Part shown: piece by piece, positions 1 through 64,000 of the stretch
Layout of the letters: each line of letters starts with the position of its first letter
Numbering within the stretch: the stretch's first letter is position 1
Translations under genes and position numbers: made by a program
Assembly: GCF_964213995.1 (NCBI RefSeq)
Contig: NW_027590144.1
Location: 868,001 to 932,000 of the forward strand
Source: Mustelus asterias
Lineage: Eukaryota
Direction: 5' to 3'
DNA: 64,000 bases
The notes under the pieces: generated by a model
The model's database searches: none
The model's input: only the letters and a program-made list of their open reading frames with translations
What the model was told of the DNA's origin: nothing

Positions 1-1727
1 GATATTGAGTTTATGTCACACTATCTGTAACCCCCACGACTTGTCTGGGTTTGCAAAATCTCACTAACTGTCCTGGCTGGAGACAATACACATCTCTTTA
101 ACATGAGAACATAAGAACATAAGAAATAGGAGCAGGAGTAGGCCATCTAGCCCCTCGAGCCTGCCCCGCCATTCAATAAGATCATGGCTGATCTGAAGCG
201 GATCAGTTCCACTTACCCGCCTGATCCCTATAACCCCTAATTCCTTTACCGATCAGGAGTCCATCTATCCGTGATTCAAACGTATTCAACGAGGTAGCCT
301 CCACCACTTCACCATTCCAGAGATTCACCACCCTCTGAGAGAAGAAGTTCCTCCTCAACTCTGTCCTAAACTGACCCCCCTTTATTTTGAGGCTGTGCCC
401 TCTAGTTCCAGTTTCCTTTCTACGTGGAAAGAATCTCTCCATCTCTACCCTATCCAGCCCCTTCATTATCTTATAGGTCTCTATAAGATGCCCCCTCAGC
501 CTTCTAAATTCCAACGAATACAAACCCAATCTGGTCAGTCTCTCCTCATAATCAAAACCCCTCATCTCTGGTATCAACCTGGTGAACCTTCTCTGCACTC
601 CCTCCAAGGCCAATATATCCTTCCGCAAATAAAGGGACCAATACTACACACAGTATTCCAGCTGCGACCTCACCAATGCCCTGTACAGATGCAGCAAGTA
701 TCTCTGCTTTTATATTCTATCCCCCTTGCGATATAGGCCAACATCCCATTTGCCTTCTTGATCACCTGTTGCACCTGCAGACTGGGTTTTTGCGTCTCAT
801 GCACAAGGACCCCCAGGTCCCTCTGCACAGCAGCATGTTGTAATTTCTTTCCATTTAGATAATAATCCAATTTGCTGTTATTTCTTCCAAAATGAATAAC
901 CTCACATTTGTTAACGTTATACTCCATCTGCCAGATCCTCGCCCCCTCTCTCAGCCTGTCCTAATCTCTCTGCGGACCTTCTACGCCCTCCAGACGATTC
1001 ACTTTTGCACTTATCTTTGTGTCGTCTGCAAACTTTGTTACCCGACACTCAGTCCCCTCCTCCAGATCGTCTATATAAATGATAAATAGTTGAGGCTCCA
1101 GTACCGATCCCTGCGGCACGCCACTAGTTACCATCTGCCAAGCAGAAAAGCACCCATTTATTCCGACTCTCTGCTTCCTGTCGGATAGCCAATCCCCAAT
1201 CCACGCTAACACCCTACCCCCAACTCTGTGTGACCCAATCTTCTTCAGCAACCTTTTGTGAGGCACCTTATCAAATGCCTTTTGGAAATCCAAAAACACC
1301 GCATCCACTGGGCCCCCTCCATCAACCGCAATAGTCACATCTTCATAAACATTCAACAAGTTCGTCAAGCACGACTTTCCCCTCATGAATCCATGTTGCG
1401 TCTGCTTAATCGAACCATTCTTATCCAGATGGCCTGCTATTTCTTCTTTAATGATGGATTCCAGCATTTTCCCAACTACAGACGTTAAGCTAACTTTTCC
1501 TGTGCTTAACCCTCTCTCCACTCACATAGTCCGTACCTTTAAGATTTGATTATCTGCAAAGACTCGCATTCCAACCATTATTTTGTAAATTGAGTTTGTC
1601 TTTATATGCCCTGTTTGTGAACTGAAATCCCACTCACCTGATGAAGGTGCAGCGCTCCGAACGCTGGTGGCTTTTGCTACCAAATAAACCTGTTGGACTT
1701 TAACCTGGTGTTGTGATACTTCTTACC
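1..1727 (+). mobile_element. Penelope-like element 3' end/pseudo-LTR, split by a CR1 insertion (pieces 1-102 and 1499-1727)
   Basis: The two pieces rejoin as catctctttaac|ctgtgcttaaccctctctcc, matching the uninterrupted copy near 21250. It shares the terminal motif ccaaataaacctgttggactttaacctggtgttg with 21218-21522 and 42322-43389. Confidence 0.75.
103..1498 (-). mobile_element. CR1 LINE, 5'-truncated ORF2 (RT) fragment
   Basis: ORFs 961-1521, 670-927 and 203-628 contain [24 protein letters not shown] and FFSQRVVNLWN. A microsatellite 3' tail lies at ~105-125. Confidence 0.92.
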
Positions 1728-1734
1728 TTGCTTC

Positions 1735-2035
1735 ATTTAGCCATAGACTGCTTCAAGTGTCTCTGCATTTGCAAATGATGCTGAACATTGCACAATCATT
1801 GGAGAACATCCCTCCTACTGACCCTATGATGGACGGAAGGTCCCGAGGAACTCCTGTAGTGATGTCCTGGAACCTGAGTTGATTGACATCAAGCAACTGA
1901 AACTATATTTTTTTGCTCGGTCTGCCTCCATCCTGAGACGTATATTCCCCTGATTTCCACTGACTGCAGTTTTGCTCGGGTTCCTTGACGCCGCACTCCT
2001 TCAAGTCACATCTTTATGTCAAGGGCAGCCATGCA
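1735..2035 (-). mobile_element. Old CR1/L2-type RT fragment
   Basis: The minus strand reads MFSNDCAMFS (degenerate FADD box) downstream of a GVP remnant. Confidence 0.5.
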
Positions 2036-2524
2036 CATCTGTGGTTTAGACTTTGTGCAATAAATCTCATCATCACGTTATTTTGCAATTTGATCCCTTT
2101 GTAATGACTGTTGCCCACGATAAAAGGAAAATGGAAAAATGCCCACATTTTAAAACGGAGAAATGCAGAACTTGAGAAATTATAGACCAGTTAATTTGAA
2201 ACAGGAGCATCCGGAGGAAACCCATCCAGACATGGGGAGAAAGTGCAAACTCCACACAATCAAGTTATGTTCACAATAATTGAATAATTTATTTGAAATT
2301 AAAACGATATTCATTTCAAACTCGCATTGATTTCTTTGTACCAAGATGAGACATTTTCTTGAGCTGAACACAGTTTATTTAAGGATGCATTCGTTTCTAA
2401 GTTCATTGAGGTGCACTTAAACATACTCCCGAACTGATGGAATTTTGCATTCACTGAAATGACATTATATTACTCCAGTGGGAAAGATCTGTTATGTTGA
2501 ATTGATTCGCACTCATATTAGCAA

Positions 2525-3780
2525 ATCATAGAGAACAGAAGAGGCCCTTCGACACATCGAGTCCGCAGCGACACATTAGGGTCACCTAACCTCCCCCTTA
2601 ATCCCATTTGTCAGAATTTGGCCCATAGCCCTGAATGTTAAGATGTGCCAAGTGCTCATCCAGATGTTTTTTAATGGATGTGAGGCAATCTGCTTCTACT
2701 ACACTCCCATGCAGCAAATTCCAGGCCATCACCACCCACTGGGTAAAAATCTTTTTCCTCACGTTCCCTTAAACCTCCTGCTTCTCACCTTGAACCTCTG
2801 TCCCTCGTAACTGACCCTTCAACTAAGGGGAGCAGCTGCTCCCTATCCACTCTATCCATGTCCCATAATCCTGTACACTCGATCAGGTCGCCCCTGAGTC
2901 TTCTCTGCTCCAATGTAAACAAGTCAAGCCGACGCAACCTCTCTTCATAACTTAAATGCTCCATCCCAGGCAGCATCCTGGTGAATCTCCTCTGCACCCA
3001 CTCCAGTGCAGTCACATCCTTCCGATAATGTGGGGACCCAACTGTACACAACGCTCCAGCTGTGGCCTCACCAAGGTTCTATACAACTCCAACATGACTT
3101 CCCTGTTTTTGTCCTCTATGCCTCGACTGATAAAGGTAAGTGTCCCATATGCGTTTTTCACCACCCTACTAACATGCCCTTCTGCTTTCAGAGATTTGTG
3201 GACAAACGTTCTTGTGTCCTACCATTCATTGAAAGCTTTCTTGTCAAATTACTCCTTCCAAAAGTGTGTCATCTCACACTTTGCATGGTTAAAATTCATC
3301 TGTCACTTATCTTCCCATTTGACCATTCCATCTATATCTTCTTGTAGCACAAGGGTAACTAGCCCAAGGCCTCACTGCTAACCACCTGTCCAGTCTTTGT
3401 CTAATCCACAAATTTACTAATCGTACCCTCCACATCGGCATCAATGTCATTTATATAAGTGACGAACCATACGCACCCCAAGATAGATCCCTGTGATACG
3501 CCACTGGACATTGGCTTCCAATCACTACAGCAGCCTTCTGTCATCGCCCTCTGTCTCCGACAAATGAGTCAAATATGAATGCACTTGATTGAATCACCCC
3601 GTATCCCATGTGAATTTACGTTCATTACAAATCTCCCATGTGGGGTCTTGTCAAAGATTTTGCTGAAATCCATGTAAACTCCATCGGCTTCACTACCCTG
3701 TTCACCTGCTCAAAAAATTAATCAAATACTATCGGCATGACATTCTTCTGACGGAGCCATGCTGACTAACCCTGGTCAGC
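2525..3780 (-). mobile_element. Degenerate CR1 LINE 3' fragment
   Basis: ORF 2785-3051 reads SPHYRKDVTALEWVQRRFTRMLPG. Upstream RT remnants include gtaccacagggatct-like and gactttgacaag-like sequence. Confidence 0.85.
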
Positions 3781-3789
3781 TTCTTCAAG

Positions 3790-4070
3790 CGGCACGGTGG
3801 CACATTGGGTAGCAGTGCTGCCTCACGGTGCCAGGGACCCGGGTTAGTTTCCTGGCTTGGGTCACTGTCTGTGTGAAGTTTGCACGTTCCCCCCGTGTCT
3901 GCGTGGGTTTCCTCCGGGTGCTCCGATTTTAATCCCACAATCTGAAAGGCGTGTTGGTTAAGTGCATTGACCCGAAAAGGCGACAGAGTGTGGCGACTAG
4001 GGGAATTATCACTGTAACTTCACTGCAGTGTTAATATAAGCCTTACTCGTGACGAATAAATAAAGTTTTA
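3790..4070 (+). mobile_element. tRNA-derived V-SINE (HE1-like)
   Basis: tRNA-like head gcggcacggtggcaca...cagggacccgggtt, V-domain core gtttgcacgttc..gtgtctgcgtgggtttcctccgggtgctcc, and tail aataaataaa. Confidence 0.85.
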
Positions 4071-4954
4071 AAAAAACCTTTAACTTCAAGTGAAGATAAA
4101 TGCCCTCCTTCAGAAGCTGGAGGTTAATTTTCTTGATACCTGATTTATAGAGTATGAAAATAAAACACTGTTTAATGATTCGAAAATGTTTTTTGCTTTG
4201 TACTTCATGAAACAATTAGGTTTAATTAAACTCACAAGACACCTGGCCGTTGTTATAAAACCAATTTCAAATTATCATATATATATTAAATATATATTTA
4301 ATTAAGTCGAATCTAATTTTAACAATTTGAAATGAATCATACCTTCGACTGCTTGATTTATCCATAAACTTGTAAACTCTCGACGTTTCTAAATGCGCTG
4401 ATATATCATATTCTCAGTGATTATTTTCCATGTTGAATTTACGAAGGAACGTTTTGGGACTTTTCAAATCTGTCTGAAATCACACCACACTAACATGATG
4501 GGCAGTAACATTAGTTGGTCCCTGAATTAGGACTTCCTGGATTACTATATTGAAACTCCAATATGATCGGTAAAAGTACTATCTAACTTTAATAACATTG
4601 GTTTTTTTCATATTTTCTCTGGTGATTCGTACAATCTACGAAAATGCGTTTTAAATACATTTGTTGATGGATAGAATATACAAAAATGATAAACTTTATG
4701 AGAAAAAAGTGATTGAGGTAATCTGCAACACTGAAAAGTAATGATCAAATCGAGTTGAGTTTTTGTTCCAATTAATATTTAATGGAATTATGAATATGGT
4801 CCAGCTATTATCTGTTTTTCTACTGTAAATCTATTCTCTGTACAGGACAGTGATGTGAGACAACATTTTGTTATTAAACTCATAACTTAAGTTAACCTTT
4901 TAAAATTATATTCATTGTTTGAAGCCAAGCTTTTATTTGTCAGTCTCTAATCAG

Positions 4955-7323
4955 GAGGGTTCAGGAGGGTTTCCTGACACAGCATGTGGACAAGCCTACA
5001 AGAGGAGAGGCTGTACTTGATCAAATACTGACCAATGAACCTGGACAGGTGTCAGATCTCTCAGTGGGAGAGCATCTTAGGGATAGCGATCAGAACTCTA
5101 TCTCCTTTAGGCTTGCATTGGAAAAAGAGAGGATCAGGCAAGCTAGGAAAGTGCTTATATGCAGTAAGGGGAAATATGAGGACATTAGACAGCAAATTAG
5201 AGGAGTAAATTGGAAGGAGGTATTCTCGGGGAAATGTACTGAAGAGAGTTTTTCAAGGAATGTCTGTCTAGAGTTCTACAGGACAACGTTCCGAGCAGAC
5301 AGGGAGGAGTTGGTAGGTTAAAGGAACCGTGGTGCACGAAAGTTCTGCGGGACCTAGTCGAGAAGAAAAGGAAAGCGTACAAAAGGCTCAGAGAGCTTGG
5401 CGAAGATAGGGATTTAGAAGAGTATACGGCTTGTAGGAAGGGACTAAAGAAGAAAATTAGGAGAGCCAGAAGGGATCACGAGAAGGCCTGGCAGGTAGGA
5501 TTAAGGAGAACCCTAAGGCGTTCTATAAATATGCGAAGAGTAAAAGGATGAGACGTGACGGAATAGGGCCTATAAAAGGTGAAGGCGGGAAAGTCTGTAA
5601 AGAACCAGTAGAAATCGCAGAGGTGCTCAATGAGTATTTTGCCTCGGTTTTCACAGAGGAGAAGGACCTGGGTGGATGGAGTGCGGGCGTGCGGTGGACT
5701 GAAAGGATTGAGTATGTGAACTTTAAGAAAGAGGTTGTGCTGGAATCTTTGAATGGCATCAAGATAGATAAATCACCGGGTCCGGATGGTATGTACCCCA
5801 GGTTACTGTGGGAGGCGAGGGAAGTGATTGCAGAGCCTCTGGCGATGATCTTTGCGTCGTCGATGGAGACGGGAGAGGTGCCGGAGGATTGGAGGATTGC
5901 GGATGTGGTTCCTATTTTCAAGAAGGAGAATAGGGACAGCCCAGGTAATTACAAACCGGTGAGTCTAACCTCAGTGGTTGATAAACTGATGGAGAAGATC
6001 CTGAGGGACAGGATATATGAGCATTTAGAGAGGTTTAGTATGCTCAAGAATACTCAGCATGGCTTTGTCAAGGGCAGATCTTGCCTTACGAGCCTGGTGG
6101 AGTTCTTCGGAAATGTGACTAAACACATTGACGAAGGGAAGGCGGTAGATGTGGTTTATATGGATTTTAGCAAGGCGTTCGATAAGGTCCCTCATGCAAG
6201 GCTTCTAGAAAAAGTGAGAGGGCATGGGATCCAAGGGGCTGCTGCCTGGTGGATCCAGAACTGGCTTGCCCAAAGGAGGCAGAGAGTGGGTATAGATGGG
6301 TCTTTTTCTAAATGGATGTCGGTCACCAGTGGTGTGCCCCAGGGATCTGTTCTGGGACCCTTGCTGTTTGTCATTTTCATAAATGACCTGGATGAGGAAG
6401 CGGAGGGATGGGTTGGTAAGTTTGCCGACGACACGAAGGTTGGTGGGGTTGTGGATAGTCTGGAGGGATGTTAGAAGTTACAGAGGGACATAGATAGGAT
6501 GCAAGACTGGGTGGACAAGTGGCAGATGGACTTCAACCCAGATAAATGCGTCGTGGTCCATTTTGGTAGGTCAAATGAGATGAAGGAGTACAATATAAAG
6601 GGAAAGACTCTTAGTACTGTCGAGGATCAGAAGGACCTTGGGGTCCGGGTCCATAGGACTCTGAAATCGGCCCCGCAGGTGGAGGAGGTGGTTAAGAAGG
6701 CGTATGGTGTGCTGGCCTTTATCAATTGAGGGATTGAGTTCAGGAGCCCGGGATAAAGATGCAGCTATATAAGACCCTCGTCAGACCCCACTTGGAGTAC
6801 TGTGCTCAGTTCTGGTCGCCTCACTATCGGAAGGATGCGGAAAAGATTGAAAGGGTGCATAGGAGATTTACAAGGATGTTGCCTGGATTGAGTGGCATGC
6901 CTTATGAGGATAGGCTGAGGGAGCTCGGTCTTTTCTCCTTGGAAAGACGAAGGATGAGAGGAGACCTAATAGAGGTGTATGAGATGTTGAGAGGCATACA
7001 TCGGGTGGACTCTCAGAGGCTTTTTCCCAGGGTGGAAATGTCTGCTACGAGAGGACACAGGTTTAAGGTGCTGGGGGGTAGGTACAGGGGAGATGTTAGG
7101 ACTAAGTTTTTCACACAGAGGGTGGTGGGCGAGTGGAATCGGCTGCCGTCAGTGGTGGTGGAGGCGAACTCAATAGGTTCATTTAAGAGACTCATGGATG
7201 AATACATGGAGCGCAATAGGATGGAGGGTTATAGGTAGGTCGAGAAGGTAGGGATGTGTTCGGCACAACTTGTGGGCCGAAGGGCCTGTTTGTGCTGTAG
7301 TTTTTCTATGTTTCTATGTTTCT
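4955..7323 (+). mobile_element. CR1 LINE, 5'-truncated, disrupted ORF2, with 9-bp TSD
   Basis: ORFs 4986-5321, 5548-6474, 6499-6729 and 6759-7238 carry RT motifs. Tail is (tttctatg)n. tctaatcag occurs at both 4946-4954 and 7321-7329. Confidence 0.93.
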
Positions 7324-7412
7324 AATCAGATAAAATCTGAGCCGTCCTACAATTTAAATAAAATCGTCTGATTAATTCCTCGACTGCCAGTGATGTTCAA
7401 TACTCAGAAAAC

Positions 7413-7755
7413 TAGAATCATAGAAACCCTACAGTACAGAAAGAGGCCATTCGGTCCATCGAGTCTGCACCGACCACAATCCCACCCAGGCCCTACCCCC
7501 ATATCCCGACATATTTACCCACTAATCCCTCTAACCGACACATCTCAGGACACTAAGGGCAATTTTTAGCACAGCCAATCAACCTAACCCGCACATCTTT
7601 GGACTGTGGGAGGAAACCGGAGCACCCGGAGGAAACCCATGCAGACACGAGGAGAATGTGCAAACTCCACACAAACAGTGACCAAGCCAGGAATCGAACC
7701 CAGGTCCCTGGAGCTATGAAGCAGCAGTGCTAACCACTGTGCTACCGTGCCACCC
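7413..7755 (-). mobile_element. Full-length V-SINE (HE1-like) with CR1-derived tail
   Basis: The reverse strand has a tRNA head (gggtggcacggtagcacagtggttagc...ggttcgattcc), a V-core and a ttctatgattcta tail. Confidence 0.88.
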
Positions 7756-7763
7756 ATAAATAC

Positions 7764-7853
7764 GGGCTTGTCCGGGATTTGAACCCGGGACCTCTCGCAA
7801 GCTTGTACAGTTAAACACCCAAAGCGAGAATCATACCCCTCGACCAACAAGCC
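7764..7853 (-). tRNA. tRNA-Pro(TGG) with 18-nt intron (7800-7817)
   Basis: Reverse complement: GGCTTGTTGGTCGAGGGGTATGATTCTCGCTT-TGG-G[tgtttaactgtacaagct]TGCGAGAGGTCCCGGGTTCAAATCCCGGACAAGCCC. All stems pair, the A and B boxes are intact, and the intron sits at the canonical 37/38 position. Confidence 0.9.
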
Positions 7854-9207
7854 ACCAAACTGCCTCAAATTGGAGGAGTGGCAATTATGTCGCTGTCCAA
7901 ATAGCAAGGACAGTGAAGGAATAAAAATACCAAAAATGTATTAACTGCATACATCTGTTGCCAAACATGAGGGTTAAACTGTTGCTTTGATAAACGAAAA
8001 CTTCAAGTCATCTGTTTTCATCAGGGATGCAACCATTATTTCCAATCCACATGTCAAACTTAACACTGCTGAAGACTCAGGATCTTCTTATTGAAATAAT
8101 TTGAAGCATAATCCAAAAGAAAATCCAGTGGTGTTGATCGTATGCAGAGCGCTGCAGAATTGTGAAAGAATTATATTACCACGAAAGCATATTTAGTCAA
8201 AGTATATTGCAGCCACATAAGTGGCAGTTATTCAATTTATATTGTCCCTCTTAGCAACAACAGTCCTTTGGAGGATCACGCCAACATATCATAACATTTG
8301 ATGGATGGGTTGATGGTTAACAGGAAATACAGGCAGACTATAAGGCAGAGGATACATTTTGAAGAGTTAGTCATATTGCCCTCCATCTGGAGACTAATAT
8401 AGTTGAGTTCAGGGTACGATGGAGGATTCCCTTCACTGGTGAATCAGAGAGGTTCCCATGACAACTGTTAGTTCCAAATTCCATTCTAATTGCCTTCAAA
8501 GCCACCACCTACTCTGATGGGATTTGTTCCCATGTCGCCACAGCATTATCCCGGGCACCTCGATTACTGGTCAAGTTCCATTAATAATATGCCACTGTCT
8601 GCCCGATAAAATAAAGAGGTGATGGGGGTAATGTAACAAACAGTGACATTTGGATGCCATGACATTTTGTTTCCGGGATCAATGAATGAATTGATTGATA
8701 TATCCATAGATGGGCCCGAAAGACGTTGTTCTACATTCTCCCCTTTGTTCTCGTGTACTTCATTAATTGAACCAGGTCCTTTATTTCATCTGTGTCGACC
8801 ACCTTCATTCCTTACAGAGTTGTTGAGTGAATTCAATCCCCAGACTATCAGGAAACATCGACTGTCCGTCACCAGACGATATTCCCGCTCTTCTGCTGAT
8901 TCTTCCACTACTGATGGTGAGTCTTCACCTCAAGGACAGAAAGAGGGAACATGAAAAGTATGTCGACGGAGGGTTGTAATATTTGGAACATGTGATCCTT
9001 TCATGGACAACAAACCACTCAGCACATCTTCGCCCAAATTAGTGAAGCTAACAGATGAAAAACTTAACGATGTGGCAATGTAACTACTTGATAGCTGGCA
9101 TTGTTTAATTACTTTCCAAAGCGGAGTTATAATTAATAAAAAATAAAGATTCATTGTCGTTACAAATCACCATGCACTCCAGTTAGATATCAGCAGTTTC
9201 TGTGATT

Positions 9208-9320
9208 ATAGAATCCCTACAGTGCAGAGAGAGGCCATTCGGCCCATCAAGCCTGCACCGACAATAATCCCACCCAGGCCCTATCCCCGTAACCCCATGT
9301 ATTTACCGTCCTAATCACCT
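9208..9320 (-). mobile_element. SINE 3' tail fragment
   Basis: Matches the 7413-7530 part of the SINE (gaggccattcggcccatc...cccacccaggccct). Confidence 0.7.
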
Positions 9321-10358
9321 TGTGTACGTGTGAGAATGAGAGAGAGAGATTGCGTGTGGTGTGAATAGCTCCCTCTCTCCTTCAAATACACTGTCATCAG
9401 CAACTTCTCAAACAAGTCTTTGTCACATGCCCTTGTAAACTAACATCTCATCTACCATTCCTCCCTAAAGCCATTGAATGTTTTACCTTCCACATATTGT
9501 AAATTGTTTTACCTTTCTAATCGTGTATAGTAAAGTTTGTTTTTATTCAGATCTGTGGAATCTTATGCCTTTATTCACTTGCGAACCATCAGAAACAGTG
9601 CCTCATGCAATGTCCAAGGAGGGCCTGACCAGCACAATAGTAATGTGGTTCAGCGAAACATAAATTTGGAAAGAAATGACTGTAATAATCAAGAGGCCTA
9701 GGACTGTATAAAACATATCTGATAATTTCCATATGTTTTTCAGTCTGAACTTTGTTGACGCTCCCACGTGATGCGCGTTGGACAATTTTATGATGTTTAG
9801 CGTGCTGGGTAAATGCGTAAAAATGGTGTGAGAATGCAGGTTCTCTGGTGTGGATGACCTTTGGCTACTGCCAGCATCATTTATACTGTGTGGAAATAAC
9901 TTACCTTTTGTGAGGAACTATGTGTTGCAGGTGACTTTTACTTCAGTTATGGGAGTACATTCGACAGCATATGACTTACATTGCCATTCCGATTCTCTTC
10001 TGTTCCAATGTCACTGAGCCATGCTGGTTTTAGCCTCATGGCTATCATATTTCTTAAGCAATACCAAATAATGAATATTCCACATGATAAGCATGTCTTA
10101 CATTTGCGCAAGTATTAACTAATTAATTCTAAACTATGTTAGACTGCACGGATCGGCAGCTCCCTGTGGTCTCGAAGCATTCTAAACCCCTCCCTGAATG
10201 ATCATGGGAAGTTACTGCTCAATCAGTTTGTTCAACAAACTGTAAATAGTTGTAGAATTTAATTGCCTCCCTATAGAATTCCAATAGTATAAATGTGGAT
10301 TTATTGGACCTTGTCACAGAGAATCCCTGTGATCAACCGTCATTATTTCTCATACAGA

Positions 10359-12459
10359 ATGCATGGTCGAATAACTGGTGTAGTTTATGGCATTTACTAT
10401 CCAATTATTGCTGCCATTGGGGTTCCGGGTAAGTCATTCTACGAAATCATTAACTTGACGTGCCGCTGTTTTATGAAGTTAGTGCTGAACATGGCAATAA
10501 AGCACATGACATAATTGTTTCCAGGTATCTTCTAAAAACTTATTTGCTCAGTGGTGGCCTATCATTTCATTATTTAATTATGTTTTATTTAAACTCAAGT
10601 CTTACTCATTAAGTCTCTGACACATTCAATACTCTGTGGCTGTTCTTGCCAGCATGCGTTTATGAAAGCGAGGCTGCTCATTTCTTTGAAATCTATAGTT
10701 GCTGTGAGAATACATTTACAGCAATACAAACTTTGGGCATGATTCCACAATCACCGGACATGACATCCCAGTATATACCCTGTATGGCTGCTGAGAATTC
10801 TCTTTCAACGAGGTCGCCACTCACGCATCAAACTCCAGTCAATATATACCATTTTTCGCTTCTCATCATGGAGCAATTCATATCATTGCTCAGCAGAATG
10901 GAAACTGCTGTTTCCAAGCCAGCAGGATTTCTGATGCAAACCATCTGATGCTCCTTAAATTGCATTAACTTGATACATCCTACCTACTGAGAAGATTCCC
11001 GTGGAATTCTAACAAGCCAAACTGAATCCTTATCACATTATACAGTTTAACAATGCAACTGTAACTGATATATCAACCGTATTTACAGACTATTTCGTTT
11101 ATGGGATACATGATACAAAGGTTGAATGCCAAATGTCGTATACGATCTGGGCATCTTCAGCCTTTCAGTCCTTAAATTTGCAATTATTGTCCAGAATCAC
11201 ATTGCCTTTCTTCCTCACTCTGTTCCTCACATGCTTTCCTTAAGCGTATTTCGTCGTCCAGTTATTCAGCATTTAACATAATTAATATCTGCTCCTGTTG
11301 TTCGATGTCAAATTGTACTGCAGCACTTTCCTGTTAAGAGACTTGGGAAACCTTTTGCCTTCAAGGTGCAACATAACTGGAGGTTGCCCTTGTAGCTCTT
11401 TCTGAAACACAATTGACATTGAAAAATAATCAATAGCCGTCTCTTCTAACGAAGGTGAACTGGAAAATATGTCCAAATAGGTCTGTCACACCCAGTCCTT
11501 GTTTGGAATTTGTTGAATAACTTTACAACTTTAATTTTCTTTTTCCTCTCAGTTAACGTGGTGGCGATTGTGATTCTGTCCCGAGGAAGGTGTGGTCTCT
11601 CCAAATGCATTACTCGTTACCTGATTGCCATGGCAGTGACGGATCTCCTTGTTGTTGTCATCGCTGTAATATTCAATCGGATTATTGGCATTTATTTTCC
11701 AGTAAGTTTTATGTCGTTGACTCCAGCCTGTACTCTGAGTTCTGTGATAATCTAGGCAAACATGGAGTGTTCTGTTTGGCTCACCTTATTTTTCACCTTT
11801 GATCGTTATGTAGCCATTTGCTGCCAGAAAGTGCGTACAAACTATTGCACTGAAAAAACAGCGGATGTGGTGGTAGGAACGGTTTGTTTGTTGAACTGTT
11901 TGAAAAGCATTCATTCGAACTTTATATATGAGCCAGTCTATATAGTGGAAAATGTGCCTTGGTTTTGCAAGATAAAATCAAGCTACTACACTTCCTTCTC
12001 ATGGGCAGTTATGACTGGTTTGCACGTGTATTAAATCCTATTCTGCCTTTCCTTCTGATTTTGTTGTTTAATGCACTGACCGTGAGACACATCCTGGCGG
12101 CCAGTAGATCCCGCCGGAGACTCCGGACTCACAGCAGTGCAGAGAATCAGAATGATCCAGAAATGAAGAACAGGAAGAAGTCTATTGTTTTACTTTTCAC
12201 CATCACGGGAAGTTTTATTCTGTTGTGGACGACATACGTTGTGAATTTCCTCTGTGTGAAAATCATAAATGTATCTTATTTCGCAGGGTCCAATTTCAAC
12301 GACCCTAAATTCATTCACCAGGAAAGTGGAAACATGCTTCAGCTGCTGAGCTGTTGCACTAACATGTGCATTTATGCAGTGACGCAGAGGAAATTCAGAG
12401 AGAAGTTCTAAAATGCAGCAAAATATCTTGGCAATCTCATTGTAAAAATAGTAAAGTAG
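10359..12459 (+). pseudogene. Two-exon class A GPCR pseudogene, GPR139/GPR142-like (exon 1 10359-10428, exon 2 11553-12459)
   Basis: Exon 1 reads MHGRITGVVYGIYYPIIAAIGVP followed by gtaagt. A polypyrimidine-ag acceptor sits at 11552. Exon 2 reads VNVVAIVILSRGRCGLSKCITRYLIAMAVTDLL, TFDRYVAIC, LPFLLILLFNALTV, CTNMCIYAVTQRKFR. Lesions: TAG 11753-11755, frameshift ~12007, TAA 12409-12411. Confidence 0.88.
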
Positions 12460-12660
12460 AATTCCAAAAGGTTTGGTTTAAATTGCAAATGGAAATGTAT
12501 CTTGTCATCTCTGGCTTTTTCTCCTTGACATGTGGGGTTAAATCGTCTTCGGCAGCTCTGTAAAAAAGTGCCAGCATTTTCTCTTCTGTTCCACTGAGAT
12601 GCCATGTAAGAAAGTTAGTAATGTGGATGAACAGAATCACTGGACGGCCAATTATCTTTT

Positions 12661-13473
12661 AAGTGGCAGATGGACTTCAACCCGGATAAGTGTGTAGTGA
12701 TCCATTTTGGCAGATCCAATGGGATGGAGCAGCAGTATAAAATGAAGGGTACCATTCTTAGCAGTGTAGAGGATCAGAAGGACCTTGGGGTCCGGGTCCA
12801 TAGGACTCTTAAATCGGCCTCGCAGGTGGAGGATGCGGTCAAGAAGGCGTATGGCGTACTAGCCTTCATTAATCGAGGGATTGAGTTTAGGAGTCGGGAG
12901 ATAATGCTGCAGCTTTATAGGACCCTGGTTAGACCCCACTTGGAGTACTGCGCGCAGTTCTGGTCACCTCATTACAGGAAAGATGTTGAAGCCATTGAAA
13001 GGGTGCAGAGGAGATTTACAAGGATGTTGCCTGGATTGGGGGGCATGCCTTATGAGGATAGGTTGAGGGAGCTTGGTCTCTTCTCCCTGGAGAGACGAAG
13101 GATGAGAGGTGACCTGATAGAGGTTTACAAGATGTTGAGGGGTCTGGATAGGGTGGACTCTCAGAGGCTATTTCCAAGGGCTGAAATGGTTGCTACGAGA
13201 GGACACAGGTTTAAGGTGCTGGGGGGTAGGTACAGGGGGGATGTCAGGGGTAAGTTTTTCACTCAGAGGGTGGTGGGTGAGTGGAATCGGCTGACGTCGG
13301 TGGTGGTGGAGGCAAACTCGTTGGGGTCTTTTAAGAGACTTCTGGATGAGTACATGGGATTTAATGGGATTGAGGGCTATAGATAGGCCTAGAGGTGGGG
13401 ATGTGATCGGCGCAACTTGTGGGCCGAAGGGCCTGTTTGTGCTGTGACTTTCTATGTTCTATATATGTTCTAT
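12661..13473 (+). mobile_element. Young CR1 LINE 3' fragment
   Basis: Uninterrupted ORF 12670-13386 (LVRPHLEYCAQFWSP) followed by a ttctatg tail. Confidence 0.93.
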
Positions 13474-13548
13474 GAATAGATTGACAATAACACAATCCTC
13501 TTTCATTCCACTCATCTCCTGCTGCAGTGAGCGCACAAACACAGTGAG

Positions 13549-13567
13549 GGCGCTCCCTCTTGTGGCG
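13549..13567 (-). promoter_or_regulatory. Candidate CTCF-binding motif
   Basis: Reverse complement gccacaagagggagcgcc resembles the CTCF core CCACnAGrGGGCGC. Confidence 0.35.
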
Positions 13568-13749
13568 ATGTGAGGTAAATGGTCTCTGTCTGGGAGATCA
13601 CTGAATCCTCAGATTACTGAAGGATCATGTTGAAACATAGAAAAGCTGGAGGATTGTGCTGCTGTATTTTCTTATTCCTATTATATTTATTGTAATGTCG
13701 ACGAAACTATTCACAGAATTGATACCAATCTCAGAAACAGCTGCAAGTG

Positions 13750-14040
13750 AACTCGCGCACACACACACATTCACAGACATCCACTCTCAGACAGACCCAG
13801 GCAAACTCGCACACACACGCAAGCACATTCACAGATATACAATCTCAGGCAAACACAGGCAAACTTGCACACACACATTCGAAGAAATACACTTTCAGAC
13901 AGACACAGGCAAACGCGTAGACATCCACAAACACACTTGCAATCACAGACATGCAGACAATGTAAAACACTGAGACGTACACAAATGCACCTACACACTC
14001 AAATGCAAACACTATCACACACACACTCCCAAACACAGCG
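13750..14040. repeat. Degenerate (CA)n-rich low-complexity tract
   Basis: Interrupted CA repeats, which produce spurious C/V-rich and H/T-rich ORFs. Confidence 0.85.
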
Positions 14041-14569
14041 AGAGACTGAGATCATGCACGGTTGATGCCAATTTCAGTCTAAATAACCTGCTGGGCACTA
14101 AAATAATAACAGAAGCAAATCTAAAGCTCGGTGTGTGGGTCTTATTGCGAAATGAGAAACTATATCAATATACCCCCATAGCTCAGAGTGGGAGTGGAAT
14201 TGATGATTTGTCGGCTGTCTGTGATCTGCCTGAACAAATCTTAAATTTGAGAGGTTATAAAGTTTGAATTCTAGCTTGTATAAAGCAGAGACAAGATGAT
14301 GTTGAAAATAATCAGAATGACTGCCATTATCTGTCGAATTGGAAAAATATGTTCACGTGACCTTTCACCTGAACTGAAAAAACATAGAGCAGTTTTAAGG
14401 AAGTACCAAGGCGTAGAAACACTGCAAAGGGTACAGAACAAAATGATAGGATGGCACGGTTAGGATAGGATGGCAGGCAGAAACACTAAATAAAAAAGCA
14501 ACAGTGGTACATGTTGGATGTAAAAATGTGGAAATGGAATAAGAGCTACTGTGTATCATCTGAAATATA

Positions 14570-14830
14570 AAACATACACACAAGCATATACACAAACACG
14601 GACACACATCATGCACACATACACACAAACGCACGCACAAATACACGCACATAAAGACACACAAAACGAAGGCGCATGCACAAACATACACAAGTACAAG
14701 CACACACACAAATGTACACAAACAAATGTACACACACACACGCGCGTGCACACACACAAAGACATGCAAGCAGACACAACCATATGCAACAATACTGAAA
14801 ATCATCGCACAAACGCACACACAAATTCAC
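14570..14830. repeat. Degenerate (CA)n-rich low-complexity tract
   Basis: Interrupted CA repeats. Confidence 0.85.
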
Positions 14831-15719
14831 GTTGCAAAGTTGGAGATGGGGTGCGGCAAGATTACAATCTATCATTGCTGAAATCAGCATTGATTCCCTG
14901 ATTTTTGGCGACGCACTGACATTTATCCTTATGTTCGGTTACAACATTTGGGAGCAGAGAGCAGCGAAAGGCATTGTGAATTCTGTTGGGTCAGTTTTTA
15001 TAATGATATTTCAATTGTTTTCCGAAAGTCGATTTTTCATTGACATCATGCTGGAAAGTTTACACAGAACCCCTCTGTGTGAAAAACATCCATGTTCACT
15101 CTATAAAACAAAGTTTTCAAATCAGAAACAAAACCTCTCAGGCAGAGCAGTTCAGTCCGTGCAATGAACTTTTAATTAGGTGTGAAAATATGCTGAAGTA
15201 TTTGGATGGCAGTCTAAAAACAGAATTAGGGTCTCATCTGATGACAGAGTCCTACCAAGAATGAAGGAGTAGTCATTCTCATTTCTAACTATCTGTGAAC
15301 TTTAATTCACAGAGAACCACCATCAGTTTTCTCAGCTGAAGGGAGATTTACTAAAAGTGTTCAAATCCATCATGTATTTCGATGGTGTAAACAAGGAACA
15401 AACGTTTCTAATAGCAGGAGGCCCTTTAAACTGAAAACAATGATTTGAGGCGACTGGAAAAATCAAAAATGGCATGACAGTGAGTTGTGAATTCGAACGC
15501 GCTGCGTGAAAGGGCGCTGGCAGCAGCTACAAAAATATCTTTCAAAAGAGGAGCTGGTACATGGTTGCAGGGGTGTTTGTTTAGAGGGCTCTGGGGAAAG
15601 AAGAGGAGAAGGAGATTAATTGAATTTCTCCACCAATCAATCTAAGAATGTATGGCGAGCCGATTTGCCATTTTCTGTTGTATTTCATTTAACAATTCCC
15701 TCCCCTCTCTTCTTATTGT

Positions 15720-17385
15720 ACATAGAACATAGAACAGTACAGCACAGAACAGGCCCTTCGGCCCACGATGTTGTGCCGAGCTTTATCTGAAACCAAGATC
15801 AAGCCATCCCACTCCCTATCATCCTGGTGTGCTCCATGTGCCGATGCAATAGCCGCTTAAATGTTCCGAAAGTGTCTGACTCCAATATATCTACAGGCAG
15901 TCCATTCCACACCCCAACCACTCTCTGCGTAAAGAACCTACCTCTGATATCATGAACCCTATAGTTATGCCTCCTTGTAATAGCTCCATCCAGCCGAGGA
16001 AATAGTCTTTGAACGTTCACTCTATCTGTCCCTTCATCATTTTATAAACCTCTATTAAGTCTCCCCTCAGCCTCCTCCGCTCCAGAGAGAACAGCCCTAG
16101 CTCCCTCAACCTTTCCTCATAAGACCTACCCTCCAAACCAGGCAGCATCCTGGTAAATCTCCTCTGCACTCTTTCCAGCGCTTCCACATCCTTCTTATAG
16201 TGAGGTGACCAGAACTGCACACAATATTCCAAATGTGGTCTCACCAAGGTCCTGTACAGTTGCAGCATAACCCCACGGTTCTTAAACTCCAACCCCCTGT
16301 TGATAAAAGCTAACACACTATAGGCCTTCTTCACAGCTCGATCTACTTGAGTGGCAACTTTTAGAGATCTGTGGATATGGACCCCAAGATCTCTCTGTTC
16401 CTCCACAGTCATCAGAACCCTACCTTTGACCCTGTAATCCACATGTAAATTAGTCCTACCAAAATGAATCACCTCACATTTATCAGGGTTAAACTCCATT
16501 TGCCATTTTTCAGCCCAGCTTTGCATCCTATCTATGTTGCACTTTGGAAGGACAAACCAAAGAAGAACGTACAGGGTAAATGGTAGGACTCTGAAGAGTG
16601 CAGTTGAACAGAGGGATCTGGGAATACAGGTACAGAGTTCCCTAAAAGTGACGTCACAGGTGGATAGGGTCGTAAAGAGTGCCTTTGGTACATTGGCATT
16701 TATAAATCGGAGTATCGAGTATAAAAGTTGGAGTGTTATGGTAAGGTTGTATAAGGCATTGGTGAGGCCGAATTTGGAGTATTGTGTACAGTTTTGGTCA
16801 CCTAGTTACAGGAAGGATGTAAATAAGATTGAAAGAGTGCAGAGAAGGTTCACAAGGATGTTGCCGGGACTTGAGAAGCTGAGTTACAGAGAGAGATTGA
16901 ATAGGTTGGGACTTTATTCCCTGGAGCGGAGAAGATTGAGGGGAGATTTGATAGAGGTGTATAAGATTTTGATGGGTATAGATAGAGTGAATGCGAGCAG
17001 GCTTTTTCCGCTGAGGCTAGGGGAGAAAAAAACCAGAGGGCATGGGTTAAGGGTGAAAGGAGAAAAGTTTAAAGGGAATATTAGGGGGGGCTTCTTCACG
17101 CAGAGAGTGGTGGGAGTGTGGAATGAGCTGTCGGATAAAGTGGTAAATGCGGGGTCACTTTTAACATTTAAGAAAAACTTGGACGGGTTCATGGATGAGA
17201 GGGGTGTGGAGGGATATGGTCCAAGTGCAGGTCAGTGGGACTAGGCATAAAATGGTTCGGCGCAGACAAGAAGGGCCAAAAGGCCTGTTTCTGAGCTGTA
17301 ATTTTCTATGGTTCTATGGTTCTTTCTATGTCTCTTTGCAGCCTACAACAGCCCTCCACCTCATCCACTACTCCACCAGTCTTGT
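15720..17385 (-). mobile_element. CR1 LINE 3' fragment (outer element; pieces 15720-16537 and 17325-17385)
   Basis: ORFs 16017-16526 and 15799-16020. The sequence resumes after the nested insertion as in the paralog at 34561-34620. Confidence 0.9.
16534..17330 (+). mobile_element. CR1 LINE 3' fragment of a different subfamily, nested in opposite orientation
   Basis: Intact ORF 16534-17244 and (ttctatgg)n tail. tctatgt is duplicated at 16531-16537 and 17325-17331. Confidence 0.92.
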
Positions 17386-17409
17386 AGATCGAAGCTACAT
17401 CATGGAATC

Positions 17410-18000
17410 AAGAAACATAAGAACATAAGAAATAGGAGCAGGAGTAGGCCATCTAGCCCCTCGAGCCTGCCCCGCCATTCAATAAGATCATGGCTGATCT
17501 GAAATTGATCAGTTCCACTTACCCGCCTGATCCCTATAACACCTAATTCCCTTACCGATCAGGAATCCATCTATCCGTGATTTAAATATATTCAACGAGG
17601 TAGCCTCCACCACTTCAGTGGGCAGAGAATTCCAGAGATTCACCACCCTCTGAGAGAAGAAGTTCCTCCTCAACTCTGTCCTAAACTGACCCCCCCTTTA
17701 TTTTGAGGCTGTGTCCTCTCGATCTAGCTTCCTTTCTAAGTGGAAAGAATCTCTCCACCTCTACTCTATCCAACCCCTTCATTATCTTATAGGTTTCTAT
17801 AAGATCCCCCCTCAGCCTTCTAAATTCCAATGAGTACAAACCCAATCTGCTCAGTCTCTCCTCATGATCAACACCCCTCATCTCTGGTATCAAGCTGGTG
17901 AACCTTCTCTGCACTCCCTCCAAGGCCAATATATCCTTCTGCAAGTAAGGGGACCAATACTGCACACAGTATTCCAGCTGCGGCCTCACCAATGCCCTGC
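17410..18000 (-). mobile_element. CR1 LINE 3' fragment, same subfamily as 103-1498
   Basis: Highly similar to 105-680; ORF 17681-17992. Confidence 0.9.
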
Positions 18001-20150
18001 GTCCTCCTCTTCTTACCTGCCATTTTCCTTCGTTGTCCTATTGCTCTTTCTATATTTATTGAAGATCCTTAAATTTAATTGTTTTATTTTTCATCCCCAC
18101 TGCTTTTTTCCTTTTTTTTATTACCCTTGCACTTATTTTAATAAGATGGCACTGACAGATGAATTGCAATTTCTTCATAGATAAGGATCTCCTGTGAATT
18201 TGAGCGGAACTTGCGCAATTCGGTTTTACATCATCCAGGTGATTGCAGGTTCCAGGTGGTCTAGTTCCCAGGTTTGTAATCTGTTGTCAAAGGACCCATG
18301 GCAAGTTGCTGCAATGTAGATAATACACGCTGTATGCGATGTGGAGAAAGAGAATGCAAAATCTGTGGATGGGGTGCCAAACATCAAGGCTTCTTTTACC
18401 CTGGATTGGGTCTTGCTTCATGATTGCTGTTGGAGATGCGCTCGTCCAAGGAAGTGAGCAGTGTGTCCATCACACATTTTGCATGCTAGATTGGGGAGTG
18501 GCTTCATGGGAATCAGGATGCGCATCGCTCCGAGAGAGCAATCTTTCTATGTAATTCGACGTTAAAGGTAAATTGTGGATTTATACGGCTCTTCGCAATA
18601 CCGGTTGACATTTCAAAATATTTTACAGCCAATAATTTATTGTAAGTGCACTCGCTATTATAACAGAGAAAGTACACACGGAAAAGTAACACAAACAGCA
18701 ATGTGGCAATGATTACAGAATCTGTTTATGTGATGTTGATTTTGGGATAAACATTGACCTGGACACCAGGGAAAACTCCACTACCCCTTGTATATTTTAT
18801 TTATAATGCACGATTACAATCTGCATAATCACATTATATGACAATTCAAAGTTAGTATCACAAAAATTGCAGTAAAATTGAACTGTTTTTCAATACATTA
18901 CAAAACTATCTGAGGTGTCTTTTATTTACCGTTAAGACTTACATTTACTTTTTTTTGTCAAACGCTCTCTGATTCATTCTCTGTCCACTTCCTGTGATAC
19001 TTGAATTGAAAACTCGTTTGAAGACAGGCAGGAATTCAGAGAGACACACGATCTATTCATCCAAATTCAAGAAGAAACGATTGAAAAGAATGGGGTAAAA
19101 AGCCAGGAAGGATCCATTTGCATAGTGCTCACACTGCTATCTGTGAATTAAGAGATAGAGGGTTCATACCATGACACTGACTACAGACAGGAATCAAGGG
19201 TCCAAATTCTGCTTGGACATCTAGTGAGCTACTCAGCTATGGAAGTCCCCTGACCTCTTCCTGTGTCTCCCAATAATGCCCTATCTCCCGCAACCAACAA
19301 TTATTTCCGTAATCATTCACTGCCCCCTCTCCCACTGCAACTTCCATTCCATTTCTGACTCTCCCATTCCCCTCTCTCCATTATTCCGTCTGCCTCTCCG
19401 ACTCACTCTCTCCCTTCCTCTTTCAAGATCCCTTTCTGCTTTTCTCAAGCCCTGTCATGGGCTCTGATGAATAGGAGCAGGAAAGGGTTAAGTGCCGCCT
19501 CAGAACTGCTCTGTCATTACCTCTTGAACATCCTTGAGTAAATGCACCTTTCCTTAAGAGCACTGACGGAAACTGAACTCTTTTCTCCAAACGTGGCCCG
19601 ACCAAAGTCTTCTTCCATTGCAGCAATTCAACCATTCTCGTGTCGCTCAACTACTTTGGAATGAAGGTCAAAATTGTATTTGCCTTCTGGATTGCTGTCT
19701 CCACCTGTAGGTTACATGTGTACACAAGGACGGTGAGAGATGTCTGCACACCAACATATAATTGATTCTCACCATTTAAGTGTATTATTTTACTTTTCTC
19801 TATTTTTCTCGCCAATGTGAATAACCTCTTAATTTTCCTCAGTATATTCCTGTCGATCATTTTTTTGCAAAAACGCTCATGTTCCCCTATCCATTTGCAG
19901 CCTCTGTGTGTCTCGCCTTGCTTTGTATCAACGCTAAATGTACATTATCAGAAAAGAATGGCGAAGTTAAATCGATTCCTTCTCTTTATTAATAGCATCC
20001 TATTGGATCACAGCGTTTCAGGAACGGTTTCTTTCCCAACCCGGGACTGTAAATCCGGATCCATTCCCTTTTATAAGGACAGTAATTGCATTCAGTGTCA
20101 GGGTGTTGTTAGTAACTGCCTGCGACCTCACGATATGTCAATCTGGGGAC

Positions 20151-20200
20151 ACAGGAAGTGAGCTGAGAACATGCTGAAACACGACAGCAGATTATAGAAG
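20151..20200 (+). promoter_or_regulatory. Candidate V-gene promoter elements (ETS site, TATA-like)
   Basis: ACAGGAAGTG at 20151-20160 and attatag at ~20191, about 70-110 bp upstream of the leader ATG. Confidence 0.35.
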
Positions 20201-20262
20201 GCGAGGTTTACAAAGGGTATCTTCAAATATCGAGCAGCCCTTTTACAGAGCGGGAAGATAGA

Positions 20263-20720
20263 ATGCGACTACTCAGCATCTGGGTTGTGTGGGGGGCATT
20301 CCTGACAGGTAACGATGGAGGAAAGACATTTCGTCCTTTCTCTAGTTTCCCAGCCATGTGATAAATCAGAATTTGATCAGCTGCCGATCGTAACTTTTCT
20401 GTTCTTCTTTCAGATGGGGCTCATGCAGACACTGTCACTCAGTCGCTCTCATCAGATGCAAAGACAGAAGGAGAAATGGTGACTTTAAACTGTAGCTATG
20501 TGACTGCAATGAACGGCTATACGTTATCTTGGTACCGACAGTATCCAGAGACACAGCCCGAGTTTGTACTGCTGAAGGACACGAATAATTATGAAGAGAA
20601 CGCAGATTTTGCTGAAACACGTTTTTCCGTGGAGCTCCAGATCTCGACTAAATTCACCAGTTTGACTATCTCAAGTTTGCAGCTGACAGACACTGCCACA
20701 TATTACTGCGCTCTCAGCCT
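20263..20720 (+). CDS. TRAV: T-cell receptor alpha/delta-type variable gene segment (leader exon 20263-20308, V exon 20414-20720), open frame
   Basis: Leader MRLLSIWVVWGAFLT, phase-1 gt..cag intron, then DGAHADTVTQS...VTLNCSY...LSWYRQYP...RFSVELQ...SLTISSLQLTDTATYYCALS. The conserved Cys, Trp and YYC are present. Confidence 0.9.
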
Positions 20721-20759
20721 CACAATGCTACAAAGCAGTCTCGCCCCTGTACAAAAACT
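20721..20759 (+). other. 23-bp-spacer recombination signal sequence (RSS)
   Basis: Heptamer CACAATG 20721-20727, exactly 23-nt spacer, nonamer ACAAAAACT 20751-20759. Confidence 0.92.
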
Positions 20760-21217
20760 GCGTGTGGGAGCTCCTGTCTGTTGGGGGTTGTGTGGAATCT
20801 GGGACAGATGCAGCCACAATGAGCAGCACCGTTCTCAGCCGCTCAAACACACAATGCAATTAAGCCACATGAACCTCGAAACAAACTGACTCACAACTGT
20901 TTCCTGGAGCGACATAGAAAATGGAATAAACTGTAGAATCGAATTGGACAGACGGACACAGACCAGAATCATACCTGAATCTATCTAATCCTGGGTCTTA
21001 GAACTACTGTGGTGCAAGTCTTCCCTGTAGTAAATTGCATGCCAGTGAATGGAAACGCCCAGAACTGGACTGATCTGTTGTTCCGATAGGGGAAATTCAT
21101 TGAGGTGTTTGAGATTGAGACTGAAAGACAGTTTTGTCGATGATCACCATTAAATCAAGAACTAATTGAGAACGAATATATTCCAGAATGAGGGAGACGT
21201 TTTGAATCAAAATAGAT

Positions 21218-21522
21218 TCTCACTCACTGTCCTGGCTGGCTACAATTCACACCTCTTTAAGCTGTGCTTAGCCCTCTCTCCACTCACATTTTTTGCATCT
21301 GTAAAGAATTGATTACCTGTTAAGACTCGCATTCCAACCATTATCGTGTAATTGAGTTTGCGTCTACATATGCTCTGCCTGTGAAGCAAATCCTGCATTC
21401 ACCTGATGAAGGGGCAGTGCTCCGAAAGCTCGTGCTACCAAATAAACCTGTTTGACTTTAGCCTGGTGTTGTGAGACTACTTACTATGCCTACCCCATTT
21501 CAACGCCGGCAACTCCACATCA
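21218..21522 (+). mobile_element. Penelope-like pseudo-LTR insertion with 15-bp TSD
   Basis: tgaatcaaaatagat occurs at 21203-21217 and 21523-21537. Homologous to 1499-1727 and 43100-43389. Confidence 0.8.
21400..21434 (+). ncRNA. Minimal type I hammerhead ribozyme motif within the Penelope terminus
   Basis: CAC-CUGAUGA-A-GGGGC-AGU-GCUCC-GAA-AGCU-C-GUG: conserved core, paired stem II, palindromic AGCU in place of helix III. Confidence 0.65.
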
Positions 21523-21669
21523 TGAATCAAAATAGATATAGGAACGGTCTATTTTTGAGATTGGTTTCGTCACTACCCTGCAAAATATGCTCCTTGTAAC
21601 TTAACTGATTCTGACCAAAAGCTGAGTCCAATTGAATATATGGTATTATACCGCGCTCATAGGGTCCAG

Positions 21670-22715
21670 GAAACTAACAGGGGTGATAGGAGAAAGAGGG
21701 TGATGACAGAAGGCTGCCATTTTGGCTGGAAGCCCGTGTCCCGTGGTGTACCACAGGGATTAGTGCTGGGTCCCCTATTATTCAGCATTTATATAAATTA
21801 CATAGATGACTCTGTGCGGGTAGGATTAGTATCTTGCGAATAGACATTTAAAAATAAACTTGTTTTGGGTGCCTGCGATACCTGCAATCTTCTTAGTCCG
21901 CTTCAGGAGTGATATATCATGGGACAGAAACAACCAAGAACATCCCTGTTTGTGACTTGTAGGGCGTTGGGGAGAGTCACAAAACAAAGCGATCTTGAGG
22001 TACATGTTCATAGCTCCTTGAAAGTGGAGTCACAGGTGGACAGAGTGGTGAAGAAGGCATTCGGCATGCTTGGTTTCATCGGTCAGAACATTGAATTCAG
22101 GAGTTGGGACGTCTTGTTAAAGTTGTACAAGACATTGGTAAGGCCACACTTGGAATATGGTGTGCAATTCTGGTCACCCTATTATAGAAAGGATATTATT
22201 AAACTAGAAAGAGTGCAGAAAAGATTTATTAGGATGCTACCGGGACTTGATGGATTGAGTTATAAGGAGAGGCTGAATAGACTGGGACTTTTTTCTCTGG
22301 AGCGTAGGAGGCTGAGGGGTGACCTTATAGAGGCCTATAAAATAATGAGGGGCATAGACAAGGTCGATAGTCAATATATTTTCCCAAAGGTAGGGGATTC
22401 TAAAACTAGATGGCATAGGTTTAAGGTGAGAGGGGCGAGATACAAAAGTGTCCAGAGGGGCAACTTTTTCACACAGAGGGTGGTGAGTGTCTGGAACAAG
22501 CTGCCAGAGGTAGTAGTAGAGGCGGGTAAAATTTTGTCTTTTAAAAAGCATTTAGATAGTTACATGGGTACGATGTGTATAGAGGGATATGGGCCAAATG
22601 CGGGCAACTGGGATTAGCTTAGGGGTTTAAAAAAAAATAAGGGCGGCATGGACAAGTTGGGCCGAAGGGCCTGTTTCCATGCTGTAAACCTCTATGACTT
22701 TATGACTCTATGACT
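21670..22715 (+). mobile_element. CR1 LINE fragments (old piece ~21670-21840, younger 3' piece ~21960-22715)
   Basis: GVPQGLVLGPLLF; ORF 21919-22617; (ctatgact)n tail. Confidence 0.88.
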
Positions 22716-23199
22716 TGAAACAAGCAGTCAGCAAAAAAAACTCAACGCTTTAACTCCAAGGCGAATTTCATGATTTCATCAGAAATGAAACGGTTGGAAT
22801 GGTAGATAGCTGTTTTTCTTTTTGAATTATTTCTGGACCTGATTGCTGAAAAACGATAATCAAAGGTGCTTATGAAGTGTTGTTTATCAAATAATTTGTA
22901 TGCTGAAGTTACCACTGGATTGACTGAGGAAGTTGTCTTAGACAGAAATGTGCACTCTTCATCACTGCACTGTGAAAGGAGGTTTTGTAGTAAGGCTTCC
23001 ACTTTATAAGGGTAAGACGCAGGTTGCAAGAAGTCATGATGCGAACAAAAAATAAATGCAATTGTAGGTTGGAGGAACAGTTTCCACGTCATTAATCCAC
23101 ATGGAATATTTTGGTCTGAAAGAAGCCCCAACATGTCCTGGATGAGTGAGAATACGTTCTTCCAGGCTTCGGTCAGGTAAAGTGTATTGGTCTACAAGA

Positions 23200-23630
23200 A
23201 TATATGGCAGGGATTCAATTGGGCAGATAGATGGCAGATGGAATTTAAGTCTGAAAACTGTGAGACGATGCACTTTGCCAGGATCAATTTGACAAAGAGA
23301 CTTTCAATGATTGGCATGACACTTGGAAGTTTTGTTCAACAAAGGAACTTTGGCGTGTTTGCCCGCAGGTCTCTGAAGACGGACGGAAATATTAGTAGGA
23401 AAAATCATTTGGGAAACTTGACTTCATCAATCGAGGCATTAATTACAAAAGGAGGGAGGTCATGTTGGAGTTGTATGGAACTATCGTGAGGCCACAGCTA
23501 GAGGGCTGTGTGCAGTTCTGGATGCCACATAATTGGACGGATGCGATTGCACTGGATGGGGTTGCAGAGGAGAGTCAGCAGATTGCTACCTGGGATGGAA
23601 CATCTAAGTTATGAACTGAGTTTGGATGTA
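23200..23630 (+). mobile_element. Degenerate CR1 fragment
   Basis: WADRWQMEFKSENCETMHF and a gtgcagttctgg remnant. Confidence 0.75.
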
Positions 23631-23689
23631 GGGTGAGGGACGACTGTATAATTTCACTTCGTTGCTGAACATTATCAGAATATCATCTT

Positions 23690-24640
23690 TAGAACATAGA
23701 AAAGCAACAGCACAAACAGGCCCTGCGGCCCACAAGTTGTGCTGAACATGTCCCTACCTACTCAGCTTACTTATAACCCTCTATCTTACTAACTTCCATG
23801 AACTTATCCAAAAGTCTCTTAAAAGACCCTATCGAATCCGCCTCCATCATCACTACCGGCAGCCAATTCCGCGCATCCACCATCCTCTGAGTCAAAAACT
23901 TACCCCTAACATCTCCTCTGCACCTACTCCCCAGCACCCTAAACCTGTGACCTCTTGTGGCAACCATTTCAGCCCTGGGTAAAAGCCTCTGAGAATCCAC
24001 TCTATCAATACCTCTCAACATCTTATACACCTCTATCAGGTCACCTCCCACCCTTCGCTTCTCCAAGGAGAAAAGACCTCGCTCTCTCAACCTATCCTCA
24101 GAAGGCATGCCATCGAATCCAGGCAACATCCTTGTAAATCTCCTCTGCACCCTTTCTTATGGCGTCCACATCCTTTCTGTAATGAGGCGACCAGAACTGG
24201 GCACAGTACTCCAGGTGGGGTCTGACCAGGGTCCTATACAGCTGCAGCATTATCTCCCGATTTCTAAACTCAATTCCTCTATTGATGAAGGCCAGTATTC
24301 CACACGCCTTCTGAACCACAGCCTCGCCCTGCGACGCTGCTTTGAGCGCCCTATGAAGCCGGACCCCAAGATCCTTCTGATCTTCCACACTGCCAAGCGT
24401 CTTACCCTTAATATTATATTCTTTCATCCTATTCGACCTGACAAAATGAACCACCAGACACTTATCTGGGTTGAAGTCCATCTGCCACTTCTCCGCCCAG
24501 TCTTGCATTTTATCTATGTCTCGTTGCAACTGTTGACATCCCTCTACACTATCCACAACACCACCAACCTTTGTGTCATCAGCAAACTTGCCAAGCCATC
24601 CTTCCACTTCCTCATCCAGTTCATTTATAAAAATCACAAA
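23690..24640 (-). mobile_element. CR1 LINE 3' fragment
   Basis: ORFs 24098-24637 (KFADD) and 23767-24150; tail near 23690. Confidence 0.9.
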
Positions 24641-25282
24641 GAGATCTTTGCTCTGACCTCAACCTCAAATTCTTTCTTCAAAATCAGAAATGCTGACTTT
24701 TATGACGCAATGAAAAGAAAGATGACGTGCACATATTAACATCTCGTTCAGTCTACAACAGAATTTAATGGGTTTATAGATGCAGACTAAATGATTTAAT
24801 CACCGTCTGAACAATGTCTAATAGTAGTTTGTGCTCAAAAAGACACACAAGTAATTCTGTAACTGAGCCAAGAGAGAATGGCACGCATTTCCCAGAAACA
24901 TATTTTCAAAAATCGTTCTTCATAATAAAGAAGTAGAAAACAAACACTGAGGCAGATGAGGAAATCGAGACATTGCGGATCTACTGGATTTTCCTGTAGA
25001 TGGACGGAATTGAGGAGCCTGAATGTGTCACACTCATAATAAAAAAGAATTAAGTATGGCTAACAAATAATTATTCAATCTTTTCCGTTTAAAAATAGTT
25101 GATATTGTTTAAAAGCTTACTGTAGTCAATCTCAAATAAGCACCACGGGATCTGTATTACCCGGTGACTCCATTCATTTTGTTGATCTGTTATGTTTGCA
25201 ATTTAGTGTTATTGGAACCTGCAGCAACACAGCGCTGTTGATCATTGCAGACAGGCCGATTGGATGCAATGCGCTCTTAGCT

Positions 25283-25355
25283 GTTTCTGTAGTGCAGTGG
25301 TTATCACGTTTCCCTCACACGCAAGCGGCCCTCCTCCCGAAACCGGGCAGGAACA
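25283..25355 (+). pseudogene. tRNA-Val(CAC) pseudogene
   Basis: Aligns to vertebrate tRNA-Val; B-box/T-arm destroyed. Confidence 0.8.
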
Positions 25356-26192
25356 CTGTTGGATATTTCTCATTACGCGTGAGCGATGTGTGCATAATTT
25401 AATTTCATTGCCCAACATCATGCGAATCTCGATGTTACATCCATATTATATTGGCTTTGACCTCGGCCTCAAATGTCTTTAGGAAAATCAGAAATTCTGT
25501 ATTTTAGGAAGCAATGGCAGCAAATAAATGTTTGCATTGTTTGTGCACATATTCGCAACTCGTTCAGTCCACAGCAGAATTGAATGAGTTTACAGGTACA
25601 GACTAACAAAGTTGATCACCATGAGAAACATTTCGAATAGTAGTCTGCCATAAGACAGACACAATTTAAACTGTAACTGAACTAGAGGAAATGGCATATA
25701 TTTCCCAGAAGCATCCTTTTTAAAATTGTTCTTCTTGATAAAAAAAAATAGGAAAAGCCACTCAGACAGATGACGAAATCAAGAATCAGTAGGAACCTGC
25801 TGGACTTCCTACAGATGAATGAGATTTAGTCATGTTGCATACAACGTTGTATATTTCAGAGATATGCAATTCAGAATGACATATGTGTTAAATAAATGTA
25901 TTGATAATAAATGTTGTAAAACGAGAAATACTGGGTATAACTGGTTGCAATTATTCGACGGAAGATGAGAATGATACATTAATGACAAAGAAATCATTGC
26001 TCGCTTAGATATTTGCCGGACGAACCTTTTTCAATTTTGAGATTCTAGAAAAGTTGAGATATCAGGTTGAAAGTAACAGATGTGTTCTTACATTAAGTGA
26101 CATGGGTCCTCAATCTAACCATCCGAACCTGCAACAACGCAGTAGAATTGAGCATTGTAGTCAGGCCAATTGGCGGCGCTGAGCTGTCACTT

Positions 26193-26265
26193 GTCTGTGT
26201 AGTGTAGTGGTTGTCACCTTCGCCTCACATACGACAAGTGCACGGTTCGAAACCAGGCAGAAGTC
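26193..26265 (+). pseudogene. tRNA-Val(CAC) pseudogene
   Basis: gtagtgtagtggttgtcac..ctcaca..ggttcgaaacc with many stem mismatches. Confidence 0.8.
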
Positions 26266-26868
26266 TTCATTAAGCTTTCTCAAAGAGAGTGAAGGAAATC
26301 TGCATGATTTCAGCTTGCTGCTGAACATTACCCTAATCTCTATGTTACAGCTGTATTATCTTTGCTCTGCTCCATGCCTCAAATTCTTCCTGTTAAATAA
26401 GAAACGCTGATTTCTCATGCATTGTCAGGAAAGAAACGTCTCTATTTTGACGACGTGCACACTTAGCATCTCGTTCAGTATCCAACAAAATTTAATGTGT
26501 TTACAGGTGCAGACTAACATAGTTAATCACACCTGAAACATGTCAAATAGTGTGTGCTCAAAAAGACAGACACAAATGATACTGGCAGTAAACTGAGGGA
26601 AATGGCGCACATTTTCCAGAAGAATGGTTTTTAAATTCGTTCTTCATAACAAAAACACAGGAAAAAAACACTCAGGTAAATGAGGAAATCGAGACTCAGT
26701 GCCGATCAAATGGGATTTCCTACAGATGGCCGAAATTTATGCGCCTGAATATTTCACACCCATAGCCAAAAAGGCTCAATATAACTAGCAGATTACAATT
26801 CAATCTCTTCCATTTAAAAATAGTTGACTTTGTTTAAAAGCTGGCTATGGTCAATCTCAAATAAGCAT

Positions 26869-27688
26869 CAAAGAACAAAGAACAAAGAACAATACAGCAC
26901 AGGAACAGGCCCTTTGGCCCTCCAAGCCCGCGCCGCTCCCCGGTCCAGGATTGAATCCTGAATCCAGGATCCCCGCCCAATTTTCCAGCCTATCTACATA
27001 CCAATATCCTATCCACCGAGCTGTCCCCCACAGCTACGATGCTTTGTTCATTACAACCTATTAACTCACCCCCACCCCCCCATTCCAGACCATGTGATCT
27101 CCAGGGAGAGGCGAAAACCCAGAGTGAAAAACCCCAGGGCCAATATGGGGAAAAAAAAATCTGGGAAATTCCTCTCCGACCCCCTGAGGCGATCGAAACG
27201 AGTCCAGGAGATCACAATGGCCCTGATCGGAAAATGCTTCCCAACCCTAGTCATTTCCACTTCCACGAGAAACAAGGAACAATTAGCCCGCGCCGCTCCC
27301 TGGTCCAAACTAGACCACTCTTTTGTATCCCTCCATTCCCATTCCGTTCATATAGCTGTCTAGATAAGTCTTAAACGTTCCCAGTGTGTCCGCCTCCACC
27401 ACCTTGCCCGGCAACACATTCCAGGCCCCCACGACCTTCTGTGTGAAATATGTCCTTCTGATATCTGTGTTAAACCTCCCCCCCTTCACCTTGAACCTAT
27501 GACCCCTCGTGAACGTCACCACCGACCCGGGGAAAAGCTTCCCACCGTTCACCCTATCTATGCCTTTCATAATTTTATACACCTCTATTAAGTCTCCCCT
27601 CATCCTCCGTCTTTCCAAGGAGAACAACCCCAGTTTCCCCAATCTCTCCTCATAACCAAGCCCCTCCATACCAGGCAACATCCTGGTA
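26869..27688 (-). mobile_element. CR1 3' fragment with long 3' UTR, inserted in an array unit; same family as 36946-42027
   Basis: Near-identical to 36946-37868 except for a ~100-bp deletion; (aaagaac)n tail on the + strand. Confidence 0.92.
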
Positions 27689-28112
27689 TGGGACATGGGA
27701 TCTGTATTACCCGGAGACTCGATTCCTTTTGTTGGCCAGTTATGTTTGCAATTCAGTGATATTCAATTTCAGAGATATTCAATTCATAAAGAGGATATAT
27801 GTGTTAAATAATGTTTTGATATTAAATATTGAATAACGAAACAAATGATGAGTACAACTGGTTGAGATTATTCGAAGGAAGATGAGAATGATGCATTAAT
27901 GAATGAGCAGAAATCATTGCTCCCTTAGATATTTGCCAGGCGAACGCTCTTGAATTTTGTAGTACAAGATAAGTTGAGAAATCAGGTTGAAAGTAATGGT
28001 TTTCTTCTTGAATCAAGTGTCATGAGCTCTCAGTCTAACCATTCGAACCTGCAGCAGCACTGCGCAGTTGAACATTACAGATGGGCCGATTTGCTATAGC
28101 GTGCGGTCAGGT

Positions 28113-28187
28113 GTTTATGTAGTGTAGTGGTTGTCACGTTTGCCTCATATGCCGAAAGTCTCCGGTTCGCAAACCGGGCAAGAAGCG
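28113..28187 (+). pseudogene. tRNA-Val-derived pseudogene (anticodon mutated to CAT)
   Basis: Val body with ct-CAT-at loop and indels in the anticodon stem and T loop. Confidence 0.75.
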
Positions 28188-29652
28188 CTGTTGGGTTTTT
28201 TTTCCGTTAAGCTTGAGCGAAGTCTGCCTGATTAAGTTTCATTGCTTAACATTAAGCGAATTTCGATCATGCATCAAATCAAATGCTTTTCGGAAAATCA
28301 GAAATGCTGTATTTTAGGACGCAATGGAATGAAATAAATATTTGTATTCTTTGTACACATATCCGCATCTCGTTCAGTCTACAACAGAATTTATTGGGTT
28401 TATGGATGCAGACGAACATAGTTAATCACCATCTGAAACATGTCTAATTATTGCGTGTTCATGAAGAGTGGCACAAGTAAAACTGTAACTGAACGAGAGG
28501 AAATGGCGCACATTGCCCAGGAGCATATTTTTTAAATTGTTCTTCATAATAAAGAAACAGAAAGAAACACTCAGACAGATGAGGAAATCGAGATTTAGGC
28601 GCCAGAATGTTTCACATACTGAATAAAGAAGGATCAGGTATAACTAACAGATCATTCTTAAATCCCTTTAAAAATACTTGATTTTGTTTAAAAGCTGATT
28701 GTGCTCAATCTCATATAAGCACCATGGCATATGTGTTACCGAGTGACTCGATTTCTTCTGTTGGTCAGTCATGTTTTCAAATCAATATTGTATATTTCAG
28801 AGATATTCAATTCAGAATGAGGACATCTGTGTTAAATAAAAGTATTGATATTAAATGTTGAATAACGAACAAATACTGGATATAACTGGTTGAAATTAAT
28901 TGACGGAAGATGAGAATGACGCATTCATGATTGAGCAGAAATCATTGCTCCCTTAGACATTTGCCAGATGAACGCTTTTAAATGTTGAAATTCAGGATAA
29001 GTTGAGATATCAGGTTGAAAGTAACGGTTGTCTTGTTGTATTGAGATACATGGACTCTCAGTCTCACCATTAGAATCTGCAGCAACGGAGCGGAGTTGAA
29101 CAATGCCGACAGTCCGATTGTACATTCCAGAGATATTAAATTCAGAATTAGGACATATACATAAAATAAATGGATTAATATTAAATATTGAATGAAGATG
29201 CGCTATTTAAGTGGATTGGGCATGCTAAATTGCCCATTGGGTTCGATAGATTAGCCATGGGAAAGGAGTAGTGTTACGGGAACAGGCCGCGGGAAAGGGG
29301 TGTAGTTACAATACTCCGGAGTCGCTGCAGATTCGTTGGGCTGAATGGCCTTTCCGGCACTGTCGGGATTCCATGATTCCATGAAACAAATACTGCGTAT
29401 AATTGGCTGAAAATGTTCGCAGGAATATAAGAATGAGGCAGAATGGAGGAGAAATCATTGCGCCCTGAGACATTTGGCGGGCGAACGCTTTTTAATTTCG
29501 ATGTGCAAGATAAGTTCAGATATCAGTTTGAAAGTAACGGATGTATTCTCGTATTAAGCGACATGGGCTCTCAATCTAACTGTGAGAACGTGCAGCAACA
29601 CAATGGAGTTGAACATTGTAGCCAGGTCAATTGGCCGCATTATGCTGTCACT

Positions 29653-29725
29653 TGTTCCGCAGCGCAGTGGCTATCGCGTTCACTTATCACGTGGAAAGTC
29701 CTTAGTTCAAAACCGGGCAGAAACA
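29653..29725 (+). pseudogene. tRNA-Val-derived pseudogene
   Basis: Degenerate Val body ending ccgggcagaaaca, in the standard unit context. Confidence 0.7.
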
Positions 29726-30304
29726 TTCATTAGTGTTTCCCTTGTCTATTGAGGGAAGTCTGCATGATTTCAGTTTGTTGCCGAACATTATCGAAAGCTG
29801 AATGTAACAGCCATATTATCTTTGCTGTGACCTCGGTATCAAATGCTTTCACCAAAATCAGAAATGCTCATTTTTATGACACAGTCGCAGCAAAGAAACA
29901 TTCATGTTTCGACACTGTGCATATGTTAGCATCTCATTCAGCCTACAACAGAATTTAATGTGTTTATAGGTGCAGACTAACATAGTTAATCACCATCTGA
30001 AACATGTCTAATAGTAATGTCTGCTCAAAAAGACAGATACAAATGATACTGTAACCGAACTAAGGGAAATTACGCACATTTTCCAGAAGCCACTTTTTAA
30101 AAATCGATATTCCTAATAAAGAAATACGAAAAACGACTCAGACAGATGAGGAAATCGAGACTCAGTGCGGATCTACTGAACGTTCGATTCCGTGGACGGA
30201 ATTTAGGCGCCTGAATGTTTGACATTCATAATAAAAAGGGATTAATTAGAACTAACAGATAATTCTTCAATCATTTCCATTTAAAAATAGTTGACTTTGT
30301 TTCA

Positions 30305-30510
30305 AACCCTTTGCCGCAGAAGGCTGCGGAGGCCGGTCAATGGGTGTCTTTAAGACAAAGATAGATACGTTCTTGATTAACAAGGGGATGAGGGGTTATG
30401 GGGAAAAGGCAGGGGAATGGGATGAGGAAAATATCAGCCATGATTGAATGGCGGAACAGACTCGATGGGCCGAGTGGTCTAATTCTGCTCCTATGTCTTA
30501 TGATCTTATG
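30305..30510 (+). mobile_element. CR1 extreme 3' fragment within an array unit
   Basis: gagtggtctaattctgctcctatgtcttatg tail. Confidence 0.75.
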
Positions 30511-30952
30511 GAAATCTGGCTATCTCAAATACGCACAAATGGGACCTGCAGTACTCGGTGACTCGATTCTTTTGTTGGTCAGTTATGTTTGCAATTCAGC
30601 AATATTCAATTTCAGAGATATTCAGTTCATAATGAGGACGTGTTAAATAATGTATTGATATTAAATATTGAATAACGAAACAAATACTAAATACAATTTA
30701 TTGAGATTATTCGAAGAAAGATGAGAATGATGCATTAATGAATGAGCAGAAACCATTGCTGCCTTAGATATTTGCCAGACGAAAGCTTCTAAATTTGGAA
30801 GTTCAAGGCAACTTGAGATATCAGGTTGAAAGGAACGGACGTCTCCTTGGATTAAGTGACATGAGCTCTCAATCTCACAATTAGAACTTTCAGCAACACA
30901 GTAGGGTTGAATATTGTAGTCAGGCACGATTGGCGGTGCGTTGCTGTCTTTT

Positions 30953-31028
30953 GTTTCTGTCGTGCAGTGGTGGTTGTCACGTTCGCTTCACACGTGAGAC
31001 ATCGCCGGTTTGAAACAGGGCAGGAGCA
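30953..31028 (+). pseudogene. tRNA-Val(CAC) pseudogene
   Basis: Val body with a 3-nt D-loop insertion and a broken T arm. Confidence 0.75.
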
Positions 31029-31468
31029 TTCTTTAAGCTTCCTCATGCAGGGTGAGGGAAATCTGCGTGATTTCAGCTTGTTGCTGAACATTATCCGAAT
31101 CTCGATGTTGCAGCCATCTTATCTTTGCTCTGACCTCGGCTCAAATGTTACTTCAAAATCAGAAATGCTGAATGTTATGACGCAAATTTTACAAAATTGT
31201 GTAAATTCTCTAAGGTAATTTGAATTATCTCAAAAATGCATTTGAGATTAACATTCATTTAATGTCTTAAACTGACTTAATGCAAATCTTTCGTAGAATT
31301 TAACTTAAAATAGTCGGCTTCTGTTGAAAAACAATTAGATAACATTAACTTCTCCAGAGAAGCTGACTAAAGTTCGTCAGCATTTATCTCAATCGGTCTA
31401 AAGTTATAAAGTCAACTCTCTTATCGAAAGTAACATGGAATTTGTGAACATAGTTTAAAAGTTTACGC

Positions 31469-31542
31469 CGAGCCAGCGAGGAATCAAACCATGGAATCTT
31501 CTGACTTACAGTCAGATGCATGATCCATTGTGCTACTGGCCC
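31469..31542 (-). pseudogene. tRNA-Arg(ACG)-family pseudogene (loop now reads GTA)
   Basis: Reverse complement gggccagtagcacaatggatcatgcatctgact-gta-agtcagaagattcc..ctggctcg matches the Arg-ACG body. Confidence 0.75.
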
Positions 31543-32489
31543 ACTTGCCAATGCGCGGCAGTTGTTACATATTGGTCCGATGCTTCGAAATCAGGCAGAA
31601 ACTTTGTCAAAAACTCTGCGTTGTTTTGTGAGGAAATGTTCCATCATCAGCATAGTCTTTGTTCATTTACAATCATCCCAAAATTGCCTTCGAAATGAGT
31701 TGCTGAGTAAATCTGCTGTGTTGTAACTCAAATGCTGTCGAAAGACAATAGGACTACCCAACCACTAACCATTCCCCTCAGTGAATCAACTGTCGAATAG
31801 TACTTGAATATTGTATTTTATACCCAAATGACATTAGCTGTTACGTATGCCGCAATAGGCAGTCTGAAAAACGAAGTAGAAGTGTTGAAAATTCTCTGTA
31901 CCCTGAGCAGGAAAAGAAACGCTCCTATTTTGACTCAACACACATTTTATCAGTTCATGCAGTGGCTACAAGAACAGGTCAGAGGCTAGGAATCCTGGGG
32001 CGAGCAACTCAGCTGACTCCCCAACGCCTGTCCACCATCCACAAGGCACAAGTCAGGAGTGTGATGGAATATTCTCCACTTATCTGAGTGATGCAGGAAC
32101 TCACCAAATATAAATTAGAGAGCCCCTTCCAAACACAAGACCGCTACAACCTGGAAGTTCCTCTCCAAGCCAATCACCATCCTGACTTGGAAATATATCG
32201 CTGTTCCTTTTTCGGTCACTGGGACAAGGCCCTGGAAAAGAAACATCCAGCTAGCTGCCTGAATGGGCAATCATGGGGTCCATTGAACTGGTGAATGGTG
32301 ATCAAATGAATATTCCCTGACAAGTCAACCCTTTTGAAAATGTTTTTCTAGCGAGAGTGTTGGGCTGATGGATTCCCTGCAGCTTGTGCTCAGGTTCTCA
32401 AACCAAACCCCGTGTGAACCAATCCCGCCTTCTGTACCGGAAATAAATGAACAAAATCTGCGGATTCGGCAATAAGAAACAACATTAAA

Positions 32490-32575
32490 CGGCTCGTCTG
32501 GGATTTGAACCCCATACTTCTCGCCACCATTTAGCTTTGAAATGCCCAAACCGAAAATCATACCCCTAGATCTGC
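32490..32575 (-). pseudogene. Intron-containing tRNA-Pro(TGG) pseudogene
   Basis: Reverse complement tctaggggtatgattttcggtt-tgg-g[catttcaaagctaaatggt]ggcgagaag..ggttcaaatcccagacgagcc; the 5' acceptor strand is lost. Confidence 0.75.
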
Positions 32576-32689
32576 TGTAATTTTGGAAAGTGAATAGATA
32601 TTCTCTTCTTCGTAAAAATAGAAGAGCAGGAAATATTTGAAAAAGTTAAGTGTTAAAATTCAAAGCAAAATCGGTGTTTTATACAAGCA

Positions 32690-33360
32690 ATGCATAAAGC
32701 TAGCATGTAGGTTCAGCAAATAACTAGGAAGCGAAGTTGCATTTTGGTATTTAATGCCGGCAGACTGGAGTACAAGAATAACGAGGTGTTGCAGCATTTA
32801 GATTTGTTGAGACCACATGTTGAATATTCAGAGCAGTTATGATATTCACGTTTAATTAAGGATATGCCTTCATTAGGAACGGTACAGAGAATGCTGAACA
32901 GATTGGTCCCGAGATGTGGGAGTTGTCCTGTGAAGAGAGGCTGAGTAAATTGGGCTGAAATTCTCTGGAGTTTCGAAGAATGAGCGGCGATCTCATTAAA
33001 CTTATACAGTTCAAATTTGGATTGAAAGATGGAGATAAGAGATTATTTTTCTGCTGCTCGGGTAATCTAACCCACGGCGGCACAGATAACTGGCTGATCA
33101 TTTAGGGCTAAGATAAGGAGAAATTTCTTCACTCAAAGGGCTGAGAATATTTGGCATCCTCTGTACTTGGCAGTTATGTAGACCCCATCATCGAGCATAT
33201 TTAATGTTGGGATCAACAGGTTTCTGGTTTCTTGGGGAATTCAGGAATATAGGGAGCTGGTGGAAAAGCTGAGTTGTCGCTCAAGATCAGCCATGATGGC
33301 GTTGAATGGCGGAAAGGTCTCCATGGACCGAATGGTCTGCTTCTCCTCCAATGATTCATG
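32690..33360 (+). mobile_element. Old CR1 3' fragment
   Basis: Degenerate RPH.EY, EERLSKLG and FFTQR motifs plus a tail. Confidence 0.75.
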
Positions 33361-33497
33361 TTGTAATAAAAATGGAAAGTGCTGGGATTTCTCAGCAGGG
33401 CATGCAAAAAATGTGGATCAAGACAGAGTTAAGTTTCCGTGTTCAATATCACTCTTTTCAAACCGTAACCGTGTGTGAATTATAACAATTAGCACAA

Positions 33498-33562
33498 TAT
33501 CGAGACTGCGAATTGAATTGGATCCAGGCAGTGAAAGCCCTGAATTTAAACCACTGCAGGAT
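33498..33562 (-). pseudogene. Highly degenerate tRNA-Glu(TTC) remnant
   Basis: Reverse complement agtggtttaaattcagggctttcactgcc resembles the Glu-TTC D and anticodon arms. Confidence 0.45.
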
Positions 33563-33656
33563 TTCTGTAGGAAACTTGTTCAGTAAAGTTAGCTGCCAAC
33601 TGGAAGGCTGGAGGTTTCAGAGCACCCGAGCCAAATAGACTCCCTCAATTCCTGTT

Positions 33657-34622
33657 TCTAGAACAGTACAGCACAGAACAGGCCCTTCGGCCCACGATTT
33701 TGTGCCGAGCTTTATCTGAAACCAAGATCAAGCTATCCCACTCCCTATCATCCTGGTGTGCTCCATGTGCCTATCCAATAACCGCTTAAATGTTCCTAAA
33801 GTGTCTGACCCCACTATCACTGCAGGCAGTCCATTCCACACCCCAACCACTCTCTGCGTAAAGAACCTACCTCAGATATCCTTCCTATATCTCCCACCAT
33901 GAACACTATAGTTGATCCCAACATTAAATATGCTCGATGATGGGGCCTACATAACTGCCAAGCACAGAGGATGCCAAATATTCTCAGCCCTTTGAGTGAA
34001 GAAATTTCTCCTTATAGTTGTAGTAGCTCCATCCAGCCGAGGAAATAGTCTTTGGACGTTCACTCTATCTATCCCCTTCATCATTTTATAAACCTCTATT
34101 AAGTCTCCCCTCAGCCTCCTCCGCTCCAGAGAGAACAGCCCTAGCTCCCTCAACCTTTCCTCATAAGACCTATCCTCAAAACCAGGCAGCATCCTGGTAA
34201 ATCTCCTCTGCACTCTTTCCAGCGCTTCCACATCCTTCATATAGTGAGGTGACCAGAACTGCACACAATATTCCAAATGTGGTCTCACCAAGGTCCTGTA
34301 CAGTTGCAGCATAACCCCACGGCTCTTAAGCTCCAACCCCCTGTTAATAAAAGCTAACACACTTCTTCGTAGCTCTATCCACTTGAGTGGCAACCTTTAG
34401 AGATCTGTGGATATGGACCCCAGGATCTCTCTGTTCCTCCACAGTCTTCAGAACCCCACCTTTGACCCTGTAATCCACATTTAAATTAGTCCTACCAAAA
34501 TGAATCACCTCACATTTATCAGGGTTAAACTCCATTTGCCATTTTTCAGCCCAGCTTTGCATCCTATCTAAGTCTCTTTGCAGCCTACAACAGCCCTCCA
34601 CCTCATCCACTACTCCACCAAT
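33657..34622 (-). mobile_element. CR1 3' fragment, same subfamily as 15720-17385
   Basis: ORFs 33947-34393 and 34344-34718; near identity to 15730-16535. Confidence 0.9.
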
Positions 34623-35355
34623 ATATTCCGACATAGATATTCTTTGTGTCCTTCTGCAACAGGGAAGTACTGTCCAAACTTTGCCAGTCTTGTTGCTATT
34701 CAGTAAGTTGTCATACAAATCGATCGATGAATATTCATTTCAAATAAAACGAGATATATTAGTTCATGCTGCTGCATCGTTCCAACCTATTCGAAATATG
34801 GGATTCACAGTAACTGTAGTTGCAGATATAGAACTGGAACACACCATCACACCGAGTGAATCCACTGTCTGTTTAAATGTTGATCAGTGAAAATTTCAAT
34901 CATCATCTGCTGTGGAACATACGGCCATTGAGTCAATAAGCAATAGCCAGTCAAAAAAAGCCTCAATCATTCAACATTTCTCGCAACTTTCAAACATGTT
35001 GTTATTCTCTGTCCCATTTGCCATTCAGGTACATGAATAAGTGACCTCAGTTTGTGATGGTAAAAATGTTTTCAACCCCTCTGGGAACTGAATCAGATGC
35101 ACAGAGGAATACACACAGACACCGAGACTGACAGAGGGCTGACAAGACACAAACACCCATAGATCAAGGATGTCACCAACTAGGTTCAGTTTTGTTCCAT
35201 TTCTGGCTGGGGTTTTGGTGAATTCAAGCTGATGAACAGAAATGAAGGAACGGGGAAGTAAAGCAGGAAAAACAGATGGGAATATTTGGAATGTTTTGAT
35301 TCCATTGAACGAATAATTAATTCTGCAGTCACCTACAGGAATTAATGCTGAGCAG

Positions 35356-35433
35356 CGCAGTGGGGGAGGTTCAAATCTTCGTGATAAAACAGCAATTTCA
35401 AATCCACCGCCTAAGCCGCTTGGCCACCACTGC
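35356..35433 (-). pseudogene. tRNA-Ser(TGA) pseudogene
   Basis: Reverse complement gcagtggtggccaagcggcttaggcggtggatt-tga-aatt...tttgaacctcccccactgcg; the acceptor stem still pairs. Confidence 0.65.
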
Positions 35434-35594
35434 AACCGGTGTCAATGTGTTAGTGTTACTCATATAAAACTATTGAATAGTTACAACAACAAAAGGGAAC
35501 ATTTGGTCCGAGGAGGTCACGCTGCACCTTTCATCACTCTTTTTTCTTCCTTACAAAATGCCACTTGTCGAACAGACAAATGAGCTGCACTTTT

Positions 35595-35674
35595 TGGCAG
35601 TAGCGGGATTTGAACGCACACAGTTTCAGATATGAAGTTTAAATTAAGCAACTAAAACCATTCGGCCCAATACC
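35595..35674 (-). pseudogene. Degenerate tRNA-Leu pseudogene
   Basis: Reverse complement ggtattgggccgaatggt...gttcaaatcccgctactgcca. Confidence 0.55.
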
Positions 35675-35963
35675 AGTCGAAGCCACGTGCTAACTGTTGC
35701 TCAGAGTGATATCGGCAACGTGTTAGAATATAATTGGGATTTTGGATAGAACATTTCGCCCCTCAAGCCCCTCACAATATTTTGGAATCATAGCCAAGCA
35801 ACTGTTTTCCATCTGTCACATTTCTGACTTTTCCAGCTCTGATGAAAGATCCAGCTGCAAGATTGGTTTTGTTTCTCACTCCACAGACGCTGCCAGATCT
35901 GGTTTCATTCAATGAGGGATTGCTTTTCATGGTGTCAGTTCACACAGCAACACAAACGAATTA

Positions 35964-36035
35964 ATCTCTGGCTGGGAATTCATTCCAGACCACAGTGATG
36001 AAAGTGCCAAATCCAAACCACTGGTCCAGCAGGGA
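35964..36035 (-). pseudogene. tRNA-Glu(TTC) pseudogene
   Basis: Reverse complement tccctgctggaccagtggtttggatttggcact-ttc-atcactgtgg...attcccagccagaga. Confidence 0.65.
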
Positions 36036-37488
36036 AGCTGACAGTGACTTTCCCAATCAGCGGATCATCGTCATTTTAGCCATTCTCTTCCTTCCCTTCC
36101 GGCACACAACAGACAGGTTTCTCATTTTTAAAAAAATACTCTGCTTATTTCCACATTTGTCACCTGCCATCGAGCCCATGGTCGTGAAAACGATGACTTT
36201 GCACCATTGGAACCCCCGAGTTCCGCCATCACCAGCTCAATGTTGCCTTGTCTATCATTCCTTGTGTCAAATAATACATCCTCCCTAGTTTTCTGTGACA
36301 AACCTCACCTTCTGCCATTTTTAATGAGTGACCCCTGACTTCACAATTAGAAAATGCAGGAGAAGCCCATCAGACTATTTAAAAATTGCAAATATATGAA
36401 TAAGAGAACTTTGCCCTCAGTCTGCAATGAAAATGATTTGGGGAAAAAATGCTACCAGTTTCATGCCGTGGGAGGCGGACGCGATAACTGTCGTGGAATT
36501 ATTCCTGTAATTGGCTGAACACTTCTCTGGTGTTGAAACAGAAGGTGCCATTTTGCAGGAGAAGTTTGTGGTGCAAGTGGTCTGGCGTGGAAATTAAAAT
36601 AACAAAAGGATCGTGGACAGAGCAAATTGTAAAACACGTTGCAATCTGTTGGTCTGGTGGTTAGAGTTTGAAACTTTCACTGCTGTTTTGATTGCAGGTC
36701 AGGAAATGAAGATTTATTGCTCTCCTTCAAACCGTGAGAACAAATATCAGTTATTTCCTGGCAGAACGCACAAATTTCAGTCTCGCCTTGTGTCCTGTTC
36801 CTTCCTCAAGTTCAACAGGAAGCCATATTGTCCTTTCTGGGAGCCAGACGAGGTTAAGGACAGTTTAAATGGAGCCGGCCCTTCACTGCAGCTCATTGTG
36901 TTTCTGACTGGAGGTGATTTTTGTTTGCTTCACATTTCAGGATCAAAGAACAAAGAACAAAGAACAATACAGCACAGGAACAGGCCCTTCGGCCCTCCAA
37001 GCCCGCGCCGCTCCCCGGTCCAGGATTGAATCCTGAATCCAGGATCCCCGCCCAATTTTCCAGCCTATCTACATACCAATATCCTATCCACCGAGCTGTC
37101 CCTCACAGCTATGATGCTTTGTTCATCACAACCTATTAACTCACCCCCACCCCCGCCCCCTTCCAGACCATGTGATCTCCAGGGAGAGGCGAAAACCCAG
37201 AGTGAAAACCCCAGGGCCAATATGGGGGAAAAAAATCTGGGAAATTCCTCTCCGACCCACTGAGGCGATCGAAACGAATCCAGGAGATCAGACTGGCCCG
37301 GATCGGAAAATGCTTCCCAACCCTATTCATTTCCACTTCCACGAACACCATATGAATTCCCTGCCCCCGAGACAGGTTCCCAACTATCCGCAGTCTCGCT
37401 CTGTACTGGCACCAGCAAGATGATCATAGAATGAAGCCTTGAAACGAGAAACAAGGAACAATTAGCCCGCGCCGCTCCCTGGTCCAAA

Positions 37489-40367
37489 CTAGACCACTCT
37501 TTTGTATCCCTCCATTCCCATTCCGTTCATATAGCTGTCTAGATAAGTCTTAAACGTTCCCAGTGTGTCCGCCTCCACCACCTTGCCCGGCAACACATTC
37601 CAGGCCCCCACCACCCTCTGTGTAAAATATGTCCTTCTGATATCTGTGTTAAACCTCCCCCCCCTTCACCTTGAACCTATGACCCCTCGTGAACATCACC
37701 ACCGACCCGGGGAAAAGCTTCCCACCGTTCACCCTATCTATGCCTTTCATAATTTTATACACCTCTATTAAGTCTCCCCTCATCCTCCGTCTTTCCAAGG
37801 AGAACAACCCCAGTTTCCCCAATCTCTCCTCATAACCAAGCCCCTCCATACCAGGCAACATCCTGGTAAACCTCCTCTGTACTCTCTCCAAAGCCTCCAC
37901 GTCCTTCTGGTAGTGTGGCGACCAGAACTGGACGCAGTATTCCAAATGCGGCCGAACCAACGTTCGATACATCTGCAACATCAGACCCCAACTCTTATAC
38001 TCTATTCCCCGTCCTATAAAGGCAAGCATGCCATATGCCTTCTTCACCACCTTCTCCACCTGTGACGTCACCTTCAAAGATCTGTGGACTTGCACACCCA
38101 GGTCCCTCTGCGTCTCTACACCCTTTATGGTTCTTCCATTTATCGTGTAGCTCCTCCCTACATTATTCCCACCAAAATGCATCACTTCGCATTTATCAAG
38201 ATTGAACTCCATCTGCCATTTCCTTGCCCAAATTTCCAGCCTATCTATATCCTTCTGTAGCCTCTGACAATGTTCCTCACTATCTGCAAGTCCTGCCAGT
38301 TTTGTGTCGTCCGCAAACTTACTGATCACCCCAGTTACTCCTTCTTCCAGATCATTTATATAAATCACAAACAGCAGAGGTCCCAATACAGAGCCCTGCG
38401 GTACACTACTAGTCACAGGCCTCCAGCCGGAAAAAGACCCTTCCACTACCACCCTCTGTCTTCTATGACCAAGCCAGTTCTCCACCCATCTAGCCACCTC
38501 CCCCTTTATCCCATGGGATCCAACCTTTTTTAATAGCCTACCATGAGGGACTTTGTCAAACGCTTTACTAAAGTCCATACAGACAACATCCACGGCCCTT
38601 CCTTCGTCAACCATTTTGGTCACTTCTTCAAAAAACACCACCAGGTTAGTGAGGCATGACCTCCTTCTCTCAAAACCATGCTGACTATCGTTAATGAGTT
38701 TATTCCTTTCTAAATGCACATACATCCTATCTCTAAGAATCTTCTCCAACAACTTCCCCACCACGGACGTCAAGCTCACCGGCCTATAATTACCCGGGTT
38801 ATCCTTCCTGCCCTTCTTAAATAACGGGACCACATTGGCTATCCTCCAATCCTCTGGGACCTCACCTGTGTCCAGTGACGAGACGAAGATTTGCGTCAGA
38901 GGCCCAACGATTTCACCTCTCGTCTCCCTGAGCAGCCTTGGATAGATTCCATCAGGCCCTGGGGATTTGTCAGTCTTTATATTCTCTAACAAACCTAACA
39001 CTTCCTCCTTTGTAATGGAGATTTTCTCCAACGGTTCAACACTCCCCCCAGAGACACTCCCATTCAACACATCCCTCTCCGTTGTGAATACCGACGCAAA
39101 GTATTCATTTAGGATCTCCCCTACTTCTTTGGGCTCCAAGCATAAGTCCCCACTTTTGTCCCTGAGAGGTCCGATTTTTTCCCTAACAACCCTTTTGTTT
39201 CTAACGTATGAATAAAATGCCTTGGGATTCTCCTTAATCCTGTCTGCCAAGAACATTTCGTGACCTCTTTTTGCTCTTCTAATTCCCCGTTTGAGTACTT
39301 TCCTACTTTCATTGTACTCCTCCAGAGCTCCCTCCGTTTTTAGCTGCTTGGACCGAACATACGCCTCTCTTTTCTTTTTGACCAGTCCCTCAATTTCCCT
39401 GGTTATCCACGGTTCTCAAATCCTACCCTTCCTATCCTTCTTTTTTACAGGCACATGCTTGTCCTGTAGCCCTAACAACCGTTCCTTAAAATACTGCCAC
39501 ATACCAGATGTGGATTTACCCTCAAACAGCCTCTCCCAATCAAGAGCTGCCAATTTCTGCCTGATCCCAATAAAGTTAGCCTTCCCCCAATCCAACACCT
39601 TACCCTTGGGACACCACTCATCCTTTTCCATCACTATCCTAAAGCTAACAGAATTGTGGTCACTATTTGCCACATGTTCCCCAACCAAAACTTTGAAGAC
39701 CTGACCGGGCTCATTCCCCAGTACCAGGTCCAGTATAGCCCCCTCTCTAGTCGGGCTGTCTACATATTGTTCCAACGAACCCTCCTGTACACATTTTACA
39801 AATTCCTCCCCATCCAGAGTCCCTGCCCTCAGCGATTTCCAGTCTATACCGGGGAAATTGAAGTCTCCCACTACAACAACCCTATATTTCCTGCACCTAT
39901 CCAGTATCTCCTGACATATCCATTCTTCCACTTCCCTTGGGCTGTTGGGGGGCCTGTAGTACACCCCCAACATAGTGACTGCGCCTTTCCTGTTTCTAAG
40001 CTCCACCCAGAGTGACTCGTTACACGACTCCTCTGAATTGTCCTCCCTCTGCACCGCTGTAATATGCTCTCCAACTAATACCGCTACTCCCTCTTTTGGC
40101 CCCTCCTCTGTCTCGCCTAAAACACTTGTACCCTGGAATATTCAGCTGCCAGTCCTGCCCCTCTTTCAACCAAGTCTCTGTCACCGCAACCACATCCAAA
40201 TTCCTCGCGCGCATTAAGGCCCCAAGTTCGTCTGTCTTACCTGCTACGCTCCTTGCATTGAAGTATAAGCACTCCAGACCTCCAGGCTCAGTGAGGTCGT
40301 CCTCCCCCAGAGTGCTCTTCTTCTTTGCCAGCCTTGTCCCAGCCCCAAGCTCGTCCCCAGCCACCAC
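37489..40367 (-). pseudogene. CR1 ORF2 (APE endonuclease-reverse transcriptase), three lesions
   Basis: Frameshift ~40090, in-frame TGA 39416-39418, homopolymer frameshift ~37660; otherwise continuous. Confidence 0.9.
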
Positions 40368-40408
40368 ACTTATAGACCTAATAGTTTGATCCCCACCCCC
40401 CTGCCATA

Positions 40409-41401
40409 CTAGTTTAAACCCCCCCGAACTGCACTAGCAAAGCTCCCAGCCAGGATATTTGTGCCCTTCCAACTTAGTTGTGACCCCTCCCTCTTGTACA
40501 GGTGCCATCCTCTCCTGAAAACCTCCCATTGATCTATGAAAATAAAGCCCTCCCTCCTGGACCAGTCCTTTAGCCAGGCATTCGTTTGTGCCAACTCCCT
40601 ATTCTTAGCCTCACTGGCACGAGGCATTGGGAGCAGCCCAGAGATGGCCACCCTAGTGACCCTACTTTTTAACCTATTTCCCAACTCCCTGAATTGCTCT
40701 CTTAGGACCCCTCTACTCTTCCTATCTACGTCATTTCCACCAATGTGTATAATGACATCTGTTTCTTTATCTTCCCCTTTTAATATGCCTCCTATCCGCT
40801 CGGAGACATCCGTGACCCCAGCACCAGGTAGGCAGACTACCATCCTGGAGTCCCGTTCGGCCCCGCAGAATCGCCTGTCTGTGCCTCTAGCTGATGCATC
40901 CCCCACCACTATCGCTCTCCTAACCCCTCTCTTCCCTTTCCGGGCCACAGAGCCTGACTGTGTGCCAGTGACCTGGTCACTGTGTCTTACCCCTGGAGAG
41001 GCACACTCCTCCACACTATCTAAAACAATATACCTGTTTTGGAGTGGGACAACCACAGGTGACCCCTCTTCTAACTTTTCACTCCCCTCCCCTCTCACAC
41101 TTGTCACGAAGCCCTTCCTATTTTGAGAGACCACCACTGGAGTCCTCCCTTGTACTTTACCCTTCTGCCCTTTACTCCTCCTAACTGTGACCCACGTGTC
41201 ATTCTCCCGATGCCCCGGTGTAACTACTTGCCTATAACTGCTGTCAATTTTTCTCCCATTTTCCCTGACTAGCCTAAGGTCAGCGATCTGCAGCTCCAGT
41301 TCCCTGACACGGTCCCTCAAGAGCTGCAGTTCCACGCACCTGGCACATATGTGAACCTGTGGGAAGCTAGGTGTTTGCAAGAACTCCCACATCGGAAGCA
41401 C
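40409..41401 (-). CDS. CR1 ORF1p: zinc finger/leucine zipper plus SGNH esterase domain
   Basis: CARC..LRDRVRELELQIADL; AIVVGDAS, CLPGA and IHIGGND blocks typical of CR1 ORF1 esterase. Confidence 0.85.
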   Translation of the reverse strand: MLPMWEFLQTPSFPQVHICARCVELQLLRDRVRELELQIADLRLVRENGRKIDSSYRQVVTPGHRENDTWVTVRRSKGQKGKVQGRTPVVVSQNRKGFVTSVRGEGSEKLEEGSPVVVPLQNRYIVLDSVEECASPGVRHSDQVTGTQSGSVARKGKRGVRRAIVVGDASARGTDRRFCGAERDSRMVVCLPGAGVTDVSERIGGILKGEDKETDVIIHIGGNDVDRKSRGVLREQFRELGNRLKSRVTRVAISGLLPMPRASEAKNRELAQTNAWLKDWSRREGFIFIDQWEVFRRGWHLYKREGSQLSWKGTNILAGSFASAVRGGLN

Positions 41402-41588
41402 TGAACTGGCCGATCACTCATACCTGCCCTTGTCCTTTATAGGGATGGGTAAAAAAATAACTAGCCTTGCCTCGCCCTTTCAGCCCAAGCCCTGTGAGCC
41501 AAAGCCCTTATAGTGCACACTCTGCTACCCACTCACTCCACTGCCCGCTCCCGACGCTGCCCGCTGCACCCGGATTTTTATGCTCCAG

Positions 41589-42027
41589 TCGAACCCCCCA
41601 GGTAACTGCTTTTTATACTAAGACTCAACCTCCCAGAATCCCCTTCAGCTGACCTCACTTCCTCAATTCAAAACCCTGAAAAAAGCCCGCGAAATATACT
41701 AGGAATACCCTTAAATGAATAAATGAATAATTAAATCACTTCTTAGCTTACTCTCAGCACTCCTGCTAAGACTCTCTCCCCCAGTCTCACTCCAGTTAAA
41801 CAAAGAGATCGAACCCCCCAGGTAACTGCCTTTTATACTAAGACTCAACCTCCCAGAATCCCCTTCAGCTGACCTCACTTCCTCAATTCAAAACCCTGAA
41901 AAAAGCCCGCGAAATATACTAGGAATACCCTTAAATGAATAAATGAATAATTAAATCACTTCTTAGCTTACTCTCAGCACTCCTGCTAAGACTCTCTCCC
42001 CCAGTCTCACTCCAGTTAAACAAAGAG
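41589..42027. repeat. Two tandem 220-bp monomers in the CR1 5' UTR
   Basis: 41589-41808 and 41809-42027 are near-identical; both begin tcgaaccccccaggtaactgc. Confidence 0.92.
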
Positions 42028-42152
42028 CTCATTAAACAATGAGATCACCTCATTCGGGGACGATTTCGTCATTGCCCATCCCAACTCCACGGATTTTGAT
42101 ATATTTCAGTATTAATGCAAAGAAACGACATGACTACCACGCTTCCCTGTGT

Positions 42153-42234
42153 GGTAGCGTGGCCGAGCGGTCTAAGGAGTTGAATTTAGGCTCCAGTCTC
42201 TCTCGAGGCGTGGGTTCGGATCCCACTACTGCCA
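42153..42234 (+). tRNA. tRNA-Leu(TAG), probably a pseudogene
   Basis: GGTAGCGTGGCCGAGCGGTCTAAGG...TT-TAG-GCTCCAG...GGGTTCGGATCCCACTACTGCCA, with an anticodon-stem mismatch and an altered T loop. Confidence 0.75.
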
Positions 42235-42321
42235 GAGTTGATGCAAGTTTCCGTCCTTGGAGCTGAAGTCCAACAGCTCAGGTTGAACGCAGGAGTCACT
42301 GCGGTGTCGTTTTTAACAGAC

Positions 42322-43389
42322 AACCTTGTCAGAACAGGATATTGCGCTTGACTCATCGATCGACAGTTCCGACACGCCACAGCACAAAACCGCACCGACC
42401 ACCTCAGAAGACAAGTACGGGACACGGCCGTCAGAGTCCCCTTCCTCCTCCAGTACGTCCCCAGAGTGCAGAAGCCTATCTTCTTCGGAGTGGCAGATGC
42501 GATGACATCTCCTTTGGAGCCTTCAGCGTACAATCGATGAAGACGAATATCACGCGAAGGCCATCTCCACGCCCCCACGACTTGCCTTCAAATAACAGAG
42601 CAACCTCAAACAGACCATTGTTCGCAGAAAACTGCCCAGCCTTCAAGAGAACAGCGACCACGACACCACACAACCCTGCCACGGCAACCTCTGCAAGATG
42701 TGTTGGATCATCGACCCGGATGCCATCATCACACGTGAGAACAGAATCCACCATGTAGACGATACATACACATGCAACTCGGCCAACGTTGTCTCCCTCA
42801 TACGCTGCAGGAAAGGATATCCCAAAGCATGGTGCATCGCCGAGGCCATGCAGACGCTACGACAGTAGATGAATGGACACCGTTCGACAATCACCCGGGC
42901 AGAGTATTCCCTTCCTGTCGGGGAACAGTCAAGGGCATTCAACCTCGAATCTTCGGGTAAGCGTTCTCCAAGGCGGCCTTCAAAGACGCACGACAACGCA
43001 GAATCGCTGAGCAGAAACTGATTGCCAAATTCCATAGACATGAGAACGGCCTCATCCGGGATCTTGGGTTCATGTCACTCGACTTGTATCCCCCACCATT
43101 TGGCCTGGGCTTGCAAAATCATACGAACTGGCCTGGCTTGAGCCAATTCACACTGCTTTCACCTGTCACTGTCCCCCTCTCCACTCGCATTGTCTGAACC
43201 TGTAAATAATTGATTCCCTATTAAGACTCGCATTCCAACCATTATCTTGCAATTGAGTCTGTGTCTTTCTATGCCCTGTTTGTGAACCCAACTCTCCACT
43301 CACCTGATGAAGGAGCAGTGGTCAGAAAGCACGTGCCACCAAATAAACCTGTTGGATTTTAACCTTGTGTTGCGAGAATTCTTACTGTG
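42322..43389 (+). mobile_element. Penelope-like retroelement 3' portion with GIY-YIG endonuclease remnant and pseudo-LTR
   Basis: The + strand reads CNSANVVSLIRCRKGYPKAWCIAEAMQTLRQ*MNGHRSTIT (degenerate VVYLIxC..YIGET..LRxRxNxHR). A degenerate hammerhead lies at 43304. Confidence 0.85.
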
Positions 43390-43540
43390 AGGGAGAGCAA
43401 CAATGATTTTACTGAATGGCGGAACAGGCCCTAATGAAAGAGCAAATGGTCCATTGCAACACCTCTTCCCTATTCTCTTATGTTCTTCTGTTCAGCTCAT
43501 TGTTCTGAGAACAGATTCAAATGGTTCCTGCTCCTCCCTC

Positions 43541-43622
43541 TGACGTCATGAATTGGAGACTGAAGACACTCGGAGCTGATTGGGTGAAATGTAGGATAAA
43601 GGAGCTGTGAGCTGATTGGGTG
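43541..43622. promoter_or_regulatory. CRE plus two CCAAT (NF-Y) boxes, promoter-like cluster
   Basis: TGACGTCA at 43541-43548; gagctgattgggtg at 43573-43586 and 43609-43622. Confidence 0.35.
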
Positions 43623-44292
43623 TCTCCTGCTGGAAAGGAATGAACCTATCACCATTGGGGCCGGATATTACTCAACATCGTCTGAACTCTGAACTGAAAC
43701 AATTGAGCTTTAACGCATTGAGTTCCCTCAGACATTTGCTGGAGGAACGCTTTTTAATTTGGAAGTCCAAGATAAGTTGATACATCAGGTTGAAAGTAAC
43801 GAGTGTGTTCTTGAATTAAGTGGCATGGGTTCTCAATCTAACCATGCGAACCTGCAGCAACAAAGTGGAGTTCAGCATTGTAGTCAGGCCGATTGAGGGC
43901 GATATGCTGTCATTTGTAGTGCTTGTAAAGGACCCCGGTCCGAAATCGGACAGGAGAATACATTAAGATTTTTCATGTCGGGTGAGAGAAATCTGAATGA
44001 TTTCAGTTTGTTGCTGAACATTATCCGAATCTCGATTCATGTTATCTTTGCTTGACGTCGGCCTCAAATGCTTCCTGTAAAATAAATGCTGAATACTTTC
44101 GCGCACTGACAGGAAAGAAATGTTTCTATTTTGACAGCATGCGCACATCAGCATTTCGTTCAGTCGACAACAGAATTTAAAGGGTTAATAGGTGCAGACT
44201 AACGTAGTTAATCGCCATCTGAAACATGTCTAATGGTAGTCTGTGCTCTAAAAGACAGATACAAGTGAAACTGCACGTGGGCATTGTCAGCT

Positions 44293-44365
44293 GTTCCTGA
44301 AGTGTAGTTGTTATCACATTCGCCTCACACGCGAAAAGTCCCCGGTTCGAAACCAGGCAGAAACA
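44293..44365 (+). pseudogene. tRNA-Val(CAC), likely pseudogene
   Basis: Anticodon arm and B box intact; U8>A, D-loop GG>TG, acceptor and T-stem mismatches. Confidence 0.8.
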
Positions 44366-45365
44366 CTGTTGGATCGTTGTCATTAAGCAAGAGCGAAGTC
44401 TGCATGATGTAAGTTCATAGCTCAACCTCATGCGAATCCGATATCACGGTCATGTTATATTGACTTTGATCTCGGCCTCAAAAGCATTTCGGAAAGTTAG
44501 AAATGCTGTCTTTGAGGACGCAGGGAATAAAGAACTCCATTGTTTGTACACATATTCGCAACTCGTGCAGTCCACAAATTAATTTAATGGGTTTAGATGT
44601 GCAGACTGACGTAGTTAATCACCATCTGAAATATATCGAATAGTATTGTGTGCTCATAAAGACAGACACAATTGAAAGTCAAACTGAACTGGAGGAAATG
44701 GGCGCATTTCACAGAAGCACCTTTGTAAAATTGCGCTTCACAGTAAAGAAATAGTTAAAACGACTCAGACAAATGTGGAGATCGAGATTCAGTGCGGACC
44801 TCCTGGACTTCCGATAGATGGACGAGATTTAGGCGCCAGAATACTTCACAGACAGACGAAAGAGGATTCAAGTACATTTTATTTTCTTTAAAGGATGAAT
44901 GTGGTCAATCTCAAATAAATATCATGGCATGGGCATTACGCAGTGACTCTATTTCTTTCGTTGGTCAGACATGTTTGCAAGACAATGTTGTATATTTCAG
45001 AGAAATTCAATTCAGAATGAGGACATCTGTTTTAAATAAACGTATTGAAATTAAATGTTGAATAACTACAAATATTTGATATAACTGTTTGAAATTATTT
45101 GACGGAAGATGAGAATGATGTATGAATGATTGAACAGAAGTCATTGCCACCTGAGACATTTGCCAGACGAACGCTTTTTAATTTTGAAGTTCAAGATAAG
45201 TTGAGATATCAGGTTGAAAGTAACGGATTTGTTCTTCCATTAAGTGACATGGACCCTCAATGTGACCATGAGAACCTGCAGCAACACAATTTACTTCAAC
45301 ATTGTAGTCAGGCCAATTGGCGGCGTGGCGCAGACAGGCAGATTTGCTCCAGCATACTTCGAGCT

Positions 45366-45438
45366 GTTTCTGTAGTGTCGTGGTTATCACGTTCGCCCAA
45401 CACGCGCAAAGTCCCCTGTCGGAAACCGGGCAGAAATA
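45366..45438 (+). pseudogene. tRNA-Val(AAC) pseudogene
   Basis: Val body with T loop destroyed (tgtcggaaa). Confidence 0.8.
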
Positions 45439-46594
45439 TTCACTAAGCTTTCTCATGTCGGGTAAGGGTAAATTGCTTGATTACAGTTTGTTGCTCAACA
45501 TTATCCGAATTTCGATGTCAAAGGCATGTTATCATTGCTCTGACATCACCCTCAAATGCTTTCTGTGAAATAAGAAACGCTTTTTTATTTGACGCACTGA
45601 CAGGAAATGTCGATTTTGACACCGAGCACTTATTCGCTTCTCGTTCAGTCTACAACAGAATTTAATGGGTTTACAGGTGCAGACTAATATGGTTAATCGC
45701 CATCTGAAATATCTGACAGTAGTGTATGCTCAAAGAGACAGATACAAGTGATACTGTAAGTGAACGAGAGGAAATGGCGCACATTTCACAGAAGATCTAT
45801 TTTAAAATCGTTTTTCATCACTGAGAAACAGGAAAAGCCACTCAGACAGATGAGGGAATCGAGGCTCAGTGCGGATCGACTGGACTTTCCGGTAAAGGTC
45901 TGGAAGTTATGCGCATGAATGTTTCACGCCCATAATAAAAAAGGCTCAACTGTCACGAGCAGATAATGCTTGATTTTCCTCCATTTAAATGGAGTTGACT
46001 TTGTTTACAAGCTGAAGATAGTCAATCTCAAATTTGCGATCTGTATTGCCCGGTGATTCGCTTTGTTCTGTTGGTCATTTATGTTTGCAATTCAGTGATG
46101 TTCAATTTCAGAGATATTCAATTCATAATGAAGACATATGTGTTAAATAATACATTGATACTAAATATTGAAACAAATACAAATATGAGTACGATTGTAC
46201 AATGAGCTTTGATAAAGTGTCATCTGGTCTCGAAACGTCCGCCCTTTTCACTCCTTACAGGTGCTGCCAGACATTGTGAGATTTTGCAGCATTTTCTCTT
46301 TTCTCATCCGCAGTAATTTGTTTTCATTACTGAGTACAATTGATTGAGATTATTCGAAGAAAGAGGAAAATGATGCATTAACGAATGGGCAGAAATCATT
46401 GCCCCCTTAGATATTTGCCAGAAGAACGATTTTGAATTTTGATGTACGGAATAAGTCGTACAATCAGATTGAAAGTGACGGTTATCTTCCTGAATTCAGT
46501 CACATGGGCTCTCCGTCTCACCACCGGAACCTGCAGCATCACAGCGGAGTTGAACATTGCAGCCAGGCAGATTAGCTCCAATACTATTCCAGCT

Positions 46595-46667
46595 GTTTCT
46601 GTAGTGTAGTGGTTATCGCATTCGCTTAACACGCGAAAAGTCACCGGTTCGAAACCAGGCAGAAACA
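46595..46667 (+). tRNA. tRNA-Val(AAC), one of the best-preserved copies, possibly a pseudogene
   Basis: Acceptor GTTTCTG/CAGAAAC and anticodon arm pair; A and B boxes intact; two T-stem mismatches. Confidence 0.7.
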
Positions 46668-46882
46668 TTCATTAAGCTTCCTCATGTTGTGTAAGGGAAA
46701 ATTGCTCGATTCCAGTTTGATACTCATCATTGTCCGAGTCTCGATGTTAAAGACATTTTCTCATTGCTCTGACATCACCCTCAAATGCTTTCTGTGAAAT
46801 AAGAAACTTTTTGTTTTGACGCACTTACAGGAAATTTCGATTTTGACACCGAGCACTTATTCGCATCTCGTTCAGTCTCCAA

Positions 46883-47958
46883 CAGAATTTAATGGGTTTA
46901 TAGGTGCAGACTAATATGGTTCGTCACCATCTGAAATATCTGACAGCAGGGTGTGCTCAAAAAGACAGATACAAGTGAGACTCAAGCTTTCTCATGTGGG
47001 AGGGAAAATTGCTTGTTTTCAGTTGTTGCTCATCATTATCCGAGCCTCGATGTGAAAGGCATGTTATCATTAACAGTGTAGTGGTTGTCACGTTCACCTA
47101 ACACGCGGAAAGTTCCGGTTCGAAACCTGGCAGAAACATAGGGCAGCACAGTGGCACAGTAGTTAAGAGTGCTGCCTCGAAGCGCCAGGGTCCTAGATCC
47201 AATTCCCGATTTGGATCACTGTCTGTGCGGAGTCTGCATCTTCTCCCCGTGTCTGTGTGGGTTTCCTCCGGGTGCTCCGGTTTCCTCCCACAGTCTGAAA
47301 GACATGCTGGCATCACCCTCAAATGCTTTCTGTGAAATAAAAAACGCTTTTTTTTGACGCACTGACAGGAAATTTCGATTTTGACACCGAGCACATGTTC
47401 GCATCTCGTTCAGTCTACAGCAGAATTTAATGGGTTTATAGGTGCAGACTAATATGGTTCGTCACCATCTGAAATATCTGACAGCAGGGTGTGCTCAAAA
47501 AGACAGATACAAGTGAGACTCAAGCTTTCTCATGTGGGAGGGAAAATTGCTTGTTTTCAGTTGTTGCTCATCATTATCCGAGCCTCGATGTGAAAGGCAT
47601 GTTATCATTAACAGTGTAGTGGTTGTCACGTTCACCTAACACGCGGAAAGTTCCGGTTCGAAACCTGGCAGAAACATAGGGCAGCACAGTGGCACAGTAG
47701 TTAAGAGTGCTGCCTCGAAGCGCCAGGGTCCTAGATCCAATTCCCGATTTGGATCACTGTCTGTGCGGAGTCTGCATCTTCTCCCCGTGTCTGTGTGGGT
47801 TTCCTCCGGGTGCTCCGGTTTCCTCCCACAGTCTGAAAGACATGCTGGCATCACCCTCAAATGCTTTCTGTGAAATAAAAAACGCTTTTTTTTGACGCAC
47901 TGACAGGAAATTTCGATTTTGACACCGAGCACATGTTCGCATCTCGTTCAGTCTGCAG
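46883..47958 (+). repeat. Near-perfect 538-bp tandem duplication containing a 5'-truncated tRNA-Val and a SINE head
   Basis: Identical ORF translations offset by 538 (47098/47636, 47169/47707). Val remnants at 47073-47138 and 47611-47676; SINE heads at 47141-47310 and 47679-47848. Confidence 0.92.
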
Positions 47959-48495
47959 CAGAATTTAATGGGTTTATAGGTGCAGACTAATATGGTTAAT
48001 CACCATCTGAAATATCTGACAGTAGTGTGTGCTCAAAAAGTCAGATACAAGTCATACTGCAAGTGAACTAGAGGAAATGGCGCACATTTCACACAAGATC
48101 TATTTTTAAATCGTTTTGCATCACTGAGAAACAGGAAAAGCCATTCAGACAGATGAGGGAAGCGAGATTCAGTGCGGATCTACAGGACTTTCCGGTTAAG
48201 GTCCGGAAGTTATGCGCATGAATGTTTCACGCCCATAATAAAACAAGCTCAAGTGTTACGAACAGATAATTCTTGATTTTTCTCCACTTAAATGGAGTTG
48301 ACTTTGTTTAAAAGCTGACGATAGTCAATCTCAAAATTGCGGTCTGTATTACCCGGTGATTCGCTTCCTACTGTTGGTCAGTTATGTTTGCAATTCAGTG
48401 ATGTTCAATTTCAGAGATATTCAATTCATAATGAAGACATATGTGTTAAATAATGCATTGATACTAAATAGTGAAACAAATACTGAGTACAATTG

Positions 48496-48625
48496 TACAA
48501 TGAGCTTTGATAAAGTGTCATCTGGACTCGAAACGTCCGCCCTTTTCACTCCTTACAGATGCTGTCAGACATTGTGAGATTTTGCAGCATTTTCTCTTTT
48601 CTCATCCGCAGTAATTTGCTTTTAT
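48496..48625 (+). mobile_element. 130-bp Penelope-associated short insertion with 15-bp TSD (also at ~46197-46326, ~49718-49847, ~50501-50630)
   Basis: tactgagtacaattg occurs at 48481-48495 and 48626-48640. The insert contains a degenerate hammerhead (ttgataaagtgtcatctggactcgaaacgtc). Confidence 0.7.
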
Positions 48626-48892
48626 TACTGAGTACAATTGATTGAGATGATTCGAAGAAAGCTGAAAATGATGCATTAACGAATGGGCAGAAACCATTGC
48701 TCCCTTAGATATTTGCCAGACGAACGATTTTAAATTATGATGTTCGGGATAAGTCGTACAATCAGATTGAAAGTAACGGTTATCTTCCTGAATTCAGTGA
48801 CATGGGCTCTCAGTCTCACCATTGGAACCTGCAGCAACACAGCGTAGTTGAACATTGCAGACAGGCAGATTTGCTGCAGGTGTGTTTAAGCT

Positions 48893-48965
48893 GTTTCTGT
48901 AGTGTAGTGGCTATCACGTTCACCTAACACGCGAAAAGTCCCCGGTTCGAAACCAAGCAGAAACA
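48893..48965 (+). pseudogene. tRNA-Val(AAC), likely pseudogene
   Basis: A and B boxes intact; anticodon-stem and T-stem mismatches. Confidence 0.78.
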
Positions 48966-50079
48966 TTCATTAAGCTTCCTCGTGTCGTGCAAGGGGAAAT
49001 TGCTTGATTCTAGTTTGGTGCTCATCATTATCCGAGCCTCGATGTGAACGGCATGTTATCATTGCTCTGACATCACCCTCAAATGCTTTCTGTGGAAGAA
49101 GAAACGTTTGTTTTGACGCACTGACAGGAAATTTCGATTTTGACACCGAGCACTTGTTCGCATCTCGTTCAGTCTACAACAGAATTTTATGGGTTTATAG
49201 GTGCAGACTAATATGATTAATCACCATCTGAAATATCTGATAGTAGTATGTGCTCAAAAAGACAGACACAAGTGATACTGCAAGTGAACTAGGGGAAATG
49301 GCGCACATTTCACAGAACATCTATTTTTAAATCCTTTTTCATCACTGAGAAACAGGAAAAGCCACTCAGACAGATGAGGGAATCGAGACTCAGTGCGGAT
49401 CTACAGGACTTTCCGGGTAAGGTCCGGAAGTTATGCGCATGAATGTTTCACGCCCATAATAAAAAAAGGCTCAAGTGTCACGAACAGATAATTTTTGATT
49501 TTTCTCCATTTAAATGGAGTTGACTTTGTTTAAAAGTTGACGATAGTCAATCTCAAATTTGCGATCTGTATTACCCGGTGATTCGATTCGTTCTGTTGGG
49601 CAGTTATGTTTGCAATTCAGTGATGTTCAATTTCAGAGATATTCAATTTATAATCAAGACATATGTGTTAAATAATGCATCGATACTAAATAGTGAAACA
49701 AATACTGAGTACAATTGTACAATGAGCTTTGATAAAGTGTCACCTGGACTCGAAACGTCCGCCCTTTGCACTCCTTACAGGTGCTGTCAGACATTGGGAG
49801 ATTTTGCAGCATTTTCTCTTTTCTCATCCGCAGTAATTTGCTTTTATTACTGAGTACAATTGATTGAGATTGTTCGAAGAAAGATGAAAATGATGCACTA
49901 ATGAATGGGCTGAAATTATTGCTCCCTTAGATATTTGCCAGACGAACTTTAAATTTTGATGTTCGGGATAAGTCGTACAATCAGATTGAAAGTAACGGTT
50001 ATCTTCCTGAATTCAGTGACATGGTCTCTCAGTCTCACCATCGGAACCTGCAGCAACACAGCGTAGCTGTGTTCAATCT

Positions 50080-50152
50080 GCTTCTGTAGTGTGGTGGTTA
50101 TCACGTTCGCCGAACACGCGAAAGGTCCCCGGTTCGAAACCAGGCAGGAACA
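50080..50152 (+). pseudogene. tRNA-Val(AAC), likely pseudogene
   Basis: U33>G, A14>G and acceptor mismatches. Confidence 0.78.
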
Positions 50153-50897
50153 TTCATTAAACTTCCTCATGTCGTGCAAGGGAAAATTGCTGGATTCCAG
50201 ATTGGTGTTTATCATTTATGCGCATGAACGTTTCACGCCCATTATAAAAAAGGCTCAAGAGTCACGAACAGATAACTCTTGAATTTCCTCCATTAAAATG
50301 GAGTTGACTTTTTTAAAAGCTGACGATAGTCAATCTCAAATTTGCGGTCAGTTTTATCCGAGGATACGCTTCGTTCTGTTGGGCAGTTTTGTTTGCAATT
50401 CAGTGATGTTCAATTTCAGAGATATTCAATTCAAAATGAAGACATATGTGTTAAATAATGCATTGATATTAAATATTGAAACAGATTCTGAGTACAATTG
50501 TACAATGAGCTTTGATAAAGTTTCATCTGGACTCGAAACGTCCGCCCTTTTCACTCCTTACAGGTGCTGGCAGACATTGTGAGATTTTGCAGCATTTTCT
50601 CTTTTCTCATCCGCAGTAATTTGCTTTTATTACTGAGGGCAATTGATTGAGATTATTCGATGAAAGCTGAAAATGATGCATTAATGAATGGGCAGAAACC
50701 ATTGCTCCCTTAGATATTTGCCAGCCGAACGCTTTTAAATTTTGATGTTCGGGATAAGTCGTGCAATCAGATTGAAAGTAACGGTTATCTTCCTGAATTC
50801 AGTGACATGGGCTCTCAGTCTCACCATCGGAACCTGCAGCATCACAGCGTAGTTGAACATTGCGGACAGGCAGATTTGCTCTGACGTGCTCGGCGCT

Positions 50898-50971
50898 GTT
50901 TCTATAGTGTAGTGGTTATCACGTTAGCTTCACCTGCAAAACGTTTCCTTGTTCGAAACGGGGCAGAAACA
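50898..50971 (+). pseudogene. tRNA-Val(CAC) pseudogene
   Basis: Val 5' half intact; anticodon stem and T stem degenerate. Confidence 0.75.
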
Positions 50972-51427
50972 TTCGTTAAGCTTTCACATGTCGGGTAAGG
51001 GAAAATTGCTTGTTCTCAGTTGAATGCTCAACATTATCGGAACTTCAATGTTAAAGGCATGTTTTCATTTCTCTGACATCACCCTCAAATGCTTCTGTGT
51101 AATAAGAAGCGCTTTTTATGACGCACTGACAGGAAATTTCGATTATGTCACCGAGGACATCTTCGCATCTCGTTCAGTCTACAACAGAATTTAATGGGTT
51201 TATAGGTGCAGACTAATATGTTTAATCACCATCTGAAATATCTGATAGTAGTGTGCGCTCAAAAAGACAGATACAAGTGATACTCTAAGTCAACTAGAGG
51301 AAATGGCGCACATTTCACAGAAGATTCTTTTTAAAAATCGTTTTTCATCACTAAGAAACAGGAAAAGCCACTCAGACAGATGAGGGAATCGAGACTCAGT
51401 GCGGATCTACTGGACTTTCCTGTAAAC

Positions 51428-51803
51428 ATTGAATTTCGTGAATTTTGTTGTTTCAACTGTGGATGTCGTATCTGCAACGTTCACATTTGCATCACTTCCA
51501 GTGTTTTCCTCAGCTGAGATTCCAGACTCTGTTGTCTCAGTAGCAGATGCACCAGGGTGTGGTTGTTTTGGACTTTGGTGATCACCTTGGGTTTGTCGAT
51601 CCTTATCTGTTTCTGGAGTAAAGTAACTGTCAACGTTTGGTAATTTTTTGAGTTGCTCTTCAAGCGAGTGCTTTCTTTTTCTTTTCTGGTATCTGCTCTT
51701 AAATGTTCTCTTCATTGTAAACCTTCTGAAATTTTGTGAGGCCCCTGCGGATTGTGAGGCCCTAAGCTGTAGCTTATTTAGCTTATGCCTAAATCCGGCA
51801 CTG
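51428..51803 (-). mobile_element. hAT-type DNA transposon 5' end (TIR plus transposase N-terminus)
   Basis: The minus strand starts cagtgccggatttagg (hAT-like TIR) and has subterminal gggcctcaca repeats. The frame from 51715 reads MKRTFKSRYQKRKRK..LKKLPNVDSYF. Confidence 0.6.
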
Positions 51804-51967
51804 GGATCACCGTTACTCATCTCTGAAAATAGACAACAGACACGCAGCGTGTTAGAAGGAGCAACAACAGCGGAATAATGGCCCAGAGATGGAAATGGGC
51901 AATGAATATGGTGATTGGCGGATTTCAGACAAAGGTTCAAAATGGCCGCCCTGTGATCAGGACAATA

Positions 51968-52131
51968 TGTGGAGATGCCGGCGTTGGACTGGGGTAAACA
52001 CAGTAAGAAGTTTAACAACACCAGGTTAAAGTCCAACAGGTTTATTTGGTAGCTTTTGTGGCTGAGAAAAGGTGTGGCTTTTGCTACCAAATAAACCTGT
52101 TGGACTTTAACCTGGTGTTGTTAAACTTATT
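51968..52131. mobile_element. Inverted Penelope termini with 12-bp TSD, forming a 46-bp perfect inverted repeat
   Basis: atcaggacaata at 51956-51967 and 52132-52143; arms at 52008-52053 and 52083-52128. Confidence 0.85.
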
Positions 52132-52357
52132 ATCAGGACAATAACCAGAGACAGACAGAGCTTCACCCCCATAGTTCCAGTCTGAACACCAGAAACAGAG
52201 GCAGTGATCACTGTCTGCATAATATCTGGAAATGGAGAAGTTGAAACAGTCAGTGGACTGTTATGAGGTCGAAAGTGACTCCGTCTCTCCGCCCATTTTT
52301 ACATCTTCAAACAGTCGCTTCCTCGAGAAGGGAATCGTGATTTTTCAGAAGTGATCA

Positions 52358-52380
52358 GAGAGCGCCCTCCCGTGGACAGC
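52358..52380 (-). promoter_or_regulatory. Candidate CTCF-binding motif
   Basis: Reverse complement tgtccacgggagggcgctct is close to the CTCF consensus. Confidence 0.4.
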
Positions 52381-52447
52381 AATGCCGCACATTGGAAACA
52401 GATACACGCACGACCACCTGCAAAGACTGACACATATCCAGGTAATG

Positions 52448-52680
52448 GAATCATAGAATCATAGAATTTGTACAGTACAGAAAAATGCCATTCGGCCCAC
52501 CGATCTGTACCGATCGCAAGCCTCCCAGGCCCTATTCCCGTAACCTCATACATTTACTCCGCTAATTCCCCTGACACTAGGGTCAATTTAGCAGAGCCAA
52601 TCAAACTAACCTGCACATCTTTGGACCGTGGGAGGAAACCGGAGGACCCGAGGAAACCCACACAGACACGGGAAGAGCAG
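52448..52680 (-). mobile_element. V-SINE, 5'-truncated
   Basis: gaatcatagaatcatag tail and V-core. Confidence 0.8.
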
Positions 52681-53303
52681 ATACACACACGGCCACGTGC
52701 AAAGATCAACACGTGCAAGGATATATAACCATATAGATACATCCCCAGACACTGTCATCAATTCTAACGTCCCTCGTTATAAATCCAGAATTATTCTGTA
52801 GATTTCTGACACATTAGTCTGAGTTGCTAACTATGAAAATACATGAATAACTCCAACTCCGTGTTCACTAGAAGCCTCGTATACCGCACAGAATCAACAA
52901 AAGCATAGACACAGGGACAAGTAAACACAGTGATCGATTCTCAAACTGATCGACTCAAACATCGACACACAGACAATCACTGAGGAAGATAAACAAACAG
53001 ATTAACACAGCCACTGACACACTCAAGAGAAGTGCACTCATTGACAATCTCAAAAGCGTACTAGTTCCAGAGTAACTTTCTGAACTGGAATTCCCCAGGG
53101 TCATGTCAGTGCGGCAATATCGTGTTAGATATTCATTGCGATGGAACTGTCCATTTTAACAACAGGAACAGCCAGAAATCTATTTCTCATCAATTGTGAT
53201 CATTAATTGATGACTCAACAGTGGACACTTTTGGAGAATAAGCAATAATGGATGTATTTATGTTTACAGCCAAACACATTCTGGATGTGTCCATACCATG
53301 TTT

Positions 53304-53588
53304 AAAGTTTATTTATTAATGTCACAAGTAGGATTATATATACTGCAATAAAGTTACTGTGAAAATCCCCTCGTCGCCATACTCCGCCGCCTGTTCGGGT
53401 ACACTAAGGGAGAAATTTACCATGGCAATGCACCTAACCAGCACGTCTTTCAGACTGTGGGAGGAAACTGGATCAAATCCACACAGACACAGGAAGAACG
53501 TGCAAACTCCACTCAGACCCAAGCCAGGAATCGAACCCGAATCCCTGGCGCTGTGAGGCAGCAGTGTGCTACTGTGCCATCGTGCCCC
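53304..53588 (-). mobile_element. V-SINE, same tail type as 3790-4070
   Basis: tRNA head, V-core and aataaataaacttt tail on the minus strand. Confidence 0.82.
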
Positions 53589-54199
53589 CCCACCCCCCCC
53601 CCCGTGTGAGGTCGCTGTAGGTAAGACAGATACCCCTCCCACCCTCGAGGTTGCCAGGTCGGATGTTCGGGACACAGGAGGACAACACAAGGACACTGCT
53701 TCAGGTACAGGTGATTAATTCTCCTCTGTTATATTCCATACTCTGTGGAAAGTTGTGGAGTTAATATTATATATAATTCAGAAATAATGAGGAGATGCTT
53801 TATCCGATTAAACCCGTTTTGTAAATTCGATTTGAAATCAATTGCATAAATAAACATATGTTTACATTGAAAACTATACTGGGAAGCTATATCCAATACT
53901 TCATGCCATTGGCTCAGTGAAACGTTGTTACTTAAAGCAAACTGTACATGGATTCCACAGAAACTCCTTTTTCAAATGAGGATTGGACAATGACTTGAAA
54001 GGGAGAAAAATCAGCTTCATGGAATGAGAGGAGGAAATTGAAATGAGAGCAAAGAACAGTACAGCACAGGAACAGGCCCTTCGGCCCACCAAGCCCGCAC
54101 CGACACGTCAGTTTGGTAGCTCGTCATAAAATAACTGGCATAGGCATGGTGGGTCGAAGGGCGTCTTATTGTTCTTTGCCATTGTCAACCATTTTCAAT

Positions 54200-55560
54200 C
54201 ATTACAACAATCTGAGGTCACGATCTGCTTCAAGAAGACGACCATCATCCCGCTACCTAAGAAAAATCAAGCAGCATGCCTTAATAACTATCGGCCGGTG
54301 TCTCTGACATCCATCATTATGAAGTGCTTTGAAAGGTTTGTCATGGCACGAGTCAATTCCAGCCTCCCGTACTACCTGGATCCACTAAAGTTGCGTACCA
54401 CTGCAACAGGTCCACAGCTGACGGCATTTCCCTGGCCTTGCACTCAACCCTGGATCACCTAGATAACAAGGACACACTCCTATTTATTGACTAAAGCTCA
54501 GCCTTCAACACTATTATTCCCACGAAACTCATCTCCAAACTCCGTGGCCTGGGCCTCGGCACTTCCTCTGTGACTGGATCCTGAACTTCCTAACTCACAG
54601 GCCACAATGTGTAAGGATAGACAACAACACCTCCGCCACAATCATCCTCAACACCAGTACCCCACAAGGCTGTTTTCTCAGCTCCCTACTATACTCCTTA
54701 TCTACCTGTGACAGTGTGACCAAATTCGATTTTCAAGTTTGCTGACGACACCACTATAGTGGGTCGGATCTCAAACAATGATGAGACAGAGTACAAGAAT
54801 GAGGTGGAGAATCCGGTGAACAGGTGCAGTAACAATAATCTCTCTCTCAATGTCAACAAAACGAAGTAGATTGTCATCGAATTCAGGAAGTGTAAAGGAG
54901 AACATGCCCCTGTCTACATCAACGGGGACGAAGTAGAAAGGGTCGAGAGCTTCAAGTTTTTAGGTGTCCAGACCACCAACTACCTGTCCTAGTCCCCACC
55001 CCTCCGCCCCCCCCCCCCCCCCGCCATGCCCACCAACACCTCTATTTCCTCAGAAGACTATGGACATTTGGCACGTCAGCTCCGACTCTCACCAACTTTT
55101 ACAGATGTCGCATAGACAGCATTCTTTCTGGTTGTGTCACAGCTTGGCATGGCTCCTGCTCTGCCCAAGACTGCAACGAACTACAAACCAGCCTCCCATC
55201 CATTGACGCTGTCTACACTTCCTGCTGCCTCGGCAAAGCGGCCAGCATAATTAAGGACACCACGTCCCCGGACATTCTCTCTTTCACCTTCTTCCTTCTG
55301 GAAAATGATACAAAAGTCTGAGGTCATGTCCCAACTGACTCAAGAATAGCTTCTTCCTTGCTGCTGTCAGACTTTTGAATGGAATTACCTTGCATTAAGC
55401 TGATCTTTCTCTGCACCCTAGCTATGACCGTAACACTGCATTCTGCAGACTCTCATTTCCTTCTCTATGAACGGTATGTTTTGTCTGTATAGCGCGCAAG
55501 AAACAATACTTTTCACTGTATGTTTATACATGTGACAATAATAAATCAAATCAAATCAAT
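54200..55560 (+). mobile_element. Rex1/Babar (L2-group) non-LTR retrotransposon 3' fragment
   Basis: FKKTTIIPLPKK..LNNYRPVSLTSIIMKCFERFV, SAFNTI, PQGC and KFADDTT motifs; (aatca)n tail. Confidence 0.8.
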
Positions 55561-55648
55561 TTCATTCTTGGATCAATATGTCTACAGCAGTCCCAATGAG
55601 TGTTGCAACATTTCAAGAGAGTCCTATTGTGTCCAACGGACGCCAGCA

Positions 55649-55721
55649 GTTTCTGTAGTGTCATGGTGGTTGCATTCGCCTCACACACGAAAGGTTCGTA
55701 GTTCAAAACCATGCCGAAATA
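55649..55721 (+). pseudogene. Outlying tRNA-Val(CAC) pseudogene with partial array unit (to ~55965)
   Basis: Val body plus the downstream array spacer. Confidence 0.72.
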
Positions 55722-56377
55722 TTATTAAAATTTGTTCATTAAGGGTGAGGGAAGTTTACATGATTGGAATTTGTTGTTGAACATTATCTGAAACTCAATA
55801 TTAATGTTATCTTTGCGCTGACCTCGGCCTCAAAATCTTACAGCAAAATCAGAGATCTTGTATTTTTATGACGCAATGAGAGGAAATAGATGTTGCTGTT
55901 TTGACACCGTGGACATATCAGCAACTCATTCAGACCACAACAGAATTTAATGGGTTTGTAGGTGCAGGTCCGCCGAGGCAGCATGGTGTGTGACCATCCG
56001 GTGGTGTTAATTGACCTTCCCCCAAACGGTGAACACATTCTTGGTTCCGATTACATGAATAAATGTAATTTTTCATTTGATCCAGCTAATCGATGCTTTT
56101 GGCAGAAAGTGCCCACGTTCCTGGCAGATAATTTAAATTATGGGGGAAATCCGCATGAGTGTCAGGTTATAGGCTATAGGTTATAACTTATAGCCGCAAA
56201 GGACCCCACAGGTCCGTTTATCCCGAAACAACAGGATACATGGTCAGGGACAAAACAGATAGCCACCCAATGGACAGACCCAGCCATGAGAATTTATGTC
56301 GGCGGTTATCCAAAATAGTGGATGGGACCAGAATCACAGGATGTGGCATTTATGTGGAACATGAAAGGGACAGCCAC

Positions 56378-57186
56378 GAATGGGTAACTAACAGAAAGCA
56401 AAGAGTGGGGGTAAATGGGTGTTTTTCTGGTTGGCGATCAGGGACAGGTGGTGTGCCTCAGGGATCAGCGTTGGGACCGCAATTGTTTACCATTTACATG
56501 GATGATTTGGAGTTGGGGAACAAGTGTAATTGCAGATGACACTCAGATGGGTGGAAGAGCAAAGTGTGCAGAGGACGCTGAAAGTTTGCAAAGGGATATA
56601 GGTAATCCAAGTGAGTGGGCGAGGGTCTGGCAGATGGAGTACAATGTTGGTAAACGTGAGGTCATCCATTTTGGTAGGAATAACAGCAAAATGGACTATT
56701 ATTTAAATGGTAAAAAAATGCAGCATGCTTCTGTGCAGAGGGACCTGGGTGTCCTTGTACAGGAATCTCAAGGAGATGGTTTGCAGGTGCAACACGTAAT
56801 TAAGAAGGCAAATGGAATTTTGTTCTTCATTGCTCGAGGGATAGAGTTTAAAAACACCGAGATTATGTTGCAACTGTATAAAGTGCTGCTGAGGCCACAA
56901 CTGGAGTACTGTGTACAGTTTTGGTCTCTTATTTGAGAAAGGATATACTGGATCTGGAGAAGGTGCAGAGGAGATTCACTAGGTTGATTCCGGCGTTGAC
57001 AGGGTTGGCTTCTGAGGAGAGACTGAGTGGACTGGGGTTATACTCATTGGAATTCAGAAGAATGAGGGGAGATCTTAGAGAAACATATAAGATTATGAAG
57101 GGAATCGATAAGAGAGAAGCAGGGAAGTTGTTTCCACCGGCGAGTGAAACTAGAACTAGGGGGCATAGCCTCAAAATAAGGGGAAG
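56378..57186 (+). mobile_element. CR1 fragment inserted in the ERV RNase H region
   Basis: [22 protein letters not shown] and RPQLEYCVQFWS. Confidence 0.9.
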
Positions 57187-57669
57187 CCAACATACACTCC
57201 GATAGCATGTAAGCGTGCAACAGCCTGACTGAGTTCCTACCGTTATGGGAAGCCAGAGTCTTCGTCTCTGCGGACAGAAGGGCCTATCGTTATCCTGCCT
57301 ATTGAAATATGTTCTGTAGGCCACCGAAGGGCGAACATATGGAATTATTAAGGTTTGAAGCCACCACAGGACCTCCCCACCTGGCAACTGTAAGGCCGAT
57401 GCATTAGCCAAGGCCAGTGCCCGTACGGGACAATTTTGGCAGCCACCTGTAGGAGAGCAAGTAAACGCTGTGGCCATTTGGCAAATTAATATAGACGACC
57501 TGGTCCAGGCACAGCGCACTGACAGTTCCCAAAAACAAATTTTAGAAGGAGTCTACCCAACCCCATATGAGAAATGGAAGGACAAAATACAGATTGAGGA
57601 TGGTTTGATATTAAAGGCAGGCACATACGTAATCCCTACCCTAGACAGAAATCAGCTTATCTACCAGTA

Positions 57670-58680
57670 GCATGGCAGACATGTCCCAGGGCATAGAGAC
57701 AACAATCGAGCGATTAAAATAATTATGTTGGTGGCCCGAACTGCACAACGACATTATATCGACAATTGTTTAATTTGTTCCCAGAATAACCCCAATAGAT
57801 ATGCAGAAAAGCGGGAGCTAAGGCACACATACCCAGTAGAAGGCCTTTGGACAAATCTCCAAATTGATTATATCGGCCCACTACCATCATGTAGGAACGG
57901 ATTTAAATACGTCCTAGCAATGATGGACACTCAAACCAAATGGGTTCCCACAAAATCCAACACAGCTAAGGCCACCGCAAAGATATTAGCCCAGCAGGTA
58001 TTTATACGATGGGGTCTTCCCCACAGCATAGAGTCCGACCAAGGGACACATTTCACAGGGCAGGTGATGCAGAACGTTATGGCTATGTTTGGCATCAAGC
58101 AGAAATTCCATATTGCCTACCATCCACAATCCAGCGGATTCGTAGAGCGCATGAACCGAACGCTAAAAGGGATCATTAGAAAGACAGTGCAGCAAAACAA
58201 CGCAACATGGGATACAGTACTTCCCTTTGCCCTCATGATTGTACGCAACACCATTTCCAGTTCTACTGGGTTCACCCCCCTTACATTAATGACTGGCCGA
58301 CCTATGAGGGGAGCTGAATACTTACTGTGGTTTGACTTAACTGAGCCTGCTATCACAGCGCTCACCCATGAGAAAGCCGTCCAGCAGATAACCGAAAACA
58401 TTAAAGCAGCCGAGTGAGCCGCGGCTGTCCGATTAGGAGTTAAAAAAGAAACAGAGCAAGGAATATTTCAATAAAAGGGTACACCCGGTAGAATATACGG
58501 CTGGCCAGCAGGTAATGATTTCCCTCTCCAACCCCAGTTCTTTCATGTCCCCGAGATATGCAGGTCCGCACACCATCACCGACAAATTAAGCCCCTCCCT
58601 CAGTGTATAAGGTCCTGATCGCCAACAGGAAAACCGGTTGGTTCCACGTCAATCAACTGAAAGCTTACGGGACTCAGAAT
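57670..58680 (+). pseudogene. Retroviral-type integrase (HHCC, DDE core, GPY/F-like C-terminus), frameshifted
   Basis: CLIC; WTNLQIDYIGPLP; IESDQGTHFTG; YHPQSSGFVERMNRTLK; PRYAGPHTI; WFHVNQLK. Confidence 0.9.
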
Positions 58681-60129
58681 AATCACTTCCACCATCTCAC
58701 ATTCGAGATAGGGGAAGATGACAGCCTCACCGGAAATATATTTCCACAGACACGTTCTCATCCACTTTCAGGTTCAGACCAGACGCTTACCCCTACCACG
58801 CTACAGCCCAGAGCCTCGTTCACACCTGAAGTGCCTCGAGGGGTACTGATCGACTTACACATAACAGGAGACTTGCGCACCCTCGAGGGCTGGCGCGACT
58901 CGCTAGATATCGGCCATTGAAGCATTATGGATTCTCCCATAAACATAAGCCTTAATAGCCACCGATGTAACAGGGAGGCCCTGACTAAACGACACCGGGT
59001 TATTTGATGGGGACACCCGGTGCTGCATCCCCCACCTGGATAAGGGACCAGACACGTACATTAATTAGAATGGAAGACGACGATAAAGGACTCCCGAACC
59101 CTGATCCAAACGCACACCCCACAGTGCAGTCCAACAAACAGACACGGGTATGGAGGCCAGGTGAGAAGATAATGATGGAGTCCCATGAGACAAATGATTC
59201 AGAAGATGAGCCTCTGTTGGGCAATTTGTTAACGGAAATGCTGAATGAATGGATCTAAGATGCTCCAAATAGTGAAATTCAGCCTACAGTCCAGACCAAT
59301 GCAAGGTACAAGAATATCTGATGGAAGCAGCCATTTAAAACCCCGCAACCTGCAGGTCCACCGTGACCGTCCGACAGTAAAATGTCCACGGTTAAGTCCA
59401 ACCGACTCATTTCCCATACCATTTTTATACTGCTCGTACGATTAACCGGGTTATTTACACAATCCGATGCTCTTTGGCCACTTTTCTCTCGTTAAGAGAT
59501 CATTAAGGCAACAATGCAAATCTTTGAGGCAGCTATTCTCAATTTTAACAGAATTGAGGCGGCTGTGCTAAATTTTAAAATCGTCAAGCCGACTGGGCTA
59601 CATTTTCAACTCTTAGAGGCACTTGTGCTAAATTTCAAATGCGTTCTGCCTTCAAATTCTAAGACACTCATGGAATGGACACCTCTTCACGTCATTACAG
59701 ACCGACTGCAGTGCTATTCGAATCCCTATGACTAATGGTGACTGCTACGAGAATAAAACAGGCTGCCTTGATTTTGCTGGCCAATTAAACAAGCTCATTT
59801 CCAACCACTCCACGACTCGTCCATTTATCGATCTGAACAAAAACGTTGCTCGGTAATGGTTCACAATTAGAATAAAGATTATGACACGTAAGTGACAATT
59901 GATATATCTGGGTCCTCCTGACCGCACCATTGTCGATAGTGTTCAAAACAAAAAGGGGGGGGGGGCATTGACAGTTTAAATATATGCATATACATCAAAT
60001 ATTGGATGCGATAACAGCAGAAATTACATTGATCTCCTCAAGACAACGTCGGACGGCGACAGAGATGCAACCTACGATCTACTCATCGGACTCATCATCG
60101 GGATAAGCACGCAGGACACTCCAAGCAAG

Positions 60130-61842
60130 GTGAACTTGTGGTATCCCAGTTATTTATGGTTTGCCCCACATGACGCTGGGGAATGTGAGGATGGCGTGTT
60201 ATGGGTGCATCCCGATAAGAGTATAATGTTTGGGTGTAACAACTAGCGGCTGATACACACAAAAACAAATGGCTGTTCAGCTGAATGTTATCTGAGTGTC
60301 ACCGTCGCAGGGGATTGGTGGGGATTTTAAAATAATGGATGCCCTGAAATTGGATGTCTGGCCAACAGCCCAGAAAAAGGATTAGAGCTCAGGCAGCAGT
60401 GCCCCGGGACACTCATGGAGAGGAACTTTGCATTGTACGAAATAAGAACTGGGCCGAAGCCAACCCCAGACCCATCCCACTCGATTTGTCCTGGAGCCAC
60501 CCCGGACCACAGAATGGATTGATACTAAAACACACAGGGGAAACCCTGTATGACAACATCCACCACAAATTGGTACCTGTGGTGGTGGATATAGCTGGGA
60601 CCCAACTGCTAGAGTGGTGCTCTCCCCAAATTAAGAGATTAACATCCACTTGACTCGCAGACTGTTAGGATGGAAGAGAAGAATGGATGAAAGGCAGGAA
60701 AGATCCAAGAGGGAGTTAGTCAATGACATGGCCACAGCATACGGGGCAGGGATAGCAAACAACAATGCCCGATTGAATTAGCCGACCTGGACAGTAAAAT
60801 TAGGATTCTGACCCAACAGGTTAAACAGACACGAAATTCCATTAATGAGGACAATCGGCAAGATGCTGAAGGGGAACTGACTGGGAACGCAGCCAGCAGC
60901 CACATGGTCGCTGTATTAGAAGGACACGTCAAGACAATCAATCAAATTATCAGGCAAAAATTAGAGGACGGTGACATAATGTCATAATAAATAAAGTAAT
61001 AATTCATAATGTCGGGACCGGGTCTATGAAGTGGAAAATACAAGGACTATCCATGAGGATATCTGGATAGGGTACGACGGCACTTTATCGTACGCAGTGG
61101 AGAAAGAAGGCAGACTCATAGGCACTACTCTGGACAGGTGTCGGCAAACTGACGAAATAATCGCATACCCGTTCCTAGTTTACTTAAATGAGCATGCACT
61201 GTGTGGCTTCAGAATAAACACTAGCCTAAATTGCTCACTGGAAGCTTGTAGCCTGGACACAGACATAACTCGAGTGGCTAACAAGGGAGTAGGGACATAC
61301 TGTCTCACCACCTCCCTGAAATAATATCAGTATGGCGCGACACGTAGTAACATTACGAACACTCCATTCTGCATCAAACCAGACCTATCAGCCACGGTGG
61401 GCCTCATTCAACTCATAGACATTCATAAGAGCGAGAGGGTAGATTTGAACGCCACTGACGAGCTCCGACAGGCTCTAGGGGAATACCATGAGAAATATGA
61501 CACAAGCCTTAAACCCCTACCGGAGGAGTTGAAGCAGATTCGGGTAAAATTGGCTACAGCCCACAGAACCTTCACCAAAGTAATACAGCAGACCCAAGAG
61601 GTGAAAAGGGGAATTAAATAAATTAAAGTCACCTCTTGCTGGGATGACGTTTGGAACTGGGGCTCAAACATCAAATCCACCCATTTGTTCACATTATGTC
61701 AGACATGGCGGTATTACTGATTTTGTTCACCCTGGTATATCTAATCATCCTCACAGTCCAATTCAGCCGATGGAGAAAGGGGATCACCCGGAGGCAGGAC
61801 GTTGGGTCCGCTCTTGAACCACGGTCCCCTCTAATTCAGTAG
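60130..61842 (+). pseudogene. env-like class I fusion glycoprotein remnant
   Basis: Furin site RSKR 60701-60712; Ala/Gly-rich peptide ELVNDMATAYGAGIA; heptad; Cys-rich block 61031-61380; second heptad; WDDVWNW; TM MAVLLILFTLVYLIILTV; short tail. Confidence 0.7.
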
Positions 61843-62724
61843 AGCAATGTTTACAGGAAGCCTGCCATTTTGCGATTTGTATTAATGAACCGTTGGAAAT
61901 CCGACTATCAAAATGTGCCTCAGATCTGCGATACCTTATTGGAATGTTTGTTTGAATGTTGGTTTATAATTAGCTTATTGTAATAATGGTGTTTAGAATA
62001 TGTGATTGCTTGTATTTGTAGAGTGTTGCTCTCTGTAGTTTCTGGAATGTAAATATGTTGTAGAAATGTGTCATTGCTGTGCATGCCAATGCCTGGGCCT
62101 TGCTTGACTGTTGAGTGACTGTGGAATTCCTGACAGATACTGGTCCTGAGTTTGTGATCCATCACGCTTCGCATTCAGGATCAAAGAGGGGACTGTGGCC
62201 AAACGGCCCACCTAAAATGGCGATTTATCAAGCACTCCAGGACAATTGGGCAAGAACTAAAACAGCAGGCTGCAGCCGAAAAGACGCTGCAATATCAACT
62301 GAAGCCACATACAACAACAAAGCCCATTGAACTTGCGCCGTGCATGTAAGGAAACATGCCCAGTTTCTTCACAGTGCTGTTTTCAATCAGAAATGGGTGG
62401 AGACAGAGTCTCACTTTGCTCTTTTGCAGAGTCCAATTGGAGATTAACACTTTGTTGACCTGAGGTAAATTTGCTGGGAAGCTATGTCCTCTTTAGGAGC
62501 CCCTTCTACTTGAAGTAGAATGTTGCCAGCTTCACCAATCTTTCCAAAAGTCTGACCATTCTCATCATAAGCTCCGCTGGCTCACCCCATCTTTCCCTCC
62601 CTCAAAAACCAATCACGAACTAAACAATATCGTCTCATGCCATTTTGCAACATCTTCAAGTCGCTTCATCTCTTCAAAGCCAGCACCCAGTGCTACACCA
62701 GGCCAAGCTGCCACTTTCAACCCT

Positions 62725-64000
62725 TCATAGAACATAGAACATAGAACATTACAGCGCAGAACAGGCCCTTCGGCCCACGATGTTGCACCGACCAGTTAAA
62801 AAAAAAAAAAACTGTGACCCTCCAACCTAAACCAATTTCTTTTCGTCCATGAACCTATCTACGGATCTCTTAAACGCCCCCAAACTAGGCGCATTTACTA
62901 CTGATGCTGGCAGGGCATTCCAATCCCTCACCACCCTCTGGGTAAAGAACCTACCCCTGACATCGGTTCTATAACTACCCCCCCTCAATTTAAAGCCATG
63001 CCCCCTCGTGCTGGATTTCTCCATCAGAGGAAAAAGGCTATCACTATCCACCCTATCTAAACCTCTAATCATCTTATATGTTTCAATAAGATCCCCTCTT
63101 AGCCGCCGCCTTTCCAGCGAAAACAATCCCAAATCCCTCAGCCTCTCCTCATAGGATCTCCCCTCCATACCAGGCAACATCCTGGTAAACCTCCTCTGCA
63201 CCCTCTCCAAAGCCTCCACATCCTTCCTGTAATGTGGGGACCAGAACTGCACACAGTACTCCAAGTGCGGCCGCACCAGAGTTGTGTACAGTTGCAACAT
63301 AACGCTACGACTCCTAAATTCAATCCCCCTACCAATAAACGCCAAGACACCATATGCCTTCTTAACAACCTTATCTACTTGATTCCCAACTTTCAGGGAT
63401 CTATGCACACATACACCTAGATCCCTCTGCTCCTCCACACTATTCAAAGTCCTCCCGTTAGCCCTATACTCAACACATCTGTTATTCCTACCAAAGTGAA
63501 TTACCTCACACTTCTCCGCATTAAACTCCATCCGCCACCTCTCGGCCCAACTTTGCAACCTGTCTAAGTCTTCCTGCAAACTACGACACCCTTCCTCACT
63601 GTCTACCACACCACCGACTTTGGTGTCATCAGCAAATTTGCTAATCCACCCAACTATACCCTCATCCAGATCATTAATAAATATTACAAACAGCAGTGGC
63701 CCCAAAACAGATCCCTGAGGTACACCACTTGTAACCGCACTCCATGATGAATATTTACTATCAACCACCACCCTCTGTTTCCTATCCGCTAGCCAATTCC
63801 TGATCCAATTTCCTAGATCACCCCCAATCCCATACATCTGCATTTTCTGCAGAAGCCTACCATGGTGAACCTTATCAAACGCCTTACTAAAATCCATATA
63901 TACCACGTCCACTGCCTTGCCCCCATCCACCTCCTTGGTCACTTTCTCAAAAAACTCAATAAGGTTAGTAAGGCACGACCTACCTGCCACAAAACCATGC
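62725..64000 (-). mobile_element. Young CR1 LINE 3' part (runs off the window)
   Basis: Uninterrupted 387-aa RT ORF 62827-63990; (catagaa)n tail on the + strand. Confidence 0.95.

Follow-up and report, generated by a model that had tools for sequence, protein, structure and literature searches.

A dead provirus in Mustelus asterias belongs to a shark retrovirus family with a class III-grade backbone and a likely F-type envelope

A 64,000-nucleotide stretch of the Mustelus asterias genome (contig NW_027590144.1, positions 868,001 to 932,000, forward strand; hereafter the window) carries a provirus that is dead and truncated and belongs to a shark endogenous retrovirus family with many copies. 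The element has a class III-grade backbone and probably a lokiretrovirus (Loki)-type envelope, a combination absent from the literature searched. We place at about 0.8 the probability that the reverse transcriptase (RT) of the family belongs to the canonical retroviruses, in the SnRV-related class III grade, and that its envelope is probably a class I fusogen of the F type, with homology to the Loki Env.

On the forward strand of the window, the end of the protease, RNase H, integrase, env, a polypurine tract and the start of a 3′ LTR were found in retroviral order from 55962 to 62285, far beyond chance. The initial annotation had recognized this order and given a span of 55963..62340; LTR homology, however, stopped at 62285. 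The copy lacks a 5′ LTR, primer-binding site (PBS), gag and protease N terminus, and begins with a C-terminal protease piece (55962..56105), which was matched by the natural pol ORF of the sister family (tblastn, E 1e-14) and, from 55962, by family copies at 84–90% (blastn). Comparison with family copies by tblastn and blastn then located a deletion junction at 56105..56106, where 1.43–1.45 kb comprising RT and most of the tether was lost; pol residues of about 100–578 were unmatched in the window, and family copies have 1429–1445 bp there. Apart from the window copy and its duplicate on G000:C138, at 99.5% identity, none of the 40 hits scored had this junction. The end of the tether and the N-terminal part of RNase H follow in broken form (56106..56381; tblastn, blastn). 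RNase H is interrupted by a nonviral LINE reverse-transcriptase fragment (56382..57185), which appeared as a gap in the alignments to all family copies. This fragment, which we take to be CR1/L2-like, was 72% identical to one LINE of L029, matched other LINEs of the window as inverted repeats and gave a weak Pfam RVT_1 match; no target-site duplication of at least 7 bp was found around it.

Downstream, the remainder of RNase H, the linker and the N-terminal region of integrase (57186..57670; tblastn/blastn) contain stops and a frameshift, with the RNase H motif W..R.F.SAD at about 57215–57245. The integrase core (57671..58414; Pfam rve, E 6.9e-11) is a 248-codon stop-free stretch that retains the D,D,E residues and the motifs IDYIGPLP and SDQGTHFT together with the third acidic residue. 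It is followed by the frameshifted integrase C-terminal domain and a long proline-rich pol tail (58415..59255), 73–80% identical in amino acids to family A copies; the SH3_Tf2-1 match for this region was obtained on a sister copy. A pol–env spacer (59256..60081) is common to family copies (blastn 74–87%), and Pfam gave no hit on its ORFs. Next come an env remnant (60082..61840), 78–84% identical in amino acids to a sister copy, and a polypurine tract (62183..62193, purines 62183–62192), read from the sequence, directly 5′ of the LTR start. The 3′ LTR, about 800–860 bp in full, is reduced to its initial 92 bp (62194..62285), which start with TG and are 82–88% identical to both LTRs of family copies; the homology stops at 62275–62285. 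The window copy thus encodes nothing functional now.

Fuller copies, which the initial annotation had suggested seeking elsewhere in the genome, were found there with gag, RT, LTRs and PBS. Their architecture is LTR-PBS-gag (zinc knuckle)-pol (protease, RT, tether, RNase H, integrase)-env-polypurine tract-LTR, and Pfam detected RVP, RVT_1, tether, RNase_H, Integrase_H2C2, rve and zf-CCHC on natural family ORFs, the last with E of about 1e-8 in three Gag ORFs. All 150 of the 150 scored integrase candidates belonged to the family, and 99 env matches were counted. The window copy was 84–90% identical to sister copies in nucleotides. Target duplications of 4 bp flanked sister family copies (9/10 perfect), and the primer site corresponded to tRNA-Arg in 3/4 loci tested. 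Scans of viral and metagenome contigs gave no usable relatives with env, and a search of sequencing runs listed no RNA run with the family, a result that has no bearing on expression.

As the window has no RT, RT placement was performed with sister copies, which are tied to the window by the integrase tree (100/94 with family A copies). The RT tree comprised 63 rows; 58 of 265 retrieved proteins were used in it and 45 in the integrase tree, and the remainder, left out, consisted largely of Gypsy-like proteins, gene models with several RTs and redundant rows. The reference set comprised a single, long-branched foamy row and a single SnRV-like row, and lacked representatives of fish foamy-like viruses, Odin, class II and NYNRIN. 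Group labels were motif-based assignments of unnamed proteins, except for the Loki reference named Labeo rohita, which matched the published Loki-Lro row by eye, and the foamy row named FFV. In this tree, the canonical retroviruses including the shark rows were recovered at 100/99, with Loki (100/100) outside, and the C20 mixture model gave the same split with supports of 92 and 99. AU tests rejected monophyly of the shark rows with Loki (p=2.2e-6) and of the wider clade with Loki (p=0.002). Furthermore, at the site where every one of the 24 published Loki RT rows has PFG(Y/L), the family RT reads PQGF. Membership of the lokiretroviruses (Wang and Han 2020, PMC7947760) is decided by RT, and the lokiretrovirus label given by the initial annotation fails at this level. 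Its broader statement, that the element is a shark endogenous retrovirus of neither gamma/epsilon nor Metaviridae type, was right; from Gypsy elements, the family is set apart by its RT (separated at 100/100) and its dual RNase H.

Within the canonical retroviruses, the RT lies outside class I in an open polytomy, where the AU test, with one row each, rejected neither a position sister to SnRV (p=0.475) nor one sister to foamy viruses (p=0.33), although the tree did not recover the latter. RT identity was 38% to FFV, 48% to the SnRV-like row, the highest among reference groups, and 50–58% to amphibian and coelacanth relatives. The nearest pol proteins were likewise from amphibians and coelacanth (53–58%), and the Loki supplement contained no peptide words of these top proteins, indicating that they are not Loki.

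The integrase gave a less selective signal. The motif IDYIGPLP..SDQG, which the initial annotation had cited, is also present in the integrase of prototype foamy virus and is hence not diagnostic; that integrase was in fact the best PDB match of the window integrase (E 2.5e-21). Identity of the window integrase was 42–45% to Loki and 31–39% to SnRV, foamy and class I sequences. The integrase tree, which had no CGIN1 row, was an open polytomy, and the AU test rejected neither vertical descent (p=0.40) nor grouping of Loki with the clade (p=0.34). The tether scored 81–112 bits to Loki versus 71 to SnRV, and the integrase tail matched SH3_Tf2-1/p58_C as in Loki, whereas SnRV instead matched MLVIN_C. 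The dual RNase H (tether plus RNase H) of the family is common to all retroviruses and not diagnostic.

The env remnant preserves the order of SU, a cleavage site/fusion-peptide region near 60700–60770, a heptad repeat, a beta/Cys-rich region, a second heptad and a transmembrane segment (TM), despite five frame changes, about five stops and a deletion of about 95 codons near 60970–61019. A protein labelled Scyliorhinus torazame matched it with 75% identity over 68 aa. The family env has no CX6CC, 19 cysteines, 9 sequons, a basic cleavage site, an SU of about 225 aa and about 400 aa from cleavage site to TM. By eye, the basic site, heptad, helix, beta strands and the motif C..C-P..P..LCG.R..C were collinear with three published Loki Env proteins. 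In the ESM Atlas, the top cluster for the family env carried PF00523 Fusion_gly on 18% of its members (score 0.95, 208/256 features; TM subunit alone 0.87), a score that the Atlas itself flags as weak (recognition 1591 < 2300). Pfam found no Fusion_gly on env ORFs up to E 1, a genome scan with PF00523 likewise had no match, an outcome without evidential weight, the PDB profile search with env found nothing, and the env word search gave no match at E 0.01; the env profile search returned 8 hits, all of them 54–97% shark-like fragments. Thus, of the earlier proposal of an F-like env, the Loki/F-type appearance holds, given the missing CX6CC, the weak ESM Atlas match and the by-eye cysteine match, but the two AlphaFold models, at pLDDT of 32 and 33, did not confirm the fold. 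Judged from these sequence features, the family envelope is likely of the measles/RSV-like fusion (F) type. The ancestral virus would then have entered cells via a furin-cleaved Env, whose fusion peptide and two heptad repeats may have collapsed as in paramyxovirus F, and would have reverse transcribed from a tRNA primer before integrating into the germ line; the window copy would later have been stripped of the 5′ half, of RT, of most of the 3′ LTR and of env coding capacity, and have gained the LINE insertion.

That the family is nevertheless a true chondrichthyan lokiretrovirus is highly improbable. The two share an F-like Env with a basic cleavage site and a cysteine motif collinear by eye, a well-preserved tether, a similar integrase and a coiled-coil Gag N terminus, and the integrase, tether scores and integrase tail are nearer to Loki than to SnRV. 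However, the RT trees, AU tests and RT motif refute this reading at the RT level, the family Gag has a zinc knuckle, and the family SU of about 225 aa differs from the roughly 115–120 aa of the Loki Env rows compared. Moreover, Wang and Han found Loki in 0/6 chondrichthyan genomes (PMC7947760), and S. torazame, which has an env relative of the family, was among them. An F-like env together with a NYNRIN-like integrase is therefore insufficient to identify a lokiretrovirus.

It is also unlikely, though less so, that the family has already been catalogued in sharks, for example as the foamy-like ERV-Spuma.0-Sca, as CmiFLERV or in Repbase, so that only the label would be new. Foamy viruses and fish foamy-like elements (FFV, CmiFLERV, ERV-Spuma.0-Sca) share the IDYIGPLP..SDQG motif and a long TM ectodomain with the family, the best PDB matches of both RT and integrase were foamy proteins, and a grouping of the clade with foamy viruses was not rejected. 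The foamy Env reportedly has the F/spike fold as well. Foamy Gag, however, is not known to have a CCHC zinc knuckle, which the family Gag has; RT identity to FFV was 38%, and foamy-like RT rows differed in motif by eye. Catshark elements have been listed as Spuma-like (PMC10699275), and SnRV-related shark elements have been published, namely CmiERV lineage I of the elephant shark (Han 2015, PMC4422223), alongside the SnRV-related class III/clade Huo elements (Xu et al. 2018, PMC6001957). CmiERV lineage I resembles the family in its shark host and simple gag-pol-env layout and, by eye, in a coiled-coil Gag with WG.L.E.A..Y and a CCHC knuckle, in PQGFHNSP in RT and in WTN.QID.IG in integrase. 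Its primer site differs, and its env is of the gamma type with an immunosuppressive domain and CX6CC (the latter by eye in scaffold 2), neither of which the family env has. The literature searched described no SnRV-related pol joined to an F-type env, which also counts against this reading. The suggestion of a related undescribed lineage accordingly stands for the pol/env combination only: pol falls in a broad clade with the known shark family CmiERV lineage I, as the RT, integrase and Gag motifs indicate by eye, and env sets the family apart.

A young sister subfamily outside the window (150/150 scored hits), which amplified recently, has an env membrane anchor in place of the Gag matrix: its Gag N terminus is a 139-nt piece of its own env TM (95% identical), and env itself is replaced by a host endophilin-B1 fragment in the env frame. 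This combination, not found in the literature searched, was the most surprising observation of the analysis. In mouse IAP elements, as summarized in PMC4643047, env loss and a new membrane-targeting Gag N terminus likewise accompany amplification; in the sister subfamily, by contrast, the Gag anchor derives from its own env TM and an endophilin-B1 piece lies in the env frame. By analogy, the subfamily would be a parallel in nature to the change of IAP from a virus into a retrotransposon, reached along another molecular route.

The F-type env may either descend from an ancestor shared with Loki or have been acquired through recombination. As a variant of the main explanation, it is quite conceivable, at somewhat less than even odds, that a class III retrovirus took env, and perhaps integrase, from a coinfecting lokiretrovirus or some other virus that bears F. 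Swaps of env are common among anamniote endogenous retroviruses (bioRxiv 2021.11.23.469661), and the gamma-type env of the pol-clade relative CmiERV-I implies at least one env change in this clade. On the other hand, the integrase data reject neither vertical descent nor grouping with Loki, and env searches by word and profile reach shark-like hits only; env is too distant from other catalogued proteins, so any transfer would be old. More tentatively, the shark/amphibian/coelacanth clade may be a slowly evolving basal canonical branch that kept a Loki-like tether and integrase and an F-type Env. The Loki–retrovirus ancestor would then have been F-type and gamma/beta Env later replacements, and the env anchor gained by Gag, with a host BAR piece in the env slot, would be a self-made intracellular route. 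Such an ancestral F-type Env would run against the independent-acquisition model. Wang and Han, having outlined four ways in which retroviral Env could have originated, later favoured this model, their premise being that there is no similarity between Loki Env and canonical Env (PMC9040795). If, as the main reading holds, the shark family combines a canonical RT with an F-type Env resembling that of Loki, this would break that premise and make Env origin testable by an env-versus-RT tree. If the family env is F-type, this envelope type would have a longer history, or would move more readily between retroviruses, than published models assume.

When the natural open reading frames and loci of sister copies were mapped onto the window, the 3′ two-thirds of a provirus was located on the + strand at 55962-62285. 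The remnant starts with the protease end (55962-56105), after which a 1.43-1.45 kb deletion has removed the bulk of the tether together with RT. A LINE fragment (56382-57185) splits RNase H, the integrase core (57671-58414; Pfam rve, E 6.9e-11) is open over 248 codons, and a frameshifted pol tail and then a spacer precede env (60082-61840), which carries 5 frame changes and ~5 stops and misses ~95 codons. A purine tract precedes what is left of the 3′ LTR, its initial 92 bp (TG at 62194 to 62285), as determined by sister-copy comparison. The retroviral order read in the initial annotation (pro, RNase H, integrase, env, PPT and the TG start of a 3′ LTR) was therefore recovered; of its claimed span, 55963..62340, the start moved by one base to 55962 and the end to 62285. 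The mapping found no 5′ LTR or gag left in the provirus, and this copy cannot encode a working virus. Among 40 scored matches, the deletion junction occurred only in the window and on another contig (G000:C138:836000-855999), in a duplicate that is 99.5% identical, includes the flanks and is a haplotype or a segmental duplication. Directly upstream of the remnant lies a decayed unit (~55645-55720) of a tandem array of tRNA-Val genes in repeated units (44293-50972; 5 called by ARAGORN), and a repeat at 62284-62609 begins where the 3′ LTR breaks off. Pfam gave no match for this repeat or for a 237-codon ORF on the - strand (51407-52120), both of which may be pieces of DNA transposons.

Of 22,146 first-look integrase candidates in the shark genome, 150 were scored and every one matched, giving at least 150 matches; env gave 99. 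The copies split into family A, that of the window, and a sister family B, with integrase amino acid identities of ~80-87% for the top family A copies and ~70% for family B. In natural ORFs, Gag carries a CCHC knuckle, and Pol comprises the protease, RT, tether, RNase H and integrase domains. Family B copies have LTRs of ~820 bp (TG...CA) and 4-bp target duplications, perfect in 9 of 10, and the family's primer site is complementary to tRNA-Arg, such a gene being present at three of the four loci tested. A dense cluster of the tRNA-Arg 3′ end pattern occurred at G000:C21:17753245-17837107 (23 among the 40 matches listed). Two different primer-binding sites were seen in family A, one in loci L023 and L027 and the other in L037 and L039; one of them presumably resembles tRNA-Asn. 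Median LTR-pair K2P distances, from copies chosen among top matches with long frames and thus biased to young copies, were 0.060 over 8 pairs of family A, 0.047 over 4 pairs of env-bearing family B and 0.010 over 18 pairs of its env-less form. Under two assumed shark rates, 0.5e-9 and 2.2e-10 (taken from PMC10699275 and PMC4422223, respectively), family A would be very roughly 60-135 Myr old. The names of relatives support a shark host: over a quarter of its length, the RT-tether query is 94% identical to a protein labelled Mustelus asterias, and 68 aa of the window env share 75% identity with a protein carrying the label Scyliorhinus torazame.

Outside the window, 139 nt of the element's own env take the place of matrix at the start of Gag at 21 family B loci. 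The 139 nt cover the membrane-proximal region and the TM of env (95% identical) and replace ~260 nt of gag in frame. These TM-Gag elements (L065:7976-8144, - strand; L021, L035, L078-L095) belong to env-less family B, and their Gag start has a hydropathy peak of 2.5; in the matrix form, the N-terminal 246 aa peak at 0.5. A junction-spanning query matched all 150 scored candidates at ≥85%, some being near-identical duplicates on small contigs, and single contigs bridged the junction in two other organisms. Only the first ~40-41 codons of env are left, followed in 18 of 20 examined copies by a host-derived endophilin-B1 BAR-domain fragment (residues 136-268, E 6e-66; L087:5243-5791 and L065:1464-1943, - strand), which is in the env frame in 14 of the 18. 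Because this match is continuous, the sequence suggests capture from host mRNA. Basic residues after the TM would place TM-Gag on the cytosolic face of the membrane, and the predicted anchoring together with env loss may parallel IAP, where env loss and an ER-targeting signal produced a retrotransposon (PMC4643047). A literature search found no such case of TM-Gag or endophilin-B1 capture. Pol is absent from many family B copies, which have gag+env or just TM-gag (L046, L054, L058; L078-L085, L087-L090, L093, L094); pol would therefore be required in trans, and these copies would be non-autonomous like BHIKHARI elements. L091-L092 (G000:C2:70066000-70085999) form a TM-Gag tandem array with a 4.8-kb period and 99.5% identical units.

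The window element had been described as lokiretrovirus-like and possibly a chondrichthyan lokiretrovirus. Lokiretroviruses are defined by RT and were not found in any of 6 chondrichthyan genomes (PMC7947760 and supplement). In each of the 24 lokiretrovirus RT rows of that supplement, PFG(Y/L) precedes the YVDD motif, whereas the shark family has PQGFHNSP, as does, in similar form, snakehead retrovirus (SnRV). Six reference proteins with lokiretrovirus motifs came from a search of 1.8 billion representatives, as did feline foamy virus Pol; one of the six, named Labeo rohita, agrees with the Loki-Lro row. In a 63-row RT tree with Gypsy as the outgroup, five shark rows fell within canonical retroviruses (100/99) and lokiretroviruses outside (100/100); the C20 mixture model gave the same split (92 and 99). 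Constraining sharks with lokiretroviruses was rejected (p-AU 2.2e-6), as was joining lokiretroviruses to the wider clade (p-AU 0.002; clade defined post hoc from the tree). The window feature is real and, judged by the RT of its sister copies, is not a lokiretrovirus. The closest relatives of the family were 'NYNRIN-like' proteins of amphibians and the coelacanth (53-58%), which join it in a 20-row clade (90/90). Among SnRV, foamy, ERV-L/S and class I, the clade may be sister to SnRV (p 0.475) or to foamy viruses (p 0.33), both constraints having passed the test. Integrase similarity was 42-45% to lokiretroviruses versus 31-39% to SnRV, foamy and class I, and the integrase tree was a polytomy rejecting neither tested history, vertical or lokiretroviruses plus the clade.

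The suggestion of a related undescribed lineage suits the combination of pol and env only. An SnRV-related elephant-shark ERV lineage has been described (Han 2015, PMC4422223), and its scaffold-2 element, translated by eye, has RT, IN and Gag motifs as in the shark clade; therefore, the pol lineage is already known in cartilaginous fish (clade Huo, PMC6001957). However, the scaffold-2 env has an immunosuppressive domain and CX6CC, unlike the shark family env. An anamniote survey likewise pairs SnRV-related pol with gamma-type env, having screened for gamma- and beta-type env only (bioRxiv 2021.11.23.469661). The catshark ERV-Spuma.0-Sca is reported to cluster with fish foamy-like elements (PMC10699275). 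In the literature searched, mainly open-access papers, an F-type env was nowhere described on SnRV-related pol. The window element is best read as a variant form within the SnRV-related class III ERVs, its envelope being likely of lokiretrovirus type.

Window env fragments are 39-58% identical to a natural family B env ORF of 685 aa. The basic cleavage site of this ORF lies near residue 225; after it come a fusion-peptide region rich in glycine and alanine, a long heptad repeat, a beta/cysteine-rich middle, another heptad and the TM helix. CX6CC is absent, and the TM ectodomain is ~400 aa. In the ESM Atlas, the top env cluster carried Fusion_gly on 18% of members (0.95, 208/256 features; flagged as weak), and the TM subunit alone reached Baculo_F and Fusion_gly clusters at 0.87. 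Three published lokiretrovirus Env proteins were, by eye, collinear in segment order and in C..C-P..P..LCG.R..C. On the other side, env matched nothing in Pfam or among PDB sequences, and predicted models were unusable. The shark family env is therefore likely to be of F type.

Architecture, multi-copy spread and decay are established, as are the primer site and target duplication in sister family B. An infectious ancestor would have used a class I fusogen of F type, activated by furin, to enter cells; it would have integrated into the germ line, the integrated copy being truncated later. Inheritance of env from an ancestor shared with lokiretroviruses has a probability of about 0.35; its gain by old recombination is slightly more probable, though short of even odds, and the rest falls to a mistaken F-type call. 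Foamy Env is reported to share the F fold, which would make an F-type env here less surprising. If env was inherited from an ancestor shared with lokiretroviruses, this would contradict the independent-acquisition model preferred in PMC9040795.

Follow-up and report, generated by a model that had tools for sequence, protein, structure and literature searches.

F-type envelope (Env) proteins on retrovirus-like elements are already known from lokiretroviruses and foamy viruses. In PMC7947760, lokiretroviruses (Loki) are described as vertebrate LTR elements with dual RNase H domains and an F-like Env that has an RXKR cleavage site, a fusion peptide, a coiled coil and a transmembrane (TM) segment. 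The F-like Env of foamy viruses (PMC11468914; PDB 8rm1) has a class Ib core, and that paper sets out the class Ib plan in three forms: F as the minimal scaffold, foamy Env with a receptor domain between its subunits, and coronavirus spike with one at its N-terminus. Many Ty3/gypsy elements also carry an F-like Env, described as ancient and seldom recombined, and epsilonretrovirus Env has been noted as structurally distinct. Ovex1 ORF3 is a long env-like protein that, like the remnant described below, lacks ISD and CX6CC.

Four scenarios for the origin of retroviral env are listed in PMC7947760. PMC9040795 prefers independent origins, because Loki Env and canonical retroviral Env showed no similarity. 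A literature search with most subscription journals outside its reach returned no report of an F-like Env in SnRV-like (snakehead retrovirus-like) or shark endogenous retroviruses (ERVs).

Here we describe an env remnant in a window of 64,000 nt from Mustelus asterias (NW_027590144.1, positions 868,001-932,000); all coordinates below count within this window. Its best explanation, which we consider probable, is that it is the dead env of an SnRV-like class III (clade Huo) ERV, encoding a class Ib Env of the F/foamy/Loki fold with a putative receptor-binding N-terminal domain of ~370 residues, and that this F-type Env was more likely held by basal retroviruses for a long time than recently captured. 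Set against the systems above, the carrier lineage, the N-terminal module and a conserved shark gene are likely to be the new points.

The env remnant and its provirus

Translation by eye and a motif scan place the remnant at ~59382-61839 on the + strand, beyond the 60130..61842 of the initial annotation. There is no boundary at 60130; env probably begins at ~59382, and the N-terminal piece, previously called short, has ~370 further codons upstream of it (59382-60500). The motifs that had been named, from that piece and RSKR through the small-residue peptide, the heptads and the Cys-rich domain to the Trp-rich segment and the TM, are all present on the + strand and in order.

The F2-equivalent part (60501..60700, +), which is 37-42% identical to the homologues P0099, P0106 and P0105, holds a conserved strand motif, PGPQNG...VVVDI (60501-60593), a cysteine and a helix ahead of the cleavage site. 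Between the strand motif and the furin site RSKR (60701-60712) there are just 36 codons; P0099 and P0105 have RRKR or RTKR in place of RSKR. A small-residue, fusion-peptide-like stretch (~60713-60778) is followed by the first heptad, LDSKIRILTQQVKQT (60787-60831); the region containing both (60713..60984) is frame-shifted and aligns by tblastn with P0105 residues 63-94 and 137-157. At a deletion junction (60985..61018), ~55-80 codons have been lost, as judged from anchor spacing: two motifs that lie about 88-113 residues apart in all four homologues measured are 31 codons apart here. The large Cys-rich post-cleavage subunit proposed earlier lacks this part, near 61000. Beyond the junction, 61019..61690 is 72% identical to P0107 and has two in-frame stops. 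It contains the equivalent of Cys-rich domain I/II, with CRQ (61139), LCGF (61199), LNCSLEAC (61226), TYCLTT (61295) and FCI (61367) in order, and then the second heptad (~61450-61620) and a Trp-rich membrane-proximal segment, WDDVWNW (61640). The TM helix and a short tail lie in another frame (61672..61839; tblastn, 64% to P0107 residues 256-310), and the helix at 61708-61764 has a mean hydropathy of 2.64. Furin site, fusion peptide, heptad A, heptad B and TM follow one another as expected of a class Ib fusogen.

This copy of env is a broken pseudogene and cannot code for a protein. Its reading frame changes at least six times (near 59730, 60500, 60645, 60780, 61000 and 61680), and it has eight in-frame stops and the one internal deletion. 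As had been stated from the sequence, CX6CC and an immunosuppressive-type motif are absent; this holds for all three forward frames of 59300-61900 and for the six homologues checked. Pfam searches of window frames and homologues gave no TLV_coat or gamma-type signal, and no envelope family was assigned to any of six forward-frame translations spanning env and pol-env.

The probable N-terminal extension (59382..60500, +), delimited by eye, has a signal-peptide-like start and ~370 codons, cysteines among them, in two frames with six stops. The signal-like stretch at 59382 lies below the hydropathy cut-off of 1.6. The extension has no Pfam match and no PDB sequence match, and tblastn detected no similarity to the ~200-aa N-terminal region of the shark homologues; it has no homologue and may instead be a separate ORF. 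Three short imperfect repeats (EAAILNF, EAAVLNF and EALVLNF) occur at 59523-59640 (+) in this presumed N-terminal region. The ~700 bases that separate integrase from env (58690-59380, +) have partly open frames and no Pfam match, and possibly represent a pol extension or a small accessory ORF.

The remnant closes a decayed provirus in which a protease tail, RNase H, integrase, env and a purine tract occur in order. The 5'-most recognised piece is a protease C-terminal remnant (56025..56117, +; tblastn to P0003, E 0.004, and P0001, E 0.05), a match that is weak alone and supported by its position. The end of the tether/connection, with an HxC motif, and the start of RNase H come next (56121..56371, +; tblastn, E 0.013 for each of two pieces). 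Reverse transcriptase (RT) has been deleted, P0001 residues ~104-592 having no tblastn match in the window. Within RNase H lies a non-viral LINE fragment (56378..57183, +), 64-76% identical to other copies in the window, which we take to be of CR1 type from its ORF2-like translation. The C-terminal part of RNase H and the integrase follow, with stops and frame changes (57189..58690, +, the 3' end being approximate; Pfam rve, E 7e-11), and this stretch has 40% identity to pol homologues (E 1e-66). Downstream of env, a purine tract followed by TG (62183..62195, +) is, from its sequence, probably the PPT and the start of a 3' LTR of undefined end; blastn detected neither a second copy of this LTR start within the window nor a 5' LTR.

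A dispersed repeat family of ~10-14 copies, several of them headed by tRNA-Val-like sequences, occupies 24600-31200 and 43700-55967, and one copy directly borders the provirus remnant on its 5' side. The - strand carries a long LINE, close to full length, at 37649-41413, its frames presumably being ORF1-like, endonuclease-like and RT-like. Farther upstream are a V-set exon (20425-20712, +) resembling a T-cell receptor alpha/delta variable segment, for which T-cell receptor alpha chains are the best single-domain natural matches, and a rhodopsin-family GPCR fragment (11932-12408, +; 7tm_1, E 2e-6) that we take to resemble the GPR139-like genes, expanded in sharks. The V-set exon points to a vertebrate host, and the number of LINEs and the GPCR fragment agree with a shark or ray genome.

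Fold of the Env family

A search of 1.84 billion representatives with the piece at 61010-61699 gave 15 homologues at E <= 0.001, the best at 7e-55; word-based searches, which are insensitive, gave 2 matches and 1 match. P0107 (311 aa) is 73% identical to this Cys-rich piece, and separate env pieces match single homologues colinearly by tblastn. Given the 15 homologues, this close relative and the colinear matches, the env motifs are not due to chance. P0099 and P0107 are 24% identical to each other (E 4e-26).

Sequence searches said little about fold. There was no Pfam match to PF00523 (paramyxo/pneumovirus F) in the window frames or in 17 homologues, the Cys-rich piece matched only tropomyosin among PDB sequences (E 2 or worse), and a profile run against the PDB reached hPIV3 F (F0) at E 0.7, which is not significant. 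Since direct sequence searches gave nothing, the fold searches used models of P0099 and P0107, both of low confidence (mean pLDDT 41 and 60, respectively).

Compared with 48,161 chains, the P0107 model had six matches at Z >= 5, five of them paramyxovirus F and the sixth foamy Env. The best match (Z 6.8, rmsd 6.7, 148 residues aligned) is in the tool's middling range against a background of 4.9, and foamy Env, at Z 5.3, is within 1.5 Z of it. In Foldseek, all six matches of this model at E <= 0.001 were paramyxovirus F. The P0099 model had 16 PDB matches at the same threshold, of which the 15 listed are without exception paramyxo/pneumovirus F (best 2.5e-6); foamy Env was at rank 18 (E 1.2e-3). 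In BFVD, 14 entries matched the P0099 model at E <= 0.001: five paramyxovirus F proteins, five other negative-strand virus glycoproteins, two walleye epsilonretrovirus Env proteins, one baculovirus F and one torovirus spike. Mumps F matched at 6e-7. When P0099 residues 190-720 were used in a sequence-feature search, F-bearing clusters came out on top (scores 0.95 and 0.94), PF00523 being found on 21% and 88% of their members. The TM-scores of the homologue model matches were 0.1-0.3, and identity to any paramyxovirus F was 6-18%.

Because these independent routes agree, the Env of the remnant very probably had a class Ib fold. The fold is read from the homologues; the window itself displays the motifs, their order, the homology and the breaks. 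A domain I/II beta head resembling that of F is seen only in the homologue models, at low confidence. The low pLDDT values leave some room for the match to be an artefact of poor models and for the Env to be of another type, as does a language-model search with fragment P0094, whose look-alikes were class III-type fusogen families (PF24664, gB, rhabdovirus G) and not F. However, two different models, three search methods and the sequence-feature search converge on the same family, and the domain order and furin site suit class I, so that such an artefact is highly improbable.

The class Ib reading agrees with the F-protein architecture that the initial annotation had proposed, since models of two homologues rank paramyxo/pneumovirus F first. 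The profile check it had suggested yielded nothing beyond the hPIV3 match, whereas Foldseek with homologue models favours F; a best match to retroviral TLV-coat or foamy env, which it had named as counting against the idea, did not occur, F standing ahead of foamy. Paramyxo/pneumovirus F thus provides the best structural matches and shares the order of cleavage site, fusion peptide, heptad A, Cys-rich head, heptad B and TM. The remnant differs in its low identity to F, in ~370 extra N-terminal residues and in occupying the env position of a provirus.

The two walleye epsilonretrovirus Env proteins in BFVD (Q9WHI8 and A4GTG3) match the P0099 model at E 3e-5 and 2e-4, hinting, for a weak query model, that epsilon Env may also be class Ib. 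SnRV Env is not named among the 50 BFVD rows for the P0099 model.

Carrier lineage and origin of the Env

The top integrase matches carry a tether and RNase H and come, where named, from eel, frog, turtle and coelacanth. The nearest pol relatives of the window have dual RNase H domains, and their RT and RNase H motifs match, by eye, the SnRV rows in the supplement of PMC7947760, a likeness to SnRV and clade Huo. An errantivirus or other Ty3/gypsy element would be expected to show a single RNase H and a gypsy-clade pol; the relatives instead have tether and RNase H, and the window falls outside the gypsy group.

A plain lokiretrovirus, first suggested by the integrase matches, was dropped after motif and RT checks. 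Comparison by eye with the supplement rows and with database pols found no Loki signature motif of integrase or RNase H in the window, and where the seven Loki rows read carry W, its integrase has Y. The HxC motif at the tether/RNase H junction occurs in 12 of 13 non-Loki pols and in none of three Loki-signature pols. These three (P0034, P0038 and P0042) have the Loki RT motif of the PMC7947760 supplement, and two of them also have the Loki integrase motif. An RT tree built from 18 relatives places the Loki-signature group (100/100) next to its sister, the canonical retroviruses (99/97), among which P0001, P0003, P0021 and P0039 are basal, apart from gypsy; constraining P0001 to join Loki was marginally rejected (p-AU 0.048). 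Trees of the window RNase H and integrase place it nearest to P0001 and outside Loki, with an AU p of 0.069 for a window+Loki clade in a tree of 14 chosen pols and no gypsy rows. One RNase H/integrase tree omitted 24 near-redundant rows of 90, and a quick tree misplaced the gypsy row P0058. Group labels in the trees were assigned from motifs, and SnRV and foamy references are absent from every tree. According to PMC7947760, RNase H and integrase domains give weak trees. Since a window+Loki clade is not rejected, these domains are weak and the trees have no SnRV or foamy reference, a class III assignment is likely rather than shown; we infer that the carrier was likely an SnRV-like (clade Huo) retrovirus.

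It is unlikely that the carrier was a divergent lokiretrovirus, which would take that group into the cartilaginous fishes, although the Env proteins have features in common. Loki Env is F-like with an RXKR site (PMC7947760), and its strand motif and cysteine spacing are similar by eye: the first strand motif, with a GP-x-G-hydrophobic start, recurs in all eight Loki Env rows read, and the C..CP..CG..C cysteine spacing of the window's Env family in each of the seven rows long enough to show it. The top integrase matches are annotated as NYNRIN-like, NYNRIN being a protein earlier named CGIN1. The integrase of Loki has been described as close to CGIN1, and the AU test did not reject a window+Loki clade. 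However, the window's pol motifs are non-Loki, with HxC at the junction, and the nearest relatives that retain RT group apart from the Loki clade. None of the eight Loki Env rows has a long domain ahead of the strand motif, such as the N-terminal extension of the remnant, and those with a visible C-terminus lack a Trp-rich segment; the remnant also has extra cysteines and a long second heptad. PMC7947760 reported Loki in 0/6 chondrichthyan genomes.

It is similarly doubtful that the provirus was a fish foamy-like ERV (clade Tu), its Env having the F fold by descent. The best solved relative of the window integrase is that of PFV (E 2.5e-21), foamy Env matches both homologue models (Z 5.3 for P0107, E 1.2e-3 for P0099), and spuma-like ERVs have been reported in sharks. 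Few basal retroviral integrases are in the PDB, which makes the PFV match weak evidence, and the relatives' RT is nearer by eye to SnRV than to ZFERV-2. Mammalian foamy Env, as described in PMC11468914, has a large receptor-binding insert before its furin site, where the remnant has 36 codons and no such insert; its extra domain is N-terminal instead.

The initial annotation had concluded that the envelope was captured from another virus class. Such a capture, from a paramyxo/pneumovirus, baculovirus or errantivirus and independent of Loki and foamy viruses, is one of several scenarios, because nothing found points to a donor, and we hold it to be improbable. Every fold search ranks paramyxovirus F above foamy Env, exchange of env is frequent among ERVs, and one env homologue matched Baculo_F at E 0.001, under the cut-off. 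Against this, identity to F is low, the PDB is rich in paramyxovirus F while no Loki or class III Env is among the listed matches, and Loki Env is by eye a closer relative. In Ty3/gypsy elements, moreover, F-type env is described as old and seldom recombined, and the F-like Env proteins of Loki and foamy viruses were already known. An ancient class Ib Env inherited among retroviruses explains the findings no less well than capture does, and it is likelier that basal retroviruses have long possessed the F-type Env than that it was captured recently. The combination of an F-type Env that has Loki-like motifs and a pol of canonical type opens the claim of independent origins to testing.

Proposed mode of action and a shark protein pair

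By analogy with other class Ib proteins, we infer the receptor role and the fusion steps as follows. The Env precursor would have entered the ER, trimerised and been cleaved by furin at RSKR. The small-residue peptide, now exposed, would then have inserted into the target membrane, and the two heptads would have zipped into a six-helix bundle, a hairpin drawing the membranes together. The Cys-rich head would have been built from both subunits. The N-terminal domain of ~370 residues probably bound a receptor, in a position like that of the S1 domains of coronavirus spike. This spike-like arrangement, with its putative receptor role, would be the simplest reading of the remnant, because the gap between strand motif and furin site is short and a long domain precedes it, as a stretch of ~200 residues also does in a pair of shark proteins.

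The pair consists of P0099, a full-length, intact protein of 739 aa from Chiloscyllium punctatum (chiPu_0008396), and P0106, an intact uncharacterized protein of 754 aa from Scyliorhinus torazame, which are 86% identical. The orders of these two sharks split well over 100 million years ago. All named env homologues are from sharks, and the two genera are assigned to different orders. Both proteins belong to the same Env family as the remnant, with 26% identity over the Cys-rich and heptad part, but unlike the remnant they are intact, and their N-terminal region, although it likewise precedes the strand motif, has no detectable similarity to the window's. Being intact and so similar across two orders of such an old split, the pair suggests a candidate domesticated F-type env in sharks.

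It may be, though we would put this at rather less than even, that the remnant and the pair represent an undescribed F-type Env family, built in spike fashion with an N-terminal receptor module, that travels on canonical class III retroviruses and shares ancestry with Loki Env, one member having been kept intact as a host gene in two orders of sharks. If so, then together with foamy and possibly epsilon Env, the F fold would be the ancestral retroviral envelope and the SU/TM type a later replacement, counter to the favoured published view that env arose independently in Loki and in canonical retroviruses. A domesticated env of the F type would also be invisible to syncytin-style screens. A 2026 survey of 36 chondrichthyan species required ISD and a C-X6-7-C motif, and because of this requirement an intact, conserved shark Env homologue would fail its filter.

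Another homologue, P0102, has an F-box domain joined to the C-terminal part of the remnant's family, and is probably a gene-prediction chimera.
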